A stretch of 62,838 nt of DNA, the filler included, from Craspedostauros australis (Eukaryota): the NCBI GenBank assembly GCA_030167865.1. It is 3 parts of 3 records of this genome, joined end to end, with 100 filler letters (N's around TTAATTAATTAA, not from the genome) between each part and the next. Parts side by side here need not be neighbours in the genome. Positions count along the whole stretch, not along the records: positions 1 to 31,979 come from JALAGF010006455.1; 2 more parts are not named here. One strand, written 5' to 3'. The notes under the pieces are model-generated. The model was not told the DNA's origin. It saw only the letters and a list, made by a program, of their open reading frames with translations, and did no database searches. Position 1 is the first letter of the stretch. The number at the start of each line of letters is the position of its first letter. Of the stretch, positions 1 through 62,838 are shown piece after piece. The position numbers and the translations under genes are program-made.

Positions 1-170
1 AAGCAACAACAACAAAGTCGACATCCAAAGCAACAACAACAAAATCAACATCCAAAGCAACAACAACAACAACAACATCCAAAGTAACAACAACAAAGTC
101 GACATCCAAAACAACAACAACAACACCAACATCCAAAGCAACAACAACAACACCAACAACATCCAACACA
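1..170 (+). repeat. Low-complexity CAA-rich minisatellite (unit about ACATCCAAAG(CAA)n)
   Basis: ACATCCAA recurs six times, separated by CAA runs of varying length. The array runs off the window start. Confidence 0.8.
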
Positions 171-1367
171 ATTGGTTCTGTTGTTGGCGCTGTTGGAAGG
201 CTCCGCGCACAGAGAATCAGTAGTTGTAACACTCTTTGGCTGTAAGTGTTTCTGTTACTTGTTACTGTAGTTGTTACTGATTGTTGATGAGCGTGCATGT
301 GGAATGAGATGATCAAGATGCTCTCTTGATTCATCTCTTCCTTGCTCTCATTGCTGGTGCAATACTCTTGCACCTCCATGTACATTGCTCTTCTTGTTGC
401 TCGTTGATGTTGCCTTTGTTGTCGTTGATCTGGTTGTTGTCTTGTTGTCTCATTGTTGTTCCATTCTTGGGTTTTGTTGAATCTGATGATTGATGGAATC
501 TGATGGACTATTTAAAACATATTTCATTCTCTGTAGACCTGGTAGGTAAGGCCTTGAGATGACATCACATGTGGTGGATACTGTGGTATCTGCTGGTATC
601 ACGGTATTCTTGTGGTATCGTGGTGGTATCGTTGTGATGTCATCATTTTTGGGGGCATGATTGCACCAACAAATATTCCTGCTGGCACGCAAGTGTGACT
701 GATGCATACACATCCAAGTACACACATTCCAACATGGCACTACCATTGTCCATGTCCTAAGATCTTCTCTACATCTGAGCAGTTGGTTTGATTTCTTCCT
801 TTCTGATGTCGCTGAGTGATGCAATGCATTTGAGATTGCTGGTTGTCACTGCTTGCCATTCATCATTGGCATCAGCATCACCAGCATCATCATTGTCTCT
901 TGCCATGGTCGCCTTCGTTGGCTGTGGTTGGCGTGCCGTATTTTGCGCAGCCACCGCTTGCCTGATTGCTTCATTTCTTCATTCTTTTTTTGCTTGATGG
1001 ACAATGTCTCAGTGCTGGCTGATATCTCTACCAATATAAACCTAGTCATGCCATTTCATCTTTCTCACTCTCTCTTGTGTTGTGTTGATGTTGTTTGATG
1101 GATCCTGTGCAAAATCGGAGATTCGTTGTTTCGGGTGTTGTTGGTTAAAACGCGTGCCAAATTCTGGGCATTCATTCTTGACAAACTACCTTCCACGTGG
1201 AACCAAAACCTCAACGAAACCGCCCTCACAGAAAGCTGGGACAAAGACACCTTTGTTCATTCATTCAGTGCGTGGACGACAACGACACAACACGCATAGT
1301 AGAATACTCCACAAAGAATGCTGCAAAACGCACCGCTAAGAACAAGAACAACCACCGACGAACAAGA

Positions 1368-1928
1368 ATGAGCGCCAACAACGACGCCCTGCCGCTGGGA
1401 TGGGGCGACCGCAACAATCAAATGTCGGAACACGACATGAAGCTGGGTGGCATGGCGGCCACCAAGTTTGCCAAGAAGGACACGGTGATGCCAACGAATA
1501 ATGCTTACGCCGACGACACGTCCGGGACTTACAAATCCAGCGATCAGGTGCGGGACTTTTATCTGTCCAAGATCTCAACAACGACGCACGTTGCCAGCAG
1601 CGCATCGCAATCGTTGCCCGCGGGATGGGAAAGTCGGCAGAGGAGCCGAGATTCGGAGGCCAAGCAGTATGGCGTATTCTCGCGCAATCCACCGCCAGTT
1701 GCAGCGACGACGGCAGCGACGACAGAAGTGGTGACAGACGATCCCAACTTTCGTGGGCCCGAAGTGGCACTCCTGCAGATTGCGACGCAGACGTTGGAAT
1801 CGTTGACGTCCTCCTTGCAAGCCACAAGCAGTAAGGCGCCGGTCGCATTGACGTTACAAGAAAAGACAGATTTCGCGAATGCTGTGAAGAATGCCATGGC
1901 GGCGTTGTCCAACACTACCACGAAATGA
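1368..1928 (+). CDS. Hypothetical protein (~186 aa)
   Basis: Open frame from ATG 1368 (MSANNDALPLGWG...) with coding-like composition, preceded by an A/C-rich leader. It has two LPxGW motifs and a helical C-terminus. No family recognised. Confidence 0.6.
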   Translation: MSANNDALPLGWGDRNNQMSEHDMKLGGMAATKFAKKDTVMPTNNAYADDTSGTYKSSDQVRDFYLSKISTTTHVASSASQSLPAGWESRQRSRDSEAKQYGVFSRNPPPVAATTAATTEVVTDDPNFRGPEVALLQIATQTLESLTSSLQATSSKAPVALTLQEKTDFANAVKNAMAALSNTTTK

Positions 1929-2147
1929 ACTCTGAGCACCATACATTGGAATATAGTAAAGTCGAGTATTTTCGTCTCTGGCCGATGAATCGTTTCCTCT
2001 TCAACTTTCGAGCCGCAAAGAGTTACGCCGTATTGCATCGCATGACGTTTACTTTATGTACACTGAGCAGAGCAGTCGAGTTGGTCTCTCCAAAGAATGA
2101 ATACCAACACACCTCGAGCACAAAAATAGTACTAGTACGCCCCCCGC

Positions 2148-3476
2148 TCACGGAATCGCGTAACTGTACTCCTGCAGCACATGCCCTGCTTCCTGCCGCA
2201 AACCACTGCGATACCGATACTGCGGCGACATGTCGACACGTCGCAAGGACCCTTGCACGACACCGGCCTCCCAATCCAACTCCAGCACGCCGTAATGATT
2301 GACGCGCACAAAGTCATTCCACCGCCGATCGTCGACCTCATCGCAGTCCTGCGCCGTGTGGCAGTTCTCGTCAAAGGCATCCAACGCGATGGTATGGGTC
2401 CACGATGACGCCGTGATTTCAAACAGACCATCGTATCCGTAGAATCCACCGACGTGGCGGTCGCCCGACAGCAGCAGCACGAGGCTGTTGTCTTGCTCGC
2501 GTTTCAGCAGTTGGTGCAGTCGATCGAACTCGCTCGGAATATGCCGCCAGCTCTCAAAGGGCGTCACGCCGTTCAAGGCCTGGTACGACGTGACGATGAT
2601 GCGCACTTTGGCCGGCACCTGCAAGGCCTCCTCGAGCCATGTCCATTGTCGTGGCGACAGTATTTGCCGTTGCGTCTCATTCCGCGCCGTCTCCGCAAAG
2701 GAACTCTTGGCATACCGCGTGTCCAACATCACGATCTGCACGGTCGATTGGGGATCGGGACCGAAGAGGTACTTCTGATAGACGCCGTCATTGTGCCGCG
2801 TGCGCCGCGCGTCATGAATATCAAAGAAATCGAGGAAGAGATGCTTGGCCACGTCCTTGTAGGGATTGTCGGCACCGGCGTTGCTGCGGCCGTAGTCGTG
2901 ATCATCGAGCGTCGCGAGGATGGGCGTGGACTGCGCCAGGCCTTGAAAGGCGGCGTGATCGGACCAGTTGGCATAGGCTTGCTGCAGCGTCGTGCATTGC
3001 GCATCGTCGCAGTTGCCGTAGACGTTGTCGCCCATGAGGAGCAGGAGATCCGGCGATTCCTTGGCCACCGTGTCCCAGTGCGTCTGTGGGTAATTCTGAT
3101 CGGCGCAGCTGCCGAAGACGATCTTCGTGATCGTGGATCGGCGGTCTGGCAGTGGTCGCCATGACACCGTGCTGTTCGATGACGATGACGACGACGATGA
3201 TGATTGATCTGCACTGACTCTTCCATCTCGCTTCAGCACCGTCCGTTGCGTCACGAAGTATGCTGACAGCACAATGTTCACGAGCAATGACAGCGCGAGA
3301 AGGATGGAAAGACGCAGCCCCCACGACCGTGCGGATTGCCTCCTTGGCCTGCGAAGCTCCGAAGTTGGCTCTGGGATGATCGTTGCAGCCACGAAATGCG
3401 TCAACGGAGCAGTCTCCGCCACATCGTCAGCGCTGATGGTCGTCGAGTCGCCGTCCAAGCATTCTTTGGGAGCCAT
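2148..3476 (-). CDS. phoD: PhoD-family alkaline phosphatase, N-terminally membrane-anchored
   Basis: PhoD motifs FGSC, MGDNVY, LDDHDY, MLDTRY, QWTWLE and SGDRH in the expected order. Hydrophobic anchor LSILLALSLLVNIVLSAYFV follows a basic stretch. First ATG at 3476 (MAPKEC). Confidence 0.9.
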   Translation of the reverse strand: MAPKECLDGDSTTISADDVAETAPLTHFVAATIIPEPTSELRRPRRQSARSWGLRLSILLALSLLVNIVLSAYFVTQRTVLKRDGRVSADQSSSSSSSSSNSTVSWRPLPDRRSTITKIVFGSCADQNYPQTHWDTVAKESPDLLLLMGDNVYGNCDDAQCTTLQQAYANWSDHAAFQGLAQSTPILATLDDHDYGRSNAGADNPYKDVAKHLFLDFFDIHDARRTRHNDGVYQKYLFGPDPQSTVQIVMLDTRYAKSSFAETARNETQRQILSPRQWTWLEEALQVPAKVRIIVTSYQALNGVTPFESWRHIPSEFDRLHQLLKREQDNSLVLLLSGDRHVGGFYGYDGLFEITASSWTHTIALDAFDENCHTAQDCDEVDDRRWNDFVRVNHYGVLELDWEAGVVQGSLRRVDMSPQYRYRSGLRQEAGHVLQEYSYAIP

Positions 3477-4568
3477 TATTCGTTGTAGAATACAATATAT
3501 AATAATAAGCACTAGAGAATCTCTCTGGTGTACGTAGAGTCCGAGCTAGGCAGCAGATCGTTGCCTATGATACGGATGATACGTATAGTATGGGTCAAGT
3601 CCGGGCTGCTGCCTTGACAATGTCAAGTGTTGCGAAGGAGAGCGGAGTGTTGCAAATGATGACAGGATGGAAGTATAGCACCAGTGGAAGGATGGCACTT
3701 GTGCGATGCAGAGAGGAGGTCCTTCATTCCCAGGCAACGAGTGACGACTACTCCACCGGTATTCCGCTCGTAGTAGTATTCTACACTGGTCACCACAAAC
3801 TCCATCCAATCGGACGTTTGCCGATGCCTGTCTTCTCTTGTGTGACTGCATCTTCCACCCATCACGTGTGCACGATGGTGCCACAAAACCAAGAGAAATG
3901 GCCGAACGAAACGGTTGCCACCAACACGCGACAACACCGCGAATTTCACACGATCGAGAACAAAGACGCGTGCCAAACGAGAGACAAGAAAATTGGCATT
4001 CGCCTGTATGGTATCCGACCCATGCGACCACACTGTAGTCGTGAATTGTCTCATTGGACTGACGAAAACCATCACGACTCGATTCATTGGATCGATGACC
4101 AGAAACGCACAACATCAATGTCAACAAACGAAGACGAGAAAGATGAAAATAACGGTTGCAGGAGTCCAGCACGCGCGGTCACGTTTGTGCCGTTCTTTTT
4201 TCTGTGTGCCTGCTCTGCCTGTTGGAACAGCACGATTGAACTCACTTGCTCATGGATCCACCCCAACGAAGATGAAGAGGCACGAGGTGAGCATCATGCA
4301 AAGAGACAGCGAGGACAGATACGCTCACAGAACGGCATCTGCATCCCATCCAAAGAGAGGTGTGGAGAGAGTGGAGATTCCAGAGGCGCGTCTGTTCCTG
4401 CGTGCGAGTGGTCAGGGTTGACGATCAATCCAACCCCGGCGGCAAAGAGAGCGGGTCTGCGCGACACCACAAACCCAATAGCCGACCTCTTCGGCCCAAA
4501 CCAGAACCTGAGGAATCTGCTATCCCCAAAGCGCATCTTCACGCACCTGAGTGGGTGTTCTGGAACGA

Positions 4569-4592
4569 TCTCTCTCTCTCTCTCTCTCTCTC
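4569..4592 (+). repeat. (CT)n microsatellite in the 5' region of the PDZ gene
   Basis: Run of TCTCTC... visible directly. Confidence 0.85.
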
Positions 4593-4695
4593 TGGACGAA
4601 CGAGAAGCTTACAATTCGCCTCTCGTATCCTTCGCATTGCCGACAGCAACAGCATCAACATCACCAGTAACAACATCACAGACAACATCGACATC

Positions 4696-6333
4696 ATGAC
4701 AACGGTCGTTCCTCTGTGGCAGCCGGACAACATCATGTTGGCGCCAAGTGCACCCCTTGAGGACACTCACAATGACAATGGTCGCAACCACAGCAGCAGC
4801 AGCAGCTGGAATGACAGCCGCAGCTCCCTCCACTCCGACCTCGACTCAGACGATGATCCATCATCGGACCATGTAGCGCAGCACCTGCGACGCACGGAGT
4901 CCTACGTTCAGTCTCTGCCCACCGCACAGGCCGAACGGGATCCAGTCCTGCCGGCCCATCGTGGCAGCGAAGTGGACGAGGCCGTGGGAACTGCTCAGGT
5001 CGCCGCGTGGCCGCTGTCCCCCACAGGCGACGGCGCCGGATGGGATGTCAGCCCCTCGAATCAGAGCACGGATCAACCTTCCGCAGCGAAGCCAGCCCAG
5101 CGACGTCCCGGCTTCATTCAGGTTCGCGTGCACAAGCCAGACATCAACACCAAGCTCGGCATAGTTCTTGAATCCGTGGAAGGTTGTCTCAGCGTCGAGT
5201 CCATCCGACCGCACGGACTGTTGGCCTTGTCGCCCCTGCGGCCTGGCGATATTATCACCTCCATCAACGGCATGCCGTGCAGGTCGCTCAACGGATGGCA
5301 AGGTGCGAAGGTCCTGCAGACGCTCACCGAATACATCCTCATCATGGCGGAGCCGCCCAACGGCGATCCTCAGAAGAATCTCGTGTGCGTGTACAAGCGA
5401 ACACCGGAGGCTCGTCTGGGCATTCGTTTCGGTGTTACGGACGGCGCTCTGCAGATCAGCAGAACCAATCCAGATGGTGCCATCGGAGCCGAGAGCCTCA
5501 TCACGGAGGGGGACTTCGTGCTTGCCATCAACGGTCTGGAGTGCCACGGCGCCTTGGCTTCCACAGCGACGGCGATGGTCGTTGCGGAGCCAGATGCGGT
5601 CACCCTGCTGCTGTCCGCCTCCAACCAGCCAGACGTCTCCACCGTCCCGTCGCGCCAGATACAACTGATGGACCAATCGAGGAGCTTTCGCAACATCCCC
5701 ATGGCGCCGAGTCCCACCACCGCGACGCAGCGGTCGCTGGACTTCGACCCCGACCTCAGCCACTGCTGGGAAGGCCACGAGCCCATGTACGTCAGCGTCA
5801 CGCTGCGCAAGCTCACGCATTCCACCAAGCTGGGCATCATGATCAAATCCATCGACGGCAGACTGCGAATTACGGACATCCGCCCCAGCGGCCTCCTCTT
5901 CACGTCACCGCTGCGACCAGGCATGCACATCCTGTCGATCAACAACAGAAGCTGCCCCCGCGTCAGCACGACGACCGGCGTCAAGATTCTCAAGAACACC
6001 GTCGGGTTGCTGCACATCGTCGCCTCCAACCCCGACGGCGATCCCAACTACACGCAGGCCATGGCCGCCAAATTGACGCCGCGTTCCAAAATCGGCATCG
6101 TCTTCAACAGCCGCGGCAACCGCCTGCGCTTGGGATGCGTGCGACCGCAGAGCCCCTTCGCCTACTCCACGCTCAATTCCGACGATCACGTCCTCGCCAT
6201 CAACAACGTGCCGGCGGCGTGTTTGTCGGTGCGACAGGCCATCGGGATCGTGGCCGAGGCGTCGGGCGGTGTCACGATTCTGGCCAAGCGACATGCCGAA
6301 AGCGCCGTCGTCATTTCGGAGATCGCGACGTGA
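4696..6333 (+). CDS. Multi-PDZ-domain protein (four PDZ-like domains as a duplicated pair)
   Basis: Four repeats of the pattern (K/R)(L/I)GI...(R/N)P...L..GD/GM.I(L/T)(S/A)IN(G/N): TKLGIV..LRPGDIITSING, ARLGIR..EGDFVLAING, TKLGIM..LRPGMHILSINN, SKIGIV..DDHVLAINN. Low-complexity N-terminus. ATG 4696. Confidence 0.8.
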   Translation: MTTVVPLWQPDNIMLAPSAPLEDTHNDNGRNHSSSSSWNDSRSSLHSDLDSDDDPSSDHVAQHLRRTESYVQSLPTAQAERDPVLPAHRGSEVDEAVGTAQVAAWPLSPTGDGAGWDVSPSNQSTDQPSAAKPAQRRPGFIQVRVHKPDINTKLGIVLESVEGCLSVESIRPHGLLALSPLRPGDIITSINGMPCRSLNGWQGAKVLQTLTEYILIMAEPPNGDPQKNLVCVYKRTPEARLGIRFGVTDGALQISRTNPDGAIGAESLITEGDFVLAINGLECHGALASTATAMVVAEPDAVTLLLSASNQPDVSTVPSRQIQLMDQSRSFRNIPMAPSPTTATQRSLDFDPDLSHCWEGHEPMYVSVTLRKLTHSTKLGIMIKSIDGRLRITDIRPSGLLFTSPLRPGMHILSINNRSCPRVSTTTGVKILKNTVGLLHIVASNPDGDPNYTQAMAAKLTPRSKIGIVFNSRGNRLRLGCVRPQSPFAYSTLNSDDHVLAINNVPAACLSVRQAIGIVAEASGGVTILAKRHAESAVVISEIAT

Positions 6334-6493
6334 AGCAGGCATGTCATGGCAAACACTTTTGAACCCGTAGCGAGGTGCACGATACAATACAAATATTATA
6401 ATACTTAATATACAGACATATAATATTATGCAATAGTACAATGTGTAGAGTAGCATGTTCGCCCCGTCCTTGTGTTCGTCATCAACATAGCCA

Positions 6494-9400
6494 TCAACCT
6501 GATGCATCTGTGAGCACCGAAAGATGGTCGTTGGGCCCGTCGGCGTCATTTTCGGTCCTGTGACTGCTGCTGTGTAGTGGCAGACCACCGTCTCCTTCCA
6601 ATCCGCCCCTCGAGAATGATGATCTTCTGCCCTCGAGGTTCGATTGAGGAGCCATGCTTGGGGGTGGCACGGTCCCGGCCGTAAACCCGGTCTTGTTGTT
6701 GTCCATCTCCACGACTCTCGCCGCTTGCACATCGTGTGTGGATGGTGTTCCCAATCCTTGCAGTTCCTCATCTGTGTCGGGCTTCAGGTATTGCGATCGT
6801 CGATCTTGAATGTCCTTCACCTTGACGGGGCAGCCCCATTCCTTGTAGCATTCCACAGCCCGCGTCATGTAGTTGCAGCTCAATTCCTCCATTGACAGCT
6901 GGATGGCTTGGAAGTCGGCGCGGGAGTTGTGCTGGGAGAGCGCCTTTGCTTGTCGTATCAGGTACTCCGCGGCACATTCGCACGCGATGGCACAAAAGTG
7001 CGTCAGAGCCGACTTCTCCGCCGCGCCGATGGCTGCATTGTACGCTTTGTCTGTGCGTCGGACGCGCTCGAGGTTCGACTTCGTACTCTTCAACGACAGC
7101 AGCTCGGCCTTGAGCAGTTGCAGGAGGCTCGTTGCGTTGCCTCCCTTGGCGGCGATGAGAGTCTTCGTGGCACTGATCAGACGCTTCAGCTGCTTCTTGT
7201 GCTTCGCCTTTCCAGTTTGGCGGTACATGGCGGAGGATAGAAGCCCTTGCACGAGCGTCGCCGTCATGGTGATGTAGTATGACTTGGCGTGCTCGGGCAA
7301 ACGGGAGTAGAGGTGCATGATTCGTCGCACCAGGTCGTGTCGTCGAAACAGCATGGCCAGCAACAATGTGCCAGCGTACGTGTTGATCAATCGGTTGAGT
7401 TCCTTGGGATCAGCGGCGCTACACTTCGCGTCACGCTGCAGATTGTGCTCGATACCATCCCAATCGATCGGCTTGACGCCGGCCAGGTACTGTGTGAGCA
7501 TCAGCATCGTCTGGGATGATATCCTGTAGAGTGTGAGGTTGTAAATGCTGTAGAGCTGCAGGGCGCTCTCGTACGCCTTGACCAACGGCCGCAGCTTGTA
7601 TCCGAAGAAGAATGCCAGCGTGTTGCGGCTCTGGAGGGCGATCAGGCCCAATTCAAAGTCACCGGCCTGCATAGCTAGGGAGTAGCCTCGGTCGAACATG
7701 TGCACGCACCTGCCCGATGGTTCGCTGGAGGCGTAGATGGATCCGGCCATGATGACGTTGACCCAGCTGGTCTGCACCGGCCCACCCACCTTCTGCAACA
7801 TCTTGTTTGCGATGCCCGCGCACCTCATTACCAACCCGCGGTCTTCGTTGGTCATGTCGAACATATTGGCGAGCGTCGCGAACGATGCGGGAGACTCTTC
7901 GCCTATCCCGGATTGGATCGTCATGCAGATAAGCTTCAGCGCGTGTACCAGCCATTGCAGAGAGTCACCCGCGAGGTAGGATCGAACGCCGATCTCGCCG
8001 ATGAACTTCATCGCCATCTTCTTGCGGTAGCCTCGCTGCAGCGGGAGGTTCATGATGTCCTCGTCGGTGTTCTTCTTCAGGAAGGACTTGATTTGGGTGA
8101 AGTCTCTGATGACGTGCAGGCGGTAGAAACGCTTGGGGAATTCGCCCAGCTTTCGCGCCACGCTCAAGCTCGTCTTCAATGAATCTGCCACCCTGTCCTC
8201 TCGTCCCAACGCGTTGGCCATGCACAGGTGGATTCGCAGCTTCTCATCGAATGTTCGCGCTCTCTGGACGATCTCGTTGGCAAGCCTGTAGCCAACCGCG
8301 AAGTTGCCCTGGATCAGTTCAGTCTCTGCTCGGCATTGGAACAAATGAAGGCAAATCGTGTAGTGCTCCTCCCACGGATTGCGCACGCGTTCGAGTCCCT
8401 TCGACGCTTTCTCCAAGTACCCCGATGCCGTTGCGAACGCGCCCATTTGAAGCGCCTTGCGCCCGACCTCGACATTGAAGGCGACGAGGAAGAGATGGTC
8501 CTTCATTCTCGCGCTGTTGAGGTGGTCTGCAGCGATGAACAGCAGGCTGTCCACGTCTCGGATCGCAGTTTCGTGCGTTGTGTGGTCGGTGCTTTGTGCT
8601 GATGCTGGAATGAGCGCGACATCATTTGGACCGCTACTGGTGGACAAGTCCTGTTCTCCGATCGATGGTGGCAATGATCTCAACTGCCTGTACATCGTCA
8701 GCAGACATCGGCCAATCTGCGATCGGAGCTTGTTCTGCGCCCAGCCAGGTGGTACCAATCCGTGTGCTGCTTGTTGGACGCGATCGTGCGCGAAGTGATA
8801 CCGGGTTTCGCCGGTGGAGTTCGTGACAAGACCTTCCATCAGCGCTCTCTCCAAGACGGAGTATAGTCGGTCGGTCGTCCATGCGATTGGCTCTGCTGTG
8901 GGCGGGCCTGTCAGCATGGCATTTGCCGCGATATCCTCATCGATGTGCGCCATGTCCACTCCTCCGTGATCATCCACGTACTGCAGCACCGCCCGGAGTA
9001 CTGGGAGATCAAACGTGGATCGAATGTAAGACGCAACCGATAGAACGTACTGCAGTTCCTGCGGCAGTTGCTTGAGCTGCTGCTCGACTATGGCAACGAT
9101 GTTGTCACCAATTGGGAGATCATCATCATCATTTGTAGCGCCGTTGCCATTGCCGTTGCTATTGCTGTGGGAGGATATCATCAAAGTATCCCACTCCCAT
9201 CGATCCGCGGCATGACTGTAGACAAGGATCTCCCTTCTCATCAACTCCTCGATGGCCTGCAGCGTGAAGTACACATTTCCGTGCGTCTTGTTGAAGATCT
9301 TGAACGTCAGGATTTTGAGATCGGTGTCATAGAGGGATCGATGCAGCAGTTGCGACAGCCAAGCGATGCACTCCTTCAGCGACAAGTCCCCCAGAGTTAT

Positions 9401-10987
9401 CTGCTCGAGCAGCTTGCCACCCGCAGCATTGTCCGCGCCCGCGCTGTTGTCCCGTAACAGCCTGTTGAGGAAGGACGTGTGTAGCGGTGCCCACGGTGAT
9501 AGCTCCTTGGCTTGGTGAACGTGAGGGTCGATCTCCTGCCGGATGGCGGACAGCAACATGAAGTTCCGAAGATCGACGTCTGTGAGCAGCGACGCCAGCA
9601 GTTCCAAGCTGGCAGCCGATGACCATTGCAAGTCGTCAAGGAAGAGGAAGACAGGTCGTTGGGGCGTCGAAATGGCTTTCATGAATTGGATGAAGATGTA
9701 GCAGAACCGGTTCCATGCACTTTGCGAATAGCTCGTGCTGTTGTTGTCGATGGTACTGTTGGTGGTGTTGTCGATAGCTTTGATGCGGCCTTGCCTGTTC
9801 CCGGTTGACGTAGAAATGTTATCTGCGGTACTGCCTGTCGCAACATGAGGAAGGCTGCTGTTGCCATGACTGCCATCTTCATTGGTGTCATTGTTGGATG
9901 ATGATCTTTGCCGCAAAGCTTTCGCAGATCGAGAGGGGAGACTTGACTGGACGTTGGTCGCCGATTCGACCGAATCTGGAAGGAGGACGGACAGTGATGG
10001 AACAACAGCAGTTAAGATTGACAAAGCAGAATGGCTGTGCTTTGCCGTATTGGGTTGCATTTGGCTCGTTGCATCGTCTTGACTCGTGCTCGTCTCGCTT
10101 TCATTGTGAGTAACGCTGCTGGCGTCAGCAGAGAATGCCTCTTCGATGCAACGTTGAATCCGCAGCAACTCCGCGGGCGATTCATGCTGGAGGTGCATTG
10201 CGAAGTCATCCAGCGCCTGCGTGATGGCGGAGAACGGATCCTTGCTTCCGATGAATTCATCGTACTTTCCCCGCAGCACGTAGCAACAGGAACATCTTTG
10301 AATGGTTCCAAGTCGTCTTCGTTGTTGTTGCTTTTCTATGGGCATCATTGCCGCTGCTGATGTTGCAGCCGTTGCTGATATTGTTGGTAGCAACGACGGT
10401 TGTTTCGACTTGTCTCTGCCTCCACAGGTGCAGCAGGATCGGCTCAGGAATTGGTCGATCAGCTCTGACTTTCCAGTTCCGCTCATTCCCCAAACCAACG
10501 CGGCTGGGAAGATGGGCTGGTCGTCATTGATGTGACGCCAGACACTTCTGAGATGAAGGAGTTCCTTTTCCCGTCCGAAGAACGCCTCTTTGGTGGGCCG
10601 AAGCGGTGCTTGGGGTGCGGATTCTGTCAGCAACGTCGGCATCGCTATCATCGCAGCGGACGTGGGGATAGCCGACTCAAACACAGCGGACGCGGCCTCC
10701 TCGCCTGCTGTTGTCGACACTCCCGACGTCGTTGTCGTCGTTGTCATCATTGTCGTTGGTGTTGCCGCTTCAATTGGGTGCTCTCTGGTGAGCGATTTGG
10801 CATTCTCCCATTCCAAGGAAGCGCTGGTGCGCGTGACGGTGGAGGTCGGCGTGCAGGAACGATCATCTTTCATGCTGACAGTGTTCTCGACATCCTTGAT
10901 GTTGTCTATCCTGTGCGTGGTGCCGCCCATGCTCCCACGCGTATGAGGATGGCTGTGAATACCGTCCATAGCATTCATTGTGTCCAT
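6494..10987 (-). CDS. STAND-class P-loop NTPase (AAA_16 / COG3899-like) with helical C-terminal region, 1497 aa, intronless
   Basis: Motifs FFGREKEL, Walker A GMSGTGKS, GKYDE, Walker B VFLFLDDLQW, KTHGNVYF, YHFAHDRVQQAA and C-terminal AIACECAAEY...YKEWG. These are typical of the ATPase core of Ser/Thr-kinase-ATPase-His-kinase hybrids. An in-frame stop just upstream fixes the start. Confidence 0.85.
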   Translation of the reverse strand: MDTMNAMDGIHSHPHTRGSMGGTTHRIDNIKDVENTVSMKDDRSCTPTSTVTRTSASLEWENAKSLTREHPIEAATPTTMMTTTTTTSGVSTTAGEEAASAVFESAIPTSAAMIAMPTLLTESAPQAPLRPTKEAFFGREKELLHLRSVWRHINDDQPIFPAALVWGMSGTGKSELIDQFLSRSCCTCGGRDKSKQPSLLPTISATAATSAAAMMPIEKQQQRRRLGTIQRCSCCYVLRGKYDEFIGSKDPFSAITQALDDFAMHLQHESPAELLRIQRCIEEAFSADASSVTHNESETSTSQDDATSQMQPNTAKHSHSALSILTAVVPSLSVLLPDSVESATNVQSSLPSRSAKALRQRSSSNNDTNEDGSHGNSSLPHVATGSTADNISTSTGNRQGRIKAIDNTTNSTIDNNSTSYSQSAWNRFCYIFIQFMKAISTPQRPVFLFLDDLQWSSAASLELLASLLTDVDLRNFMLLSAIRQEIDPHVHQAKELSPWAPLHTSFLNRLLRDNSAGADNAAGGKLLEQITLGDLSLKECIAWLSQLLHRSLYDTDLKILTFKIFNKTHGNVYFTLQAIEELMRREILVYSHAADRWEWDTLMISSHSNSNGNGNGATNDDDDLPIGDNIVAIVEQQLKQLPQELQYVLSVASYIRSTFDLPVLRAVLQYVDDHGGVDMAHIDEDIAANAMLTGPPTAEPIAWTTDRLYSVLERALMEGLVTNSTGETRYHFAHDRVQQAAHGLVPPGWAQNKLRSQIGRCLLTMYRQLRSLPPSIGEQDLSTSSGPNDVALIPASAQSTDHTTHETAIRDVDSLLFIAADHLNSARMKDHLFLVAFNVEVGRKALQMGAFATASGYLEKASKGLERVRNPWEEHYTICLHLFQCRAETELIQGNFAVGYRLANEIVQRARTFDEKLRIHLCMANALGREDRVADSLKTSLSVARKLGEFPKRFYRLHVIRDFTQIKSFLKKNTDEDIMNLPLQRGYRKKMAMKFIGEIGVRSYLAGDSLQWLVHALKLICMTIQSGIGEESPASFATLANMFDMTNEDRGLVMRCAGIANKMLQKVGGPVQTSWVNVIMAGSIYASSEPSGRCVHMFDRGYSLAMQAGDFELGLIALQSRNTLAFFFGYKLRPLVKAYESALQLYSIYNLTLYRISSQTMLMLTQYLAGVKPIDWDGIEHNLQRDAKCSAADPKELNRLINTYAGTLLLAMLFRRHDLVRRIMHLYSRLPEHAKSYYITMTATLVQGLLSSAMYRQTGKAKHKKQLKRLISATKTLIAAKGGNATSLLQLLKAELLSLKSTKSNLERVRRTDKAYNAAIGAAEKSALTHFCAIACECAAEYLIRQAKALSQHNSRADFQAIQLSMEELSCNYMTRAVECYKEWGCPVKVKDIQDRRSQYLKPDTDEELQGLGTPSTHDVQAARVVEMDNNKTGFTAGTVPPPSMAPQSNLEGRRSSFSRGGLEGDGGLPLHSSSHRTENDADGPNDHLSVLTDASG

Positions 10988-12499
10988 GGCCGCATGTGCT
11001 GTCTGCGGATGTTATGTCGGTTGCTCTCCCCTAGGCGCGTGATGGTTGCGATCGTAATTGTGATCGTGATTGTGATCGCGGTTGTGACCGTGACCGTGAT
11101 TGTGGCTGACGATGCTGGTGGAGCAGTCGGTTCTCCCTCTTTGCGCGAGGAACGCAGTTCTGCACCCACGCAATTGTTGTCGTTGTTCGTTTGCGCGTGC
11201 TTCTGTGAGCGTGCGTGCCAGTCGCGATCCATTTTCGGCGACACCACCTTTTGCGAACACAATGGGTTCTGTTCGAGTGCGAAACAGTACCGCAGGCAAA
11301 CAGAGCGAATGCACGAACAATCCGAGCGCCAAATTCACCACAAAGGAATGGCGGGAGACGACAAAAATTCCATTGCTCATCGTCTCGATCAAGGGAGCGC
11401 CATTGCAACCCGCCGTTATCCACACCCGCATTCTGCTTTATTCCGAGATGAGTCGAAGATGGGTCGAAGATTGGTCGGATGTTGCAAGGGGTTGCCGATT
11501 GCTATTGTGGCAGAAGCAACATAACACTTGGCAAGGTTTGGCGCGAAGAACTTGAAATTGGGGGAGCTACGGTAGTAAATACCAAATGCATAGAATTTGT
11601 GGAACAGAAATTGTGATTCTGACGTCGTCCAGGTTTTGTGTTGTTTCACGATTCAGCTCTTGTTTGCACATCATTATTTCCGTCTGTTACCGTCAGTCAC
11701 GTTGACTGTGTTCGTATCTTGGGGATGTTGTCTGGTTGCGTCGAAGCAAACGCGAGCGCGCACAACAGTGCATGAAAAAGTCAACGTGTTCTCTCCACAA
11801 TAAACAATTTGACGCCCGTGTTCACAATTAACCGTATAGAATTGGAGCACCGGCTCGACGCTAATTAAAATTGAAGACCCGCAATCACTGCGACATACAT
11901 TGTCCAATCAATGCATCGGAAAACACGTTTTGCTGTGCACTTGTCCGGCTGAAAGAAGGAACAATCGCAACAGCGAATCGGTTCGGACAGACCCGGAGTG
12001 ATCGTTTTCACCACAAACTCCATCAGAGAGCGCCCCATTCCTTGTCACGAGTACTGGTACGTGGAGAAAGCGCCACCGTCTCGCCACCCACGCTCTTCTT
12101 TGAGCAGGCACGAAGAATTATGCACCAACGCACACGACGGCTGGGGAGGAACAAAGCAGTTCTCCCCTCTCCGTGAACATGAGGGAGAGAGAAAACAACA
12201 CAACACAAGATGACGACCACACGACACGAAGTTGCACAAAGGCCACGCACAACCATTGAACGAAAAATCTCTCTCGGGACAAGGATCCATTCGTAGGTCG
12301 TACTGGATTGCGTACTAATAACAGTACGAAGAGAGGTACTCCAGCCCACAACTCATCATGTCCAACTCCAGACCGAACGATTCAGGGGATAGCAGCAGTC
12401 TCAGCAGGTCCGACAGCTGGTCCGAAGAGAAGCAATCAGAGTGCGTCGCTCGTGTTTGTGTTGGGGAGTGACGACAACAGAGACGGCAATTGTGTGGTG

Positions 12500-12523
12500 G
12501 AGAGAAAGAGAGAGAGAGAGAGA
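12500..12523 (+). repeat. (GA)n microsatellite in the intergenic region between the divergent STAND and mucin genes
   Basis: Imperfect AGAGAG run visible directly. Confidence 0.75.
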
Positions 12524-13423
12524 ACAAGCTATCACAGCCTCGATCATTCGTTTCCACATGTGCTGGTTGGGCTGGTCATGTTTGCTTCCTGCGTGCATGT
12601 GAGAGCCACTCCACCCACCAGGGTGTCTGTGCATGGCAAATCGAAGTCTTTCCTGTCTTTCCTGTGTTCCCAAACTCACAACCAGGCCAACAACGTTGAC
12701 CGGAATCGTCGTAATCTCTTCGTATTGCCCGATCACATCACTCACTCATGTCGCTGCTTTCTTTCTCCACATCCCGTGGACTGGACTTGGCAATTGGCTC
12801 TCTGGCTTTGGCTCTGTCTTTGACTCCACCTGTCCACTCGTACCATACGTTACACCCTTCGTGCTGGGCAACGACACACCGTGATACTCGTACGCCATAA
12901 TCTGCAACAGGAACGAATCAGACAACGTGTTGCCGTACGGGTACGGGTCTGCATGGTGGCAATCGCAACATGACGAACCAGATGCGCAAAGGTGTGTATT
13001 GGGTATTGGAAGTCGGTCTCTCCCAACGCAAACAATGTGATGCAGGTGCACGTCAATCTCCACATCGAAGGTTGCTGCAGCCCGGCGAGCCGGTCGGACC
13101 TCTTGTGCTGCGTATTGGTGCACATGCTCTTCGGTTGTATGGACGGTGCTGATCTTCGCCCTCTCAATTCCAGTTGGTGGGCATGAGGATGAGAATTGCT
13201 CAACATGGCGGTCATTGCAACGAACAGCGGCAGCCAATTGACACGAGCGCAAGTGCATTATAGTGTACAATGCCGCGCCCTCTTGAATTGACAGGTCCTC
13301 GCCGAATCTTTCCTCATCCCTTCCTCCACCTTTCCTCCACCTTTCCTCCCCATGACCTCTCACACCTTGGTCTCAAATATTCGATTCTGACAACTCTACA
13401 CTTCCCCACGATGCATCTGGCTG

Positions 13424-16400
13424 ATGGCGAACAGCGACAGCAACAGCGTTATAAGGTCTCCCAGATCCGCGGCTCCACGTGGGCATGTGTTGGGACAGGC
13501 GCTTTCCGAATCATCACCATCGAACATGCCACTGACGCATCAGCAATTACAGCCACATCCCAGCTCCCAGTCGCAAGCACGGCGTGGACAAACGCCAACT
13601 GCAGATCCAATGTTATCATCAATATCAACAGCGGCTGGTGATAGCAACCAAGTGCGTGGGGGCAACTCACGCTCCGAATTGTTTGTACCAAAGAAAACTC
13701 CCCGAAGAGAGCAGTCCGAATATGAGAGACAGACGCAGTTCTACCTCCAACAACCTCTTCAGATGGAGCAGCTGCGACAGGGATGGACCCAACTGCAGCA
13801 ATCGCTCACAAGTCTGGATTGCCCGTCGCTGTCCGAACAGCAGCAGGTGGATACCACAAGGTATGTGTGTACTCGTATGGTCCCATACAATGAAGAACAG
13901 GGCAAACCCCAATCCGAATCCAATTCCAAGTCAAACAGCCATCCGATGAACAGAGGCGATGGTCTTGAAATATTGCCGGTCGTCGAACACCGACCTCATT
14001 GAAGCGAGCTGCCGAACTGACGATCTCACATTCTCTCGTTCAATCCTATTCAATCCAACCCAACCCATTCCAACCTCTGTCACCACCTCGATGCAAACAC
14101 TTTCTCTCCAATTCTCACCTTTTCGATTGTCCACAGCCACAACGGAAGCCACGAATCGCCTTTTCGAAGTACACGTCCGTCACCGCATCGACCCAGACGG
14201 ACCAACCACAGGTATGTGCCTTTGGTGCCACCATGTATCCACGCACGGCTGTTCCGACATCATATCTCGCAAGGAGTTGGCTTCTCTCCGACTATTCCAG
14301 TATATGTCGCTCGAAAATGGGAAATGCCCATTGCGCAGCCGGAGTTGATTTGTATGTCACAGTTCGATGAACGCCTCATCATGCACGTTCGTTTCACATA
14401 CTTGTACCGTATCAGCGTCGTGCCTTCACACTCACATCTTGACCCTTCTTCCAAACTGTAACATATGCTTCTCTTCGCTGCACGATATTCTGCCGCATCG
14501 TCACACCGCGTTACACCATGACAACGTATTTTATTCGACATTTGATTTGGACGCGCATGCCACAGCTCGAATCGCTCATTCGATGCTCGATCGATAATGA
14601 GCGAAACGCCGAGTGAAAGGTCAAAACGGATAGCAAGGTGAGTACTGATAGAGTGCCCGCATCGATGACAACTGCAGCGTCCAAGGTCTCGTTCGCACCC
14701 TCTTCATCCACGAATGCTCACCATCCCATCTGAAACACAAACTTGCTGTGCTGGTACTCCTACATACGAACGTCATGCAAACTTGTATTCAAACTTTACG
14801 TTCCGCTGCTTCCCAGAAACATACTTCGCGACAATTGGAACTCTGCCTCTACAATCCGTTCGGAATCGATTCAGGAAAGAAAACAGCGCTTGGAAATGTA
14901 AGTACACACAACTGTATCGTCACTGCCACCGTCACGGATAGCAGCCAACCCCATCCTGTACCCGCCCTTGCAATACAACCGCATTTCTGATTCAGACATG
15001 CTTATTTTTCAATCCGTTTGCACCTAATCCGCCAACAACGTCGACCTATCCAATCGGAACGCGCGCACTCGCACATCTCAGAGGCGTCGGGAATGGCGTA
15101 AGCGCAATCCGGATGTTAGAACGTTCCGAAGAAGCGGTATTGCTGATCCAAGGTCGATTCCGACAGCACCAAGATGAACGGCGGCAGCAAAAGTATTCGT
15201 TCGACATGAGTGGAAGCACGCTTGGTGATTTCCCCCACGATGCCTCCAGAAACGTTGGGGCCGACTCATCTATCGATGTGCCAAAACAGCCCTACCTTTT
15301 GTCCTTCAAGGTTGATGGTGCCGGTCGCATCATGGAGCCCGGCAACAACGACGGTGACAGTTTCACATCGTCAGACAGCCATGCAGATCGTGGAGCGACA
15401 GGCAACAGTTCTTCCGCGGAAGCGGCCAAGAAATCAGGCCCATCACCAGGAGATCAGAAGGACAACGAATCCACCGACGGGACTGTCGACACGGAAGAAG
15501 ATAGGAGCAACTTTGCTCTTCTTTTTGTTGCATGCTTCAGCGCAGGGCTGATATTCTTCAAGTGCTTCTCATGGATTCTGCGCAAGTGTGGAAAGCAGGA
15601 AGATGCAGGCGGAGCAGATGGAGGGGCAATGGCGCCGCAGAATGGAGGCGCGAACGATGGTGGGGGTTTCGTTGGTACCGGAGGAGAAGGAGGAGGTGGC
15701 GCAGGAGGTGGCGGAGGTGGAGGTGGAGGTGGAGGCGGAGCTGCACCAGTTCCACCAGTAGTAGGCGCCCAGCTTGTTCTCCAACAAATGGCTGTCCAAG
15801 CCGCCGCAAATGCAGCCGGATCAGTCGCAGCAGGCGCTGCCGCCGGCGCCGCAGCCGCAGGTGCTGCAACAGGTTTGGCAGCTGCGGGTGCTGTGGCGGG
15901 ATCAGCACAAGCCGTGGGAGCCGTCGTTGTTTCCGCTGTTGCCGTTTCAGCGGCCGCTGTGGGTATCAGTGCGATTGTCGCTGAGCCCGTTACCGCTGTC
16001 TCATCCTGCGGAGTTCTCAATCCAGACTTCTTCCACGGCTCGCTGACCCTGGTCCTCGAAGGATTCGAACGGGCGTTCACCGAAGAAGAGACTGTGTCGA
16101 TTGAAGAACTGCTGGTGAACTCATACAACAACATTCTTGGAGATTGTGACGCAGTGTATGACCGAAAGATGATGAATGCGACCGTCGTTGCACAGAACTT
16201 TACCGCCACCTCCGATGGTAACTCCACATCTACGACTACAAGCTCCGCGACATCTTTCCAATTCGATACATTGATCGAGTGCATCGGCTGTCCACCGACT
16301 GAGCCGCTGTTTTCGTTTTGGGAGACTGAGCGACAAGAGCTGCGACGACTCTCGTTTCAATCGATCATCTCAGGCGAAGCATTTGGCTACCAACCGCAAT

Positions 16401-19400
16401 CACGCCGGACTCAACGAAGACGCCTGCAAGATGACCTGGTTGAACGGACCTTGGATGAAACCACGTTGTTCAAAGAGGTTGTTCAACGCTTCGATGTGAA
16501 TGTTGAAGAGCTCGTTGTGAAGGAGGAACTTCCGGGTGGATATCTTAGAGTGTTCGTTGCGTACGTGCAAAGGGACGATGATGGTGGAGAAATCATTCGA
16601 CAAGTCAACTTCACGATCCTCGATACTGATGCGCCATCCTCGATTCCGACAGATGACGGCCTGACATCAGCCCCGACACATGCGCCAACATCAACGCCGA
16701 CAGTGCCTACGCCTCTGCCAACGGCCGTGTCCGAGACCGAGACCGGTCAGCCGACGTTCCCACCGTCGGTCAGCTTGTCCCCCACGGGACTCCCGACCAC
16801 AACGAGCTCACCGACCGCCCTCGACGCGCAGACCACCGAGCCGACAACCTTGGAAAGGACGAGCGAACCCACATTTCCACCATCCATGGATCCCGATAAC
16901 GAAGTATCATCCACGCCTACAGCATTCATCGTGAAGACAGAGTCGCCCACGTTCCCACCCTCGGCCATTAATGAAACGATGACGCCAACAAATTCGATCA
17001 GCCAAGCACCATCTTGGAAACCATCATCGACGAGCGAGGTCCCCAGCGACCAACCTTCCAACAGCGAAGTACCGTCATCTCTGCCATCATCGAGGCCATC
17101 CTCAATTAGCGAAGTGCCCAGCGGGGTTCCGTCCACAGTGTCGTCTTTCCCACCAAGTTTTTCAAGTGCTGTCCCAACACACAGTGAATCGCCATCAGCT
17201 GCTCCATCATCGCAACCAAGTCAGTCCAGTGGAGTCCCATCGAGCAGCGAATCGCCATCGTCAACCCCATCTTCACAGCCAAGTGCTTCGAGTGCAGTGC
17301 CCACAGGCAGTGAGTCACCGTCATCACCTCCATCTTCACAGCCAAGTGGTTTGAGTGCAGTGCCCACAGGGAGTGAATCACCGTCAGCATCACCTTCGTC
17401 ACAACCAACTGCTTCGAGTGCAGTGCCCACAGGCAGTGAGTCACCGTCAGCAGCCCCATCTGCGCAGCCAAGTGGTTCGAGTGCCGTGCCGACAGGTAGT
17501 GAATCACCATCATCAGCCCCATCTTCACAACCAACTGCTTCGAGTACAGTGCCGACAGGCAGTGCATTGCCGTCAGCCGCACCTTCATCACAACCAAGTG
17601 TCACAAGCGCGGTGCCCACAGGGAGTGAATCACCGTCGTCAGCACCTTCGTCACAACCAACTGCTTCGAGTGCAGTGCCAACAGGTAGTGAATCACCGTC
17701 ATCAGCCCCATCTTCGCAGCCAAGTGGTTCGAGTGCAGTGCCCACAGGTAGCGAATCACCTTCAGCAGCCCCATCTTCACAGCCAAGTGCCACAAGCGCA
17801 GTGCCCACAGGGAGTGAATCACCGTCATCAGCACCTTCGTCACAACCAACTGCTTCGAGTGCAGTGCCAACAGGGAGTGAATCACCATCATCAGCCCCAC
17901 CTTCGCAGCCAACTGCTTCGAGTGCAGTGCCGACAGGGAGTGAATCGCCGTCAGCATCGCCTTCTTCACAGCCAACTGCTTCGAGTGCAGTGCCGACAGG
18001 GAGTGAATCACCTTCATCAGCCCCATCTTCACAGCCAAGTGGTTCGAGTGCCGTGCCCACAGGCAGTGANNNNNNNNNNNNNNNNNNNNNNNNNNNNNNN
18101 NNNNNTTCGAGTGCCGTGCCCACAGGCAGTGAATCGCCGTCATCAGCTCCATCTTCACAACCAACTGCTTCGAGTGCAGTGCCGACAGGCAGTGAGTCAC
18201 CGTCAGCAGCCCCATCTTCACAACCAAGTGCCACAAGCGCGGTGCCCACAGGGAGTGAATCACCGTCATCAGCACCTTCGTCACAACCAACTGCTTCGAG
18301 TGCAGTGCCGACAGGGAGTGAATCACCTTCATCAGCCCCATCTTCACAGCCAAGTGGTTCGAGTGCCGTGCCCACAGGCAGTGAGTCACCTTCAGCAGCC
18401 CCATCTTCACAGCCAACTGCTTCGAGTGCCGTGCCCACAGGCAGTGAATCGCCGTCATCAGCTCCATCTTCACAACCAACTGCTTCGAGTGCAGTGCCGA
18501 CAGGCAGTGAGTCACCGTCAGCAGCCCCATCTTCACAACCAAGTGCCACAAGCGCGGTGCCCACAGGGAGTGAATCACCGTCATCAGCACCTTCGTCACA
18601 ACCAACTGCTTCGAGTGCAGTGCCAACAGGGAGTGAATCACCTTCATCAGCCCCATCTTCACAGCCAAGTGGTTCGAGTGCAGTGCCCACAGGCAGTGAG
18701 TCACCTTCAGCAGCCCCATCTTCACAGCCAACTGCTTCGAGTGCAGTGCCAACAGGGAGTGAATCACCTTCATCAGCCCCATCTTCACAGCCAAGTGGTT
18801 CGAGTGCAGTGCCGACAGGGAGTGAATCACCGTCAGCAGCTCCATCTTCGCAACCAACTGCTTCGAGTGCAGTGCCGACAGGCAGTGAGTCACCGTCAGC
18901 AGCCCCATCTTCACAGCCGAGTGCAGAGAGCGGCATGCCCACAGGGAGTGAATCACCTTCATCAGCCCCATCTTCACAGCCAAGTGGTTCGAGTGCAGTG
19001 CCCACAGGTAGCGAATCGCCGTCAGCAGCTCCATCTTCACAGCCAAGTGCCACAAGCGCGGTGCCCACAGGTAGCGAATCACCGTCAGCAGCCCCATCTT
19101 CACAACCAACTGCTTCGAGTGCAGTGCCCACAGGGAGGGAATCACCTTCATCAGCCCCATCTTCACAGCCAACTGTTTCGAGTGCAGTTCCCACAGGTAG
19201 CGAGTCACCGTCAATATCACCTTCGTCACAGCCAACTGTTTCGAGCGCAGTTCCCACAGGTAGCGAGTCACCGTCATCGGCCCCATCTTCGCAGCCAAGT
19301 GGTTCGAGCGCGGTGCCCACAGGTAGTGAATCACCGTCAGCAGCCCCATCTTCACAGCCAACTGCTTCGAGTGCAGTGCCTACAGGGAGTGAATCACCTT

Positions 19401-22400
19401 CATCAGCCCCGTCTTCGCAGCCAACTGTTTCGAGTGCAGTGCCCACAGGTAGCGAGTCACCGTCAGTATCACCTTCGTCACAGCCGAGTGCAGAGAGCGG
19501 CATACCCAAAGGTAGTGAATCACCGTCATCACTTTCATCTTCACAGCCAAGTGGTTCGAGTGCAGTGCCAACAGGCAGCGAGTCACCGTCAGCAGCCCCA
19601 TCTTCACAGCCGAGTGCAGAGAGCGGCATGCCGACAGGCAGTGAGTCACCGTCAGCAGCCCCATCTTCACAGCCAACTGTTTCGAGTGCAGTGCCCACAG
19701 GTAGTGAATCGCCGTCATCACTTCCATCTTCACAGCCAAGTGTCACAAGCGCGGTGCCAACAGGGAGTGAATCACCGTCATCAGCCCCATCTTCACAACC
19801 AACTGCTTCGAGTGCAGTGCCCACAGGTAGTGAATCGCCATCAGTATCACCTTCTTCACAGCCGAGTGCAGAGAGCGGCATGCCGACAGGCAGTGAATCG
19901 CCGTCATCAGCACCTTCGTCACAACCAACTGTTTCGAGTGCAGTGCCTACAGGCAGTGAGTCACCGTCATCACCTCCATCTTCACAACCAACCGCTTCGA
20001 GTGCAGTGCCCACAGGCAGTGAGTCACCGTCAGTATCACCTTCTTCACAACCAAGTGGTTCGAGTGCAGTTCCCACAGGTAGTGAATCACCTTCATCAGC
20101 CCCATCTTCACAACCAAGTGCTTCGAGTGCAGTGCCGACAGGCAGTGAGTCACCGTCAGCAGCCCCATCTTCACAGCCAACTGTTTCGAGTGCAGTGCCC
20201 ACAGGTAGTGAATCGCCGTCATCACTTCCATCTTCACAGCCAAGTGTCACAAGCGCGGTGCCCACAGGGAGTGAATCACCGTCATCAGCCCCATCTTCGC
20301 AGCCAACTGCTTCGAGTGCAGTGCCGACAGGGAGTGAATCGCCGTCAGCATCGCCTTCTTCACAGCCAACTGCTTCGAGTGCAGTGCCAACAGGGAGTGA
20401 ATCACCTTCATCAGCCCCATCTTCACAACCAACTGCTTCGAGTGCAGTGCCGACAGGCAGTGAATCACCGTCATCAGCCCCATCTTCGCAACCAACTGCT
20501 TCGAGTGCAGTGCCAACAGGGAGGGAATCACCTTCATCAGCCCCATCTTCACAGCCAAGTGGTTTGAGTGCAGTGCCGACAGGTAGTGAATCACCGTCAG
20601 TATCACCTTCTTCACAGCCGAGTGCAGAGAGCGGCATGCCCACAGGGAGTGAATCACCTTCATCAGCCCCATCTTCACAGCCAACTGCTTCGAGTGCAGT
20701 GCCCACAGGTAGCGAATCGCCGTCAGCAGCCCCATCTTCACAGCCAAGTGCCACAAGCGCGGTGCCCACAGGGAGTGAATCACCGTCCGTATCACCTTCT
20801 TCACAACCAACTGCTTCGAGTGCAGTGCCAACAGGGAGTGAATCACCGTCAGCAGCTCCATCTTCGCAACCAACTGCTTCGAGTGCAGTGCCGACAGGCA
20901 GTGAGTCACCGTCAGCAGCCCCATCTTCACAGCCGAGTGCAGAGAGCGGCATGCCCACAGGGAGTGAATCACCTTCATCAGCTCCATCTTCACAGCCAAG
21001 TGGTTCGAGTGCCGCGCCCACAGGTAGCGAATCACCTTCATCAGCCCCATCTTCACAGCCAAGTGCCACAAGCGCGGTGCCCACAGGGAGTGAATCACCG
21101 TCCGTATCACCTTCTTCACAACCAACTGCTTCGAGTGCAGTGCCAACAGGGAGTGAATCACCGTCAGCAGCTCCATCTTCGCAACCAACTGCTTCGAGTG
21201 CAGTGCCGACAGGCAGTGAGTCACCGTCAGCAGCCCCATCTTCACAGCCGAGTGCAGAGAGCGGCATGCCCACAGGGAGTGAATCACCTTCATCAGCCCC
21301 ATCTTCACAGCCAAGTGCCACAAGCGCGGTGCCCACAGGTAGCGAATCACCGTCAGCAGCACCTTCTTCACAACCAAGTGCTTCGAGTGCAGTGCCAACA
21401 GGCAGTGAGTCACCGTCATCAGCACCTTCGTCACAACCAAGTGCTTCGAGTGCAGTGCCGACAGGGAGTGAATCACCGTCCGTATCACCTTCTTCACAAC
21501 CAACTGCTTCGAGTGCAGTGCCGACAGGCAGTGAATCGCCGTCATCAGCTCCATCTTCACAGCCAACTGCTTCGAGTGCAGTGCCCACAGGCAGTGAATC
21601 ACCTTCATCAGTCCCATCTTCACAGCCAAGTGCCACAAGCACGGTGCCCACAGGGAGTGAATCACCGTCATCAGCACCTTCGTCACAACCAACTGCTTCG
21701 AGTGCAGTGCCCACAGGCAGTGAGTCACCGTCAGCAGCCCCATCTTCACAGCCGAGTGCAGAGAGCGGCATGCCAACAGGGAGTGAATCACCTTCATCAG
21801 CCCCATCTTCACAGCCAACTGCTTCGAGTGCAGTGCCCACAGGCAGTGAGTCACCTTCATCAGCCCCATCTTCACAGCCAAGTGCCACAAGCGCGGTGCC
21901 CACAGGGAGTGAATCACCTTCATCAGCACCTTCGTCACAACCAACTGCTTCGAGCGCAGTGCCAACAGGGAGGGAATCGCCTTCAGCAGCCCCATCTTCG
22001 CATCCAACTGTTTCGAGTGCAGTGCCAACAGGGAGTGAATCACCGTCAGTATCACCTTCTTCACAGCCGAGTGCAGAGAGCGGCATGCCAACAGGGAGTG
22101 AATCACCTTCATCAGCCCCATCTTCACAGCCAACTGCTTCGAGTGCAGTGCCAACAGGGAGTGAATCACCTTCATCAGCTCCATCTTCACAGCCAAGTGG
22201 TTCGAGTGCAGTGCCCACAGGTAGCGAATCGCCGTCAGCAGCCCCATCTTCACAGCCAAGTGCCACAAGCGCGGTGCCCACAGGGAGTGAATCACCGTCC
22301 GTATCACCTTCGTCACAACCAAGTGGTTCGAGTGCAGTGCCGACAGGGAGTGAATCACCGTCAGCAGCTCCATCTTCACAGCCAACTGCTTCGAGTGCAG

Positions 22401-25400
22401 TGCCCACAGGTCGCGAGTCACCGTCAGTATCACCTTCGTCACAGCCGAGTGCAGAGAGCGGCATGCCAACAGGCAGTGAGTCACCGTCATCAGCCCCATC
22501 TGCGCAGCCAAGTCGTTCGAGTGCAGTGCCGACAGGCAGTGAATCACCTTCATCAGCCCCATCTTCACAACCAAGTGTCACAAGCGCGGTGCCCACAGGC
22601 AGTGAGTCACCATCATCAGCTCCATCTTCACAACCAATTGGTTCGAGTGCAGTGCCGACAGGCAGTGAATCGCCGTCAGTCCCACCTTCTTCGCAGCCAA
22701 GTGGTTCGAGTGCGGTGCCCACAGGTAGTGAATCACCTTCATCAGCTCCATCTTCACAGCCAACTGGTTCGAGTGCGGCGCCCACAGGCAACGAATCGCC
22801 ATCAGTATCACCTTCATCACAACCAAGTGGTTCGAGTGCAGTGCGCACAGGCAGTGAATCACCTTCATCAGCACCTTCGTCACAACCAACTGCTTCGAGT
22901 GCAGTGCCGACAGGCAGTGAGTCACCGTCATCAGCTCCATCTTCACAACCAAGCGTTGCAAGCGCTGTACCTACTGGCAGTGAATCACCGTCATCAGCTC
23001 CATCTTCACAACCAACTACTTCGAGTGCAGTGCCCACAGGCAGCGAATCGCCATCAGTATCACCTTCATCACAACCAAGTGGTTCGAGTGCAGTGCCGAC
23101 AGGCAGTGAGTCACCATCACCAGCACCTTCGTCACAACCAAGCGTTGTAAGCGCTGTACCCACTGGCAGTGAATCACCGTCATCAGCACCATCTTCACAA
23201 CCAACTGCTTCGAGTGCAGTGCCCACAGGCAGTGAGTCACCGTCATCAGCACCTTCGTCACAACCAAATGTTTCGAGTGCAGTGCCCACAGGCAGTGAGT
23301 CACCGTCATCACCTCCATCTTCGCAACCAACTGCTTCGAGTGCAGTGCCCACAGGGAGTGAATCACCGTCAGTATCACCTTCTTCACACCCAACTGCTTC
23401 GAGTGCAGTGCCAACAGGTAGTGAATCACCTTCATCAGCCCCATCTTCACAACCAAGTGCTTCGAGTGCAGTGCCCACAGGAATTGAGTCACCGTCAGCA
23501 GCCCCATCTTCACAGCCAACTGGTTCGAGTGCAGTGCCCACAGGCAGTGAATCACCGTCAGTATCACCTTCTTCACAACCAACTGCTTCGAGTGCGGTGC
23601 CGACAGGCAGTGAGTCACCGTCAGCAGCACCTTCATCACAACCAAGTGTCACGAGCGCGGTGCCCACAGGGAGTGAATCACCGTCATCAGCACCATCTTC
23701 ACAACCAACTGCTTCAAGTGCGGTGCCGACAGGCAGTGAGTCACCGTCATCAGCACCTTCATCACAACCAAGTGTCACAAGCGCGGCGCCCACAGGCAGT
23801 GAATCGCCGTCATCGGCCCCATCTTCGCAGCCAAGTGGTTCGAGTGCAGTGCCGACAGGTAGTGAATCACCGTCAGTATCACCTTCTTCACAACCAACTG
23901 CTTCGAGTGGAGTGCCCACAGGCAGTGAATCACCGTCAGCAGCCCCATCTTCACAACCAAGTGTCACAAGCGCGGTGCCCACAGGTAGCGAATCACCGCC
24001 ATCAGCTCCATCTGCGCAGCCAAGTGTCACAAGCGCGGTGCCGACAGGCAGTGAGTCACCGTCATCAGCCTCATCTTCACAACCAAGTGCAGAGAGTGCA
24101 GCGCCGACAGGTAGCGAGTCACCGTCGGTGGCTCCATCATCACAGCCAAGTCTCTCGAGTGCTGTCCCAACAGGCAGTGAATCGCCATCAGCAGCATTTA
24201 CATCACAACCAAGTGCTGAGAGCGCGGTGCCGACAGGCAGTGAATCGCCATCAGTATCACCTTCATCCCAGCCAACTGCTTCGAGTGCGGTGCCGACAGG
24301 CAGTGAGTCACCGTCAGTATCACCTTCCTCGCAACCAACTGCTTCGAGTGCAGTGCCCACAGGCAGTGAATCACCGTCATCAGCTCCATCTTCACAACCA
24401 ACTGCTTCGAGTGCAATGCCCACAGGCAGTGAATCATCGTCATCAGCACCTTCATCACAGCCAACTGCTTCGAGTGCGGTGCCGACAGGCAGTGAGTCAC
24501 CGTCATCAGCACCTTCTTCACAGCCGAGTGCAGGCAGCGGTTTGCCGACAGGCAGTGAGTCACCATCATCAGCCCCATCTTCACAACCAACTGCTTCGAG
24601 TGCAATGCCCACAGGCAGTGAATCACCGTCAGTATCACCTTCATCCCAGCCAACTGCTTCGAGTGCGGTGCCGACAGGCAGTGAGTCACCGTCATCAGCA
24701 CCTTCATCACAGCCAAGTCTCCCGAGTGCTGTCCCAACAGGCAGTGAATCGCCATCACTATCACCTTCTTCACAGCCAAGTGCTGAGAGCGCGGTTCCAA
24801 GCGGAAGCGAATCACCGTCAGCAGCACCTTCCGCAAAGCCAAGTGCAGAGAGCGGCATGCCGACAGGTAGTGAGTCACCGTCAGCAGCACCTTCCTCACA
24901 GCCAAGTGTCGCAAGCGCGGTACCCACAGGTAGTGAATCGCCATCAGCATCACCTTCGTCACAACCAAGTGTTTCGAGTGCAATGCCGACAGGTAGTGAA
25001 TCGCCATCCTTCCCACCGAGCGCATTGTCATCGGGCCCTTCCATCTTTCCATCATCCTTCCCATCGCGCTTACCAACAGAGAATCCAACGTCAGCGCCGA
25101 CTCTGAAGGAGAGCGAATTGCCGTCATTCTCTCCATCCTCTACTCCAAGCGAGGTAACGGAATCTCCGACATCACATCCAACCGATGCACCAACAGTGAA
25201 GCGCAGCGAGTCACCATCTATCGCTTCATCTTCGACTCCCAGTGCATCAACAGAATCACCAACATCAAACCCAACGTCGGCACCGACGGTCAAAATTAGC
25301 AGAGCACCATCCATCGCTCCATCTTCTACTCCAAGCGAGGCAACGGAATTACCAACATCAAACCCAACATCAGCACCCACAGTCAAGCACAGCGAGACAC

Positions 25401-26881
25401 CATCTATCGCTCCATCTTCTACTCCAAGCGAAGCAACAGAATCTCCGACATCAAATCCAACATCAGCGCCCACAATCAAGCACAGCGAGACACCATCTAT
25501 CTCTCCATCTTCTACTCCAAGCGCGGCAACAGAGTCGCCGACATCAAACCCAACATCAGCGCCCACAATCAAGCACAGCGAGACACCATCTATCTCTCCA
25601 TCTTCTACTCCAAGCGCGGCAACAGAGTCGCCGACATCAAACCCAACATCAGCGCCCACAATCAAGCACAGCGAGACACCATCTATCGCTCCATCTTCTG
25701 CTCCAAGTGAAGCAACGGAATCACCAACATCAAACCCAACATCAGCGCCCACAATCAAGCACAGCGAGACACCATCTATCTCTCCATCTTCTGCTCCAAG
25801 TGAAGCAACAGAGTCGCCGACATCACATCCAACAGACGCACCTACCGTCAAGCACAGCGAGACACCATCTATCGCTCCATCTTCTACTCCTAGTGAGGCA
25901 ACGGAATCCCCGACATCAAATCCAACAGACGCACCAACAGTCAAGCACAGCGAGACACCATCTATCGTTCCATCTTCTGCACCAAGTGAAGCAACAGAAT
26001 CGCCAACATCAAACCCAACATCAGCGCCCACAGTCAAGCACAGCGATTCGCCATCCACCGCTCCATCTTCTCCTCCAAGCGAATCAACAGAACCGCCGAC
26101 ATCAAATCCAACATACGCACCAACGCGAAAGGATAGCGAATCGCCATCCACCAGTCCTTCGTCGGCTCCTAGTGAAGAAACAGAGTCGCCGACAATCAAG
26201 CCAACGTCAGCGCCCACGCTGAAGGAGAGCGAGTCGCCGTCGTTCTCTCCGTCCTTCACTCCAAGCGAGGCAACAGAATCGCCAACAAGCAATCCAACAT
26301 CGTCACCGACCGTCAAAACCAGTGAATCACCATCGTTCTCTCCGAGCGAAGAAACAACATCGCCAACACGTAGCCCGACATCGATCCCGACCGAAATCGA
26401 TTCGGCAGTGCCTACAGACATGCCTCGCATCACAACAAGCGCTCCAACTGTCGCTCCAACCCAAGGCCCAACTGCAGCTCCAGTTGCGACTCTGATTTCA
26501 GTATCCAGCACCGAAAGGACCATCGTTGAAGGGGCACCAAATTCTATCACTTTCAGTGGTCTGTCTCAAGCGCAGGCAGGCTCTTCAGTCAGCATCACCC
26601 TGATTCTGTTCGGGGATTTTGGCAATGATTCGGAGCACTCAACAATCTCCTTCGAAGGGACCGAGACCGACATTGCAACTTTCGTTCCTAACAGTGGTTC
26701 CACAAACCACCAAGGCGACTGCAACACTGTGCCACACGAACTCACCATTCCTGTCCCCGCATCCCAGTTCAATCAAAACTTTGTTTCGAGTTCCATTACT
26801 TTCATCGTGGAGCACTCAGTTGAAGTGAATACATTTTGCAGCAGAAACGGCGTCCGAATCAGTTTGGAGTACTTTGCTTGA
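13424..26881 (+). CDS. Giant membrane-anchored mucin-like PTS-repeat protein (~4,130 aa); model join(13424..13860,14137..14211,14566..14637,15082..26881)
   Basis: The 3922-aa ORF at 15113-26881 extends upstream through three GT-AG introns (donors AG|GTATGT, AG|GTATGT, AG|GTGAGT; CAG acceptors), all phase 2 and stop-free in frame. It contains an IQ-like motif, two hydrophobic segments, a Cys-containing domain, RRL sites, 22-aa and 31-aa repeats and a C-terminal beta-rich domain. One N gap at ~18070-18105 makes the length uncertain. Confidence 0.8.
17165..25010 (+). repeat. Coding tandem repeat, 66-bp unit (22 aa, SSAVPTGSESPSSAPSSQPTAS), about 120 copies
   Basis: Directly visible periodic sequence and translation. 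Copy number estimated as span/66; assembly collapse or expansion is possible. Confidence 0.95.
25060..26350 (+). repeat. Coding tandem repeat, 93-bp unit (31 aa, SEATESPTSNPTSAPTIKHSETPSISPSSTP), about 14 copies
   Basis: Period of 93 nt seen, for example between 25520 and 25613. Confidence 0.9.
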
Positions 26882-26932
26882 TATCCAATCTTATTTTACA
26901 TAATACAATTGACCAGGACTTCATGTTGATAT

Positions 26933-27549
26933 CCCTAATGAGTTTTTTGCTGACAAATTTGGCACATGTGCCAAATTTGTCACTTCTTTTGGGTTCGCAT
27001 CAACAGCGCTAATTGGCCTCCACGTGTAGGTGGCAAGATCGCATGCCAGACCAACATGGTCCTCCAGTGTGGTGGCTTCTCTCATTGTTTAACTGGAACC
27101 TTCTGGCGCAGGCAATTTCCGCTGCAAACAAGGCCACATAAGGAATTCAGAACCCTAATGACATACCCCATAAATGAATTATTTATCAACCAGCCGGAGC
27201 GCTTCGCACATAGACACTGTTGAAAGACAATGATTGGATGAAAATCACAGGCTTCGCTTGGAAATAGCACTGAAACAAGTTCCGTTTAGCATCGAATAGT
27301 CTCACCGCCGTCGGAAACCAACAGAAGCACAAACGCCAATCCTGGAGAAACAACAATCAAGAGTTTTGAGGACACAAAAGCGCCTCTCCGCGATAACGCT
27401 GTGTGGAAGTCGAAAAAACATTATCAGTACCACCTCAGGTGGCCGATGCGAACACACAGGATGTGACAAATGTGGCACATCGATCCAATTTGTCACATCA
27501 ATGTGAAGTGCCAAATTTGTCACATCGGGGGCCCAAAATCTCATTAGGG
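26933..27549. mobile_element. Non-autonomous piggyBac-like DNA transposon (MITE), 617 bp, ATAT target-site duplication
   Basis: Terminal inverted repeats CCCTAATGAGtTTTT / AAAAtCTCATTAGGG. ATAT flanks both ends (26929-26932, 27550-27553). Subterminal TGACAAATTTGGCAC motifs occur at both ends. No transposase ORF. Confidence 0.85.
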
Positions 27550-28904
27550 ATATCAGAGCTTGTGGGAGTTTGCAGAACGTTGAGACGATATATGACTGTG
27601 TCATACCATACCTGTAGCCCATGGCACAACGACCCATCTCGAATACGACCGCAAATTCGCCGACGACTGCAGAGGGATAGCCACATGCAGAGCCAGAGCG
27701 TTCGGCCGGATCTATCACCCGGGTTCACTCCAACCTACGCACACTCTTGGTTCATCGAGTCGTAAATTCGTGCAGCCTCAACGGCGCCTCAAAACGAAAG
27801 TACAAGTTCAACACGCTCTCTCGCACCAAACCAGAACAGTTCCCCGTGAGTACGAGGGCGCGACCCACAAATCCTCCCAAAGTGCAGGTAGCGACCTGTA
27901 ACAGCATTCCTCAGGAACTGCCGTCCCCTTCGTTTGTTCTTTCCACTGCTCTAATCTTACTCCACTCTCCAAATGCTCCACCCTTCGCACCAAACCTCTC
28001 TTGTTCCCGTCACGTAGCCATACAGCTCTTGAACGAAGAACGCGGACGAGGGACAGACTTATGGGGTGTCGTCCGATAATTAACGGACATCGTGAAAAGG
28101 CGTGGTAAATTTACAATTAAACGTATAATCTCATTCTCACCCAACACCAACAATACCGCGCGAGCAGGGTGAATCGCATCAAACACATCACCCACACAAC
28201 CACGACCATGAGGATTTCTGTGATTGTTTCGCTGTCGCGATCGATCTTGTTGCGCCAACGCCAAGTGGACAATTCCACACATAGCCGGACGCGTCAGATT
28301 CTCCGCTCCCATGTCCGAAGGATCCCACTTGGCGCGCCACGAGATTGAAGATACAAGTCCATTCAAACGCGCTGCACTCTGCCCGCGCCGTGAATACTGC
28401 ACGAGCAAACTTGCTTGTTACCGAGCCGGCCGCGGAGCATCACGTGTGGAAGAGACCAATCGCTGTCAAGATAGTACCTATGAGTACTACCACTCCTGAT
28501 CTATTGGTACTCCATTCATAGATCGTATCCCACCAAGCACCACAACAATGGCAACAGTTGCCTTGATGTCTGAGCACGGTACCATAGGTACCTATGATGC
28601 ACTTCACGCATCTCAATATCGCCGATGCCGAAAGAGCTGTTGGATCTCGCATGGCGCGGAGCAACTGGGATGACGAAGACGGAGCCGAAGTGTTTCCACC
28701 AACACACGATGCGCACCCAGCAGCTTTGATGCCCCAGATCTCTCCTCGGTGGCTTGCCGTCCCCCACCCATCATCTCAGCGCTTAGCGAGTGCCAAAGAT
28801 CCCCAAACTCACTTCCATCCATAATCTCGTCACAAAATCAGCAACCAACCAACCAACCAACTCACAAAGTCAACAAACATCTAACAAACAAATCAAGCAA
28901 CAAG

Positions 28905-29844
28905 ATGATGTTCAAGACCAGCACCCTAGCTCTCCTCCTGGCTTCCGCCATGGCCCTTTTCGTCAACAACGACTCCGCATTCGTTGCCGCCCACGACTCT
29001 GACAACGAGAAGGTCGACGACTTCGACATCCTGAAGGCCACCCGCCGACTCAAGTCTGCCAGCATCCCAGATGGACCACAGTCCCTCATTGTCCGCGTCA
29101 CCAACCTGGCCTTCCGCCAGCCATTCAGCGGCCTCTTCCTCATGGTTCACACCCGTGCCGCCGGCCCACTCTTCACCCTCGGTACGCCAGCCAGCGCTGC
29201 CCTCGGAACCCTCGCTGAGAACGGAGATCCATCCGCTTTGGTCACCGCATACGATGGCAAGCCAGGTGTCGCTACCGCCAAGGCCGTCGCAGGTCCAATC
29301 GGACCAGGCGCCAGCCTCGACATCCCAGTCACCGTCCCAGCTGGCTACTACGTCACCATCGCCACCATGGCGGTCAACACCAACGATTGGTAAGTAATGG
29401 ATATTCGTATGATTGTGTTGTCATCACATCGTTCACTATTGAATCAGAGGACAGAATCGAATCGAACCGAATCATATCTCTCACATTATCGTGCCCCCAT
29501 TGTTTCATTCTCTCATCCGATGACATCTCGTCACCACGTCCTCTTCAACAAAATCTCACCACGACACAACCAACAGCTTCGTCGCCCTGAGCGGTGCCAA
29601 GATCAGTCCAGGTGACATGTTCCGCGGAGTTGGATACGATTCCGGTACCGAGGTCAACAACCAGCAGTGTGATTCCATCCCAGGACCAGCCTGCCCAGCC
29701 GGCAACAACGCTGATGGTAACGGCGAGGGCTTCGTCCACATCCACCGCGGCATCCAGTCTGATGTTCCAACCAACACCCTCCCAAACACCCAGAACTACG
29801 ACTGGCGCAACCCAATGGTCCAGTTCCGTGTCATGAGCGCCTAA
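28905..29844 (+). CDS. Secreted Spondin_N-domain protein (250 aa); join(28905..29389,29577..29844)
   Basis: Signal peptide MMFKTSTLALLLASAMA and RRL motif. Spondin_N motifs VRVTNL..QPFS, LAENGD, NTNDCF (restored by splicing TG|C), YDSGTEVN, GEGFVHIHRG and YDWRNP. Intron GTAAGT...CAG. Strong C-ending codon bias. Confidence 0.88.
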
Positions 29845-30270
29845 GCAGAATGCGGAAGCAGCAGCTTAACAATGGAACCACCCGTTCCGCTGCCCAATAC
29901 AAGCATATGATACGAAAGGAAGAAAATCAAGAAGGCGACGCTGCGCGAAATGCACGTGGGAGAAAAGCAAGACTCTCGTATCAATGCTCTTCAATACTCC
30001 GTGCTGTGCGATGAGCAACGACACGTGAAGCACGTGGAAATCACACGCACGATCGAATCTCAAGGTACATCGCATAATAGAAAAAACACTATCGTGAGAC
30101 GACTCGAGTGCATCGATAGATATCTATTCTGAAACATAGTTGAATACGCGCAGTGGTCGAGCAGAGCAGACCACACTATTGACGTATGTCATACTGCCAT
30201 GGTCCGCGCTCCGACTACTCACACATTGAGGTCGGCGTAGATCGTCGGCGGCATGGGAACAATATGTAGG

Positions 30271-31683
30271 TTACAGATCATCGAGATTGATCTTCGCCAT
30301 GATCTTGTGCGCCGTCGCCACGCACGTTCGAGTATCGGTTGTGTGTCGGGCTGTTTTCCGTTTCCTCCCTCTGTCGCCCCCTTCTCTCCCGTCAACATCA
30401 GAAGAATCGTCCACCATGCTGCTATTGACATAGTCTGGATACTTCTCCAACAGCTGCTCGACCTTTCCTCTTGCACCCCATTCGTTGTACAACGCGAGAG
30501 CATTCCCCAAATATTGGCGCATCCAGTAGATGTTTGGGTCATCATCATTCAAGCTGGTCTCTCGTTGAGAGCCATAGCTTGCAGAAGCGTTGAGGTTTCT
30601 CGCCGAGGTGTGACCGCGGCCTTTCGCCCTGGATCTGCTGCTTGTTCTGCCATGGTCGGTCGCGGTAGGCCCAATCGTGCTCGCACTTGATTGCGATCGC
30701 TTCATCAGAAAGTACTCAGCGGCAAGTTCGTTCGCCAGCGCTGCGTCATGAATGTGTCCGATTCGGGCACAGCAGGAAATGGCCTTGTCGTATCCTGCTC
30801 TAATCGTCTGTTCAGATTCCTTCTTGGACGTGGCTGATATATCTGCTTGCATCATGAGGCACCGGTGGAGATTGTTGCCACCGTGAGTCTTGATTGTTGC
30901 CCGAAGCTCGTCTACACTGTGGGTGGAGTTGCGACGGTACTGTCTTCGCTTTCTTTTGTCCGCCGTCTTCTTCGCCAGCCTCGACATGATGAGTCCTGCA
31001 TGAAACAGCCGAACGGACTGGGTCGTGTATGTACGATCATGAGATGAAATTGCCTTCAGCGATGGAATGTAGTCTTTGCCCACTTGCAGCTCGCCGAGGT
31101 AGGTTGCAAGCTGTATCCGGGTCCAGTAGCAAACTGCCCAACGAGAGCTTTGCGAGCTCTGCACATCTGCGGCGAGAGGCATGTCGAATTTGTCCTTCCA
31201 ATGCTGCTTTGGTTGGTGCTGGGTTTCTCCACCTCGCGCTTGCGCAGACGAAACTCCACGCAAATACTCGAGCATATCTTGCACATACGTATAGGTGTCG
31301 CTCAATGCGGTGATGTTGTAATGTGTGACCTGGGCCATAAGTATGTCGCCAGCGCTGTACAACGAGGCGAGTGGCAGCCCGCAAAGGAACGAATGCATCA
31401 AGGACATCCCCCAGCACCTGTACGCCGACTCCAAATCCCCTGTCTCCATCCCTGCCAGTTGGCCACGTCGATAGTTCTCCAAGCAGACATGCACAGGCTC
31501 TGCCCACGCTGTCAGGAAGCCAGTGCTGGTCATGAAAAATTTGCTCTTGATATTGGTTGAATCCGTTTGTTCGATGAGTTGGTGAGATAACGGCTTCGCT
31601 CGATTTGCAAACTTGAAGTCTTTCAGGATATGCATTGCAATCGTCGCTCGTAACCTCCTTCGCCGCTCAGTCCGTACTTGGTC
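30271..31683 (-). pseudogene. 3' fragment of a second STAND/AAA_16 ATPase paralog, frameshifted and 5'-truncated
   Basis: C-terminal region resembles the 6494-10987 protein (GMETGDLE vs AMQAGDFE, ALANELAAEY, YNEWGA..KV). The family-like segment TKYGLSGEGGY lies in a different frame from ATIAMHIL (shift near 31645). Similarity stops at about 31683. Confidence 0.65.
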
Positions 31684-31979
31684 TGTCAGGAATCGAGGGT
31701 ACGACGCTGTCGGAAAGATACCCATGATTGCCGCAACTCCCAACATTATTTGTCACACCTTTGGATATTATTCGTCACACCTTTGAATATTATCCATTCC
31801 ACCCACGACACGAATCACACGGGAATGACCTCAGTCTTACCAAGAAAACAAGCCTGTCCTATGTGAACGAAGAAAAAGCCACGACATCTAAGACAATGTG
31901 AAGGAAGATGATGACCGACACATTGATGATCACCCCATCTGGAGATCATGGCACGTGTCAGCCAGGGACTAGAACAACT

Positions 31980-32079
31980 NNNNNNNNNNNNNNNNNNNNN
32001 NNNNNNNNNNNNNNNNNNNNNNNTTAATTAATTAANNNNNNNNNNNNNNNNNNNNNNNNNNNNNNNNNNNNNNNNNNNN
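31980..32079. other. Artificial scaffold spacer (N44-TTAATTAATTAA-N44)
   Basis: Exactly 100 nt. The central 12-mer gives stops in all six frames. Identical to the spacer at 60570-60669. Confidence 0.95.
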
Positions 32080-32241
32080 ACAGTGGCGTTCGACGATCGG
32101 TGTCATCGTGTGTACGAGGAACATGAAGGTTTCAACCCCTTACGCAAGAAAAGAAAGCGTACACACCCACGGAATATGCCGACGGAAAGGCCTTGGATGG
32201 GTCCCAATCGGTTGCATGCCTTCGGACTGGTCATTCCCATG

Positions 32242-35200
32242 CATGAGTAGCAAAATCGCGAAACACCGAGGAGCTGAATATTCATCGTTGCGTGCATGAC
32301 CAAATTGGACCGGAGTGACCCCTAAGTATACATTGGCGACCTATAACCACTCGGAGCGTGCCCATCGGGGACCACACCATGGCCCACTATCGTTGGTTTG
32401 CTTGAGGATCGATGATTTGTATGCACTTCTGGCCAGAACACGATATTCATTGCGTCTGAATATTCACTGTCATATGTATCACCAAATTGGACCGGAGGCA
32501 CGCTTAAATATGCATTGGCGACCTATAACCAGTCGGAACGCACCCATGGGGGACCATACCATGGCCTACTATCGTTGGTGTGCTCGCGCATTGATCATTC
32601 CTATGTACATCTAGCCAGAACACGATATTCAGTGGTGCTGAATATTCTACTTCATGTGTGTGACGCAATTTGACCGCAGGATCCCCTAAATATGCAATGG
32701 CAGCCTATAACCACTCGGAACGCACCCATCGGGGACCATACCATGGCCCACNNNNNNNNNNNNNNNNNNNNNNNNNNNNNNNNNNNNNNNNNNNNNNNNN
32801 NGCATGACCAAATTGGACCGGAGTGACCCCTAAATATACATTGGCGACCTATAACCACTCGGAGCGTGCCCATCGGGGACCATACCATGGCCCACCATCG
32901 TTGGTTTGCTTGAGGATCGATGATTTGTATGCACTTCTGGCCAGAACACGATATTCAGTGGCGCTGAATATTCAGCTTCATGTGTGTGACGAAATTTGAC
33001 CGGAGGCACGCTTAAATATGCATTGGCGACCTATAACCAGTCGGAACGCACCCATGGGGGACCATACCATGGCCTACTATCGTTGGTGTGCTCGCGCATT
33101 GATCATTCCTATGTACATCTAGCCAGAACACGATATTCAGTGGTGCTGAATATTCTACTTCATGTGTGTGACGCAATTTGACCGCAGGATCCCCTAAATA
33201 TGCAATGGCAGCCTATAACCACTCGGAACGCACCCATCGGGGACCATACCATGGCCCACCAGCGTTGGTTTGCCCGCGCATTGACCATTCCTATGCACTT
33301 CTGGCCAGAACACGATATTCAGTGGCGCTGAATATTCACTGTCATATGTATCACCAAATTTGACCGGAGGATCCCTTAAATATGCATTGGCGACCTATAA
33401 CCACTCGGAACGCACCCATTGGGGACCGTACCACGGCCCACCATTGTTGGTTTGCTTGCGCATTAATCATTCCTATGCACTTCTAGCCAGAACACGATAT
33501 TCAGTGGTGCTGAATATTCAACTTCATATGAATCACCAAATTCGACGGAGGGACCTCTAAATACGTAATGGCGGTCTATAACCACTTGGAACGCACCCAT
33601 GGGGGACCATACCATGGCCCACCATCGTTGGTTTGCTCGCGCATTGATCATTCCTATGCACTTCTGGCCAGAACATGATATTCAGTGCTGCTGAATATTC
33701 AACTTCATATGTATCACCAAATTGACCGCAGAACCCCAAAATATGCATTGGCGACCTATAATCACTTGGAACGCACCCATGGGGGACCATACCATGGCCC
33801 ACTATCGTTGGTTTGCTCGCGCATTGATCCTTTACATGTACATCTGGCCAGAACACGATATTCAGNNNNNNNNNNNNNNNNNNNNNNNNNNNNNNNNNNN
33901 NNNNNNNNNNNNNNNCATGAGTAGCAAAATCGCGAAACACCGAGGAGCTGAATATTCATCGTTGCGTGCATGACCAAATTGGACCGGAGTGACCCCTAAA
34001 TATACATTGGCGACCTATAACCACTCGGAACGTGCCCATCGGGGACCACACCATGGCCCACTATTGTTGGTTTGCTCGCGCATTGATCATTCCTATGTAC
34101 ATCTGGCCAGAACACGATATTCAGTGTTGCCGAATATTCAGCTTCATGTGTGTGACGCAATTTGACCGCAGGATCCCCTAAATATGCAATGGCAGCCTAT
34201 AACCACTCGGAACGCACCCATTGGGGACCATACCATCGTCCCCCATCGTTGGTTTGCCCGCGCATTGACCATTCCTATGCACTTCTGGCCAGAACACGAT
34301 ATTCAGTGGCGCTGAATATTCACTGTCATATGTATCACCAAATTTGACCGGAGGATCCCTTAAATATGCATTGGCGACCTATAACCACTCGGAACACACC
34401 CAACAGGGGCCATACCACGGCCCACCATCGTTGGTTTGCTCGCGCATTGATCATTCCCATGCAATTCTGGCCAGAACACGATATACATTGCCTCTGAATA
34501 TTCACTGTCATATGAATCACCAAAATTGACCGCAGAACCCCTAAATACGTAATGACGGCCTATAACCACTTGGAACACACCCATTGGGGACCATACCATG
34601 GCTCACCATCGTTGGTTTGCTCGGGCATTGGTCATTCCTATGCACTTCTGGCCAGAACACGATATTCAGTGGTGCTGAATATTCACTGTCATATGAATCA
34701 CCAAAATTGACCGCAGGATCCCTTAAATATGTAATGGCGGTCTATAACCACTTGGAACGCACCCATTGGGGACCATACCATCGTCCCCCGTTGTTGGTTT
34801 GCTCGCGCATTGACCATTCCTATGTACATCTATCCAGAACACGATATACATTGCCTCTGAATATTCACTGTCATATGAATCACCAAAATTGACCGCAGAA
34901 CCCCAAAATATGTAATGGCGGCCTATAACCACTTGGAACGCACCCATTGGGGACCATACCATCGTCCCCCATTGTTGGTTTGCTCGCGCATTGATCATTC
35001 CTATGCACTTCTGGCCAGAACACGATATTCAGTGGTGCTGAATATTCACTGTCATATGAATCACCAAAATTGACCGCANNNNNNNNNNNNNNNNNNNNNN
35101 NNNNNNNNNNNNNNNNNNNNNNNNNNNNCTGGCCAGAACACGATATTCAGTGGTGCTGAATATTCACTGTCATATGAATCACCAAAATTGACCGCAGGAT

Positions 35201-38200
35201 CCCTTAAATATGCAATGACGGCCCATAACAACTTGGAACGCACCCATTGGGGACCATACTATGGCCCACCATCGTTGGTTTGCTCGCGGATCGATCATTC
35301 CTATGTACATCTAGCCAGAACATGATATTCAGTGATGCTGAATATTCACAGTCATATGAATCACCAAAATTGGACGGAGGGACCTCTAAATACGTAATGG
35401 CGGTCTATAACAACTTGGAACGCACCCATTGGGGACCATACTATGGCCCACCATCGTTGGTTTGCTCGCGGATCGATCATTCCTATGTACATCTAGCCAG
35501 AACATGATATTCAGTGCTGCTGAATATTCAACTTCATATGTATCACCAAAATTGACCGCAGAACCCCAAAATATGTAATGGTGGCATATAATCACTCGGA
35601 ACGCACCCATCGGGGGCCATACCATCGTCCCCCGTTGTTGGTTTGCTCGCGCATTGATCATTCCTATGTACATCTGTCCAGAACACGATATTCAGTGGCG
35701 CTGAATATTCACTGTCATATGAATCACCAAAATTGACCGCAGAACCCCTAAATACGTAATGACGGCCTATAACCACTTGGAACGCACCCATTGGGGACCA
35801 TACCATGGCCCACCATCGTTGGTTTGCTCGCGCATTGATCATTCCTATCTACATCTGGCCAGAACACGATATTCAGTGGTGCTGAATATTCAACTTCATG
35901 TGTGTGACGAAATTGGACGGAGGCACGCTTAAATATGCAATGACGGTCTATAATCACTTGGAACGCACCCACCGGGGACCATACCATGGCCCACCATCGT
36001 TGGTTTGCTCGCGCATTGACCATTCCTATGCACTTCTGTTCAGAACACGATATTCAGTGGTGCTGAATATTCAACTTCATATGAATCACCAAATATGACC
36101 GGAGGATCCTATAAATACGTAATTACGACCTATAACCACTTGGAACGCACCCATTGGGGACCATACCATGGCCTACCATCGTTGGTTTGCTCGCGCATTG
36201 ATCATTTGTATGTACATCTATCCAGAGCACGATATTCAGTGGCGCTGAATATTCACTGTCATATGAATCACCAAATTCGACGGAGTGACCCCTAAATATG
36301 CAATGACGGCCTATAACCACTTGATACGCACCCATTGGAGACCATACCATCGTCCCCCGTTGTTGGGTTGCTCGCGCATTGACCATTCCCATGTACATCT
36401 ATCCAGAACACGATATTCAGTGGTGCTGAATATTCAACTTCATATGAATCACCAAATTGGACGGAGAGACCTCTAAATATACGATTACGGCCTATAACCA
36501 CTTGGGACGTACCCATTGGGGACCATACCATCGTCCTCCATTGTTGGTTTGCTTGCGGATCGATCATTCCTATGCACTTCTAGCCAGTACACGATATTCA
36601 GTGTTGCCGAATATTCACAGTCATATGAATCACGAAATTGGACGGAGAGACCTCTATATATGCATTGGCGACCTATAACCACTCGGAACGCACCCATTGG
36701 GGACCGTACCATCGTCCCCCATCGTTGGTTTGATCGCGCATTGATCATTCCTATGTACATCTGGCCAGAACACGATATTCAGTGGTGCTGAATATTCACC
36801 ATCATATGAATCACCAAATTGGACCGGAGTGACCTCTAAATATACGATTACGACGTATAACCACTCGGAACGCACCCATTGGGGACCATACCATCGTCCC
36901 CCATTGTTGGTTTGCTCGCGCATTGACCATTCCTATGTACATCTGTCCAGAACACGATATTCAGTGGTGCTGAATATTCACTGTCATATGAATCACCAAC
37001 TTTGACCGCAGAACCTCTATATATGCAATGACGGCCTGTAACCACTCGGAACGCACCCATGGGGACCATACCATGGCCCACCATCGTTGATTTGCTCGCG
37101 CATTGATCATTCCTATGTACATCTGGCCAGAACACGATATACATTGCCTCTGAATATTCACCATCATCTGAATCACCAAATTTGACCGGAGGACGCCTTA
37201 AATATGCATTGGCGACCTATAACCACTTGGAACGCACCCATTGGGGACCATACCATAGCCCACAATCGTTGGTTTGCTCGCGGATCGATCATTCCTATGC
37301 ACTTCTAGCCAGAACACGATATTCAGTGTTGCCGAATATTCACAGTCATATGAATCACCAAATATGACCGGAGGACCCCATAAATATGCAATGGCGGTCT
37401 ATAACCACTAGGAACGCACCCATTGGGGACCATACCATGGCCCACCATCGTTGGTTTGCTCGCGCATTGATCATTCCCATGCAATTCTGGACAGAACACG
37501 ATATACATTGCCTCTGAATATTCACCATCATATGAATCACCAACTTTGACCGCAGAACCTCTATATATGCAATGGCGGTCTATAACCACTCGGAACGCAC
37601 CCATTGGGGACCACACCATGGCCCACCATCGTTGCCTTGCTCGCGCATTGATCATTCCTATGTACATCTGGCCAGAACACGATATACATTGCCTCTGAAT
37701 ATTCACCATCATCTGAATCACCAAATTTGACCGGAGGACGCCTTAAATATGCATTGGCGACCTATAACCACTTGGAACGCACCCATTGGGGACCATACCA
37801 TCGTCCCCCATTGTTGGTTTGCTCGCGCATTGACCATTCCTATGTACATCTGTCCAGAACACGATATTCAGTGGTGCTGAATATTCACTGTCATATGAAT
37901 CACCAACTTTGACCGCAGAACCTCTAAATATGCAATGGCGGTCTATAACCACTCGGAACGCACCCATGGGGGACCATATCATTGCCCACTATCGTTGATT
38001 TGCTCGCGCATTGATGACTCCTATGTACATCTAGCCAGAACACGATATTCAGTGGTGCTGAATATTCACCATCATATGAATCACCAAANNNNNNNNNNNN
38101 NNNNNNNNNNNNNNNNNNNNNNNNNNNNNNNNNNNNNNTTGCTCGCGCATTGATCATTCCTATGTACATCTGGCCAGAACACGATATACATTGCCTCTGA

Positions 38201-40935
38201 ATATTCACCATCATCTGAATCACCAAATTTGACCGGAGGACGCCTTAAATATGCATTGGCGACCTATAACCACTTGGAACGCACCCATTGGGGACCATAC
38301 CATCGTCCCCCATTGTTGGTTTGCTCGCGCATTGACCATTCCTATGTACATCTGTCCAGAACACGATATTCAGTGGTGCTGAATATTCACTGTCATATGA
38401 ATCACCAACTTTGACCGCAGAACCTCTAAATATGCAATGGCGGTCTATAACCACTCGGAACNNNNNNNNNNNNNNNNNNNNNNNNNNNNNNNNNNNNNNN
38501 NNNNNNNNNNNNNNNNNNNNNNNNNNNNNNNNNNNGCCAGAACACGATATTCAGTGGTGCTGAATATTCACCATCATATGAATCACCAAATTGGACCGGA
38601 GTGACCTCTAAATATACGATTACGACCTATAACCACTCGGAACGCACCCATGGGGGACCATACCATGGCCCACCATCGTTGGCTTGCTCGCGCATTGATC
38701 ATTCCTATGTACATCTAGCCAGAACACGATATTTAGTGGTGCTGAATATTCACAGTCATATGAATCACGAAATTGGACGGAGTGACCTCAAAATATGTAA
38801 TTACGACCTATAACCACTAGGAACGCACTCATTGGGGACCATACCATCGTCCCCCATCGTTGGTTTGATCGCGCATTGATCATTCCTATGTACATCTGGC
38901 CAGAACACGATATTCAGTGGTGCTGAATATTCACAGTCATATGAATCACCAAATTGGACCGGAGGATCCTATAAATACGTAATTACGACCTATAACCACT
39001 CGGAACACACCCATGGGGGACCATACCATGGCCCCCCATCGTTGGTTTGCTCGCGCATTGATCATTCCTATGTACATCTGTCCAGAACACGATATTTAGT
39101 GGTGCTGAATATTCACTTTCATATGTAACACCAAATTGACCGGAGTGACCCCTGAATATGCAATGGCGGCCTATAACCACTAGGAACACACCCATTGGGG
39201 ACCATACCATGGCCCCCCATCGTTGGTTTGCTCGCGCATTGATCATTCCTATGTACATCTAGCCAGAACACGACATTCAGTGGCGCTGAATATTCAACTT
39301 CATGTGTATCACCAAATTGGACGGAGAGACCTCTAAATATGTAATNNNNNNNNNNNNNNNNNNNNNNNNNNNNNNNNNNNNNNNNNNNNNNNNNNATTAC
39401 GACCTATAACCACTCGGAACGCACCCATTGGGGACCATACCATCGTCCCCCATCGTTGGTTTGCTCGCACATTGATCATGCCTATGTACATCTGGCCAGA
39501 ACACGACATTCAGTGGCGCTGAATATTCAACTTCATGTGTATCACCAAATTGGACGGAGAGACCTCTAAATATGTAATTACGACCTATAACCACTCGGAA
39601 CGCACCCATTGGGGACCATACCATCGTCCCCCATCGTTGGTTTGCTCGCACATTGATCATTCCTATGTACATCTGGCCAGAACACGATATTCAGTGGTGC
39701 TGAATATTCACTGTCATATGAATCACCAAATATGACCGGAGGATCCTATAAATACGTAATTACGACCAATAACCACTCGGAACGCACCCATGGGGGACCA
39801 TATCATTGCCCACTATCGTTGGTTTGCTCGCGTATTGATCATTCCTATGCACTTCTGTCCAGAACACGATATTCAGTGGCGCTGAATATTCAACTTCATG
39901 TGTATCACCAAATTGGACGGAGTGACCTCTAAATATGTAATTACGACCTATAACCACTCGGAACGCACCCATTGGGGACCATACCATCGTCCACCATTGT
40001 TGGTTTGCTCGCGCATTGATCATTCCTATGTACGTCTGGCCAGAACACGATATTCAGTGGTGCTGAATATTCACTGTCATATGAATCACCAAATTGGACC
40101 GGAGGACGCCTTAAATATGCAGTGGCGGCCTAAAACCACTTGGAACGCACCCATTGGAGACCATACCATCGTCCCCCATTGTTGGTTTGCTCGCGCATTG
40201 ACCATTCCTATGTACATCTGGCCAGAACACGATATTCAATGGTGCTGAATATTCAACTTCGAGTGTATCACCAGATTGGACGGAATGACTTCTAAATATG
40301 CAATGACGGTCTATAGCCACTTGGAACGCACCCATTGGGGACCATACCATGGCCCACTATCGTTGGTTTGCTCGCGGATCGATCATTCCTATGTACATCT
40401 GGCCAGAACACGATATTCAGTGGCGCTGAATATTCACCATCATATGAATCACCAAATTGGACCGGAGGACGCCTTAAATATGCAATGGCGGCCTATAACC
40501 ACTCGGAACGCACCCATTGGGGACCATACCATCGTCCTCCATTGTTGGTTTGCTCGCGGATCGATCATTCCTATGTACATCTGGCCAGAACACGATATTC
40601 AGTGCTGCTGAATATTCACAGTCATATGAATCACCAAATTTGACCGGAGGCACGCTTAAATATGCAATGACGGTCTATAACCACTTGGAACGCACTCATG
40701 GGGGACCATACCATGGCCCACCATCGTTGGTTTGCTTGCGCATTGATCATTCCTATGTACATCTGGCCAGAACACGATATTCAGTGTTGCTGAATATTCA
40801 CTGTCATATGTAACACCAAATTGGACGGAGGGACCCCTAAATATGCAATGACGGTCTATAACCACTTGGAACGCACCCATGGGGGACCATACCATGGTCC
40901 ACCATCGTTGGTTTGCTTGCGCATTGATCATTTAC
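32242..40935. repeat. Satellite DNA array, 181-182-bp monomer, about 45 copies with internal assembly gaps
   Basis: Recurring blocks TATAACCACT(C/T)GGAACGCACCCAT, GTTGGTTTGCTCGCGCATTGATCATTCCTATG and CCAGAACACGATATTCAGTGGTGCTGAATATTCA. Period is 182 at 32996/33178/33360. Confidence 0.97.
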
Positions 40936-42135
40936 ATGCAAGTCTAGAGAGACACATTGGAATGTTTGGTGGTGCCGGGCCAGTGTTGTCATTGAGCCAG
41001 TTTCTGCACAATGTTACCAATTTCCGCCACTAGCACTGTGCCCCGGACGGCTTAAACTATTATTCCCACCATTGAGTCTGCTGGTGCCTTCGGCATGCCT
41101 TTTCATCTCACCCTATCGTAGCATACATCATGCGTATAGAGCCTGTGTTCACATCATTCGTGCACGGTCCAAGCGTTTCAAAATCCGCTCGTAGTATTCA
41201 AGATGTGTGAACGAACGATTTATCAACTTCATAAACAGTCCCAAGCATGATCAAACCATGTGGCTTTGACGTGACGGAACGCACACGCTAATATATCGAG
41301 CTTAGAGATATTCAGGGTGACTGAATCGTATCGTGTTTGGTGCGCGTCTGTCTGTCTGGTTGCGAAGTACGTTTCGAACAAAACGCAAATGGAAATTCGA
41401 AGTTTTTGAAGTCATGTCAGTCTATTTTTACGGTGCGACCTAAACTGCTAAAAAGAGAGTCTGTCGCAGTACATGCTCATGATTGAGCCTTTTGGTTGTG
41501 TGCCACGTCAGTTTATCTCGGACTAACTATGGGTTCTTCATGAGATACTATGATTGAGGTTGGAGTTACGGCCGATACCACGAAGGCATGGTACTTTTCG
41601 AAGTGTTGACCCGAAACTTCGAAAAGAAGAGAATGCTCAATGCTCTCCTTTGCCTTCTTGTTGGATCATCGAGCGGCCGCTGTCCGGGCGGGTCTTCGCG
41701 TTTGGTGCCACAGAGATGAACACGAATGCGGGACGGAAATCCAACCAACCTCTCTCGTTCGAGTTTGGAGTGCGAACACTCAGATACCAACAATCGACCA
41801 AACCGATCAACCGACAAAAAGACATAATCGACTAGTACGAATAAATAAAACCTCACAAATCAAATCAAATCAAATCAAACAGACAAAATGGAAATGAGAA
41901 CTTGGTGTGTTGTTCATGATCTTGCGAACGTGAGAAAGGCGAAGGGTCTCCACAACACGCCCTCGTCCTTTGTGTCCATCCACAACCTGCGATGATGGAC
42001 TCTCCCAAATGACCATGGGCACAGCAGAACGCTCTGCTTTCTGTCACAACTGCTTGTGCACATGGCACGAAGACTGCTCAACATACATGTGATACCACAC
42101 ACGCACACCACAGTGCACCACACAAGATTGGAACG

Positions 42136-43580
42136 ATGATGCGATCTCGCAAACAGCCAACGATGGCGACTGCCAATGAGCGCGGCTCTGGTGTATCGAC
42201 GGGGAATGCTGCTGCCACAATGTCGTCACAGAACCGACCAACAGGTCGAAGATGTGTGCTGAGGAATGTTGCGCTGATCGCAGCAGGGATTGCAGGCGCT
42301 GCGTCTGTGGGGATGCATCAACCGGGCCTGGCCTCTTTCAACTTGCAACTAGCTTTGAATGGCATTGCGGAAGACAACGCAGCGAACGATCAACATCACA
42401 TTTGTCAGGAGCAGATCTGGCAGCAGCAGCAGATGGATTAACAACAGGTGCATCAACAACAGGTGGATCAGCCGCCACAACAATCGCGGTCACACTTGAA
42501 CACGTTACCAACCATCACCATATCGCACCATGATGTCGTCTTTGATCGATTGCCGCCACAATCGCACACATTGTGCAGTGCATTCATCATGAATGTCACA
42601 GGGACGACATGCAGGAAGCTACCGTTGCGACGGACATCAGAGACGCAAGAAGGTCTCGATGTTGTCGTCCTCGTCACTCCCACGCTTCGCAGTAGCGCGC
42701 AACATGCCACAGCACCACTTGCACTCAGCATGCACAACGTATTCCAATTCGCGAAGGAGGGAATACGGCGAGTCGTCTTCGTGATCGCTACAGATGTGCT
42801 GCAATCATCGCCATCAATCACAGTAGCAGCAGCAACAACAACAACAACACCGCAGCAAGGCCAGGAACACTGTGATGAATTCTTCGATATCCTGCCGAAC
42901 CACAACATCGACCACCGCCATGCCTGCATCCAAATACGCATGTGCGGAATGCAGAGCAACAACAATGACGATCCAGCCATGCTTCTGGAGTAATAGAGCT
43001 AAACTATTAACTACCTTAGAGAGAGACACTACAAACCACCTGACTCATCCGCAGTCCAGCAGATTGAATACATGCCCCACCCGCACCCACGTTTGGGGAC
43101 CAATCCAGAACATTGAAGCAGATCTTTGGAACCCATGTCAAGGAACCAGAAGGGTTCCGATAATCAGGTCACCAAAACCCAACCACACCGAATTGCTGAC
43201 ACATGGGAACGGCGCCTCAGCGACGCACATCAACACCCTTTGTCTTTCATGGAACTCAACCAAGGAATCTCAACCCATGGTACTCAGGCTACACAACCTG
43301 CACACACAGTCACTCAGGACACCACAGGAGATCTTCCCCGCAGGGAAGAACCATAGCACTAATCTCATACTCCGCATGTTTCTTCACCCATCATCAGTAT
43401 TCTCAATTGACTACTTGTGATCCAGAAGACTCACATTCGGACCACTTGCCAATCAAGCCTCTGCCCTACAGCTAACAACAGCCAACAAGACAACAGCCAT
43501 TCCGTTTGGGCTCTATTAAGGTGTGCAGCGTTGGTGCATTGCACGGAGGGCATCTTGGATCGGTTGGAGCTGAATGGAAT
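42136..43580 (+). pseudogene. Probable pseudogene of a type-II membrane protein (unknown function), with in-frame stops and a MITE insertion
   Basis: ORFs 42136-42441 and 42448-42993 are in one frame, separated by a TAA inside a Gln (CAA/CAG) run. N-terminal basic region plus hydrophobic VALIAAGIAGAASVG. Interrupted at 42993 by the TIR element. Confidence 0.5.
42993..43516. mobile_element. Putative MITE, 524 bp, short TIRs, TA (or TAA) target duplication
   Basis: Left end TA|ATAGAGCTAAAC and right end GTTTGGGCTCTAT|TA form an imperfect ~12-bp inverted repeat. The interior is visibly CpG-poor compared with the left flank. Confidence 0.6.
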
Positions 43581-44204
43581 ACAAACGATTGAATGGAGAT
43601 GAAGAGGAATGGATAGCAGAGATGGAATTAGTACCGGTACCACAGCTCAACCCGTACATACGACTACCATATGGTATGTCATCACACTTGTTTGATTGAG
43701 GCAAGCAACAGCGACATACACGCATCTCCTAGTTTGAGTATCGAGTCATGGATAGACTCGTGTTTCGGATAAATCCCTAGCTTTGAAACATCAGAAATGA
43801 TGATGTCATAAGCGTTTTGTCCGTGATCGCATGTGATTGACCGCTAGGAATGATATCAGTTTTCCAAACAGGTGTCCCAACCACACAAACGCGCACACAA
43901 TCGTTTGCGTGTGTGTGGCCACAAGAAAAGATACTTCCGGGCCTTTCATTCGCCGATCGCGTTTCGTGCGGAAGCGGATCGTTCGTCATCGTCATCGTTT
44001 CCGTCAAAGTTTTCGTTGGCGGTGCAAATGCAGACAAGAAACGAAGACGGACAAGGTGTCGGCATTCATGATCATCATCACGACCATGCTCATAATCATC
44101 TTGACATCAACCCAAACCGCAACAAAAAGCACTATCATCTCTCTCGAACGAACGAACGAAAAAGACGGCATAGCCATTCGCAACAGCACCAACAAGCACG
44201 CACG

Positions 44205-45714
44205 ATGATGAAGCTCTCACTCCCACAGACGGCCGCCATCTTTGCCACATTCGCAGCCACATCGTCGGCCTTCGTCATTCCAACGACCTCGTCCACTGCG
44301 TCCAAGACCTCCATGGATCTGTACAAGGTCTTCATTGATGGAGAAGCTGGAACCACAGGATTGCAAGTGCGCGGACGCCTGGAAAAGCGCGAAGACTTGG
44401 AGATTATCTCGCCACCCGACGAATTGCGCAAAGACGCCGAGACTCGCAAGAAGTTCATCAATGAGGCTGATGCCGTCATTCTTTGTGAGTGCTTTGTTGG
44501 AACTGTTGTTGATGCTACTTTGGATGCTGCTATTGATGCTGCTACCGATATTGCTGTTGCTGGTCAACGGTGTTGCGTTCATGACAAGCCATGCATTCAT
44601 TCATCATTTGATGCCACGGCTCTCACATTTTCATCCTTCCCCATTTCTGTTTTCGACAACCGCGTGTATTCGTGCGCGTCCGCTTCACCACTATATTCAA
44701 CAAACCACTCATCGTCTTTGCAGGCCTCCCGGATGCCGCATCCATCGAGGCTGCAAGCTGGGTCGAAGATGACAACGATCGCACCGTCTTGATCGATGCC
44801 TCCACCGCATTCCGAGTCGCAGATGATTGGACGTACGGATTCCCAGGTACGTGAATCGCAGTGTATCGCATCGCAGTGTAGCATTCCATTCCATTCCATC
44901 CTTGTCAACGCGCTGCAATGCATGTTGTCACAACCTCCATTCAGAGTATTCCACGCGCGCTCACGCTCCTGCAAATACTCTCATCACGCGCACGCATCAT
45001 ACCGCATTCCAATTCCATGTGTTTCACCTTGCCTCAGAAATGTCCAAGGACCAACGCGAGGCCCTGTCCAAATCCAAGCGCATTTCAAACCCCGGCTGTT
45101 ACCCCACGGGATTCATCGGCCTGACGCGACCGCTCGTGGAGGCCGGCATCCTTGCAGAAGGCACACCCCTCACTGTCAATGCCATCTCGGGATACTCTGG
45201 TGGCGGCAAGGCCCTCATGGAGATCTACGAGGCCGGCGGCGCCGAACCGTGGGGCGCCTACGGTTTCGGTTTGACGCACAAACACATCCCCGAAATGGCC
45301 AAGTACTCCAAATTGAACCGCAAGCCCATCTTCCAGCCGCAGGTCGCCACCTTCGTGCAGGGTATGGTGGTCTCCGTTCCGCTGCATTATGCCTGGTTGC
45401 ACGGCGACGACGTCAAGGCAGCGGATTTGCATGCCGCCTTGACCGAGTACTACAAGGACGCGTCCGCATTCATCGAGGTCGTGCCGCTGGGCGAGTCGGG
45501 TTGCAAGGATGCTGGATTGCTGGAGCGCGGTGCCTTCCTGCGACCTGACACCTTGGCCGATACCAACAAGATGCAACTCTTCGTCTTTGCCAATGACGAA
45601 CAAGAACAGGCGGTGCTGTGTGCTCGTTTGGATAATCTGGGGAAGGGCGCCAGCGGTGCGGCCGTGCAGAATTTGAACATTGCGCTTGGGCTGGATGAGA
45701 CGACGGGGCTGTAA
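44205..45714 (+). CDS. argC: N-acetyl-gamma-glutamyl-phosphate reductase (type 2 ArgC), plastid-targeted; join(44205..44484,44724..44846,45038..45714)
   Basis: Motifs KVFIDGEAGTTGLQ, ILCLPD, IDASTAFR, YGFPE, catalytic SNPGCYPTG, SGYSGGGK, HKHIPE and LDNLGKGASGAAVQNLN. Two GT-AG introns restore the frame (359 aa). Signal peptide plus SSA-FVIP (ASAFAP-type) leader. Confidence 0.95.
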
Positions 45715-46131
45715 ACCGAATAATGCGATGAATCAATTCATGCGCTTCAGTGCTCCGCTCGACATGGATGATGCAATGTCAGCATACTGATAAGGGCTCA
45801 AGACGTACGTTACATCCTCAACCGACTGTATGCGAACTGATGGATGAACCTGATGATGATGGCTGGGCACAGTTTCTTGTTTGAGAAACGCAGAATCTCC
45901 AGTTGCAGACAGTATTCATCGTTTGTGGGAGCAACAGCATCATCGGAGGACCCGCCATGCACATGGCAGACGCTACGACTAGGGGCACCCACTGTGCATA
46001 GAATAAAGACATCATCTCATCTTATTACGGTTGATTCCAATCGTTGCGTTGCTGCCACCAACACTCGTGCTCGTGCTGCATTGCCTCTTCTCCCGCATCC
46101 GCCTCGCACAACAACGAGGAGACCATTCTGT

Positions 46132-47959
46132 TTAGAAATCACCCATCATCGCCGCCTGCTTCTCAGCCTCATCGCGCTGCGACCGGCGCAAGTCGTTGAG
46201 CATGGGATTCAGGAATTTCTTCTGGAATGACTGGAACGGCCCCTTCAGACTCGTCTTCTCCCACTCATGCTTGGTATTCTGCCCATCCCCGAACGCGTCC
46301 AACTCGCGCATCAATTGCGGCAAGGTCGGCACTGTGAAGGGATCGAACGTCGCGGCGTCGTCGATGGGCACGCAGACGCGTCCCGTCTTGGGATGGATGC
46401 AGAAGGGGCTCTTGAGCAAGTGATTCTGCATCTTCGACACGTTGATATCCAACCGCGGGTACGTGCACCGGAACACCGTCTGGATGGGCCACAGCTCCAT
46501 CTGGATGCGCTCCGCGGCGCTGTAGTGCTTGGCCAGCTTCTTGTTGGAATGCGTCTTGTGGGCGCCGCAGAAAATGGACAATTCGTGGCGCAGCATTCCC
46601 CATTTCTCGGCCGGCGTGGAAATATCCGAAAGATCGTTCCAGGATTTGAGCATGCGGTCGCACACCATGGATGCAGCGGTAGGGAGGGTGTCGAGGAGTT
46701 CCTCCCATCGGTCCTGCGATGCCAACAGTCCGTGGCCTTCCTCCGTGATGTAGGTATCGATGAACATGGGTTCCAAAATCTCAAAAGCCCGTGTCATCAT
46801 GGGGTGCAACGGATACTGCATCTTGTCACCCTTCTTGGACTTGCCGTCGCCGATGCTGACCTGCGCAAATGGGAAGGAGAGCAGGATGGAGCAGAGGGTG
46901 TTGAGTCAACGATGGGTGGTCGAATGCAGCAGCAGAAACGCATTGAGGATGTAAGTACTGGCATGAGAAGCTTGTTGGATTGGTGATCGCAATTGCACTG
47001 TACGATTCACAATACCCCATTCCGATCACACGCACGCATACACAGCACAACCCAGCTCAATGCAGTACAGCATACATGCATGCACGACCACAATCCCCAC
47101 GCACCTCAAAGTACTGCGCGATCGCGCTGCGTGCCATATCGGGCAGCTCGCGCGCTGCCTCATCGCACACCCACGCGTGCACGCCACGACGTCCCGAATA
47201 GATCCAGGCGATCTGCTCGAACCCGAAATCCTGCCGCAAGCCCTGATCCATGACGTCGATCGCCATCGTCATGAAGGACCAGCACTTGGGACAGATCTTG
47301 GCACCCGTGCAGCCGCAGAAGCGGATGGGATCGTAATCCGTGAGATCGATGTCGAAGACGAGCTCGCGCTGCTGCGTGCATTTGGAGAAGTTGGGGACGG
47401 TCTGGTGATCCTTGGGTGGGATCTGGAAGACGGCGCCGATATCGATCTTGTGCGGGCGCTTCTTTTGGATGGCCTCGCGCAGTTGGGCGGCGTTGTTGTA
47501 GCTCTGGTAACGGATGTAAATCTCGTTGCCGGGGACGGGCTCGATGGTGAAACTGAATTCGCGGTGACGGAAGAGCTGGCTGTTTTTGTTGCTGGCAGCC
47601 GAAGCAGAGGCAGATGGCGTCGCTTTGCTGTTGTTCGCGGCACCGTACGACAACCAGGCATGCAGCAGTTCGAAGGGAAACAGCCGCGAGTAGTACATTT
47701 GCAGCAGCTCTGGCGTGAACAGCTGCTCGTTGGATAGATCCTGACTGGATGCTGGCACAGCTGGTTCCTCCTTCTCTTCTTCCTTGCTTTCGCCATCTTC
47801 CATCGGCGATGTCATCGTCATGACGGCATCAGCATGGACATCATCTTGAGCCTCATTCATCGGCTCATTCTTGGCTTCATTCTCTGCTTCGTCATCAGTG
47901 TCTTGCAGATCATCCATCTTGTGCTCTTCCGCCATTTTGGTTGCTTCCATCGTTGTCAT
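46132..47959 (-). CDS. PRI1: DNA primase small (catalytic) subunit; join(complement 47105..47959, 46132..46860)
   Basis: Motifs YYSRLFPF, REFSF, KIDIGAV, RELVFDIDLTDY, YSGRRGVH, YPRLDINVS and HLLKSPFCIHPKTG. One GT-AG phase-0 intron. Confidence 0.96.
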
Positions 47960-48381
47960 GGTGGTATTGTTCGTGTGCTTGATTCAACGACCAAGGAGGT
48001 AGACTGTGTGTGTGTTGGGGTTGGTGCGCCAACTGCGAAGTGTTGCGCAAGTTTCGTTTTTGTGGTCGTTTGTGCGCGCAGCGATTCCGCATGTTGAACA
48101 GAAATGAAACAAACGACCAACAAGCACGCGAGATCGTTATCGCCAAAAAATGGCGCGAACACCTGTTGTGGTCACACGAATCAAATGTGTTGGTTTGGTC
48201 CGTTTAGTCGTTGTAGTAGATTTAGACTGATTTCTTCTTTTTTGCTGTCCTTTGCTCCGTTCCGTTCGAACTGTAGTAATATCTGTCTGCTCTTGATGTG
48301 CCACACAACGCGATCCGTCAGGCCTTCAGATCACATTCCTTGGTCTCATCTGTACGTGCGTGCGTGCTCTCTCTCTCCTTC

Positions 48382-49627
48382 CTAGTGCGGCAGCAACCCA
48401 TCCGGCGTGTTCCATTCGGCATTCTTCCAGTCCTCGCTGTTCTCGCTATTTGGTTCTGCGCGCTTCCATTGGAGTCGTTCCCACATGATTGTTTCCGGTC
48501 CTCCGCTCATGCATTCCAATCTGTACGGCACGAATCTCAGGGCCTGTTTTTGCAATAAAGTCGAGAATGGAGCGTGTACAAACAATAAATAATGATGGGG
48601 TAAGCACAAAGTCAACTCTGAAGCACACCACAAATCAATCAATCAACCAAGCAACCAACCGCGCCAAGCACGCTTCACACCGGCGCGACCGAATCGAACC
48701 CACCTGCATGCTGGCATCTTGCTCCTCGAAGCTCAGCTTGCCACTTTCGGCTTCCACACGCGCACGTTGCATGACCTCCGTCGTGTGCGCCTTGTTCTTC
48801 ACCAACGATCGTTCTGCCTCATCGCCACCGCCATCCTCCGCCTCCAACCGCGTGGATCCCACCATGGCAGACACGGACCACGATGGCAACAGCGGCAGCA
48901 CCGTATCCAACGGCATGGGATAGCACATGCCGTCACCGCGCCATTGCTGCGTCATCTCGCCTTCCACGTAACGTCCCTGCAGATGCAGCATGCTGACTGG
49001 CAAACCTGCTTCGTTCTTCGGGTCCACCAATTGATTTGATAGGACGGATCCCTTCTTGACGCAAAAATCAATGCCTTCCCCCGAGACGCGATACACGCTG
49101 ATGGTGCGCAAATTGGGCGGCTGCTGGTATCGCGAATCAGAGCGTTATTGTGAACGTTAGCGTTGTTGTGATTGTGATTGGCGGTCATGGTGGTGGTGGT
49201 AATGTGTGACGCATTGTAGCGACGACAAACGCACAAGGAGCAAAATGCAAGCGAGCGCAAGTGAGGGATGATTCAAAGCGAGAAATCATACATCGCATCC
49301 ATCTTGATTCGATCCAACGCAAGGTGCGTCCGCAGCCACCATGCGGCATCGACCACTTCAACTCACCGTCCCTTGGTCTGCATTCATGGCAAAGGACAGC
49401 ACCCAATGGACACCTGCACGTCGCGTCCCATCTTCATTGCACAGGTCGCGACGCAGACAGTCGTCACGAAAGAGCGTCAACGGTTGGTTGGCGATAGGTG
49501 ATCCCACCAACTTCCTGCGGACATCCAGCGCAGGCGTTGTCGAGTATTGCGATTGCAGCATCGACACGGTCGGCGACTTCATCAATCGCATCCAGGATGC
49601 GGACGATGCCTTGCGCAGGAGATGCAT
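48382..49627 (-). CDS. Divergent pyridoxamine 5'-phosphate oxidase-like (FMN split-barrel) protein; join(complement 49367..49627, 48704..49123, 48382..48543)
   Basis: Two phase-0 GT-AG introns give a continuous ORF. PPNLRTISVYRVSGEGIDF and C-terminal FVPYRLE...ERLQW...W...LLP resemble PNPOx. The basic Ser-rich N-terminus suggests a mitochondrial presequence. NAGNAG acceptor at 49120/49123. Confidence 0.6.
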
Positions 49628-50147
49628 GATAATAGCGGGTGGCTTTGAATTGCGTGGGTGCGTTCTTTCTTTGTCGCTCTGTTTGTGTTGTTATGAATCA
49701 TGAGGTCGGAGGCAGTGTTGCGCTGCCCCTCTCTGTTTGTATCGCGATGTGTCGCCATGTGCGCGAAGCAGGTGCGACGCGCATTCCGCCCATGACATTG
49801 CGTTCCTTCTTCGCTTCGCGTCCGCGATGACGGCGATCTGCGGATGAGAACCCAGACGTCAGGTTTATTTATTTGCATTAGGTGATTGCGCTTCTTTCAA
49901 ATTCAAATCTGGATGTCAAGAATTTGCATCCAACACCAACCAAAACCGTCAAGAGAAAGAACACACCAATGCTCGTGGGCGACACAACGCCACACAGAAC
50001 ACCACCGGTCGCTGACTGGCGCTGTCTCAGAGCAACCAACTTCTCATTCATAACACAAGTTGAGACCAAGGCAGACAACAACCAATTCACATCAACAGCA
50101 GTATCAGCAGTATCAGCAGTCTCACCAGCATCAGCAGCACCAGCACA

Positions 50148-52429
50148 ATGGCAACCTTTTCCGTCGAGGTGCGTTGCTTTACACGGTGTTGAGATATGCA
50201 GTAATACGACGTGATGAAATGGAAGGCTCCGAGAAGGAAGTCGAGTTCTTGCAAAGGCATCACTTCTCGTGGAGGAGGAATGGCGCGTTGCGGCGTCCTA
50301 CAGCCTGAGGTGTCATTGACTTTCGTTCTCACCGCTCGTCTCTCCTCTCTCTCTCGCTTCTGTCACCCATCGACACCAATGTTGCTGCCCCAACATTCCC
50401 CACGCCGCAAATGCAATACTCCTTGATACTGTTACATCGCACTACATTACTTGATATTATGTAATATAATGCCATAGATCGCCAAATCCGGTCGCTCTAA
50501 ATGCAAGAAATGCAAGGAACCCATCCCCAAGGGCACGATGCGCATGTGCACCAGCGTCGAACGTGACGGTGCCGACTTCACCATGTCGTCCTACACGCAT
50601 GTGGCGTGCTTTCGCATTCCGCGCAAGTACGTCAAGGATTTCACAGCGCTGGAATTCGTGCAAGAACATGTCGAGGATGGATCGGACGATGCCAGCTTGC
50701 TGTCACGGCAGGATCAGGTCGAGACCATAGCTGCGCAAATCGAGAGCGCGGCGGCGGCGACGACTGGAAAGAAACGTTCGGCTGCCGCCGATGACGATGC
50801 GTCGTTGATGGAGAAGCTCAAAGCCGATTTCAAGGCGCAAGCTGCGAAGAGCAAAAAGAAGGTTGCCGTGGTGGTCATAGATGACGACGACGATGACGAA
50901 ATGGACCAGCCCAAAAAGAAGATCAAGAAGAACAACAGCAAAAGCGGGTCCACATCCAAACCAGAGCCAACGTACAAGGACATGCAAAGGGTGTATGCGG
51001 AACATTGCAAGAAGACGACGGATGAAATCAAGGATTATTTGCGGTACGTTTCCTCCGTTGCCGCGGTAATTACATGGGTGGTAACAAATGTCACAATTGT
51101 GGCGGGTGGCGGGTGCGATGTGATTGAGAAATGACGAAGCAATGGGGATCAAGGGAATCCAACATGCGCTGTTTTAGAACGCGGAAGCGAATGCTTCATC
51201 CCATCGTTTGCGCGGATTGTGTACTCGCAACATTGGCTCACATGATACCGTGCTTCTTGCGAATCACATTCTCACGACTACCAACCAACAAAACTTCGCT
51301 CGCAACACGTGCTGCAGATGGAATCGACAAACCATGACGGGCACAAAGAATATCGTTCTGTACAAGGTGCTTGATGGTCAATTGCGAGGACGATTGCCGC
51401 GTTGCGGAATGTGCGGTGGCAAATTGAAGGTCGCGGAACAAGATGACAACGATGCCAAGAATGGTCGTTCGTACAAGGATGGATTCAAGGTGATCTGCGG
51501 CGGCGCCTTCGATGAAGAAACCCGGATGAGGATCGATTGCGCATTTGTCTGTGCTGTCAATGATTCCAACCTCAAGCGACTGGTGTGGCTGACGGAAGAA
51601 CCGACGGAGGAAGAGAAGGAGGGGCTGGACAAGGAGGAAGAGGCCGCCAAGAGCGGTGCTGCAGATGGCAGCGGTGAAGATGGAGGCGGCGGCAAGCAGG
51701 AGGTGCTGGACAAGGCGAAGGGATTGAATTGGAAGACGGGCAACCCCAAGGAGCTGAAGGCAACTGCAGCTGCCTTGATTGAATTCTGCAAGGAGCACAA
51801 CTTGGACATTCCGGACGATGCCAAGCAGGCACGCATGAACGTTGGCAGGCTGGTGCTGAGCATGAAGGGATCCTCTGCGTTGGAGATCGTGGAAGAAGCA
51901 ATCAAGAAGTATGGCATCGTCGCCGCCAAAGCCGCCAAGGCAGAACAACGCGAAGCAGCGGCGGAGGCCATGTGCGGGCATCCAGGCAATGCTCAACTCC
52001 TGCTGGCCTTTCAGGAATTGGCTCAGCTGTATTTCAAAGGTACGGCATGCATGGTGCGAATAGTGGGTTGCATTCTCTACTATTGTTGCCTTGTTTGTTT
52101 TTGCTTGCTTTGGGTGGAATGAAGTGTCCATGAACCAGTCATCGCCATCTCACATCTAGCGCAATCATTCACAACTTCAATCGTTTCCTTGTCTTCTGCA
52201 CCGAATCCACACCACAGAGGGAAACCGCAATGCCGGCTCCAGTTACACCAAAGCAGCTAACGCCATTCGCGATTTGGATTTCGAGGTTACCGCCGACAAC
52301 GCAATGAGCCTGACCAAGGGCAAGACGAAGGTCCAAAACATTGGCAAATCCTCCGGTGAAAAGATGAAGGAGTTCTGCAACACGGGAACGATGCAGAAGC
52401 TGGAAGAGAAGCGCGCCAACGCAGCGTGA
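50148..52429 (+). CDS. zf-PARP + PADR1 + Pol-X/Pol-beta 8-kDa HhH domain protein (506 aa), no PARP catalytic domain; join(50148..50168,50478..51043,51318..52039,52218..52429)
   Basis: PARP zinc finger FSVEIAKSGRSKCKKC...THVACF. PADR1/Zn3 LRWNRQ..TGTK..LDGQLRGRLPRCGMCGG...C...C. HhH_8-like N..L..AFQELA..YFKEG...YTKAANAI...NIGKSSGEKMKEFCNTGTMQKLEE. Three GT-AG introns keep the frame. Confidence 0.85.
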
Positions 52430-52480
52430 CGGAGAGAACGATCCATACTCGTAATCCACGTGCTCTTAAACCATGCAGTG

Positions 52481-53094
52481 TTACTTGTGGCACCTCGGGT
52501 CCTTGCTCTTCCTCCACCTCTCATCTAATGTCCTCATGTCACACCGGAATGCCGGTTTGCCCAATTTCTCATTGACCAGATTGTGTTGCTCGCACATCCA
52601 CTGGCAGAGTTCTTTTCGTGATTCGACTCTGAGAGAATCATGTGACGAATGAGTATGTGTGAGAGGATGGGTGAGTGAGTGAGGTCTTTGTATTGTGGCT
52701 TTGCCGGTATTGTACGCATTCACAGGCACACGCACACTCATCAATTGAACAGGCGAATGGAGTACGCAACCAGGCCAATTCACATGTCCACTTACTTTGG
52801 TGGATGCTCCTCGATGTTCTTCTGAAAATCAGCAGCACACCACGTGCAAGGATAGAACTCCGCCAATCCCACCAGGAACTGTTTCATCTTCGTTTGTTGG
52901 GTGCTTGACGGTGCGTCCGGATACCACGCCGTCATGGTATGGAGCAGGTTCCACGATGAGTGTCCCAATTCTGACGACCGCACAGGACACTGCGCTTTGG
53001 CCTTCGCTGCTGGCTTCATCTTCGGCATCGCCTTGCTCAGCAAGTCCTTGACATCGTCGCAGGCAGGTCGCTCGCAGTCAGGAGGATCTATCAT
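52481..53094 (-). CDS. ERV1: Erv1/ALR FAD-linked sulfhydryl oxidase; join(complement 52796..53094, 52481..52628)
   Basis: Motifs ELGHSSWNLLHT, YPCTWCA (CxxC), WMCEQHNLVNEKLGKP.F.C and ERW. One GT-AG intron. Confidence 0.93.
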
Positions 53095-53474
53095 GTTGAT
53101 TGTTTTTGTGTGATGGACTTGTGCTGTTCCCCACCAAAAAAGAGAAGTCTGCTCTCGCGAACATCACCCCGGTCGCCGACGTGCGCAGACGCATGTTTCG
53201 GTTCATTTCCATTTCGTTCCATTCGACTCTCGGTTGCAACAACGGCGACAAAAGTGGTGATGTGGACAAACGTAGACTCCGAAGACTCACAATTCGTTTC
53301 CTTCGACAACGATACAGTGTCAGATAAATCGTCTGTATTTCAACCGGTATGCCGCGTCCGACGTTTTGGTGGACGCGAACGGTTGAGAAAACTATCTAAC
53401 GGCTAATGAGGAATATAGGATCGAGTTGCTTTCGGGCTCTAAAAGATGAAGATGCGTAAGCAGATACTTCACCA

Positions 53475-55010
53475 TCACCCAGAGTTGCGAGTCGAACCTC
53501 CTGAGGCTCTCTTTCGATTGAAAGCTTGTCGCAAGCGTTGCGTGTCGATCCACGGTTCCATCCTCTTAGAGATTGGATTCAACTGGTCCATCTCATGTCG
53601 CTGCATGTCGCTGACCCATTGGGAGCACGCTGATGCCATATCTCGGGACGATCCGGTTGTTCCCGCGTTCAACAGATCGTATGTTGTTAGTCGAGACGTG
53701 ATGTCATCATGCCAAAACAACGTGATGAGGAATGAGACGATCTCCGTCCTACTGAGTGACCGCCGGCCGATGAGATCAAACACTTTGCGGGAACGTCCCA
53801 TTTCTCGATACCGATGCAACGGCAGTGCATAGTTTATCCACGCATTGTGGCGAAACACCTTGCGCGCCTCTGATACCCAATCATGCATCACAAGCACCCG
53901 GCCGTCTGAGTTCTCGGCCAGGCTTGCACAAAATTCAGCAACGTCAGGATCACGCGAGCAAAGGCGAATGAGGACTCGCACGGGCAATTCCAGGAGATCA
54001 TTCAACGCGAGAACAAAGTCGGTTCGCACGGTGGGTGATGTCTCTCCCTTTGCCTCAGACGGAAACCCGCCCATCAGAAGCATCGCGGAGGACATTGTTG
54101 CGTCCTCAATTTGATATGAGGAACGCTGCGCTGCGATGGCCTTGGCGAGATCTCTCATAAGGTTTGACAGTGGCGCGCGGCCACCCGATCGTGAACGCTC
54201 CATCGTCCGATTCGAAGAGCGCAGGGCGCAGTTGTGGAACCTTTCAACTACGGCAGCGCCCACCTGAGAATCATTTCGTCCAGCCTGTGGCGGAGGCGAC
54301 TGGCTACTCTGTTCATCGAGAAAGAGAAAGGTGGTTGGTATCTTCAGGACGTTGGAGAGCCTGTTGTGATACAACGCCGTCTCTTGCAATTCTTCCCATC
54401 TTGTGCACGAGGTTGCGAGCGGAAAGCTCAATCGATTGCTTCCATCCAACTGCATCCCGGAAAGACTCGTCTCAAGTGTCCTGAGACATATGCCATCTTT
54501 CGCCGCCATGCTGGCCGAGTCATCGAGGATGCAGAAGTTGAGGGGAAGACGATCGCGATGGCGTTCGATTTCGCGGACTAAACCGCTGGGGAAGCCCCTG
54601 TGCTTCAATTCTTCCATTTCTGTTTTTTGGACGTTGAGCAATGATGTTGGTGCATTTCGGCTCAGCTCTTGCATTGTTCCCGTCGGTTTTCTCCAAGGCG
54701 TGTTACGCCGTGATGAATATGCATGCAGGACTTCAGGATCTTGGTAATGTCCACGCACATCACCTTGCGATGCCCACAGCGAAGAATGGGAAATCGGCAC
54801 CCCTTGATATGCCGGCTTCGAGCCATTCTGCAAGGTGCCAAGGTCCGCTCGGATCGCCGCGGCTGCTGAGACGGTAGACGGTACTGAAGCGATCGAGACT
54901 CCGTCATCGTCAATGTCGATGCCGGACACAACCACTTCTTCCATTCCGGCAACTGTGGCGTTGCTGTCCAGCTTATCACAGTGTCGAAAGTCATCACCTC
55001 GAAACTCCAT
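53475..55010 (-). CDS. vWA-like domain protein (511 aa)
   Basis: Motifs ILDDSASM..DG (MIDAS-like DxSxS), TRWEEL, LPVRVLIRLC, DWVSEA..V..HNAWINYALPLHR.RE.G. This pattern resembles a vWA-like family I recall from diatoms. Confidence 0.7.
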   Translation of the reverse strand: MEFRGDDFRHCDKLDSNATVAGMEEVVVSGIDIDDDGVSIASVPSTVSAAAAIRADLGTLQNGSKPAYQGVPISHSSLWASQGDVRGHYQDPEVLHAYSSRRNTPWRKPTGTMQELSRNAPTSLLNVQKTEMEELKHRGFPSGLVREIERHRDRLPLNFCILDDSASMAAKDGICLRTLETSLSGMQLDGSNRLSFPLATSCTRWEELQETALYHNRLSNVLKIPTTFLFLDEQSSQSPPPQAGRNDSQVGAAVVERFHNCALRSSNRTMERSRSGGRAPLSNLMRDLAKAIAAQRSSYQIEDATMSSAMLLMGGFPSEAKGETSPTVRTDFVLALNDLLELPVRVLIRLCSRDPDVAEFCASLAENSDGRVLVMHDWVSEARKVFRHNAWINYALPLHRYREMGRSRKVFDLIGRRSLSRTEIVSFLITLFWHDDITSRLTTYDLLNAGTTGSSRDMASACSQWVSDMQRHEMDQLNPISKRMEPWIDTQRLRQAFNRKRASGGSTRNSG

Positions 55011-56361
55011 CTTGGTTGCGGCCGTCTCGTACTTCTTCTCAGCGTCACTCGCATGAACGAGTATGTCGGCTCAGTTATCTGGTTTATGCCCGTTGTGTTG
55101 TGTGGACATATGATGGCATTGACCTCGAATGCGCACAGATTGGAGTTGGGCGTGAAACGACGGCGAAGCCAGCACTGAGATACTCTTGTGTTCCCAGATC
55201 TTGGTGTGGCCGACTTCCCAAGGACCGGTGTGGACCTAACCGGATCAGAGCTGATCAGAGTGCGGTGCAGCGCGCCATTGTGCAACTCACACAAGGACCC
55301 AAAAGCGTGTTGTGTCTGACGAGCCGACCTCACCAAAACGGTGACGTCTGAGAACGATTGAGCGTTCGGGACGCAGCATGTCACACAAAAAAGTGAGTTG
55401 GTTGGACGAAGGCATTCTTGTATCTGTCATGACAAATTTGCGAGTACGAATGATGTTACCTTTATCGCGTTGGGTGGGCTCAGATTGTTATGTACTATTC
55501 ATGAGCTGTGTGACCTTGATACAAGAGTACAATAAACGTAATCCGGGCATTGGAGAAGTTGCATTTGGTGGCGCGTATGTGAGACGCGACCGGTTCTGAA
55601 CATCGGTGGTTGTTTGCTGTGGTGACAACTTTGGACGAAGACCCAAGCCACGCCCAGTGATGGTGTTGAATGTACAACGCGGAACACAGCTCTCACACAT
55701 CCTTGAAAATGGGAACAACCTCGAAGACTTCGGAAGCGAAAGTGTACAACGCAATAGTTATGATTCTGTCTTTTGTTTCTGTGACTGGTGACCCACAGAT
55801 GAGGGATAACCAACACACCGATCGATCCATCGGTTGGTGAATTCATTCCGCTTTCTGCGTTCTTGTCTATCCATCTCGACCAGCGTGCGTATGACGATCC
55901 ACGGCGACCGTCTCCCATGCACGCGTGTATCCAAGCTACGCAGTCTTCTATTCCGATGGGAAGAACTCTTGAATGCGACGCGATGCATGCTTTTGCCGTC
56001 TCGCATTGCAGCGTCTTGGATGTGAAGCGAATGTTCATTGGACAGGCAGGTCGGTGTGGATTGCCGCGTCGCCGTACGGCGAAGCCAAAAGGATGCGTCG
56101 TCATTGCCGCTGTCGCGCAGCTGGCTGGGACTTTCGCTGTTCTCTCGAATGACGTTGTATTAGATTGTCCTCCAATCCTCGATTGTGCGCGAGTCAATGT
56201 AAAGCATTCGGATTGCTTGTCTTTCGTTGCTGTCGCGAGCCTAATATTGACGTCGCCCCACCAACACGTACGTCGATGCAGTTGCCGGTGCCATGTTCCA
56301 CATCGGTTCGCCCACAACACATCTGCGCCCTCCCACACGAGCCAGAGTTGCATCAGGGCCA

Positions 56362-57158
56362 TCACTGCTTCGTGTTAGTGAGGAGACAGAATCGACACGT
56401 TGCCGGGCAGTTGCTCAACATGAAGTTGCGATTCGACTCGCATTCCCCAACTGCGCTCCAAAATGCGCAGAGCTGTGGTAGTCAGTCATCGTCAGATGGT
56501 GGTGGTTTTCGGAGGTCAATGAACACCCACGTATTGGAAAGGAGGGAGGAAGAAAGAGAGAACAAGTGTGAGATGGATTGCTCAACGCGTCCAAGAAAGC
56601 ACCTGTGATGATCCCTGAGTACTCGATGCCGACGACACAGCCGATGCCTTGCGCAACCACTTTACAGAACGTACCTCATTTGTATTTTTGCTAGATTTGA
56701 GCAAGGAGTAGAGATGCAACGCAAGAGAGAGGATATGGAATGAGAAACGATGGCGAGACTTCGGATACTTACTTGCCGTGGGCAGTTCCAACCACCACTA
56801 GCACAGACATAACCACAGCAACAGCTACAGGCGCTGCAAGACACGAACGAACTTACCACTTCTGCCGCACATCCTTGTACATGGGCATGACGAGGACCTC
56901 GTTGCCGAAGTACTCGTTCATCATGCGGATGATCTCGCGGATGGACTCCTTCTCCTGATCCGATCCATCCACGCGCTGCTGCACCCCGATGTCCACCGCT
57001 CCGTATCCGTCATGCGCGCGTCGGATTTCGAGCTGATTGTCGGAGCACAGGAACTCATCGCCGCTCGAATGGATGCACATTTCCTCCAACGCCCATGTCG
57101 CGGTCATCGACGCGAGGAGGGAGGCAGCGAAGGTAGATGCTGTTCGAAGAGATCGCAT
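56362..57158 (-). CDS. Small secreted ShK-domain protein (142 aa); join(complement 56857..57158, 56675..56690, 56362..56472)
   Basis: Signal peptide MRSLRTASTFAASLLASMTATWA. Splicing yields CKNTNELCAFWSAVGECESNRNFMLSNCPATCRFC, a canonical six-Cys ShK pattern. Confidence 0.85.
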
Positions 57159-59525
57159 TGTGAATCGAGCGGGTAGTACGAACAGAGCAGAGTTAAAAAG
57201 TATGGACAATGGTTGCGCCGATCGTCGTATTTGCTCTGTGTGTTTGTGTGATCGTGTGCTCGTGATCCGTTTTGCGCTTCTCGTGTGCTTGCGTGATGTC
57301 TGGGTACTTGACTCGTTCGACTGAAAGTGCGATTTTGGCGCCCAAAACGATCGTCAAAGAAATGTGAGGAGCTTCGCTGCAATCCTCGCAATGGTCTGCC
57401 ACACCATCCCCGTGACCAAGACGGCGTGTGCTCCCACCAGCGATCGTGCTCTTCGTGCATGTAGCTGTGCGCCGGAGGGTGATCTCCGAGTGAACAGAGG
57501 GTCCTTGCAGTATCAGCAGTTGTGCTGAAAGCCATCTCGAGCTCATCTCACCGCATCGAAGTTTAATGCGCATCCTTGGAAGATGGAACATGAACAGAAA
57601 TAGAATGGGCGAGAGTTCGAAGGGGAGATCTTTGCGACCATGGTTCTCGAAGACTTGTGTTGGTATCCGTGCACTCCATGGAAGAATGTACTTTCGTGCA
57701 GTAGGTCGTACAATAATACTCTGGAGGGTGGCAGTGCATGAGTACCGACTCTGCGGTTGCTTTGGGAGAGGGTGATGGGATGCTTTGGACATAAAGTACG
57801 TGACTGTCTGTTGTGTGTCTGTCTGTTTGTACCTTTGTGCATGCTGTTGTTCGGATGTTTGTATCTGTCTGCCTATCAATCAATGATGCCTTGGGGATGT
57901 GGTGTCCAAACAGGGCAACTGCGGCCCAAAACAGACAAGAGTCGTCGCAGAGTACTTCAGTTCACCAAGAGTATCATGCGCTGCGGGTAGTCTACTCCAG
58001 TCGACCACCTCTCTCAAGAGAGCGAAAGCAGGTTGATCGTCGATTCAGTCTATGTGCTTTGGTCATCGAGCGGCCCAACTTTCAGGGAAATGAAATGAAG
58101 TAGAGGACTCTCCTCTCTTCTCCTCTTCCCTACTCTCTTCCAGAGCACTCTCTTCGAGTAAAGGGTTTGCTTCTCCATCTGCATTTCTCATGCAACCTGT
58201 CGAATCTATTATATCACACTATATTACATTCCCTGCCCTCCGCTGCCTGCCAACCAAGATACGTCTTTTCGGGCGATAATGTGAAGAGTCATGTGCCTAC
58301 CATATGTACCACACATACTCGCACTGGTAGACCTCGGCCTACTTCATTTGTTGCATTCTCCTCGTGTTGCGAGTAGCTTTGAATGATGTAGTACGTGGAA
58401 CTCGTAAGTTTCAGCGTGTACTAGCTATGCTCACACTCCTGCTGTCGCCGATTGCCGCCAACGGCGGATGACTGAAAAGCTGATGGAGAGTATCTCTCTA
58501 GTCTTGAATGCAAGTCTGTCCATATTCGAGTCCTGAGTGCTCAGCAGGGTTGAGTCGTTCCAAGATGTCATTCTGACGAAATTCTGCGAACAAACGCAAA
58601 ACCAAAAGTGTCAACCTTCCACGATGGGAAACGTGTGAGAAACATGTGGGTGTGTTGATGAAACACGACCCCTCCACGAAATGCACACGCCGTCGTTGCG
58701 TTACGCTACAAGTGTAATATATTATTCTATAATATGATCGTGCGAGTTGCTCCACAACATGGCAGTCCGACCGGAAGTACTCCGCAAGTGCACACTCCAT
58801 GTGCTTCGAGCAACGATGGATGGAGTATCGTCATCGCCAGTGTCATCACCAGCAATGCTATCGACATCATCGTTCTCCTCGTCAATGAATGATCGTGGAC
58901 GACACGATGTTGGTGTCACGAGCTCAACAGCCAGTACGTGGAGACTCACCTTGAGAACCATCGATCGTGAAAAGGCCAGTCGGCACCTTTCGTGTGATGT
59001 ACGAGCATCGTGGACATCGAAAACAACCCGCACTGCGCCACACTACCGATGCTGCCACTACCAAACCAAGGCCAACAAGCTGCAAAACGAAACAGCGCAA
59101 AGCATCATATCACAACTCCGCTCATCTTCGTTGCAAGGCGAGGCAAGATGTGACGAGACGAAACACGGCAGAACACGACGAAAACGAAACGAAACGAAAC
59201 AGGTGTGACAACACAACACGATGCACGATGAGACGGAACATGAGATCATGAGGGAAGGTGTATTCTGGCAGCTCCATCCAACAAGCTTCGAAGCTGTTTT
59301 CATAAAATGAATGAATCCTCTGTGCGACTTGGACTTCTATCGCATGCATACTCCATTCCTCTCATATCACATCAGCGACAACTCACATCATCTCGTCACG
59401 TCCACGCGATGTGCTTCTATTCTTCATGCATCCGCAATGTACTGTCGCGGATTGCTTCAGCTTTCGGACATCACTCACACAATACCAACACATCACACGT
59501 CGCAGCCAACAATCATGACGCCGAC

Positions 59526-60569
59526 ATGTCCAACATCACGCAAGACAAACTCCTTCGCGCTGCCACGAACGGTAATCTGACAATGTTGAAGGAGTGGAAG
59601 AACAACAACCCAAGAGACGATCACGGTAGCATCAAGGATGACAATGGCAAGACTCTCCTGCATCGATCATGCAGCAAAGGCCACTTGGCTTGTGTGAAGT
59701 ATCTGTTGAAATCAAGCTCGACCTACATCAACATCCAATCCAACTATGGGAGCACCCCGCTTGTGTCAGCATGCTGGAATGGTCACCTGGATTGCGTGAA
59801 GTACCTGGTGGAAGCATGCAACGCTGACATATCCATCCCAGGTCGCCGTGGTGCAACTGCATTCCAGTGCACTTTCCATCACGGTCATTTGGATTGTGCG
59901 AAGTACCTCGTGGACTCATGTGATGCAGACATTGATGTTCGAGACACTCGCGGCCTTACTCCACTTCAATGGGCGTGCTCGCGAGGTCATCTGGACTGCA
60001 TGAAGTATCTGGTGCAATCGCTCAACGTCGATGTGACTATCGTGGATAGCGCTGGCTGCACGCTGCTGCATTATGCATGCCGACGTGGTGCTTCGGATAC
60101 AATGAAGCGCCTGGTCGAGTTATGTCCCACTGTCAATCTTCAGAAGTGGGATCAATATGCTTCATTGAATGTTGAGTGCTCTGGAGGTGACCCTTTGGAG
60201 GTTGTGAAGTACTTGGTGGACTCATGCAATGCTGATGTCAACGTCCAAGACTCTCGCGGTGCCACTCCACTTCATCTTGCCTGCACATTCGGCCATTCGA
60301 ACGTTGTCAAATATTTGTTGGAATCTTCCAACGCTGATGCCAATACACAAATCCACCAAGGCCTCACTCCATTACATGGGGCATGCTTGTGCGGCCATTT
60401 GGAAGTTGTGAAATGCTTGGTGGAATTGGGCAATATTGAGGTCAACATCCAAGCCAGTAACGGCTTCACCCCACTTCATTTTGCATGTGCCAGCGGTCAA
60501 TTGAATGTTGTGAAGTATCTTCTGGAATCTTCCAACGCTGATGTCAACGCACAAGACAATGAAGGTGTC
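59526..60569 (+). CDS. Ankyrin-repeat protein, 3'-truncated by the assembly gap
   Basis: About nine ~34-aa repeats of G.TPLH.AC..GHL.(C/V)VKYL(V/L)....D.N. The reading frame runs into Ns. Confidence 0.92.
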
Positions 60570-60669
60570 NNNNNNNNNNNNNNNNNNNNNNNNNNNNNNN
60601 NNNNNNNNNNNNNTTAATTAATTAANNNNNNNNNNNNNNNNNNNNNNNNNNNNNNNNNNNNNNNNNNNN
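60570..60669. other. Artificial scaffold spacer (N44-TTAATTAATTAA-N44)
   Basis: Same 100-nt spacer as at 31980-32079. Confidence 0.95.
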
Positions 60670-62838
60670 CAATTCAAGGGTGTTGAGAATGCCAACAGGT
60701 CGGTGATATATGATCTGGATGACGACGACTCTGAGACTGGAGATGCAATCCAGGGAAAGAAAGTGACTTGGGGGCGAAGCTCGAACATCGCGAGGAACGC
60801 GAAGATCGGCGTCGCGGAGAGGAGCGGAAGAGCTGGACACACAACAAGAGACACAGACGACACCGCTCAAGAGCAAGATGATTTGCTACCTGCCCAAGGG
60901 GAAGAACCATCGGACAATGATGAAGACGATGAATCCGGAAGGGACAAGGACCGTGCGGGGCGGATCGATTCGACTACTGAGCAATCGACTGCACGCACTC
61001 CCGTGAGACCATTGGCGCGCGTACCAAGGATGGTGAGTAGCCTGGCCGGCTACGACAACTCACCGATTCCCCAAGAGGAAAGGGAACGAGAATCAGAATC
61101 AGATTCGGAATCAGAGGCAGGCGAAGCATCAGCATCAGGGGATGAGGATGGCTACGACACTGCGCAGGAGACGATGATGGTCCCCGCGGCTACTGGAGGG
61201 CCCAGCTTCCACACAGATGGGTCGATGTTCAACAGGGACGTCGCCGGCATGATGATCGATACTACCCAAGGGAGGATGAGACTTATCGATTTCATCGCTG
61301 CGAGTCAGGACGTTGAGAACGAACGGAATGGTGAGTGGTCCGAACAAGCCAATACGGCCGTGATGTTGGATCCAACGACGTTCGAGGAGTGCTGGGATCA
61401 TGCTAATCCCGAGAAGAGAGAGAAGTGGCGTGGAGCCATCAATAAGGAATTCACCGACATGGCCAGAAGAGGAGTGTGGCAGAAGATCAAGAAGAGCGAG
61501 ATGCCAGACGATCGGCGATGCGTGAAGACCAAGTGGGTGTTCAAGGAGAAGAGGAACGGCGTATTCCGCGCCCGATTGGTTGCATGTGGGTATTCCCAGA
61601 TTGCAGGAGTCGACTTCTCAGCGCATCATGCACCAGTGATCCACGACGCAACCTACCGAGTGATGCTAACCATGAAGATGCTTCTTCGAATGGACTGTAT
61701 CATCATCGACTTCGAGACAGCGTTCTTGCATGGGGATCTCGAAGAGGAGATCTACATGCAATGCCCGAAAGGCATGAGGCATGAGGCTGATGAATGCTTG
61801 CTGCTCAAGAAGACGATCTATGGGCTCGTGCAGAGCGCCAGGCAATGGAACAAGAAGCTGGTCGACATCCTGATTGAAATGGGATTCAGACAGAGCAAGG
61901 TGGATCCATGCCTCCTGATTCGGAATCAGGAAGGGAGAATGCTACTGATCGGAACCTACGTTGACGACTGCCTGTGCATCGGGGATGAACAGGAGCTGAA
62001 GAACCTCGTGGGGGACATCAAGGCAAAGCGATTTGGTATCAAGGTGGAGGAAGATCTTGAAGACTACCTCAGTTGCAAGATCAACTTCAACCACGACAAG
62101 ACCAATTGCTGGGTGAACCAACCGCACATCATCAACAACATTGTCAGCACTTTCAAGGANNNNNNNNNNNNNNNNNNNNNNNNNNNNNNNNNNNNNNNNN
62201 NNNNNNNNNNNNNNNNNNNNNNNNNNNNNNNNNNNNNNNNNNNNNNNNNNNNACACAGCAACTACCGAAGCGGAGTGGGGATGCTGCTGTACCTGGTGAA
62301 ACACTCACGACCCGACATCGCCAATGCAGTGCGAGAGCTGACCAAGGTGTTGGACGGACCAACGGCCGCAGCATACAAGGAGATGCTGAGGGTCATGAAG
62401 TTCGTGTCGGATACGAGGGAGTACGGTCTGAAGATGAGACCGAAACCCTTGGAGAACGATGCATGGAAGATTGTGGTGTACACCGACAGCGAGTTCGCTG
62501 GTGACAAGGACAATCGCATCAGTGTGGGAGGACACCTCGTCCTACTACAGGGAGTGCCTATCATCTGGAGGTCGAAGGCACAACGCAGCGTGACGCTGAG
62601 CTCAACGGAGGCAGAGTACGTTGCACTGTCGGAAGCAGGCAAGGAGATCCGCTTCCTGNNNNNNNNNNNNNNNNNNNNNGGGTTGGAGATACACAGGCCG
62701 ACAGACGTGATGGTTGACAACGTGGGAGCAATCTTCATCGCTTCCAACCCATCTACATCGGCCAGAACCAGGCACATCGATATCCGACATCACTTCATCC
62801 GAGAGCTGATTGCGAACAAAGAGGCTAGAGCCCGGTTC
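60670..62838 (+). mobile_element. Ty1/copia LTR retrotransposon pol fragment (reverse transcriptase + RNase H)
   Basis: Translation gives KWVFKEK..FRARLVACGYSQ, DFETAFLHGDLEEEIYM, IYGLVQSARQW, YVDD, YRSGVGMLLYL..SRPDI, YTDSEFAGD, SSTEAEYVA and RTRHIDIRHHFIRE. The frame runs off the window end, so it is absent from the ORF track. Confidence 0.97.

Follow-up and report, generated by a model that had tools for sequence, protein, structure and literature searches.

Fungal Wsc/Mid cell-wall stress sensors present a head on a Ser/Thr-rich stalk, are anchored in the membrane once and signal through a cytosolic tail. Apicomplexan TRAP/MIC2 and Chlamydomonas FMG-1B are membrane-anchored gliding adhesins with a short cytosolic tail coupled to the motor system and proteolytic release near the membrane. 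SEA domains possess an autoproteolytic G/SVVV turn between strands 2 and 3, and the IQ consensus is [FILV]Q-x3-[RK]-G-x3-[RK]. Models of diatom gliding call for a plasma-membrane-spanning molecule that connects actomyosin with the adhesive strands. CaTrailin4, Ca5609 and CaFAP1 of Craspedostauros australis are thought, in the available part of the source, to be heavily O-glycosylated and micrometre-long; they have signal peptides, no membrane anchor, and CAA, vWA-like or Cys-rich repeat domains, and neither an IQ motif nor a SEA-like domain is reported for them in that part (10.1101/2023.03.06.531300). According to the accessible text of a second source, RXL is a proteolytic site of diatom secretory proteins (PMC5647440).

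The locus described here lies in a window of 62,838 nucleotides (three joined parts, filler included) from C. australis. Positions 15113-26881 are a real gene whose product, a giant mucin-like surface protein of ~3,900 residues with a membrane anchor, belongs to an undescribed diatom family. From its build, the protein could be the missing membrane link in diatom gliding, a candidacy that can be tested but is unproven. Its features are the following.

15113-26881, plus strand: whole coding frame, 3,922 codons and stop (uninterrupted ORF, homology of residues 1-516, codon-position test)
15134-15184, plus strand: IQ-type motif, residues 8-24, within a predicted helix spanning residues 2-28 (sequence, AlphaFold, family HMM)
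15197-15511, plus strand: disordered acidic Ser-rich tail, residues 29-133, from the IQ motif to TM1 (pLDDT below 50 for residues 29-127)
15512-15580, plus strand: TM1, Cys-containing transmembrane helix, residues 134-156, followed by a short basic stretch with Cys (Kyte-Doolittle, AlphaFold, conservation)
15581-15766, plus strand: Gly-rich spacer, poly-Gly at 15689-15739 (sequence; G run kept in the family consensus)
15767-15991, plus strand: Ala/Gly/Val-rich charge-free segment, residues 219-293, hydrophobic core 254-292, conserved Met226 at 15788-15790 (hydropathy, family alignment)
15992-16627, plus strand: juxtamembrane folded domain, residues 294-505, four conserved Cys at 299, 345, 390 and 393 (AlphaFold, family alignment, structure searches)
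16292-16456, plus strand: loop from strand 3 to helix 2, residues 394-448, holding both RRL sites (AlphaFold pLDDT and secondary structure)
16628-17151, plus strand: irregular Pro/Thr/Ser-rich beginning of the stalk (translation, repeat analysis)
17152-25002, plus strand: array 1, ~125 units of 63 bp (21 residues), Ser/Pro-rich, mildly acidic (repeat analysis)
25131-26316, plus strand: array 2, 12.8 units of 93 bp (31 residues), Thr/Ser/Pro-rich, one Lys per unit (repeat analysis)
26486-26878, plus strand: C-terminal domain, 131 residues, two Cys (3870 and 3909), predicted all-beta (sequence, prediction)

Gene structure and repeat stalk

The large frame is open only from 14942. Its first ATG downstream of an in-frame stop (14939-14941) is at 15113, which is the sole basis for the 5' end of the gene, and an intron-free reading suffices from there to 26881. 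The sequence-only reading had begun the gene at 13424, but 13424-14002 is a separate frame of 192 codons, with stop codons between it and the large ORF. Its codon-usage log-likelihood was -0.004 per codon, compared with +0.15 for the N-terminal module, and no similarity was found between it and the N termini of relatives. A start at 13424 is therefore not supported. Codon usage is gene-like both in the N-terminal module and in the C-terminal domain. The start excepted, the features that had been listed from the sequence alone lie where they were placed, including the Cys-containing hydrophobic helix (~15512-15580), the poly-Gly hinge and the Ala-rich second hydrophobic segment (~15790-15980, now extended to 15767-15991).

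The Pro/Thr/Ser (PTS) region, residues 506-3790, is a long Ser/Thr/Pro tandem-repeat region of the mucin type, and residues 560-3780 comprise 35% Ser, 19% Pro, 11% Ala and 9% Thr. It had been described as about 3,000 residues of near-perfect repeats; the region is real and somewhat longer (~3,285 residues), but “near-perfect” was an overstatement, as the 63-bp units are ~81% identical at the DNA level and 114 units of 21 residues include 51 distinct protein variants. The 21-residue repeats contain essentially no Lys. A run of 36 N (18070-18105) sits within the 63-bp array, and its copy number is therefore a minimum. Across 113 in-register units of this array, entropy at the third codon position was ~4-fold higher (0.875) than at the first and second (0.235 and 0.230). 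Synonymous differences numbered 12,316 versus 6,823 nonsynonymous differences in the coding frame, whereas the two shifted frames of the same units gave 781 versus 18,518 and 797 versus 18,676. The repeat stalk is under clear protein-level selection, far beyond chance. If extended, it would measure ~0.8-1.15 micrometres.

Family and distribution

Searches with the N-terminal 516 residues found 123 representatives at E<=1e-3, 39 of them at E<=1e-10. The best relatives (E 1e-39 to 1e-27) are 33-41% identical over TM1, the Gly/Ala-rich segment and the juxtamembrane domain, and the conserved module of the family (tail, TM1, Gly/Ala-rich segment, four-Cys domain and PTS stalk) aligns over query residues ~113-410. 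The juxtamembrane domain is present in 118 of 130 fetched proteins, some of which have two to four tandem copies. No Pfam model covers the module, which spans ~120 representative clusters, and a Pfam scan of the N- and C-terminal parts of the query matched no family. Judged by these searches, the family is an undescribed diatom protein family. Organisms were looked up for 30 of the 123 representatives; 19 carried an organism name, and all 19 are raphid pennate diatoms (Cylindrotheca, a Bacillariaceae metagenome-assembled genome and Seminavis), the distribution that the sequence-only reading would favor. Transcript evidence comes from Cylindrotheca closterium, where single reading frames of the transcriptome (the P0037/P0128/P0129 cluster) run through the IQ motif, TM1, the second segment and the domain.

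Placement among the Trailin/GDPH trail proteins, which combine a CAA or GDPH domain with a signal peptide, is not supported. The Pfam scan found no CAA (PF20597), vWA-like or Cys-rich repeat domain in the N- and C-terminal parts of the query (GDPH has no Pfam model), no Pfam family matched, and the N terminus does not resemble a signal peptide.

N-terminal tail and membrane topology

The IQ-like motif noticed at ~15134-15184 was confirmed at residues 8-24. Its loss from homologues had been set beforehand as evidence against the sequence-only reading; the motif (E-x-A-A-x-x-I-Q-x-x-F-R) is kept directly upstream of TM1 in the nearest subfamily, in 17 representative clusters besides the query, but is absent from all seven Seminavis relatives. 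I-Q-x3-R is unchanged in all 18 aligned segments, and a family motif HMM built without the query scored query residues 5-26 at 10.5 bits (E 2e-5 in a one-sequence search). Among the PDB matches of the IQ-motif profile, 13 of 18 were IQ segments of calmodulin-binding proteins, with E values from 0.012 (best) to 9.3. In the query, Q occupies the consensus G position and the last basic position is displaced by one. Pfam IQ (PF00612) matched neither the query at E<=1, nor its 33- and 103-residue N-terminal pieces at E<=10, nor 14 relatives at E<=0.1, although HMMER filters may discard matches this short. The motif lies 110 residues from TM1 in the query versus 27-44 in 12 of 13 relatives, and the intervening query stretch (about residues 24-133) contains 11 Lys/Arg, 20 Asp/Glu and 18 Ser. 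The motif suggests that the helix may bind calmodulin.

A Kyte-Doolittle scan of the whole protein (19-residue windows above 1.5) gave hydrophobic window starts only at residues 131-139 and 254-283. TM1 peaks at 2.22, is modelled by AlphaFold2 as a helix (residues 130-159, pLDDT 83-93) and is conserved in long family forms; the second segment is modelled as a low-confidence helix (residues 219-247) followed by no structure (248-294). The topological ambiguity that had been seen in two hydrophobic segments is a real problem, since both protein ends would lie on one side of the membrane if each segment crossed once. Lys/Arg counts in the TM1 flanks of 24 long forms (means of 2.25 on the N side and 1.88 on the C side; N>C in 11, C>N in 8 and equal in 5) do not decide the orientation.

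The query translation confirmed the absence of an N-terminal signal peptide, none of 14 tails examined has a signal-peptide-like start, and the earlier notion of a membrane-anchored mucin-like giant without a signal peptide was supported. The pre-IQ tails of relatives reach 518 residues and 79 Lys/Arg, with many R-x-x-S sites. Because relatives' tails are long and Lys/Arg-rich and lack a signal peptide, translocation of the N-terminal tail is unlikely. Beyond the stalk, relatives have WSC (P0003), discoidin-like (P0013), ricin B (P0131) and FG-GAP/Kelch-like (P0014) heads. Since relatives bear lectin-type domains (WSC, ricin B and discoidin-like) at the stalk end, the stalk is most likely outside the cell, as had been proposed; the four conserved Cys and the conserved RxL provide further indirect support. 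We infer an N-in/C-out topology with one firm transmembrane helix.

A two-pass hairpin would place tail and stalk outside and the Gly/Ala-rich loop in the cytosol, giving a doubly anchored surface mucin whose IQ-like helix is no calmodulin site. This arrangement uses each hydrophobic segment once, and several charge features agree with it: the TM1 N flank is strongly acidic and the C flank has Lys/Arg and Cys (in the query, Cys and basic residues straight after TM1 would be consistent with an N-out orientation), the N side carries the more negative net charge in 19 of 24 long forms, and segment 2 has an uncharged N flank and a mildly acidic C flank. However, Lys/Arg counts alone are neutral, segment 2 lacks the confident AlphaFold helix of TM1, and the conserved IQ-type motif would be left without a known extracellular partner. 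The hairpin also requires that N-terminal tails as long as ~570 residues and carrying as many as 79 Lys/Arg be exported with no signal peptide, and we consider it unlikely.

Juxtamembrane domain and fate of the stalk

AlphaFold2, with 83 aligned family sequences, modelled residues 295-500 confidently (pLDDT mostly above 85), bearing out the Cys-containing folded domain of the sequence-only reading. The domain is modelled as a ferredoxin-like beta-alpha-beta-beta-alpha-beta sandwich and has four N-x-S/T sequons. The Foldseek top match was MUC16 SEA5 (E 0.019), with no match at E<=1e-3, and VIA-align against 48,161 chains also ranked MUC16 SEA5 first (Z 7.9, rmsd 3.0, 111 of 122 residues aligned). 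SEA entries within the top 16 alignment rows were MUC16, TMPRSS6, Gpr126 and two further ones, and the unrelated ferredoxin-like chains Csy1 (Z 7.6) and PheRS (Z 7.0) score alongside them. The ESM Atlas lists a SEA cluster (score 0.78). Pfam SEA (PF01390) had no query match at E<=1, the family profile matched no SEA chain in the PDB, and no autoproteolytic G/SVVV-type motif was found by eye in the translation of residues 294-505. The SEA resemblance appears structural and middling, a Z below 8 being in the range of common arrangements. Structure prediction and Foldseek had been suggested for both globular domains and succeeded for this one, with a confident model and a SEA-like top match. The C-terminal domain agrees in length, Cys content and predicted fold with the ~130-residue beta-rich domain first described, but its model was poor (pLDDT 45.5), and a search for its relatives found none.

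The two RRL sites noted at ~16343 and ~16418 are present at 16343-16351 and 16418-26. In 64 of 79 relatives (first-copy domains), RxL is found in the loop joining strand 3 to helix 2, compared with 28% of shuffled loops. The loop is partly of low confidence (pLDDT below 50 for residues 426-443) and includes a modelled helix (404-419). The conserved site is probably cut in the secretory pathway. As the domain has no Cys downstream of the loop, such a cut would leave the stalk kept on the membrane stump solely by the non-covalent fold.

The product of the ORF is probably a giant representative of an undescribed diatom family of stalked surface glycoproteins anchored in the membrane, and would work as follows. 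The N-terminal tail would be cytosolic, with the IQ-type helix as a calmodulin or light-chain handle on the cytosolic stump. TM1 would be the one firm transmembrane helix, N-in/C-out, and the Gly/Ala-rich charge-free segment would cross the membrane either not at all or twice. The SEA-like domain would adjoin the membrane, followed by the Ser/Pro/Thr/Ala-rich stalk with a small beta-rich head at its tip. Presumably O-glycosylated, the stalk would hold a domain for binding or contact well away from the plasma membrane, in adhesion or mechanosensing, and once cut at RxL it might be pulled off or shed under load. In working principle, the protein would be an inverted (type II) membrane mucin.

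Alternatively, the stalk could be released as a soluble product, either by RxL cutting or as a short form translated or transcribed from conserved Met226, with the Ala/Val-rich segment as signal peptide or anchor, and serve as secreted mucilage or cell coat without a tether. Met occupies the residue-226 column in 61 of 82 aligned relatives, including 30 of 33 with at least 60 upstream residues, and 17 gene models begin exactly there. The RxL site is conserved, and giant PTS proteins are known diatom trail components in the available part of 10.1101/2023.03.06.531300. However, many of these short models were called on short metagenome contigs and could be truncated, whereas the genome-annotated and transcript-derived relatives scanned carry at least ~250 residues ahead of the domain. 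Untethered release is unlikely. Such release is compatible with the membrane-anchored protein proposed above.

Relation to gliding

The family might provide the membrane-spanning coupler in the adhesion-motility complex of raphid diatoms, with the IQ tail docking calmodulin or light chains and, by way of these, raphe-associated myosin, the stalk as the adhesive strand, and the cut SEA-like module as a release point that leaves stalks in the trail. The architecture offers a candidate for every element that this model requires, the 19 organism-named relatives (from 30 of 123 representatives looked up) are all motile raphid pennates, and the stalk estimate exceeds the raphe depth of 300-500 nm given in the accessible part of PMC11420354. 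Papers from 2024 and 2026, in their available portions, continue to depict the membrane-spanning part of the complex as hypothetical. Nevertheless, the Seminavis relatives do without the IQ motif, and the known trail proteins, as far as the available part of their description goes, have signal peptides and no membrane anchor (10.1101/2023.03.06.531300). The many different heads among family members suit general surface adhesion or sensing as well as they suit gliding, and a role as coupler is distinctly unlikely. Still more speculative is a specific version, in which raphid-specific myosins would pull the IQ tail, bound to calmodulin or light chains, along raphe actin, the micrometre-long glycosylated stalk would pass through the raphe to the substratum, and the RxL-cut SEA-like module would act as a mechanical fuse, so that the spent stalk stays in the trail; the membrane-mucin design would then have been invented independently, in inverted polarity.

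A silica-deposition or frustule-associated membrane protein, like the SAPs or Silicanin-1, that connects the growing wall with the cytoskeleton and has its Ser-rich part in or on silica, would share with silicalemma-associated proteins a transmembrane anchor, lumenal regions rich in Ser and RXL sites, but is highly improbable given their signal peptide and opposite orientation (both per the available text of PMC5647440), the essentially Lys-free 21-residue repeats, the lectin-type heads of relatives, and the lack of similarity to SAP/Silicanin families in Pfam and family homology searches.

For gliding, the family offers a concrete candidate class that can be tested: its build combines a conserved IQ-type motif in a putative cytosolic tail, firm anchoring, a domain near the membrane that is predicted to be cleavable, and a stalk whose length would take it through the raphe. 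Without any role in gliding, it would still represent a membrane mucin that evolved independently, with inverted polarity and a SEA-like domain, and would be of interest for the way in which cells make surface tethers that bear force.

Comparison with known systems

CaTrailin4, Ca5609, CaFAP1 and the query are all very large, repetitive, PTS-rich proteins of raphid diatoms. SAP1-3 and Silicanin-1 are likewise membrane proteins of diatoms, with lumenal parts rich in Ser and RXL sites for cleavage, which in the query are candidate sites (for the SAPs, in the available part of PMC5647440). They differ in having a signal peptide and a C-terminal cytosolic domain and in being small and silica associated, and the Pfam and family homology searches found no similarity to the query. 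The Wsc/Mid sensors share the proposed layout, and one diatom relative (P0003) ends in a WSC domain; however, the diatom protein has the opposite polarity and more than 10 times the length, and homology is limited to the WSC head of P0003. TRAP/MIC2 and FMG-1B would be working analogues if the protein acts in gliding, with no sequence or domain relationship.

The animal transmembrane mucins (MUC1, MUC16 and relatives) have a long Ser/Thr/Pro tandem-repeat stalk, a juxtamembrane ferredoxin-like SEA-type domain that is cut by proteolysis, one firm anchor and a short tail in the cytosol, as the diatom protein would in its proposed build, and the SEA domains of MUC16 are the best structural matches to the diatom domain. 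In contrast to these mucins, the diatom protein has the opposite polarity, with an N-terminal anchor, no signal peptide and no sequence similarity, and its candidate cut is RxL in the loop that leads from strand 3 to helix 2 rather than the autoproteolytic G/SVVV turn. To the mucin design, the diatom protein adds a Gly/Ala-rich segment and an IQ motif in the tail.

Gene model and coding status of the repeat array

A single open frame of 3,922 codons on the plus strand (15113-26881) encodes the giant mucin-like protein. Read from stop to stop, the frame opens at 14942, and its first ATG lies at 15113. The sequence-only reading had begun the gene at 13424, but that start belongs to a separate 192-codon ORF ending at 14002, and stop codons of the large frame lie in between. 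As a candidate first exon, 13424-14002 was rejected on its codon-usage score of -0.004 per codon (N-terminal module, +0.15; C-terminal domain, +0.11) and its lack of likeness to relatives of the protein or their N-terminal parts. A tblastn search with 21 N-terminal pieces against 11500-15300 returned a single match under an E value of 0.01, the IQ motif itself, and the 171 bases from 14942 to the ATG are non-coding by codon usage (-0.22). The start is therefore provisionally taken to be the first ATG, 15113. An exon upstream of 15113 is possible; the residues directly before Met1 bear a faint resemblance, judged by eye, to the conserved pre-IQ stretch of the family. Apart from the start, every landmark previously proposed was found where it had been placed.

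Table. Landmarks located in the translation of 15113-26881
Residues 8-24, plus strand: IQ-like motif
Residues 134-156, plus strand: hydrophobic helix (TM1)
Residues 193-209, plus strand: poly-Gly
Residues 219-293, plus strand: Ala-rich charge-free segment (segment 2)
Residues 411-413 and 436-438, plus strand: RRL sites
Residue 506 to about 3790, plus strand: repeats (stalk)
Last 131 residues, plus strand: end piece with two Cys (C-terminal domain)

Tandem Repeats Finder placed one array at 17152-25002 and a second at 25131-26316. The first is built on a 63-bp unit, reported as periods of 126, 189, and 315 (about 81-83% matches), and the second has 12.8 units of 93 bp. Cutting the protein at every P-T-G gave 123 pieces, 114 of which measure exactly 21 residues and fall into 51 distinct variants. 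Across 113 in-register 63-bp units, entropy at codon positions 1, 2, and 3 was 0.235, 0.230, and 0.875. Codon differences among these units were 12,316 synonymous versus 6,823 non-synonymous in the ORF frame, compared with 781 versus 18,518 and 797 versus 18,676 in the shifted frames. Because the synonymous excess occurs in this frame alone, the array is translated here and selected to keep its protein: it is real coding sequence under protein-level selection. An antisense ORF of 3,109 codons (17221-26550, minus strand) and several long ORFs in other plus-strand frames cross the array. They are by-products of repeat composition, as the excess of synonymous variation is limited to the plus-strand frame of 15113. 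A run of 36 N at 18070-18105 falls within the array, so the repeat copy number is a lower bound. The stalk (residues 506-3790) consists of 35% S, 19% P, 11% A, 9% T, and 6% E, and its computed length is 0.82-1.15 micrometres, assuming 0.25-0.35 nm per residue.

A family with a conserved membrane-proximal module

An exhaustive phmmer search with residues 1-516, which define the family, found 123 representatives at E values of ≤1e-3; of these, 39 were at ≤1e-10 and 3 were at ≤1e-30. The top relative had an E value of 1.2e-39 and 36% identity. Cluster look-up covered 30 of the 123, of which 19 carried an organism name and 11 were metagenome or read-assembly proteins. All 19 named relatives come from raphid pennate diatoms: Cylindrotheca closterium (6, one via its transcriptome cluster), C. 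fusiformis (2), a Bacillariaceae MAG (4), and Seminavis robusta (7). Word-indexed searches with the family alignment and, against longer proteins, with the juxtamembrane domain gave no match, low-complexity words having probably crowded relatives out in the former, and the family profile found only low-complexity matches among PDB sequences. Literature searches found no paper joining diatom, SEA domain, and mucin, and no title on such a family or paper describing it under raphid diatoms, IQ motif, transmembrane, and gliding. Six Seminavis gene identifiers were not found in any paper text; in one supplement of PMC7335047, one of six identifiers searched is present, solely in a table row marking it “Core.”

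Module order was read from an alignment of long forms together with an 83-sequence alignment. A variable tail is followed by D-E-A-x3-Y-T-x-x-E-x-A-A-x-x-I-Q-x-x-F-R, an acidic linker, and TM1; then come a Lys/Gly-containing stretch, a Gly run, an Ala/Gly-rich charge-free stretch starting at a conserved Met, and a Val/Ala-rich hydrophobic core. The juxtamembrane domain (residues 294-505) has four conserved Cys, an invariant Y-N, and C-x-x-C followed by P-L-F; the module closes with a variable loop containing R-R-L, a helix, and two strands, after which PT/PS repeats begin. With jackhmmer, the domain was present in 118 of 130 fetched proteins, in some as 2-4 tandem copies; relatives P0002, P0004, and P0009 have 3-4 tandem SEA-like domains ahead of the stalk.

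The conserved Met (Met226, 15788-15790) lies within the low-complexity Ala-rich segment and is conserved in 61 of the 82 relatives aligned. Its column holds Met in 30 of the 33 relatives with at least 60 residues upstream, and 17 gene models begin exactly there. Met226 may be an alternative start of a short signal-anchored or secreted form, or a restart of gene callers on truncated contigs.

The IQ-type motif

The IQ-like motif sits where it had been noted and is conserved: a strict pattern matched the query and 17 representative clusters. The Pfam IQ model, however, matched neither the query nor 14 relatives, and the seven Seminavis relatives gave no match to the motif HMM. A, I, Q, and R are invariant across the 18-segment alignment, and the spacing to TM1 is 27-44 residues in 12 of 13 relatives examined; relative P0097 carries the motif twice in tandem. 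In the query it stands at the extreme N terminus, 110 residues ahead of TM1, and the upstream half of the conserved pre-IQ stretch is absent. An HMM made without the query scored query residues 5-26 at 10.5 bits (E value of 2e-5 for a single sequence).

Compared with every PDB sequence, the profile of the 18-segment alignment had 18 matches with E values of ≤10, and 13 of these are IQ segments of calmodulin-binding proteins. These include Sp17 (E value of 0.012), an rdgC phosphatase peptide (0.024), sodium channels Nav1.4 and Nav1.5, PCP4, PPEF2, and the IQ motifs of neurogranin and neuromodulin, named as such in their entries; the remainder not so named we take to be IQ regions, beyond what the printed alignments display. 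The five remaining matches, to designed TPR proteins, align to a different part of the profile. The E values are marginal, in keeping with a length of 20 residues.

A SEA-like juxtamembrane domain with an RxL loop

AlphaFold2 with the 83-sequence alignment gave a mean pLDDT of 62.5 overall and mostly >85 for residues 295-500. The model comprises a strand (305-316), a helix (324-342), strands at 352-364 and 379-390, a long loop (pLDDT of <50 at 426-443), a second helix (449-469), and strands at 479-486 and 494-499. Foldseek found no PDB match at an E value of ≤1e-3, and its top row was the human MUC16 SEA5 domain (E value of 0.019, probability of 0.69). VIA-align, which is independent of Foldseek, also placed MUC16 SEA5 first among 48,161 chains, with a Z of 7.9 and rmsd of 3.0 over 111 of 122 residues, although a Z of <8 may reflect merely a common arrangement.

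Table. Further VIA-align matches to the juxtamembrane model (a Z of <8 may reflect merely a common arrangement)
Another MUC16 chain: Z 7.6
TMPRSS6, residues 82-207: Z 7.6
Gpr126, residues 369-506: Z 7.4
Mouse MUC16-like SEA domain: Z 6.8
Protocadherin-15 membrane-adjacent domain: Z 6.7
Chain of dystrophin-glycoprotein complex entry 8yt8, presumably dystroglycan: Z 6.3
SEA domain of a transmembrane protease: Z 6.3

Interspersed were unrelated ferredoxin-like chains (Csy1, 7.6; PheRS, 7.0; HMG-CoA reductase, 6.8). The ESM Atlas returned a SEA cluster at 0.78, under its reliability line, and Pfam had no match to the domain. We read the model as a ferredoxin-like sandwich; the solved domains nearest to it, by structure alone, are membrane-proximal SEA and SEA-like domains.

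Both RRL sites of the query fall in the loop of this domain, which is partly disordered in the model. In 79 first-copy domains, C-x-x-C is followed by at least 40 residues; 64 of these carry R-x-L in the 70 residues after C-x-x-C (31 in dibasic form), compared with 28% of shuffled loops. According to PMC5647440, RXL is known from proteins associated with biosilica as a site of proteolytic cleavage, its role in processing still being a hypothesis there. No Cys occurs from residue 394 to the end of the domain, so a cut at RxL would leave a non-covalent hold: helix 2, the last strands, and the entire stalk would be joined to the membrane-bound half by the fold alone. Cleaved SEA domains of animal mucins keep their halves together in the same arrangement.

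The C-terminal domain has gene-like codon usage and six predicted strands. Its single-sequence AlphaFold model (pLDDT of 45.5) was too poor for a structure search. It has no Pfam family, no relative in a word-indexed search of longer proteins or among 130 family proteins, and no useful neighbour in the ESM Atlas, which offered nothing beyond a PT-repeat cluster (0.83). The domain sits where relatives have lectin-type heads, so that one may reasonably guess, but no more than guess, at a role in binding or contact.

Membrane topology

The heads at the end of relatives are a WSC domain in P0003 (E value of 4e-13), a galactose-binding domain of discoidin-like type in P0013 (1.4e-8), ricin-B lectin domains in P0131 (1e-25), and FG-GAP/Kelch-like repeats in P0014 (1e-11), and the juxtamembrane domain has conserved Cys and four sequons. 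Because of these heads, Cys, and sequons, and because RxL processing is part of the secretory pathway, the part beyond the juxtamembrane domain is most likely outside the cell. The N-terminal tail is most likely inside, since none of 14 tails examined has a signal-peptide-like start and pre-IQ tails of relatives are long and Lys/Arg-rich: 518 residues in P0128 (79 Lys/Arg, 18 R-x-x-S sites), 275 in P0013 (59 Lys/Arg), and 281 in P0003 (50 Lys/Arg). In these three Cylindrotheca relatives, the tails consist of long repeats rich in Ser, Arg, and His, and their many R-R-S-L-type sites look like basophilic-kinase phosphorylation-site arrays.

A tail inside and a stalk outside need an odd number of crossings, so segment 2 would cross zero times or twice. 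Across the whole protein, the only 19-residue hydrophobicity windows of >1.5 are those that begin at residues 131-139 and 254-283. AlphaFold gave the TM1 helix a pLDDT of 83-93 and left the segment 2 core (residues 248-294) without structure; the 75-residue segment is uncharged in nearly all relatives and, by Hessa-scale values too crude to settle topology, looks more marginal than TM1 in most close relatives. A two-pass hairpin would fit the net charge, which is more negative on the N side of TM1 in 19 of 24 long forms, and the basic residues and a Cys immediately after TM1 of the query, but Lys/Arg counts at the TM1 flanks are even (2.25 versus 1.88), and we consider it unlikely. The N-in/C-out orientation is reasonably probable.

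Surroundings in the window

Neighbouring ORFs are eukaryotic, with PDZ, ankyrin repeats, DNA primase small subunit, PhoD-like phosphatase, AAA_16 NTPase, and copia-type reverse transcriptase among them.

6494-10987, minus strand: 1,497-codon ORF with an AAA_16 NTPase domain (E value of 1.9e-20), possibly a STAND-type NTPase
28905-29390, plus strand: next downstream ORF, with a textbook signal peptide and R-R-L about 25 residues further on
31980-39395: lower G+C (0.42-0.47) and nine N runs of 44-74, poorly assembled, perhaps repeats or a mobile element
61030-62838, plus strand, running off the end of the window: reverse transcriptase of copia type (RVT_2, E value of 4.7e-41), a retrotransposon at the window edge

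The ORF at 28905-29390 has no Pfam family; its layout is that of a diatom secretory pro-peptide, and, unlike the large ORF, it resembles a normal secreted protein of this organism.

Comparison with known systems

The earlier description of the protein was largely right, except for its start at 13424. Its interpretation as a link between cytoskeleton and adhesive mucilage survives the tests run and is a fair but unproven hypothesis. New here are the family, the SEA-like fold, and the conserved RxL loop, together with the lectin-type heads of relatives, tails that are probably cytosolic in character, and an internal Met that is conserved.

Animal SEA-domain membrane mucins are closest in function and build, but the polarity is inverted here, the sequences are unrelated, and the candidate cut differs in kind. 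Giant PTS proteins of diatom trails, as described in 10.1101/2023.03.06.531300, differ in having signal peptides and other domains and in lacking an anchor. A WSC head, as in fungal Wsc-type wall sensors, is present in one relative. The head-stalk-anchor-tail logic of those sensors is common to the family here. If the motility reading is right, the protein would work like apicomplexan gliding adhesins and the Chlamydomonas flagellar glycoprotein.

Follow-up and report, generated by a model that had tools for sequence, protein, structure and literature searches.

PARP-type zinc fingers occur fused to enzymes that process DNA ends, such as DNA ligase III-alpha and the plant 3'-phosphatase ZDP. 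In PARP1, an N-terminal module made of the fingers Zn1 and Zn2 and of the Zn3/PADR1 domain goes together with BRCT, WGR, helical and ADP-ribosyl-transferase domains. The 8-kDa domain of Pol X polymerases is another reader of DNA ends, which holds the 5'-phosphate or the 5'-deoxyribose phosphate (5'-dRP) end of a gap. In Pol beta and Pol lambda this domain is N-terminal to the polymerase core, and Pol lambda differs from Pol beta at some residues of the lyase pocket. In Pol mu and TdT it only binds the 5'-phosphate side. To our knowledge, none of Pol mu, TdT and the N-terminal HhH domain of Mus81 is a dRP lyase; these domains bind DNA ends or flaps.

Base-excision repair and single-strand-break repair are almost unstudied in diatoms, major primary producers of the ocean that have to cope with oxidative stress and strong light. 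A large absence of PARP is reported for diatoms and other stramenopiles (PMC4245714). Here we describe a gene of Craspedostauros australis (assembly GCA_030167865.1) which was found in a window of 62,838 nucleotides, the whole stretch of DNA that was analysed, and whose predicted product combines a PARP1-type N-terminal module with a Pol X-type 8-kDa domain.

Gene model and convergent neighbour

The gene occupies positions 50148–52429 of the plus strand. Its four exons, separated by introns that are all of the GT..AG type, form a single open frame of 506 codons followed by TGA. Exon 1 (50148–50168) begins at the first in-frame ATG and ends before a GT donor at 50169; it contains the start codon and the first seven codons, the beginning of the zf-PARP finger, and the short starting motif that it encodes is common to the homologues, where it runs uninterrupted into the finger. 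Exon 2 (50478–51043) encodes the finger (about 50478–50640), then a linker that is acidic and basic and contains an NLS-like run of lysines (50880–50930), and, from about 50967, PADR1's N-terminal helices. The zinc ribbon of Zn3/PADR1 (51403–51546), an acidic linker, a conserved helical middle domain (about 51727–51921) and, from about 51979, the 8-kDa domain's first helix are encoded in exon 3 (51318–52039). The remainder of the Pol X-type 8-kDa domain (HHH_8) and the TGA stop (52427–52429) are in exon 4 (52218–52429).

The manual splicing of the earlier, sequence-only reading is borne out. The homologues P0001 and P0002 are intronless across the residues encoded at the junctions between exons 1 and 2 and between exons 2 and 3, which confirms both. 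Intron 3 (52040–52217, 178 nt, phase 1) interrupts the 8-kDa domain past the first helix. It is spliced out in one contig of X1, a run that is presumed to be RNA and whose contigs cover neither 50148–50823 nor 51008–51624. This contig joins 52037 to 52216, skipping 178 nt with GT..AG ends, and the cut, moved by two nucleotides, is 52039|52218. In 20 genomic ORF calls of homologues, the frame breaks at the same spot or at most two codons from it.

A second contig of run X1, of high depth and unspliced, covers 52055–52245, including intron 3. It more likely belongs to the convergent Erv1 gene, because its depth is 8–14 times that of the exons of the gene described here and because it is contiguous with the Erv1 transcript. 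This neighbour (52481–53163, minus strand) codes for an Erv1/Alr sulfhydryl oxidase (Pfam Evr1_Alr, 60.9 bits). Its last exon is 52481–52628, then comes an intron, and the next exon starts at 52797; a contig of run X1 spans 52216–52628 and continues with sequence located at 52797. As had been noticed from the sequence, the end of Erv1 lies 51 bp downstream, on the opposite strand (stop codon at 52481–52483), and nothing follows downstream: with the Erv1 gene in this place, there is no space for any more exons of the zf-PARP/8-kDa gene.

The gene is conserved and, judging from the contig that skips intron 3, expressed. We read it as a probable DNA-repair gene of a diatom-like stramenopile; the NLS-like run suggests a nuclear location of the protein.

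Domains of the predicted protein

The order proposed from the sequence, which was a zf-PARP finger, a PADR1/Zn3 domain, and a terminal HhH domain followed by a stop, is recovered by Pfam for the finger and for HHH_8, and by profile comparison for Zn3. The zf-PARP finger (PF00645) scores 49.4 bits in exon 2 vs a Pfam gathering cut-off of 39.3, and the ligands of its CX2C...HX2C motif are present in the spliced protein: C16 and C19 (50502–50513), H48 and C51 (50598–50609). The finger is detected at E ≤ 0.001 in 21 of the 74 aligned homologues, many of the others being N-terminally truncated fragments. All the structure work was carried out on homologues that are 36–48% identical, rather than on the spliced protein of the window itself. 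In the AF2 model of one full-length homologue, P0044 (pLDDT 90.8, pTM 0.70), the finger resembles Zn1 of PARP1 (3od8; TM-target 0.62–0.67, rmsd about 4 Å), and Foldseek also matches it to Zn2 of PARP1 (3odc) and to the zinc finger of Lig3 (1uw0).

The four cysteine ligands of PADR1/Zn3 are C225, C228, C256 and C270. The corresponding columns are at least 90% conserved in the family alignment A1, and the second cysteine is absent from at least one homologue (P0005). Pfam returns no PADR1 match on exon 3 alone, the domain being divided by intron 2, and none in P0001 or P0002; in the intron-free homologues PADR1 is seen below threshold only, as Zn_ribbon_PADR1 (PF08063; 22.9 bits vs a cut-off of 25.1) in 2/74 and as PADR1_N (PF21728) in 1/74. 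The family profile A2, on the other hand, matches the crystal structure of PARP1 Zn3 (2riq) with E 3.5e-11 over chain residues 4–121, and 2jvn with E 3.4e-9; for the Zn1-Zn3 structure of PARP1 (4opx), the family profile gives E 3.2e-11. Weak matches to the SAP domain in the PADR1_N helices of five of the 74 homologues, all below the cut-off, were taken as a resemblance between helix motifs and not as a domain.

The window protein and the N-terminal module of PARP1 agree in their two domain types, in how these are ordered and in the zinc ligands, and Foldseek retrieves the Zn1-Zn3 chains of PARP1 with the P0044 model (E 1.5e-6). Unlike PARP1, the window protein has one zf-PARP finger only and lacks the BRCT, WGR, helical and ADP-ribosyl-transferase domains; moreover, Zn1 and Zn3 of the P0044 model, as they are placed relative to each other, do not superpose on DNA-bound PARP1 (rmsd about 18 Å over 281 columns). 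The absence of any PARP or polymerase catalytic domain, which had been claimed from the sequence, agrees with Pfam: neither in the window exons nor in the homologues scanned is there a match to the PARP catalytic, WGR and regulatory domains, or to the nucleotidyl-transferase core of polymerases (fingers, palm, thumb). Judging from its domains, the protein is no polymerase and no poly(ADP-ribose) polymerase; since it is devoid of the catalytic domains of PARP1, it is incapable of poly(ADP-ribose) signalling.

The C-terminal exon, which the run X1 contig joins to exon 3, is HhH-like: HHH_8 (PF14716) scores 31.0 bits on exon 4 alone, without the first helix of the domain, vs a gathering cut-off of 30. 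The score is 47.9 bits in P0044, and the domain is found in 59/74 aligned homologues. The family profile matches Pol beta 12–97 with E 1.2e-11, and the lyase domain of Pol lambda (1nzp) with E 3.7e-7. When exon 4 alone is compared with the PDB by phmmer, the Pol beta match is non-significant (E 0.37–0.5) and served for the residue register only, exon-4 residues 36–66 being aligned with Pol beta 60–90, in agreement with the family profile. A phmmer match of exon 4 to a designed repeat protein is spurious.

The six best matches of an all-against-all structural search with the model of a 184-aa homologue (P0102, pLDDT 93.8) are Pol X 8-kDa domains (Z 13.6–12.3, rmsd 1.3–1.8 Å), the next unrelated fold being at Z 5.5. 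The superposition on Pol beta that the earlier reading had suggested succeeds with the models of homologues, over Pol beta residues about 10–90 (Z 13.4–14.1, rmsd 1.3–1.6 Å, 80–83 residues); over all Pol X 8-kDa domains Z is 12.3–14.1, with 12.7 for Pol lambda, and identity to Pol beta and Pol lambda is about 30%. With Foldseek, the P0044 model superposes on Pol beta with an rmsd of 1.8 Å over 85 columns, at 32% identity. It is important to note that this fold alone says nothing on catalysis, because it is shared by Pol mu, TdT and Mus81 (N-terminal HhH domain), which are not known to be dRP lyases, at Z 13.1, 12.8 and 8.4, respectively. In sequence, however close the folds, the domain is nearer to Pol beta, Pol lambda and bacterial PolX (28–30% identity) than to Pol mu, TdT and Mus81 (23%, 14% and 9%).

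The domain differs from that of Pol beta by six extra residues, which form a Lys/Gly-rich loop (52313–52333) before the HhH hairpin (52334–52351), whose glycine (G479) is invariant (77/77). It also differs from those of Pol beta and Pol lambda in being C-terminal and free-standing: the window protein stops 6–9 residues beyond it, and in 71 of 77 sequences (a set which includes the window and some near-duplicates) the C-terminal domain ends at most four residues from the domain end.

The account of the protein in three domains was right about these domains and missed a fourth, a conserved helical bundle in the homologue models, which lies between Zn3 and the 8-kDa domain. The structural search with this middle domain gave no significant match, only helical lids of clamp loaders at Z 4.2–5.5, below a meaningful level. 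The idea that it is a degenerate second 8-kDa domain, resulting from an internal duplication, was rejected (hhalign probability 0.3%).

The family is large, with 246 representatives at 50% identity (E ≤ 1e-3) found with exon 3. Its members come from diatoms, a chrysophyte and a labyrinthulomycete; the architecture is common to them all, and conservation is strong across every domain in alignment A1. PF00645 and PF14716 are the only Pfam families carried by the 102 matches of 101–921 aa, and no longer fused form appears among proteins of 922–2630 aa, which is weak evidence. Databases give the homologues automatic names, "PARP-type domain-containing protein" or "poly ADP-ribose polymerase"; the latter rests on the zinc finger only and is wrong. 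A search of the open-access literature returned no description of a protein with zf-PARP/PADR1 and an 8-kDa domain, and nothing on the Pol X complement of diatoms. The architecture, which had been presented as not recognisably characterised, has indeed no functional description in that search; it is uncharacterised rather than unseen, because the family is already in databases under its automatic names.

Residues of the putative lyase pocket

The alignment to Pol beta that had been made by eye is reproduced by phmmer and by the family profile: Y446 (52244–52246) is the equivalent of Tyr39, and K485 (52361–52363) is that of the nucleophile, Lys72. The equivalents of Pol beta Lys41 and Lys84 (K497, also in exon 4) are kept too. 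The stretch A-E-K-I-x-E-F around Lys72 aligns without a gap, and the residue before the nucleophile position is E or D in 68/77; the lysine at the Lys72 position and its surrounding motif distinguish the window protein from Pol mu, TdT and Mus81. The Tyr446 position is Tyr in 61/77. The best-conserved lysines are K474 (76/77), K497 (73/77), K470, K472 and K448.

Seven residues of the lyase pocket of Pol beta are named in PMC2241857: Glu26, Ser30, His34, Lys35, Tyr39, Lys68 and Lys72. The window protein keeps only Tyr39 and Lys72 of these seven, the others being replaced: Glu26 by Tyr434, Ser30 by Gly438, His34 by Asn441, Lys35 by Ala442 (Ala in 61/77) and Lys68 by Ser481. Lys60 of the 5'-phosphate site is replaced by Thr473, which is flanked by lysines.

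The nucleophile position is itself variable in the family. It is Lys in 49 of 64 non-redundant members, so that the conservation of this lysine in orthologs, on which the sequence-only reading had staked its lyase proposal, is incomplete; this is softened by the fact that 8 of the 15 members that lack Lys485 have a lysine at the Lys68-equivalent position (481), one helix turn earlier, vs 2 of the 49 that have Lys485. A natural member of the Lys481 type is P0012 of Seminavis robusta, in which residue 485 is Leu. Seven of the 64 have neither lysine, and two of these seven have Arg. The exchange between Lys485 and Lys481 gives a Fisher p of 5e-9, on 77 partly redundant rows and uncorrected for ancestry; on the tree, well-supported branches force only two origins, and a test of independent pairs, of which there are only three, has no power (p about 0.5). 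This covariation is a lead only.

The proposal of a dRP lyase is plausible, the equivalents of Tyr39 and Lys72 being kept, and it is weaker than presented in that five of the seven pocket residues are replaced and the nucleophile position varies. Some of these pocket positions depart from Pol beta in Pol lambda as well, so that the missing residues count more against a "Pol beta-like pocket" than against a "lyase". We rate dRP-lyase activity of the window protein as slightly less probable than its absence.

Possible functions of the family

We take the protein to be an uncharacterised repair factor that is predicted to bind breaks, and binding of DNA breaks by this protein is likely. Our best explanation, which has about an even chance of being right, is that it brings together two borrowed readers of DNA ends, a break sensor and a 5'-end domain with a lyase step. 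The former would be the PARP1-type sensor, with one zf-PARP finger and Zn3/PADR1, the latter would be the 8-kDa domain, with the small family-specific helical bundle connecting both. At a nick or gap, the zinc fingers may detect the discontinuity together with the 3' side or the exposed base, and the C-terminal domain would grip the 5' side with its HhH hairpin and its lysine-rich loop. Lys485, aided by Tyr446, would then act by Schiff-base beta-elimination to remove a 5'-deoxyribose phosphate, so that a 5'-phosphate fit for ligation remains. That a lyase domain acts separately from a polymerase is feasible. DNA ligase III-alpha and ZDP similarly join a PARP-type nick sensor to a DNA-end module, and the finger of Lig3 is one of the Foldseek matches; the difference is that their partner is a ligase or a 3'-phosphatase, whereas that of the window protein is a reader of 5'-ends, possibly a lyase, with Zn3/PADR1 in addition.

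It may also be that the protein is a non-catalytic break sensor or scaffold, a possibility that is tenable, and less probable than the preferred explanation. The 8-kDa domain would do no more than bind a nick or gap on its 5'-phosphate side, and the protein would cap, mark or bridge single-strand breaks. Equally tentatively, it would recruit repair factors through its middle helical domain and signal in a PARP1-like manner, by protein contacts instead of ADP-ribose. The replacement of most of the Pol beta pocket, the 15/64 members without Lys at the nucleophile position and the equal Z of non-lyase relatives speak for this; the conserved K474, K497, K470, K472 and K448 look like a surface that binds the DNA backbone, and an extra conserved domain of no known fold suits docking. 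Against it, the Lys72 motif, with the acidic residue before the lysine, is kept nearly unchanged, and a lost Lys485 usually goes with a lysine at 481, which selection for plain binding of the backbone would not obviously demand. That the protein is instead a detached lyase or 5'-end-binding subunit, serving in trans a ligase or a gap-filling polymerase encoded elsewhere, so that the activities of Pol beta are split between genes, is improbable, and just as improbable is the accompanying idea of an organism without any 8-kDa-bearing Pol X, or without Pol X altogether. The protein does end at the very point from which Pol X enzymes go on into the polymerase core, and no member is fused to a polymerase among the 102 matches (nor, as weak evidence, among the longer proteins), but the literature search yielded nothing on diatom Pol X that would bear this out. 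Last, a truncated remnant of PARP1 or Pol X, a pseudogene or an artefact of manual splicing is extremely unlikely: the name "poly ADP-ribose polymerase" in some databases and the high-depth contig over unspliced intron 3 could be read in this way, but the frame is intact with canonical splice sites and a spliced contig, the ends and the position of the intron are shared by hundreds of homologues found in genomes and transcriptomes, every domain is strongly conserved, and the unspliced contig is more likely that of Erv1.

To return to the explanation that combines a break sensor with a lyase, an extended form of it, which we consider rather unlikely, is that in the largely PARP-less stramenopiles the family is both the primary sensor of single-strand breaks and the Pol X-type dRP lyase of the cell. 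It would be a "sense-and-clean" enzyme, whose lyase is uncoupled from any polymerase, in which direct processing of the ends replaces ADP-ribose signalling, and whose catalytic lysine has moved repeatedly between the Lys72 and Lys68 positions. If true, this shift would be a natural case of migration of an active-site residue.

The family suggests that the pathway is wired differently in these organisms, with a PARP1-style detector coupled directly to a module for 5'-end processing, separately from the gap-filling polymerase and with no poly(ADP-ribose) signalling. Should the lyase be active, the family would supply the first Pol X lyase domain that is naturally free-standing and targeted by zinc fingers, and a clean system for studying how the removal of dRP is coordinated with break sensing; if it is inactive, the protein would be a new kind of non-enzymatic nick reader. 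Either way, the label "poly ADP-ribose polymerase" is no basis for inferring PARP signalling in these organisms, whose widespread and unstudied family probably marks or cleans single-strand breaks.

Gene structure and neighbourhood

The gene (50148–52429, plus strand) comprises four exons, 50148–50168, 50478–51043, 51318–52039 and 52218–52429. All three introns have GT..AG ends, and the spliced frame contains 506 open codons followed by TGA. Junctions 1/2 and 2/3 are supported by two homologues from contigs of other organisms, P0001 and P0002: both were called where the contig has no intron, and both read without interruption across the residues that these junctions join. A contig of the public sequencing run X1, whose RNA nature is a guess from the run listing, covers 51625–52037 and resumes at 52216; the 178 nt left out have GT..AG ends (equivalent to the cut 52039|52218). 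A second X1 contig jumps from 52628 to 52797 across an intron-like stretch of Erv1, the gene next door, which is consistent with X1 being a transcriptome. If so, the C-terminal exon is transcribed and joined to exon 3, which answers a worry of the sequence-only reading. Twenty genomic ORF calls of homologues stop at the position of intron 3 or two codons after, which makes this intron an old one. CAG/CAGTAT-like triplet repeats (50096–50147) form a microsatellite in the 5'UTR, directly upstream of the start codon.

The minus-strand Erv1/Alr neighbour (Pfam 60.9 bits) has its stop codon at 52481–52483, 51 bp past that of the gene, as had been read from the sequence; a further exon is impossible, so that no catalytic exon follows. 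X1 contigs also cover exon 4, the unspliced intron 3 and the last exon of Erv1 in one piece (52055–52628), at 8–14 times the depth of the gene's own exons. Since only 51 bp separate the two stop codons, this is probably the 3'UTR of the Erv1 transcript, which would extend in antisense across exon 4 and intron 3; an intron-retaining isoform is the alternative source.

A DNA primase small subunit domain (Pfam 90.6 bits) is encoded by an ORF some 2 kb upstream (47057–47983, minus strand); this second DNA-metabolism gene is probably nearby by coincidence. The window also contains a 1504-aa ORF with an AAA_16 ATPase domain (6494–11011, minus strand, 74.5 bits), a 531-aa ORF beyond Erv1 without Pfam match (53475–55070, minus strand) and a 457-aa ankyrin-repeat ORF (59244–60617, plus strand). 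A single open frame of 3979 codons (14942–26881, plus strand), with no Pfam match, encloses a 7.9-kb tandem array (17152–25002), for which TRF gives the periods 126, 189 and 315 nt, each a multiple of 63, with about 81–83% matches, and a second array of a 93-nt unit (25131–26316). It looks like the gene of a Ser/Pro/Thr-rich, mucin-like surface protein; the long ORFs in its other frames and on the opposite strand are by-products of the repeat.

Domains, predicted structures and family

The proposed succession of zf-PARP, PADR1/Zn3 and a terminal HhH domain is borne out. Pfam detects zf-PARP (PF00645) in exon 2 (49.4 bits, cut-off 39.3) and HHH_8 (PF14716) in exon 4 alone (31.0 bits, cut-off 30), the first helix of the latter being encoded by exon 3. 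PADR1 gives no Pfam match in exon 3, and only matches below threshold in homologues; it is recovered by a profile of 74 family members which, searched against all PDB sequences, matches PARP1 Zn3 (2riq, E 3.5e-11), PARP1 Zn1–Zn3 constructs (E 3.2e-11), Pol beta residues 12–97 (E 1.2e-11) and the Pol lambda lyase domain (1nzp, E 3.7e-7). The zinc ligands of the finger (C16, C19, H48, C51) and of Zn3 (C225, C228, C256, C270; at least 90% conserved in the family) are present. The linker after the finger contains an acidic stretch and a run of lysines that resembles a nuclear localisation signal. Zn3 and the C-terminal domain are separated by some 90 conserved residues in a helical bundle, which is absent from the sequence-only reading. 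The bundle does not duplicate the C-terminal domain (hhalign probability 0.3%), and a search of 48,161 chains returned no convincing structural relative (best Z 5.5, clamp-loader lid regions).

Two homologues, standing in for the spliced window protein, were folded with family alignments. The full-length model of P0044 (484 aa; 40% identical in its match to exon 3) has a mean pLDDT of 90.8 and a pTM of 0.70; Foldseek against the PDB matches it to DNA-bound PARP1 Zn1–Zn3 chains (E 1.5e-6), to isolated Zn1, Zn2 and Lig3 fingers, and to Pol beta (rmsd 1.8 Å over 85 columns, 32% identity). The P0102 fragment model (184 aa, middle and C-terminal domains; pLDDT 93.8) was compared with the 48,161 chains independently of Foldseek. 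The best match is Thermus PolX (Z 13.6), followed by Pol beta (13.4), Pol mu (13.1), TdT (12.8), Pol lambda (12.7) and Deinococcus PolX (12.3); all six superpose through their 8-kDa domains (rmsd 1.3–1.8 Å), and unrelated folds come next at Z 5.5. The full P0044 model against Pol beta gives Z 14.1 (rmsd 1.3–1.4 Å over 82–83 residues).

In a library clustered at 50% identity, exon 3 as a query retrieves 246 representatives at E ≤ 1e-3, 25 of them at E ≤ 1e-30. Since even the closest is only 48% identical, the library lacks the species from which the window comes. Named members are the diatoms Seminavis robusta, Odontella aurita, Pseudo-nitzschia delicatissima, Attheya, Skeletonema menzelii and Mayamaea pseudoterrestris, the chrysophyte Paraphysomonas and the labyrinthulomycete Aplanochytrium; the ESM Atlas adds, as a lead only, a possible red-algal cluster (score 0.83) in which both Pfam families occur. 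In a weakly resolved tree, the window protein clusters with pennate-diatom sequences.

The architecture is constant across the family. HHH_8 is found in 59 of the 74 aligned members and zf-PARP in 21, many rows being N-terminally truncated ORF calls; of 77 C-terminal domains, 71 stop at most four residues from the domain boundary. No family besides PF00645 and PF14716 is detected by Pfam in any of 102 matches of 101–921 aa, and no relatives of 922–2630 aa were found, which is weak evidence. The only departures seen are a lost Zn3 ligand in some members (in the homologue P0005, Asp replaces the second CxxC cysteine) and a Ser-rich tail of 29–33 residues past the 8-kDa domain in the cluster of P0143, another homologue.

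The putative lyase site

Profile alignment, in agreement with the phmmer register, pairs Pol beta Asn12, Glu21, Glu26, Ser30, His34, Lys35, Tyr39, Lys41, Lys60, Lys61, Gly66, Lys68, Glu71, Lys72 and Lys84 with N420, E429, Y434, G438, N441, A442, Y446, K448, T473, K474, G479, S481, E484, K485 and K497, respectively, of the spliced window protein. Tyr39 and Lys72 thus have the equivalents first aligned by eye, and the local A/G-E-K-hydrophobic-x-E-F motif is kept; unlike Pol beta, the window protein has a six-residue Lys/Gly-rich insertion before the hairpin. Excerpts of PMC2241857 give Lys72 as the Schiff-base nucleophile, Glu26, Ser30, His34, Lys35, Tyr39, Lys68 and Lys72 as the lyase pocket, and Lys35 among the critical residues. 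Only two of these seven pocket residues are kept in the window protein, the nucleophile included.

In 77 C-terminal domains (the window and 76 database rows, near-duplicates among them), N420 and G479 never vary; Lys stands at the K474 position in 76, at K497 in 73 and at K485 in only 55; Y446 is Tyr in 61, and the Lys35 equivalent is Ala in 61. The conservation of the nucleophile in orthologues therefore holds in part: 49 of 64 non-redundant rows have Lys485 (two of them also Lys481), and it is absent from the remainder, where eight rows have Lys481 instead (the Lys68 equivalent, one helix turn earlier) and seven have neither, with Arg485 in two and Lys484 in two. The either-or pattern is striking in a plain 2×2 table of the 77 rows, near-duplicates included (p 5e-9). 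In the best tree, the eight Lys481-only rows are spread over five or more places, although well-supported branches force only two origins, and an independent-pairs test is powerless. A lysine may be under selection at this spot, which is a lead, not a proof.

Proposed function and significance

We propose that the protein would read single-strand interruptions from two sides. On one, the Zn1-like finger and Zn3, both of PARP1 type, would bind the break together with the adjoining duplex; on the other, the HhH hairpin and conserved lysines of the C-terminal Pol X domain would hold the 5' end, be it 5'-phosphate or 5'-dRP. In DNA-bound structures, the WGR domain of PARP1 contacts the 5' end, and the 8-kDa domain may play an analogous role.

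Binding to DNA breaks is probable. Lys485-dependent dRP (or AP) lyase action has somewhat less than an even chance: K485 is kept, but Pol mu, TdT and Mus81, which the structural search also matches to the C-terminal domain, use this 8-kDa/HhH-type fold and are not known for lyase chemistry, and the Lys35 equivalent is mostly Ala. A purely non-catalytic sensor or scaffold is a serious contender, if a somewhat less probable one. A detached subunit acting alongside a separate polymerase is unlikely, and an artefact or a pseudogene is very improbable: the product is a real, conserved, uncharacterised repair factor.

Its building blocks are textbook domains, and their combination is already visible in automatic annotations. 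As the sequence-only reading had supposed, the architecture has no existing characterisation: full-text searches of openly accessible articles found no description, and database names are all automatic ('PARP-type domain-containing protein', 'hypothetical protein', 'poly ADP-ribose polymerase'), the last being wrong. Earlier work cited in an excerpt of PMC2241857 showed that, on its own, the 8-kDa domain complements the MMS sensitivity of pol-beta-null cells. The zf-PARP/PADR1/8-kDa protein is worth a bench test. According to an excerpt of Perina et al. (PMC4245714), Thalassiosira pseudonana seemingly has no PARP and T. oceanica at least two. In such a lineage, a PARP1-derived sensor that lacks the PARP domain is therefore of interest.
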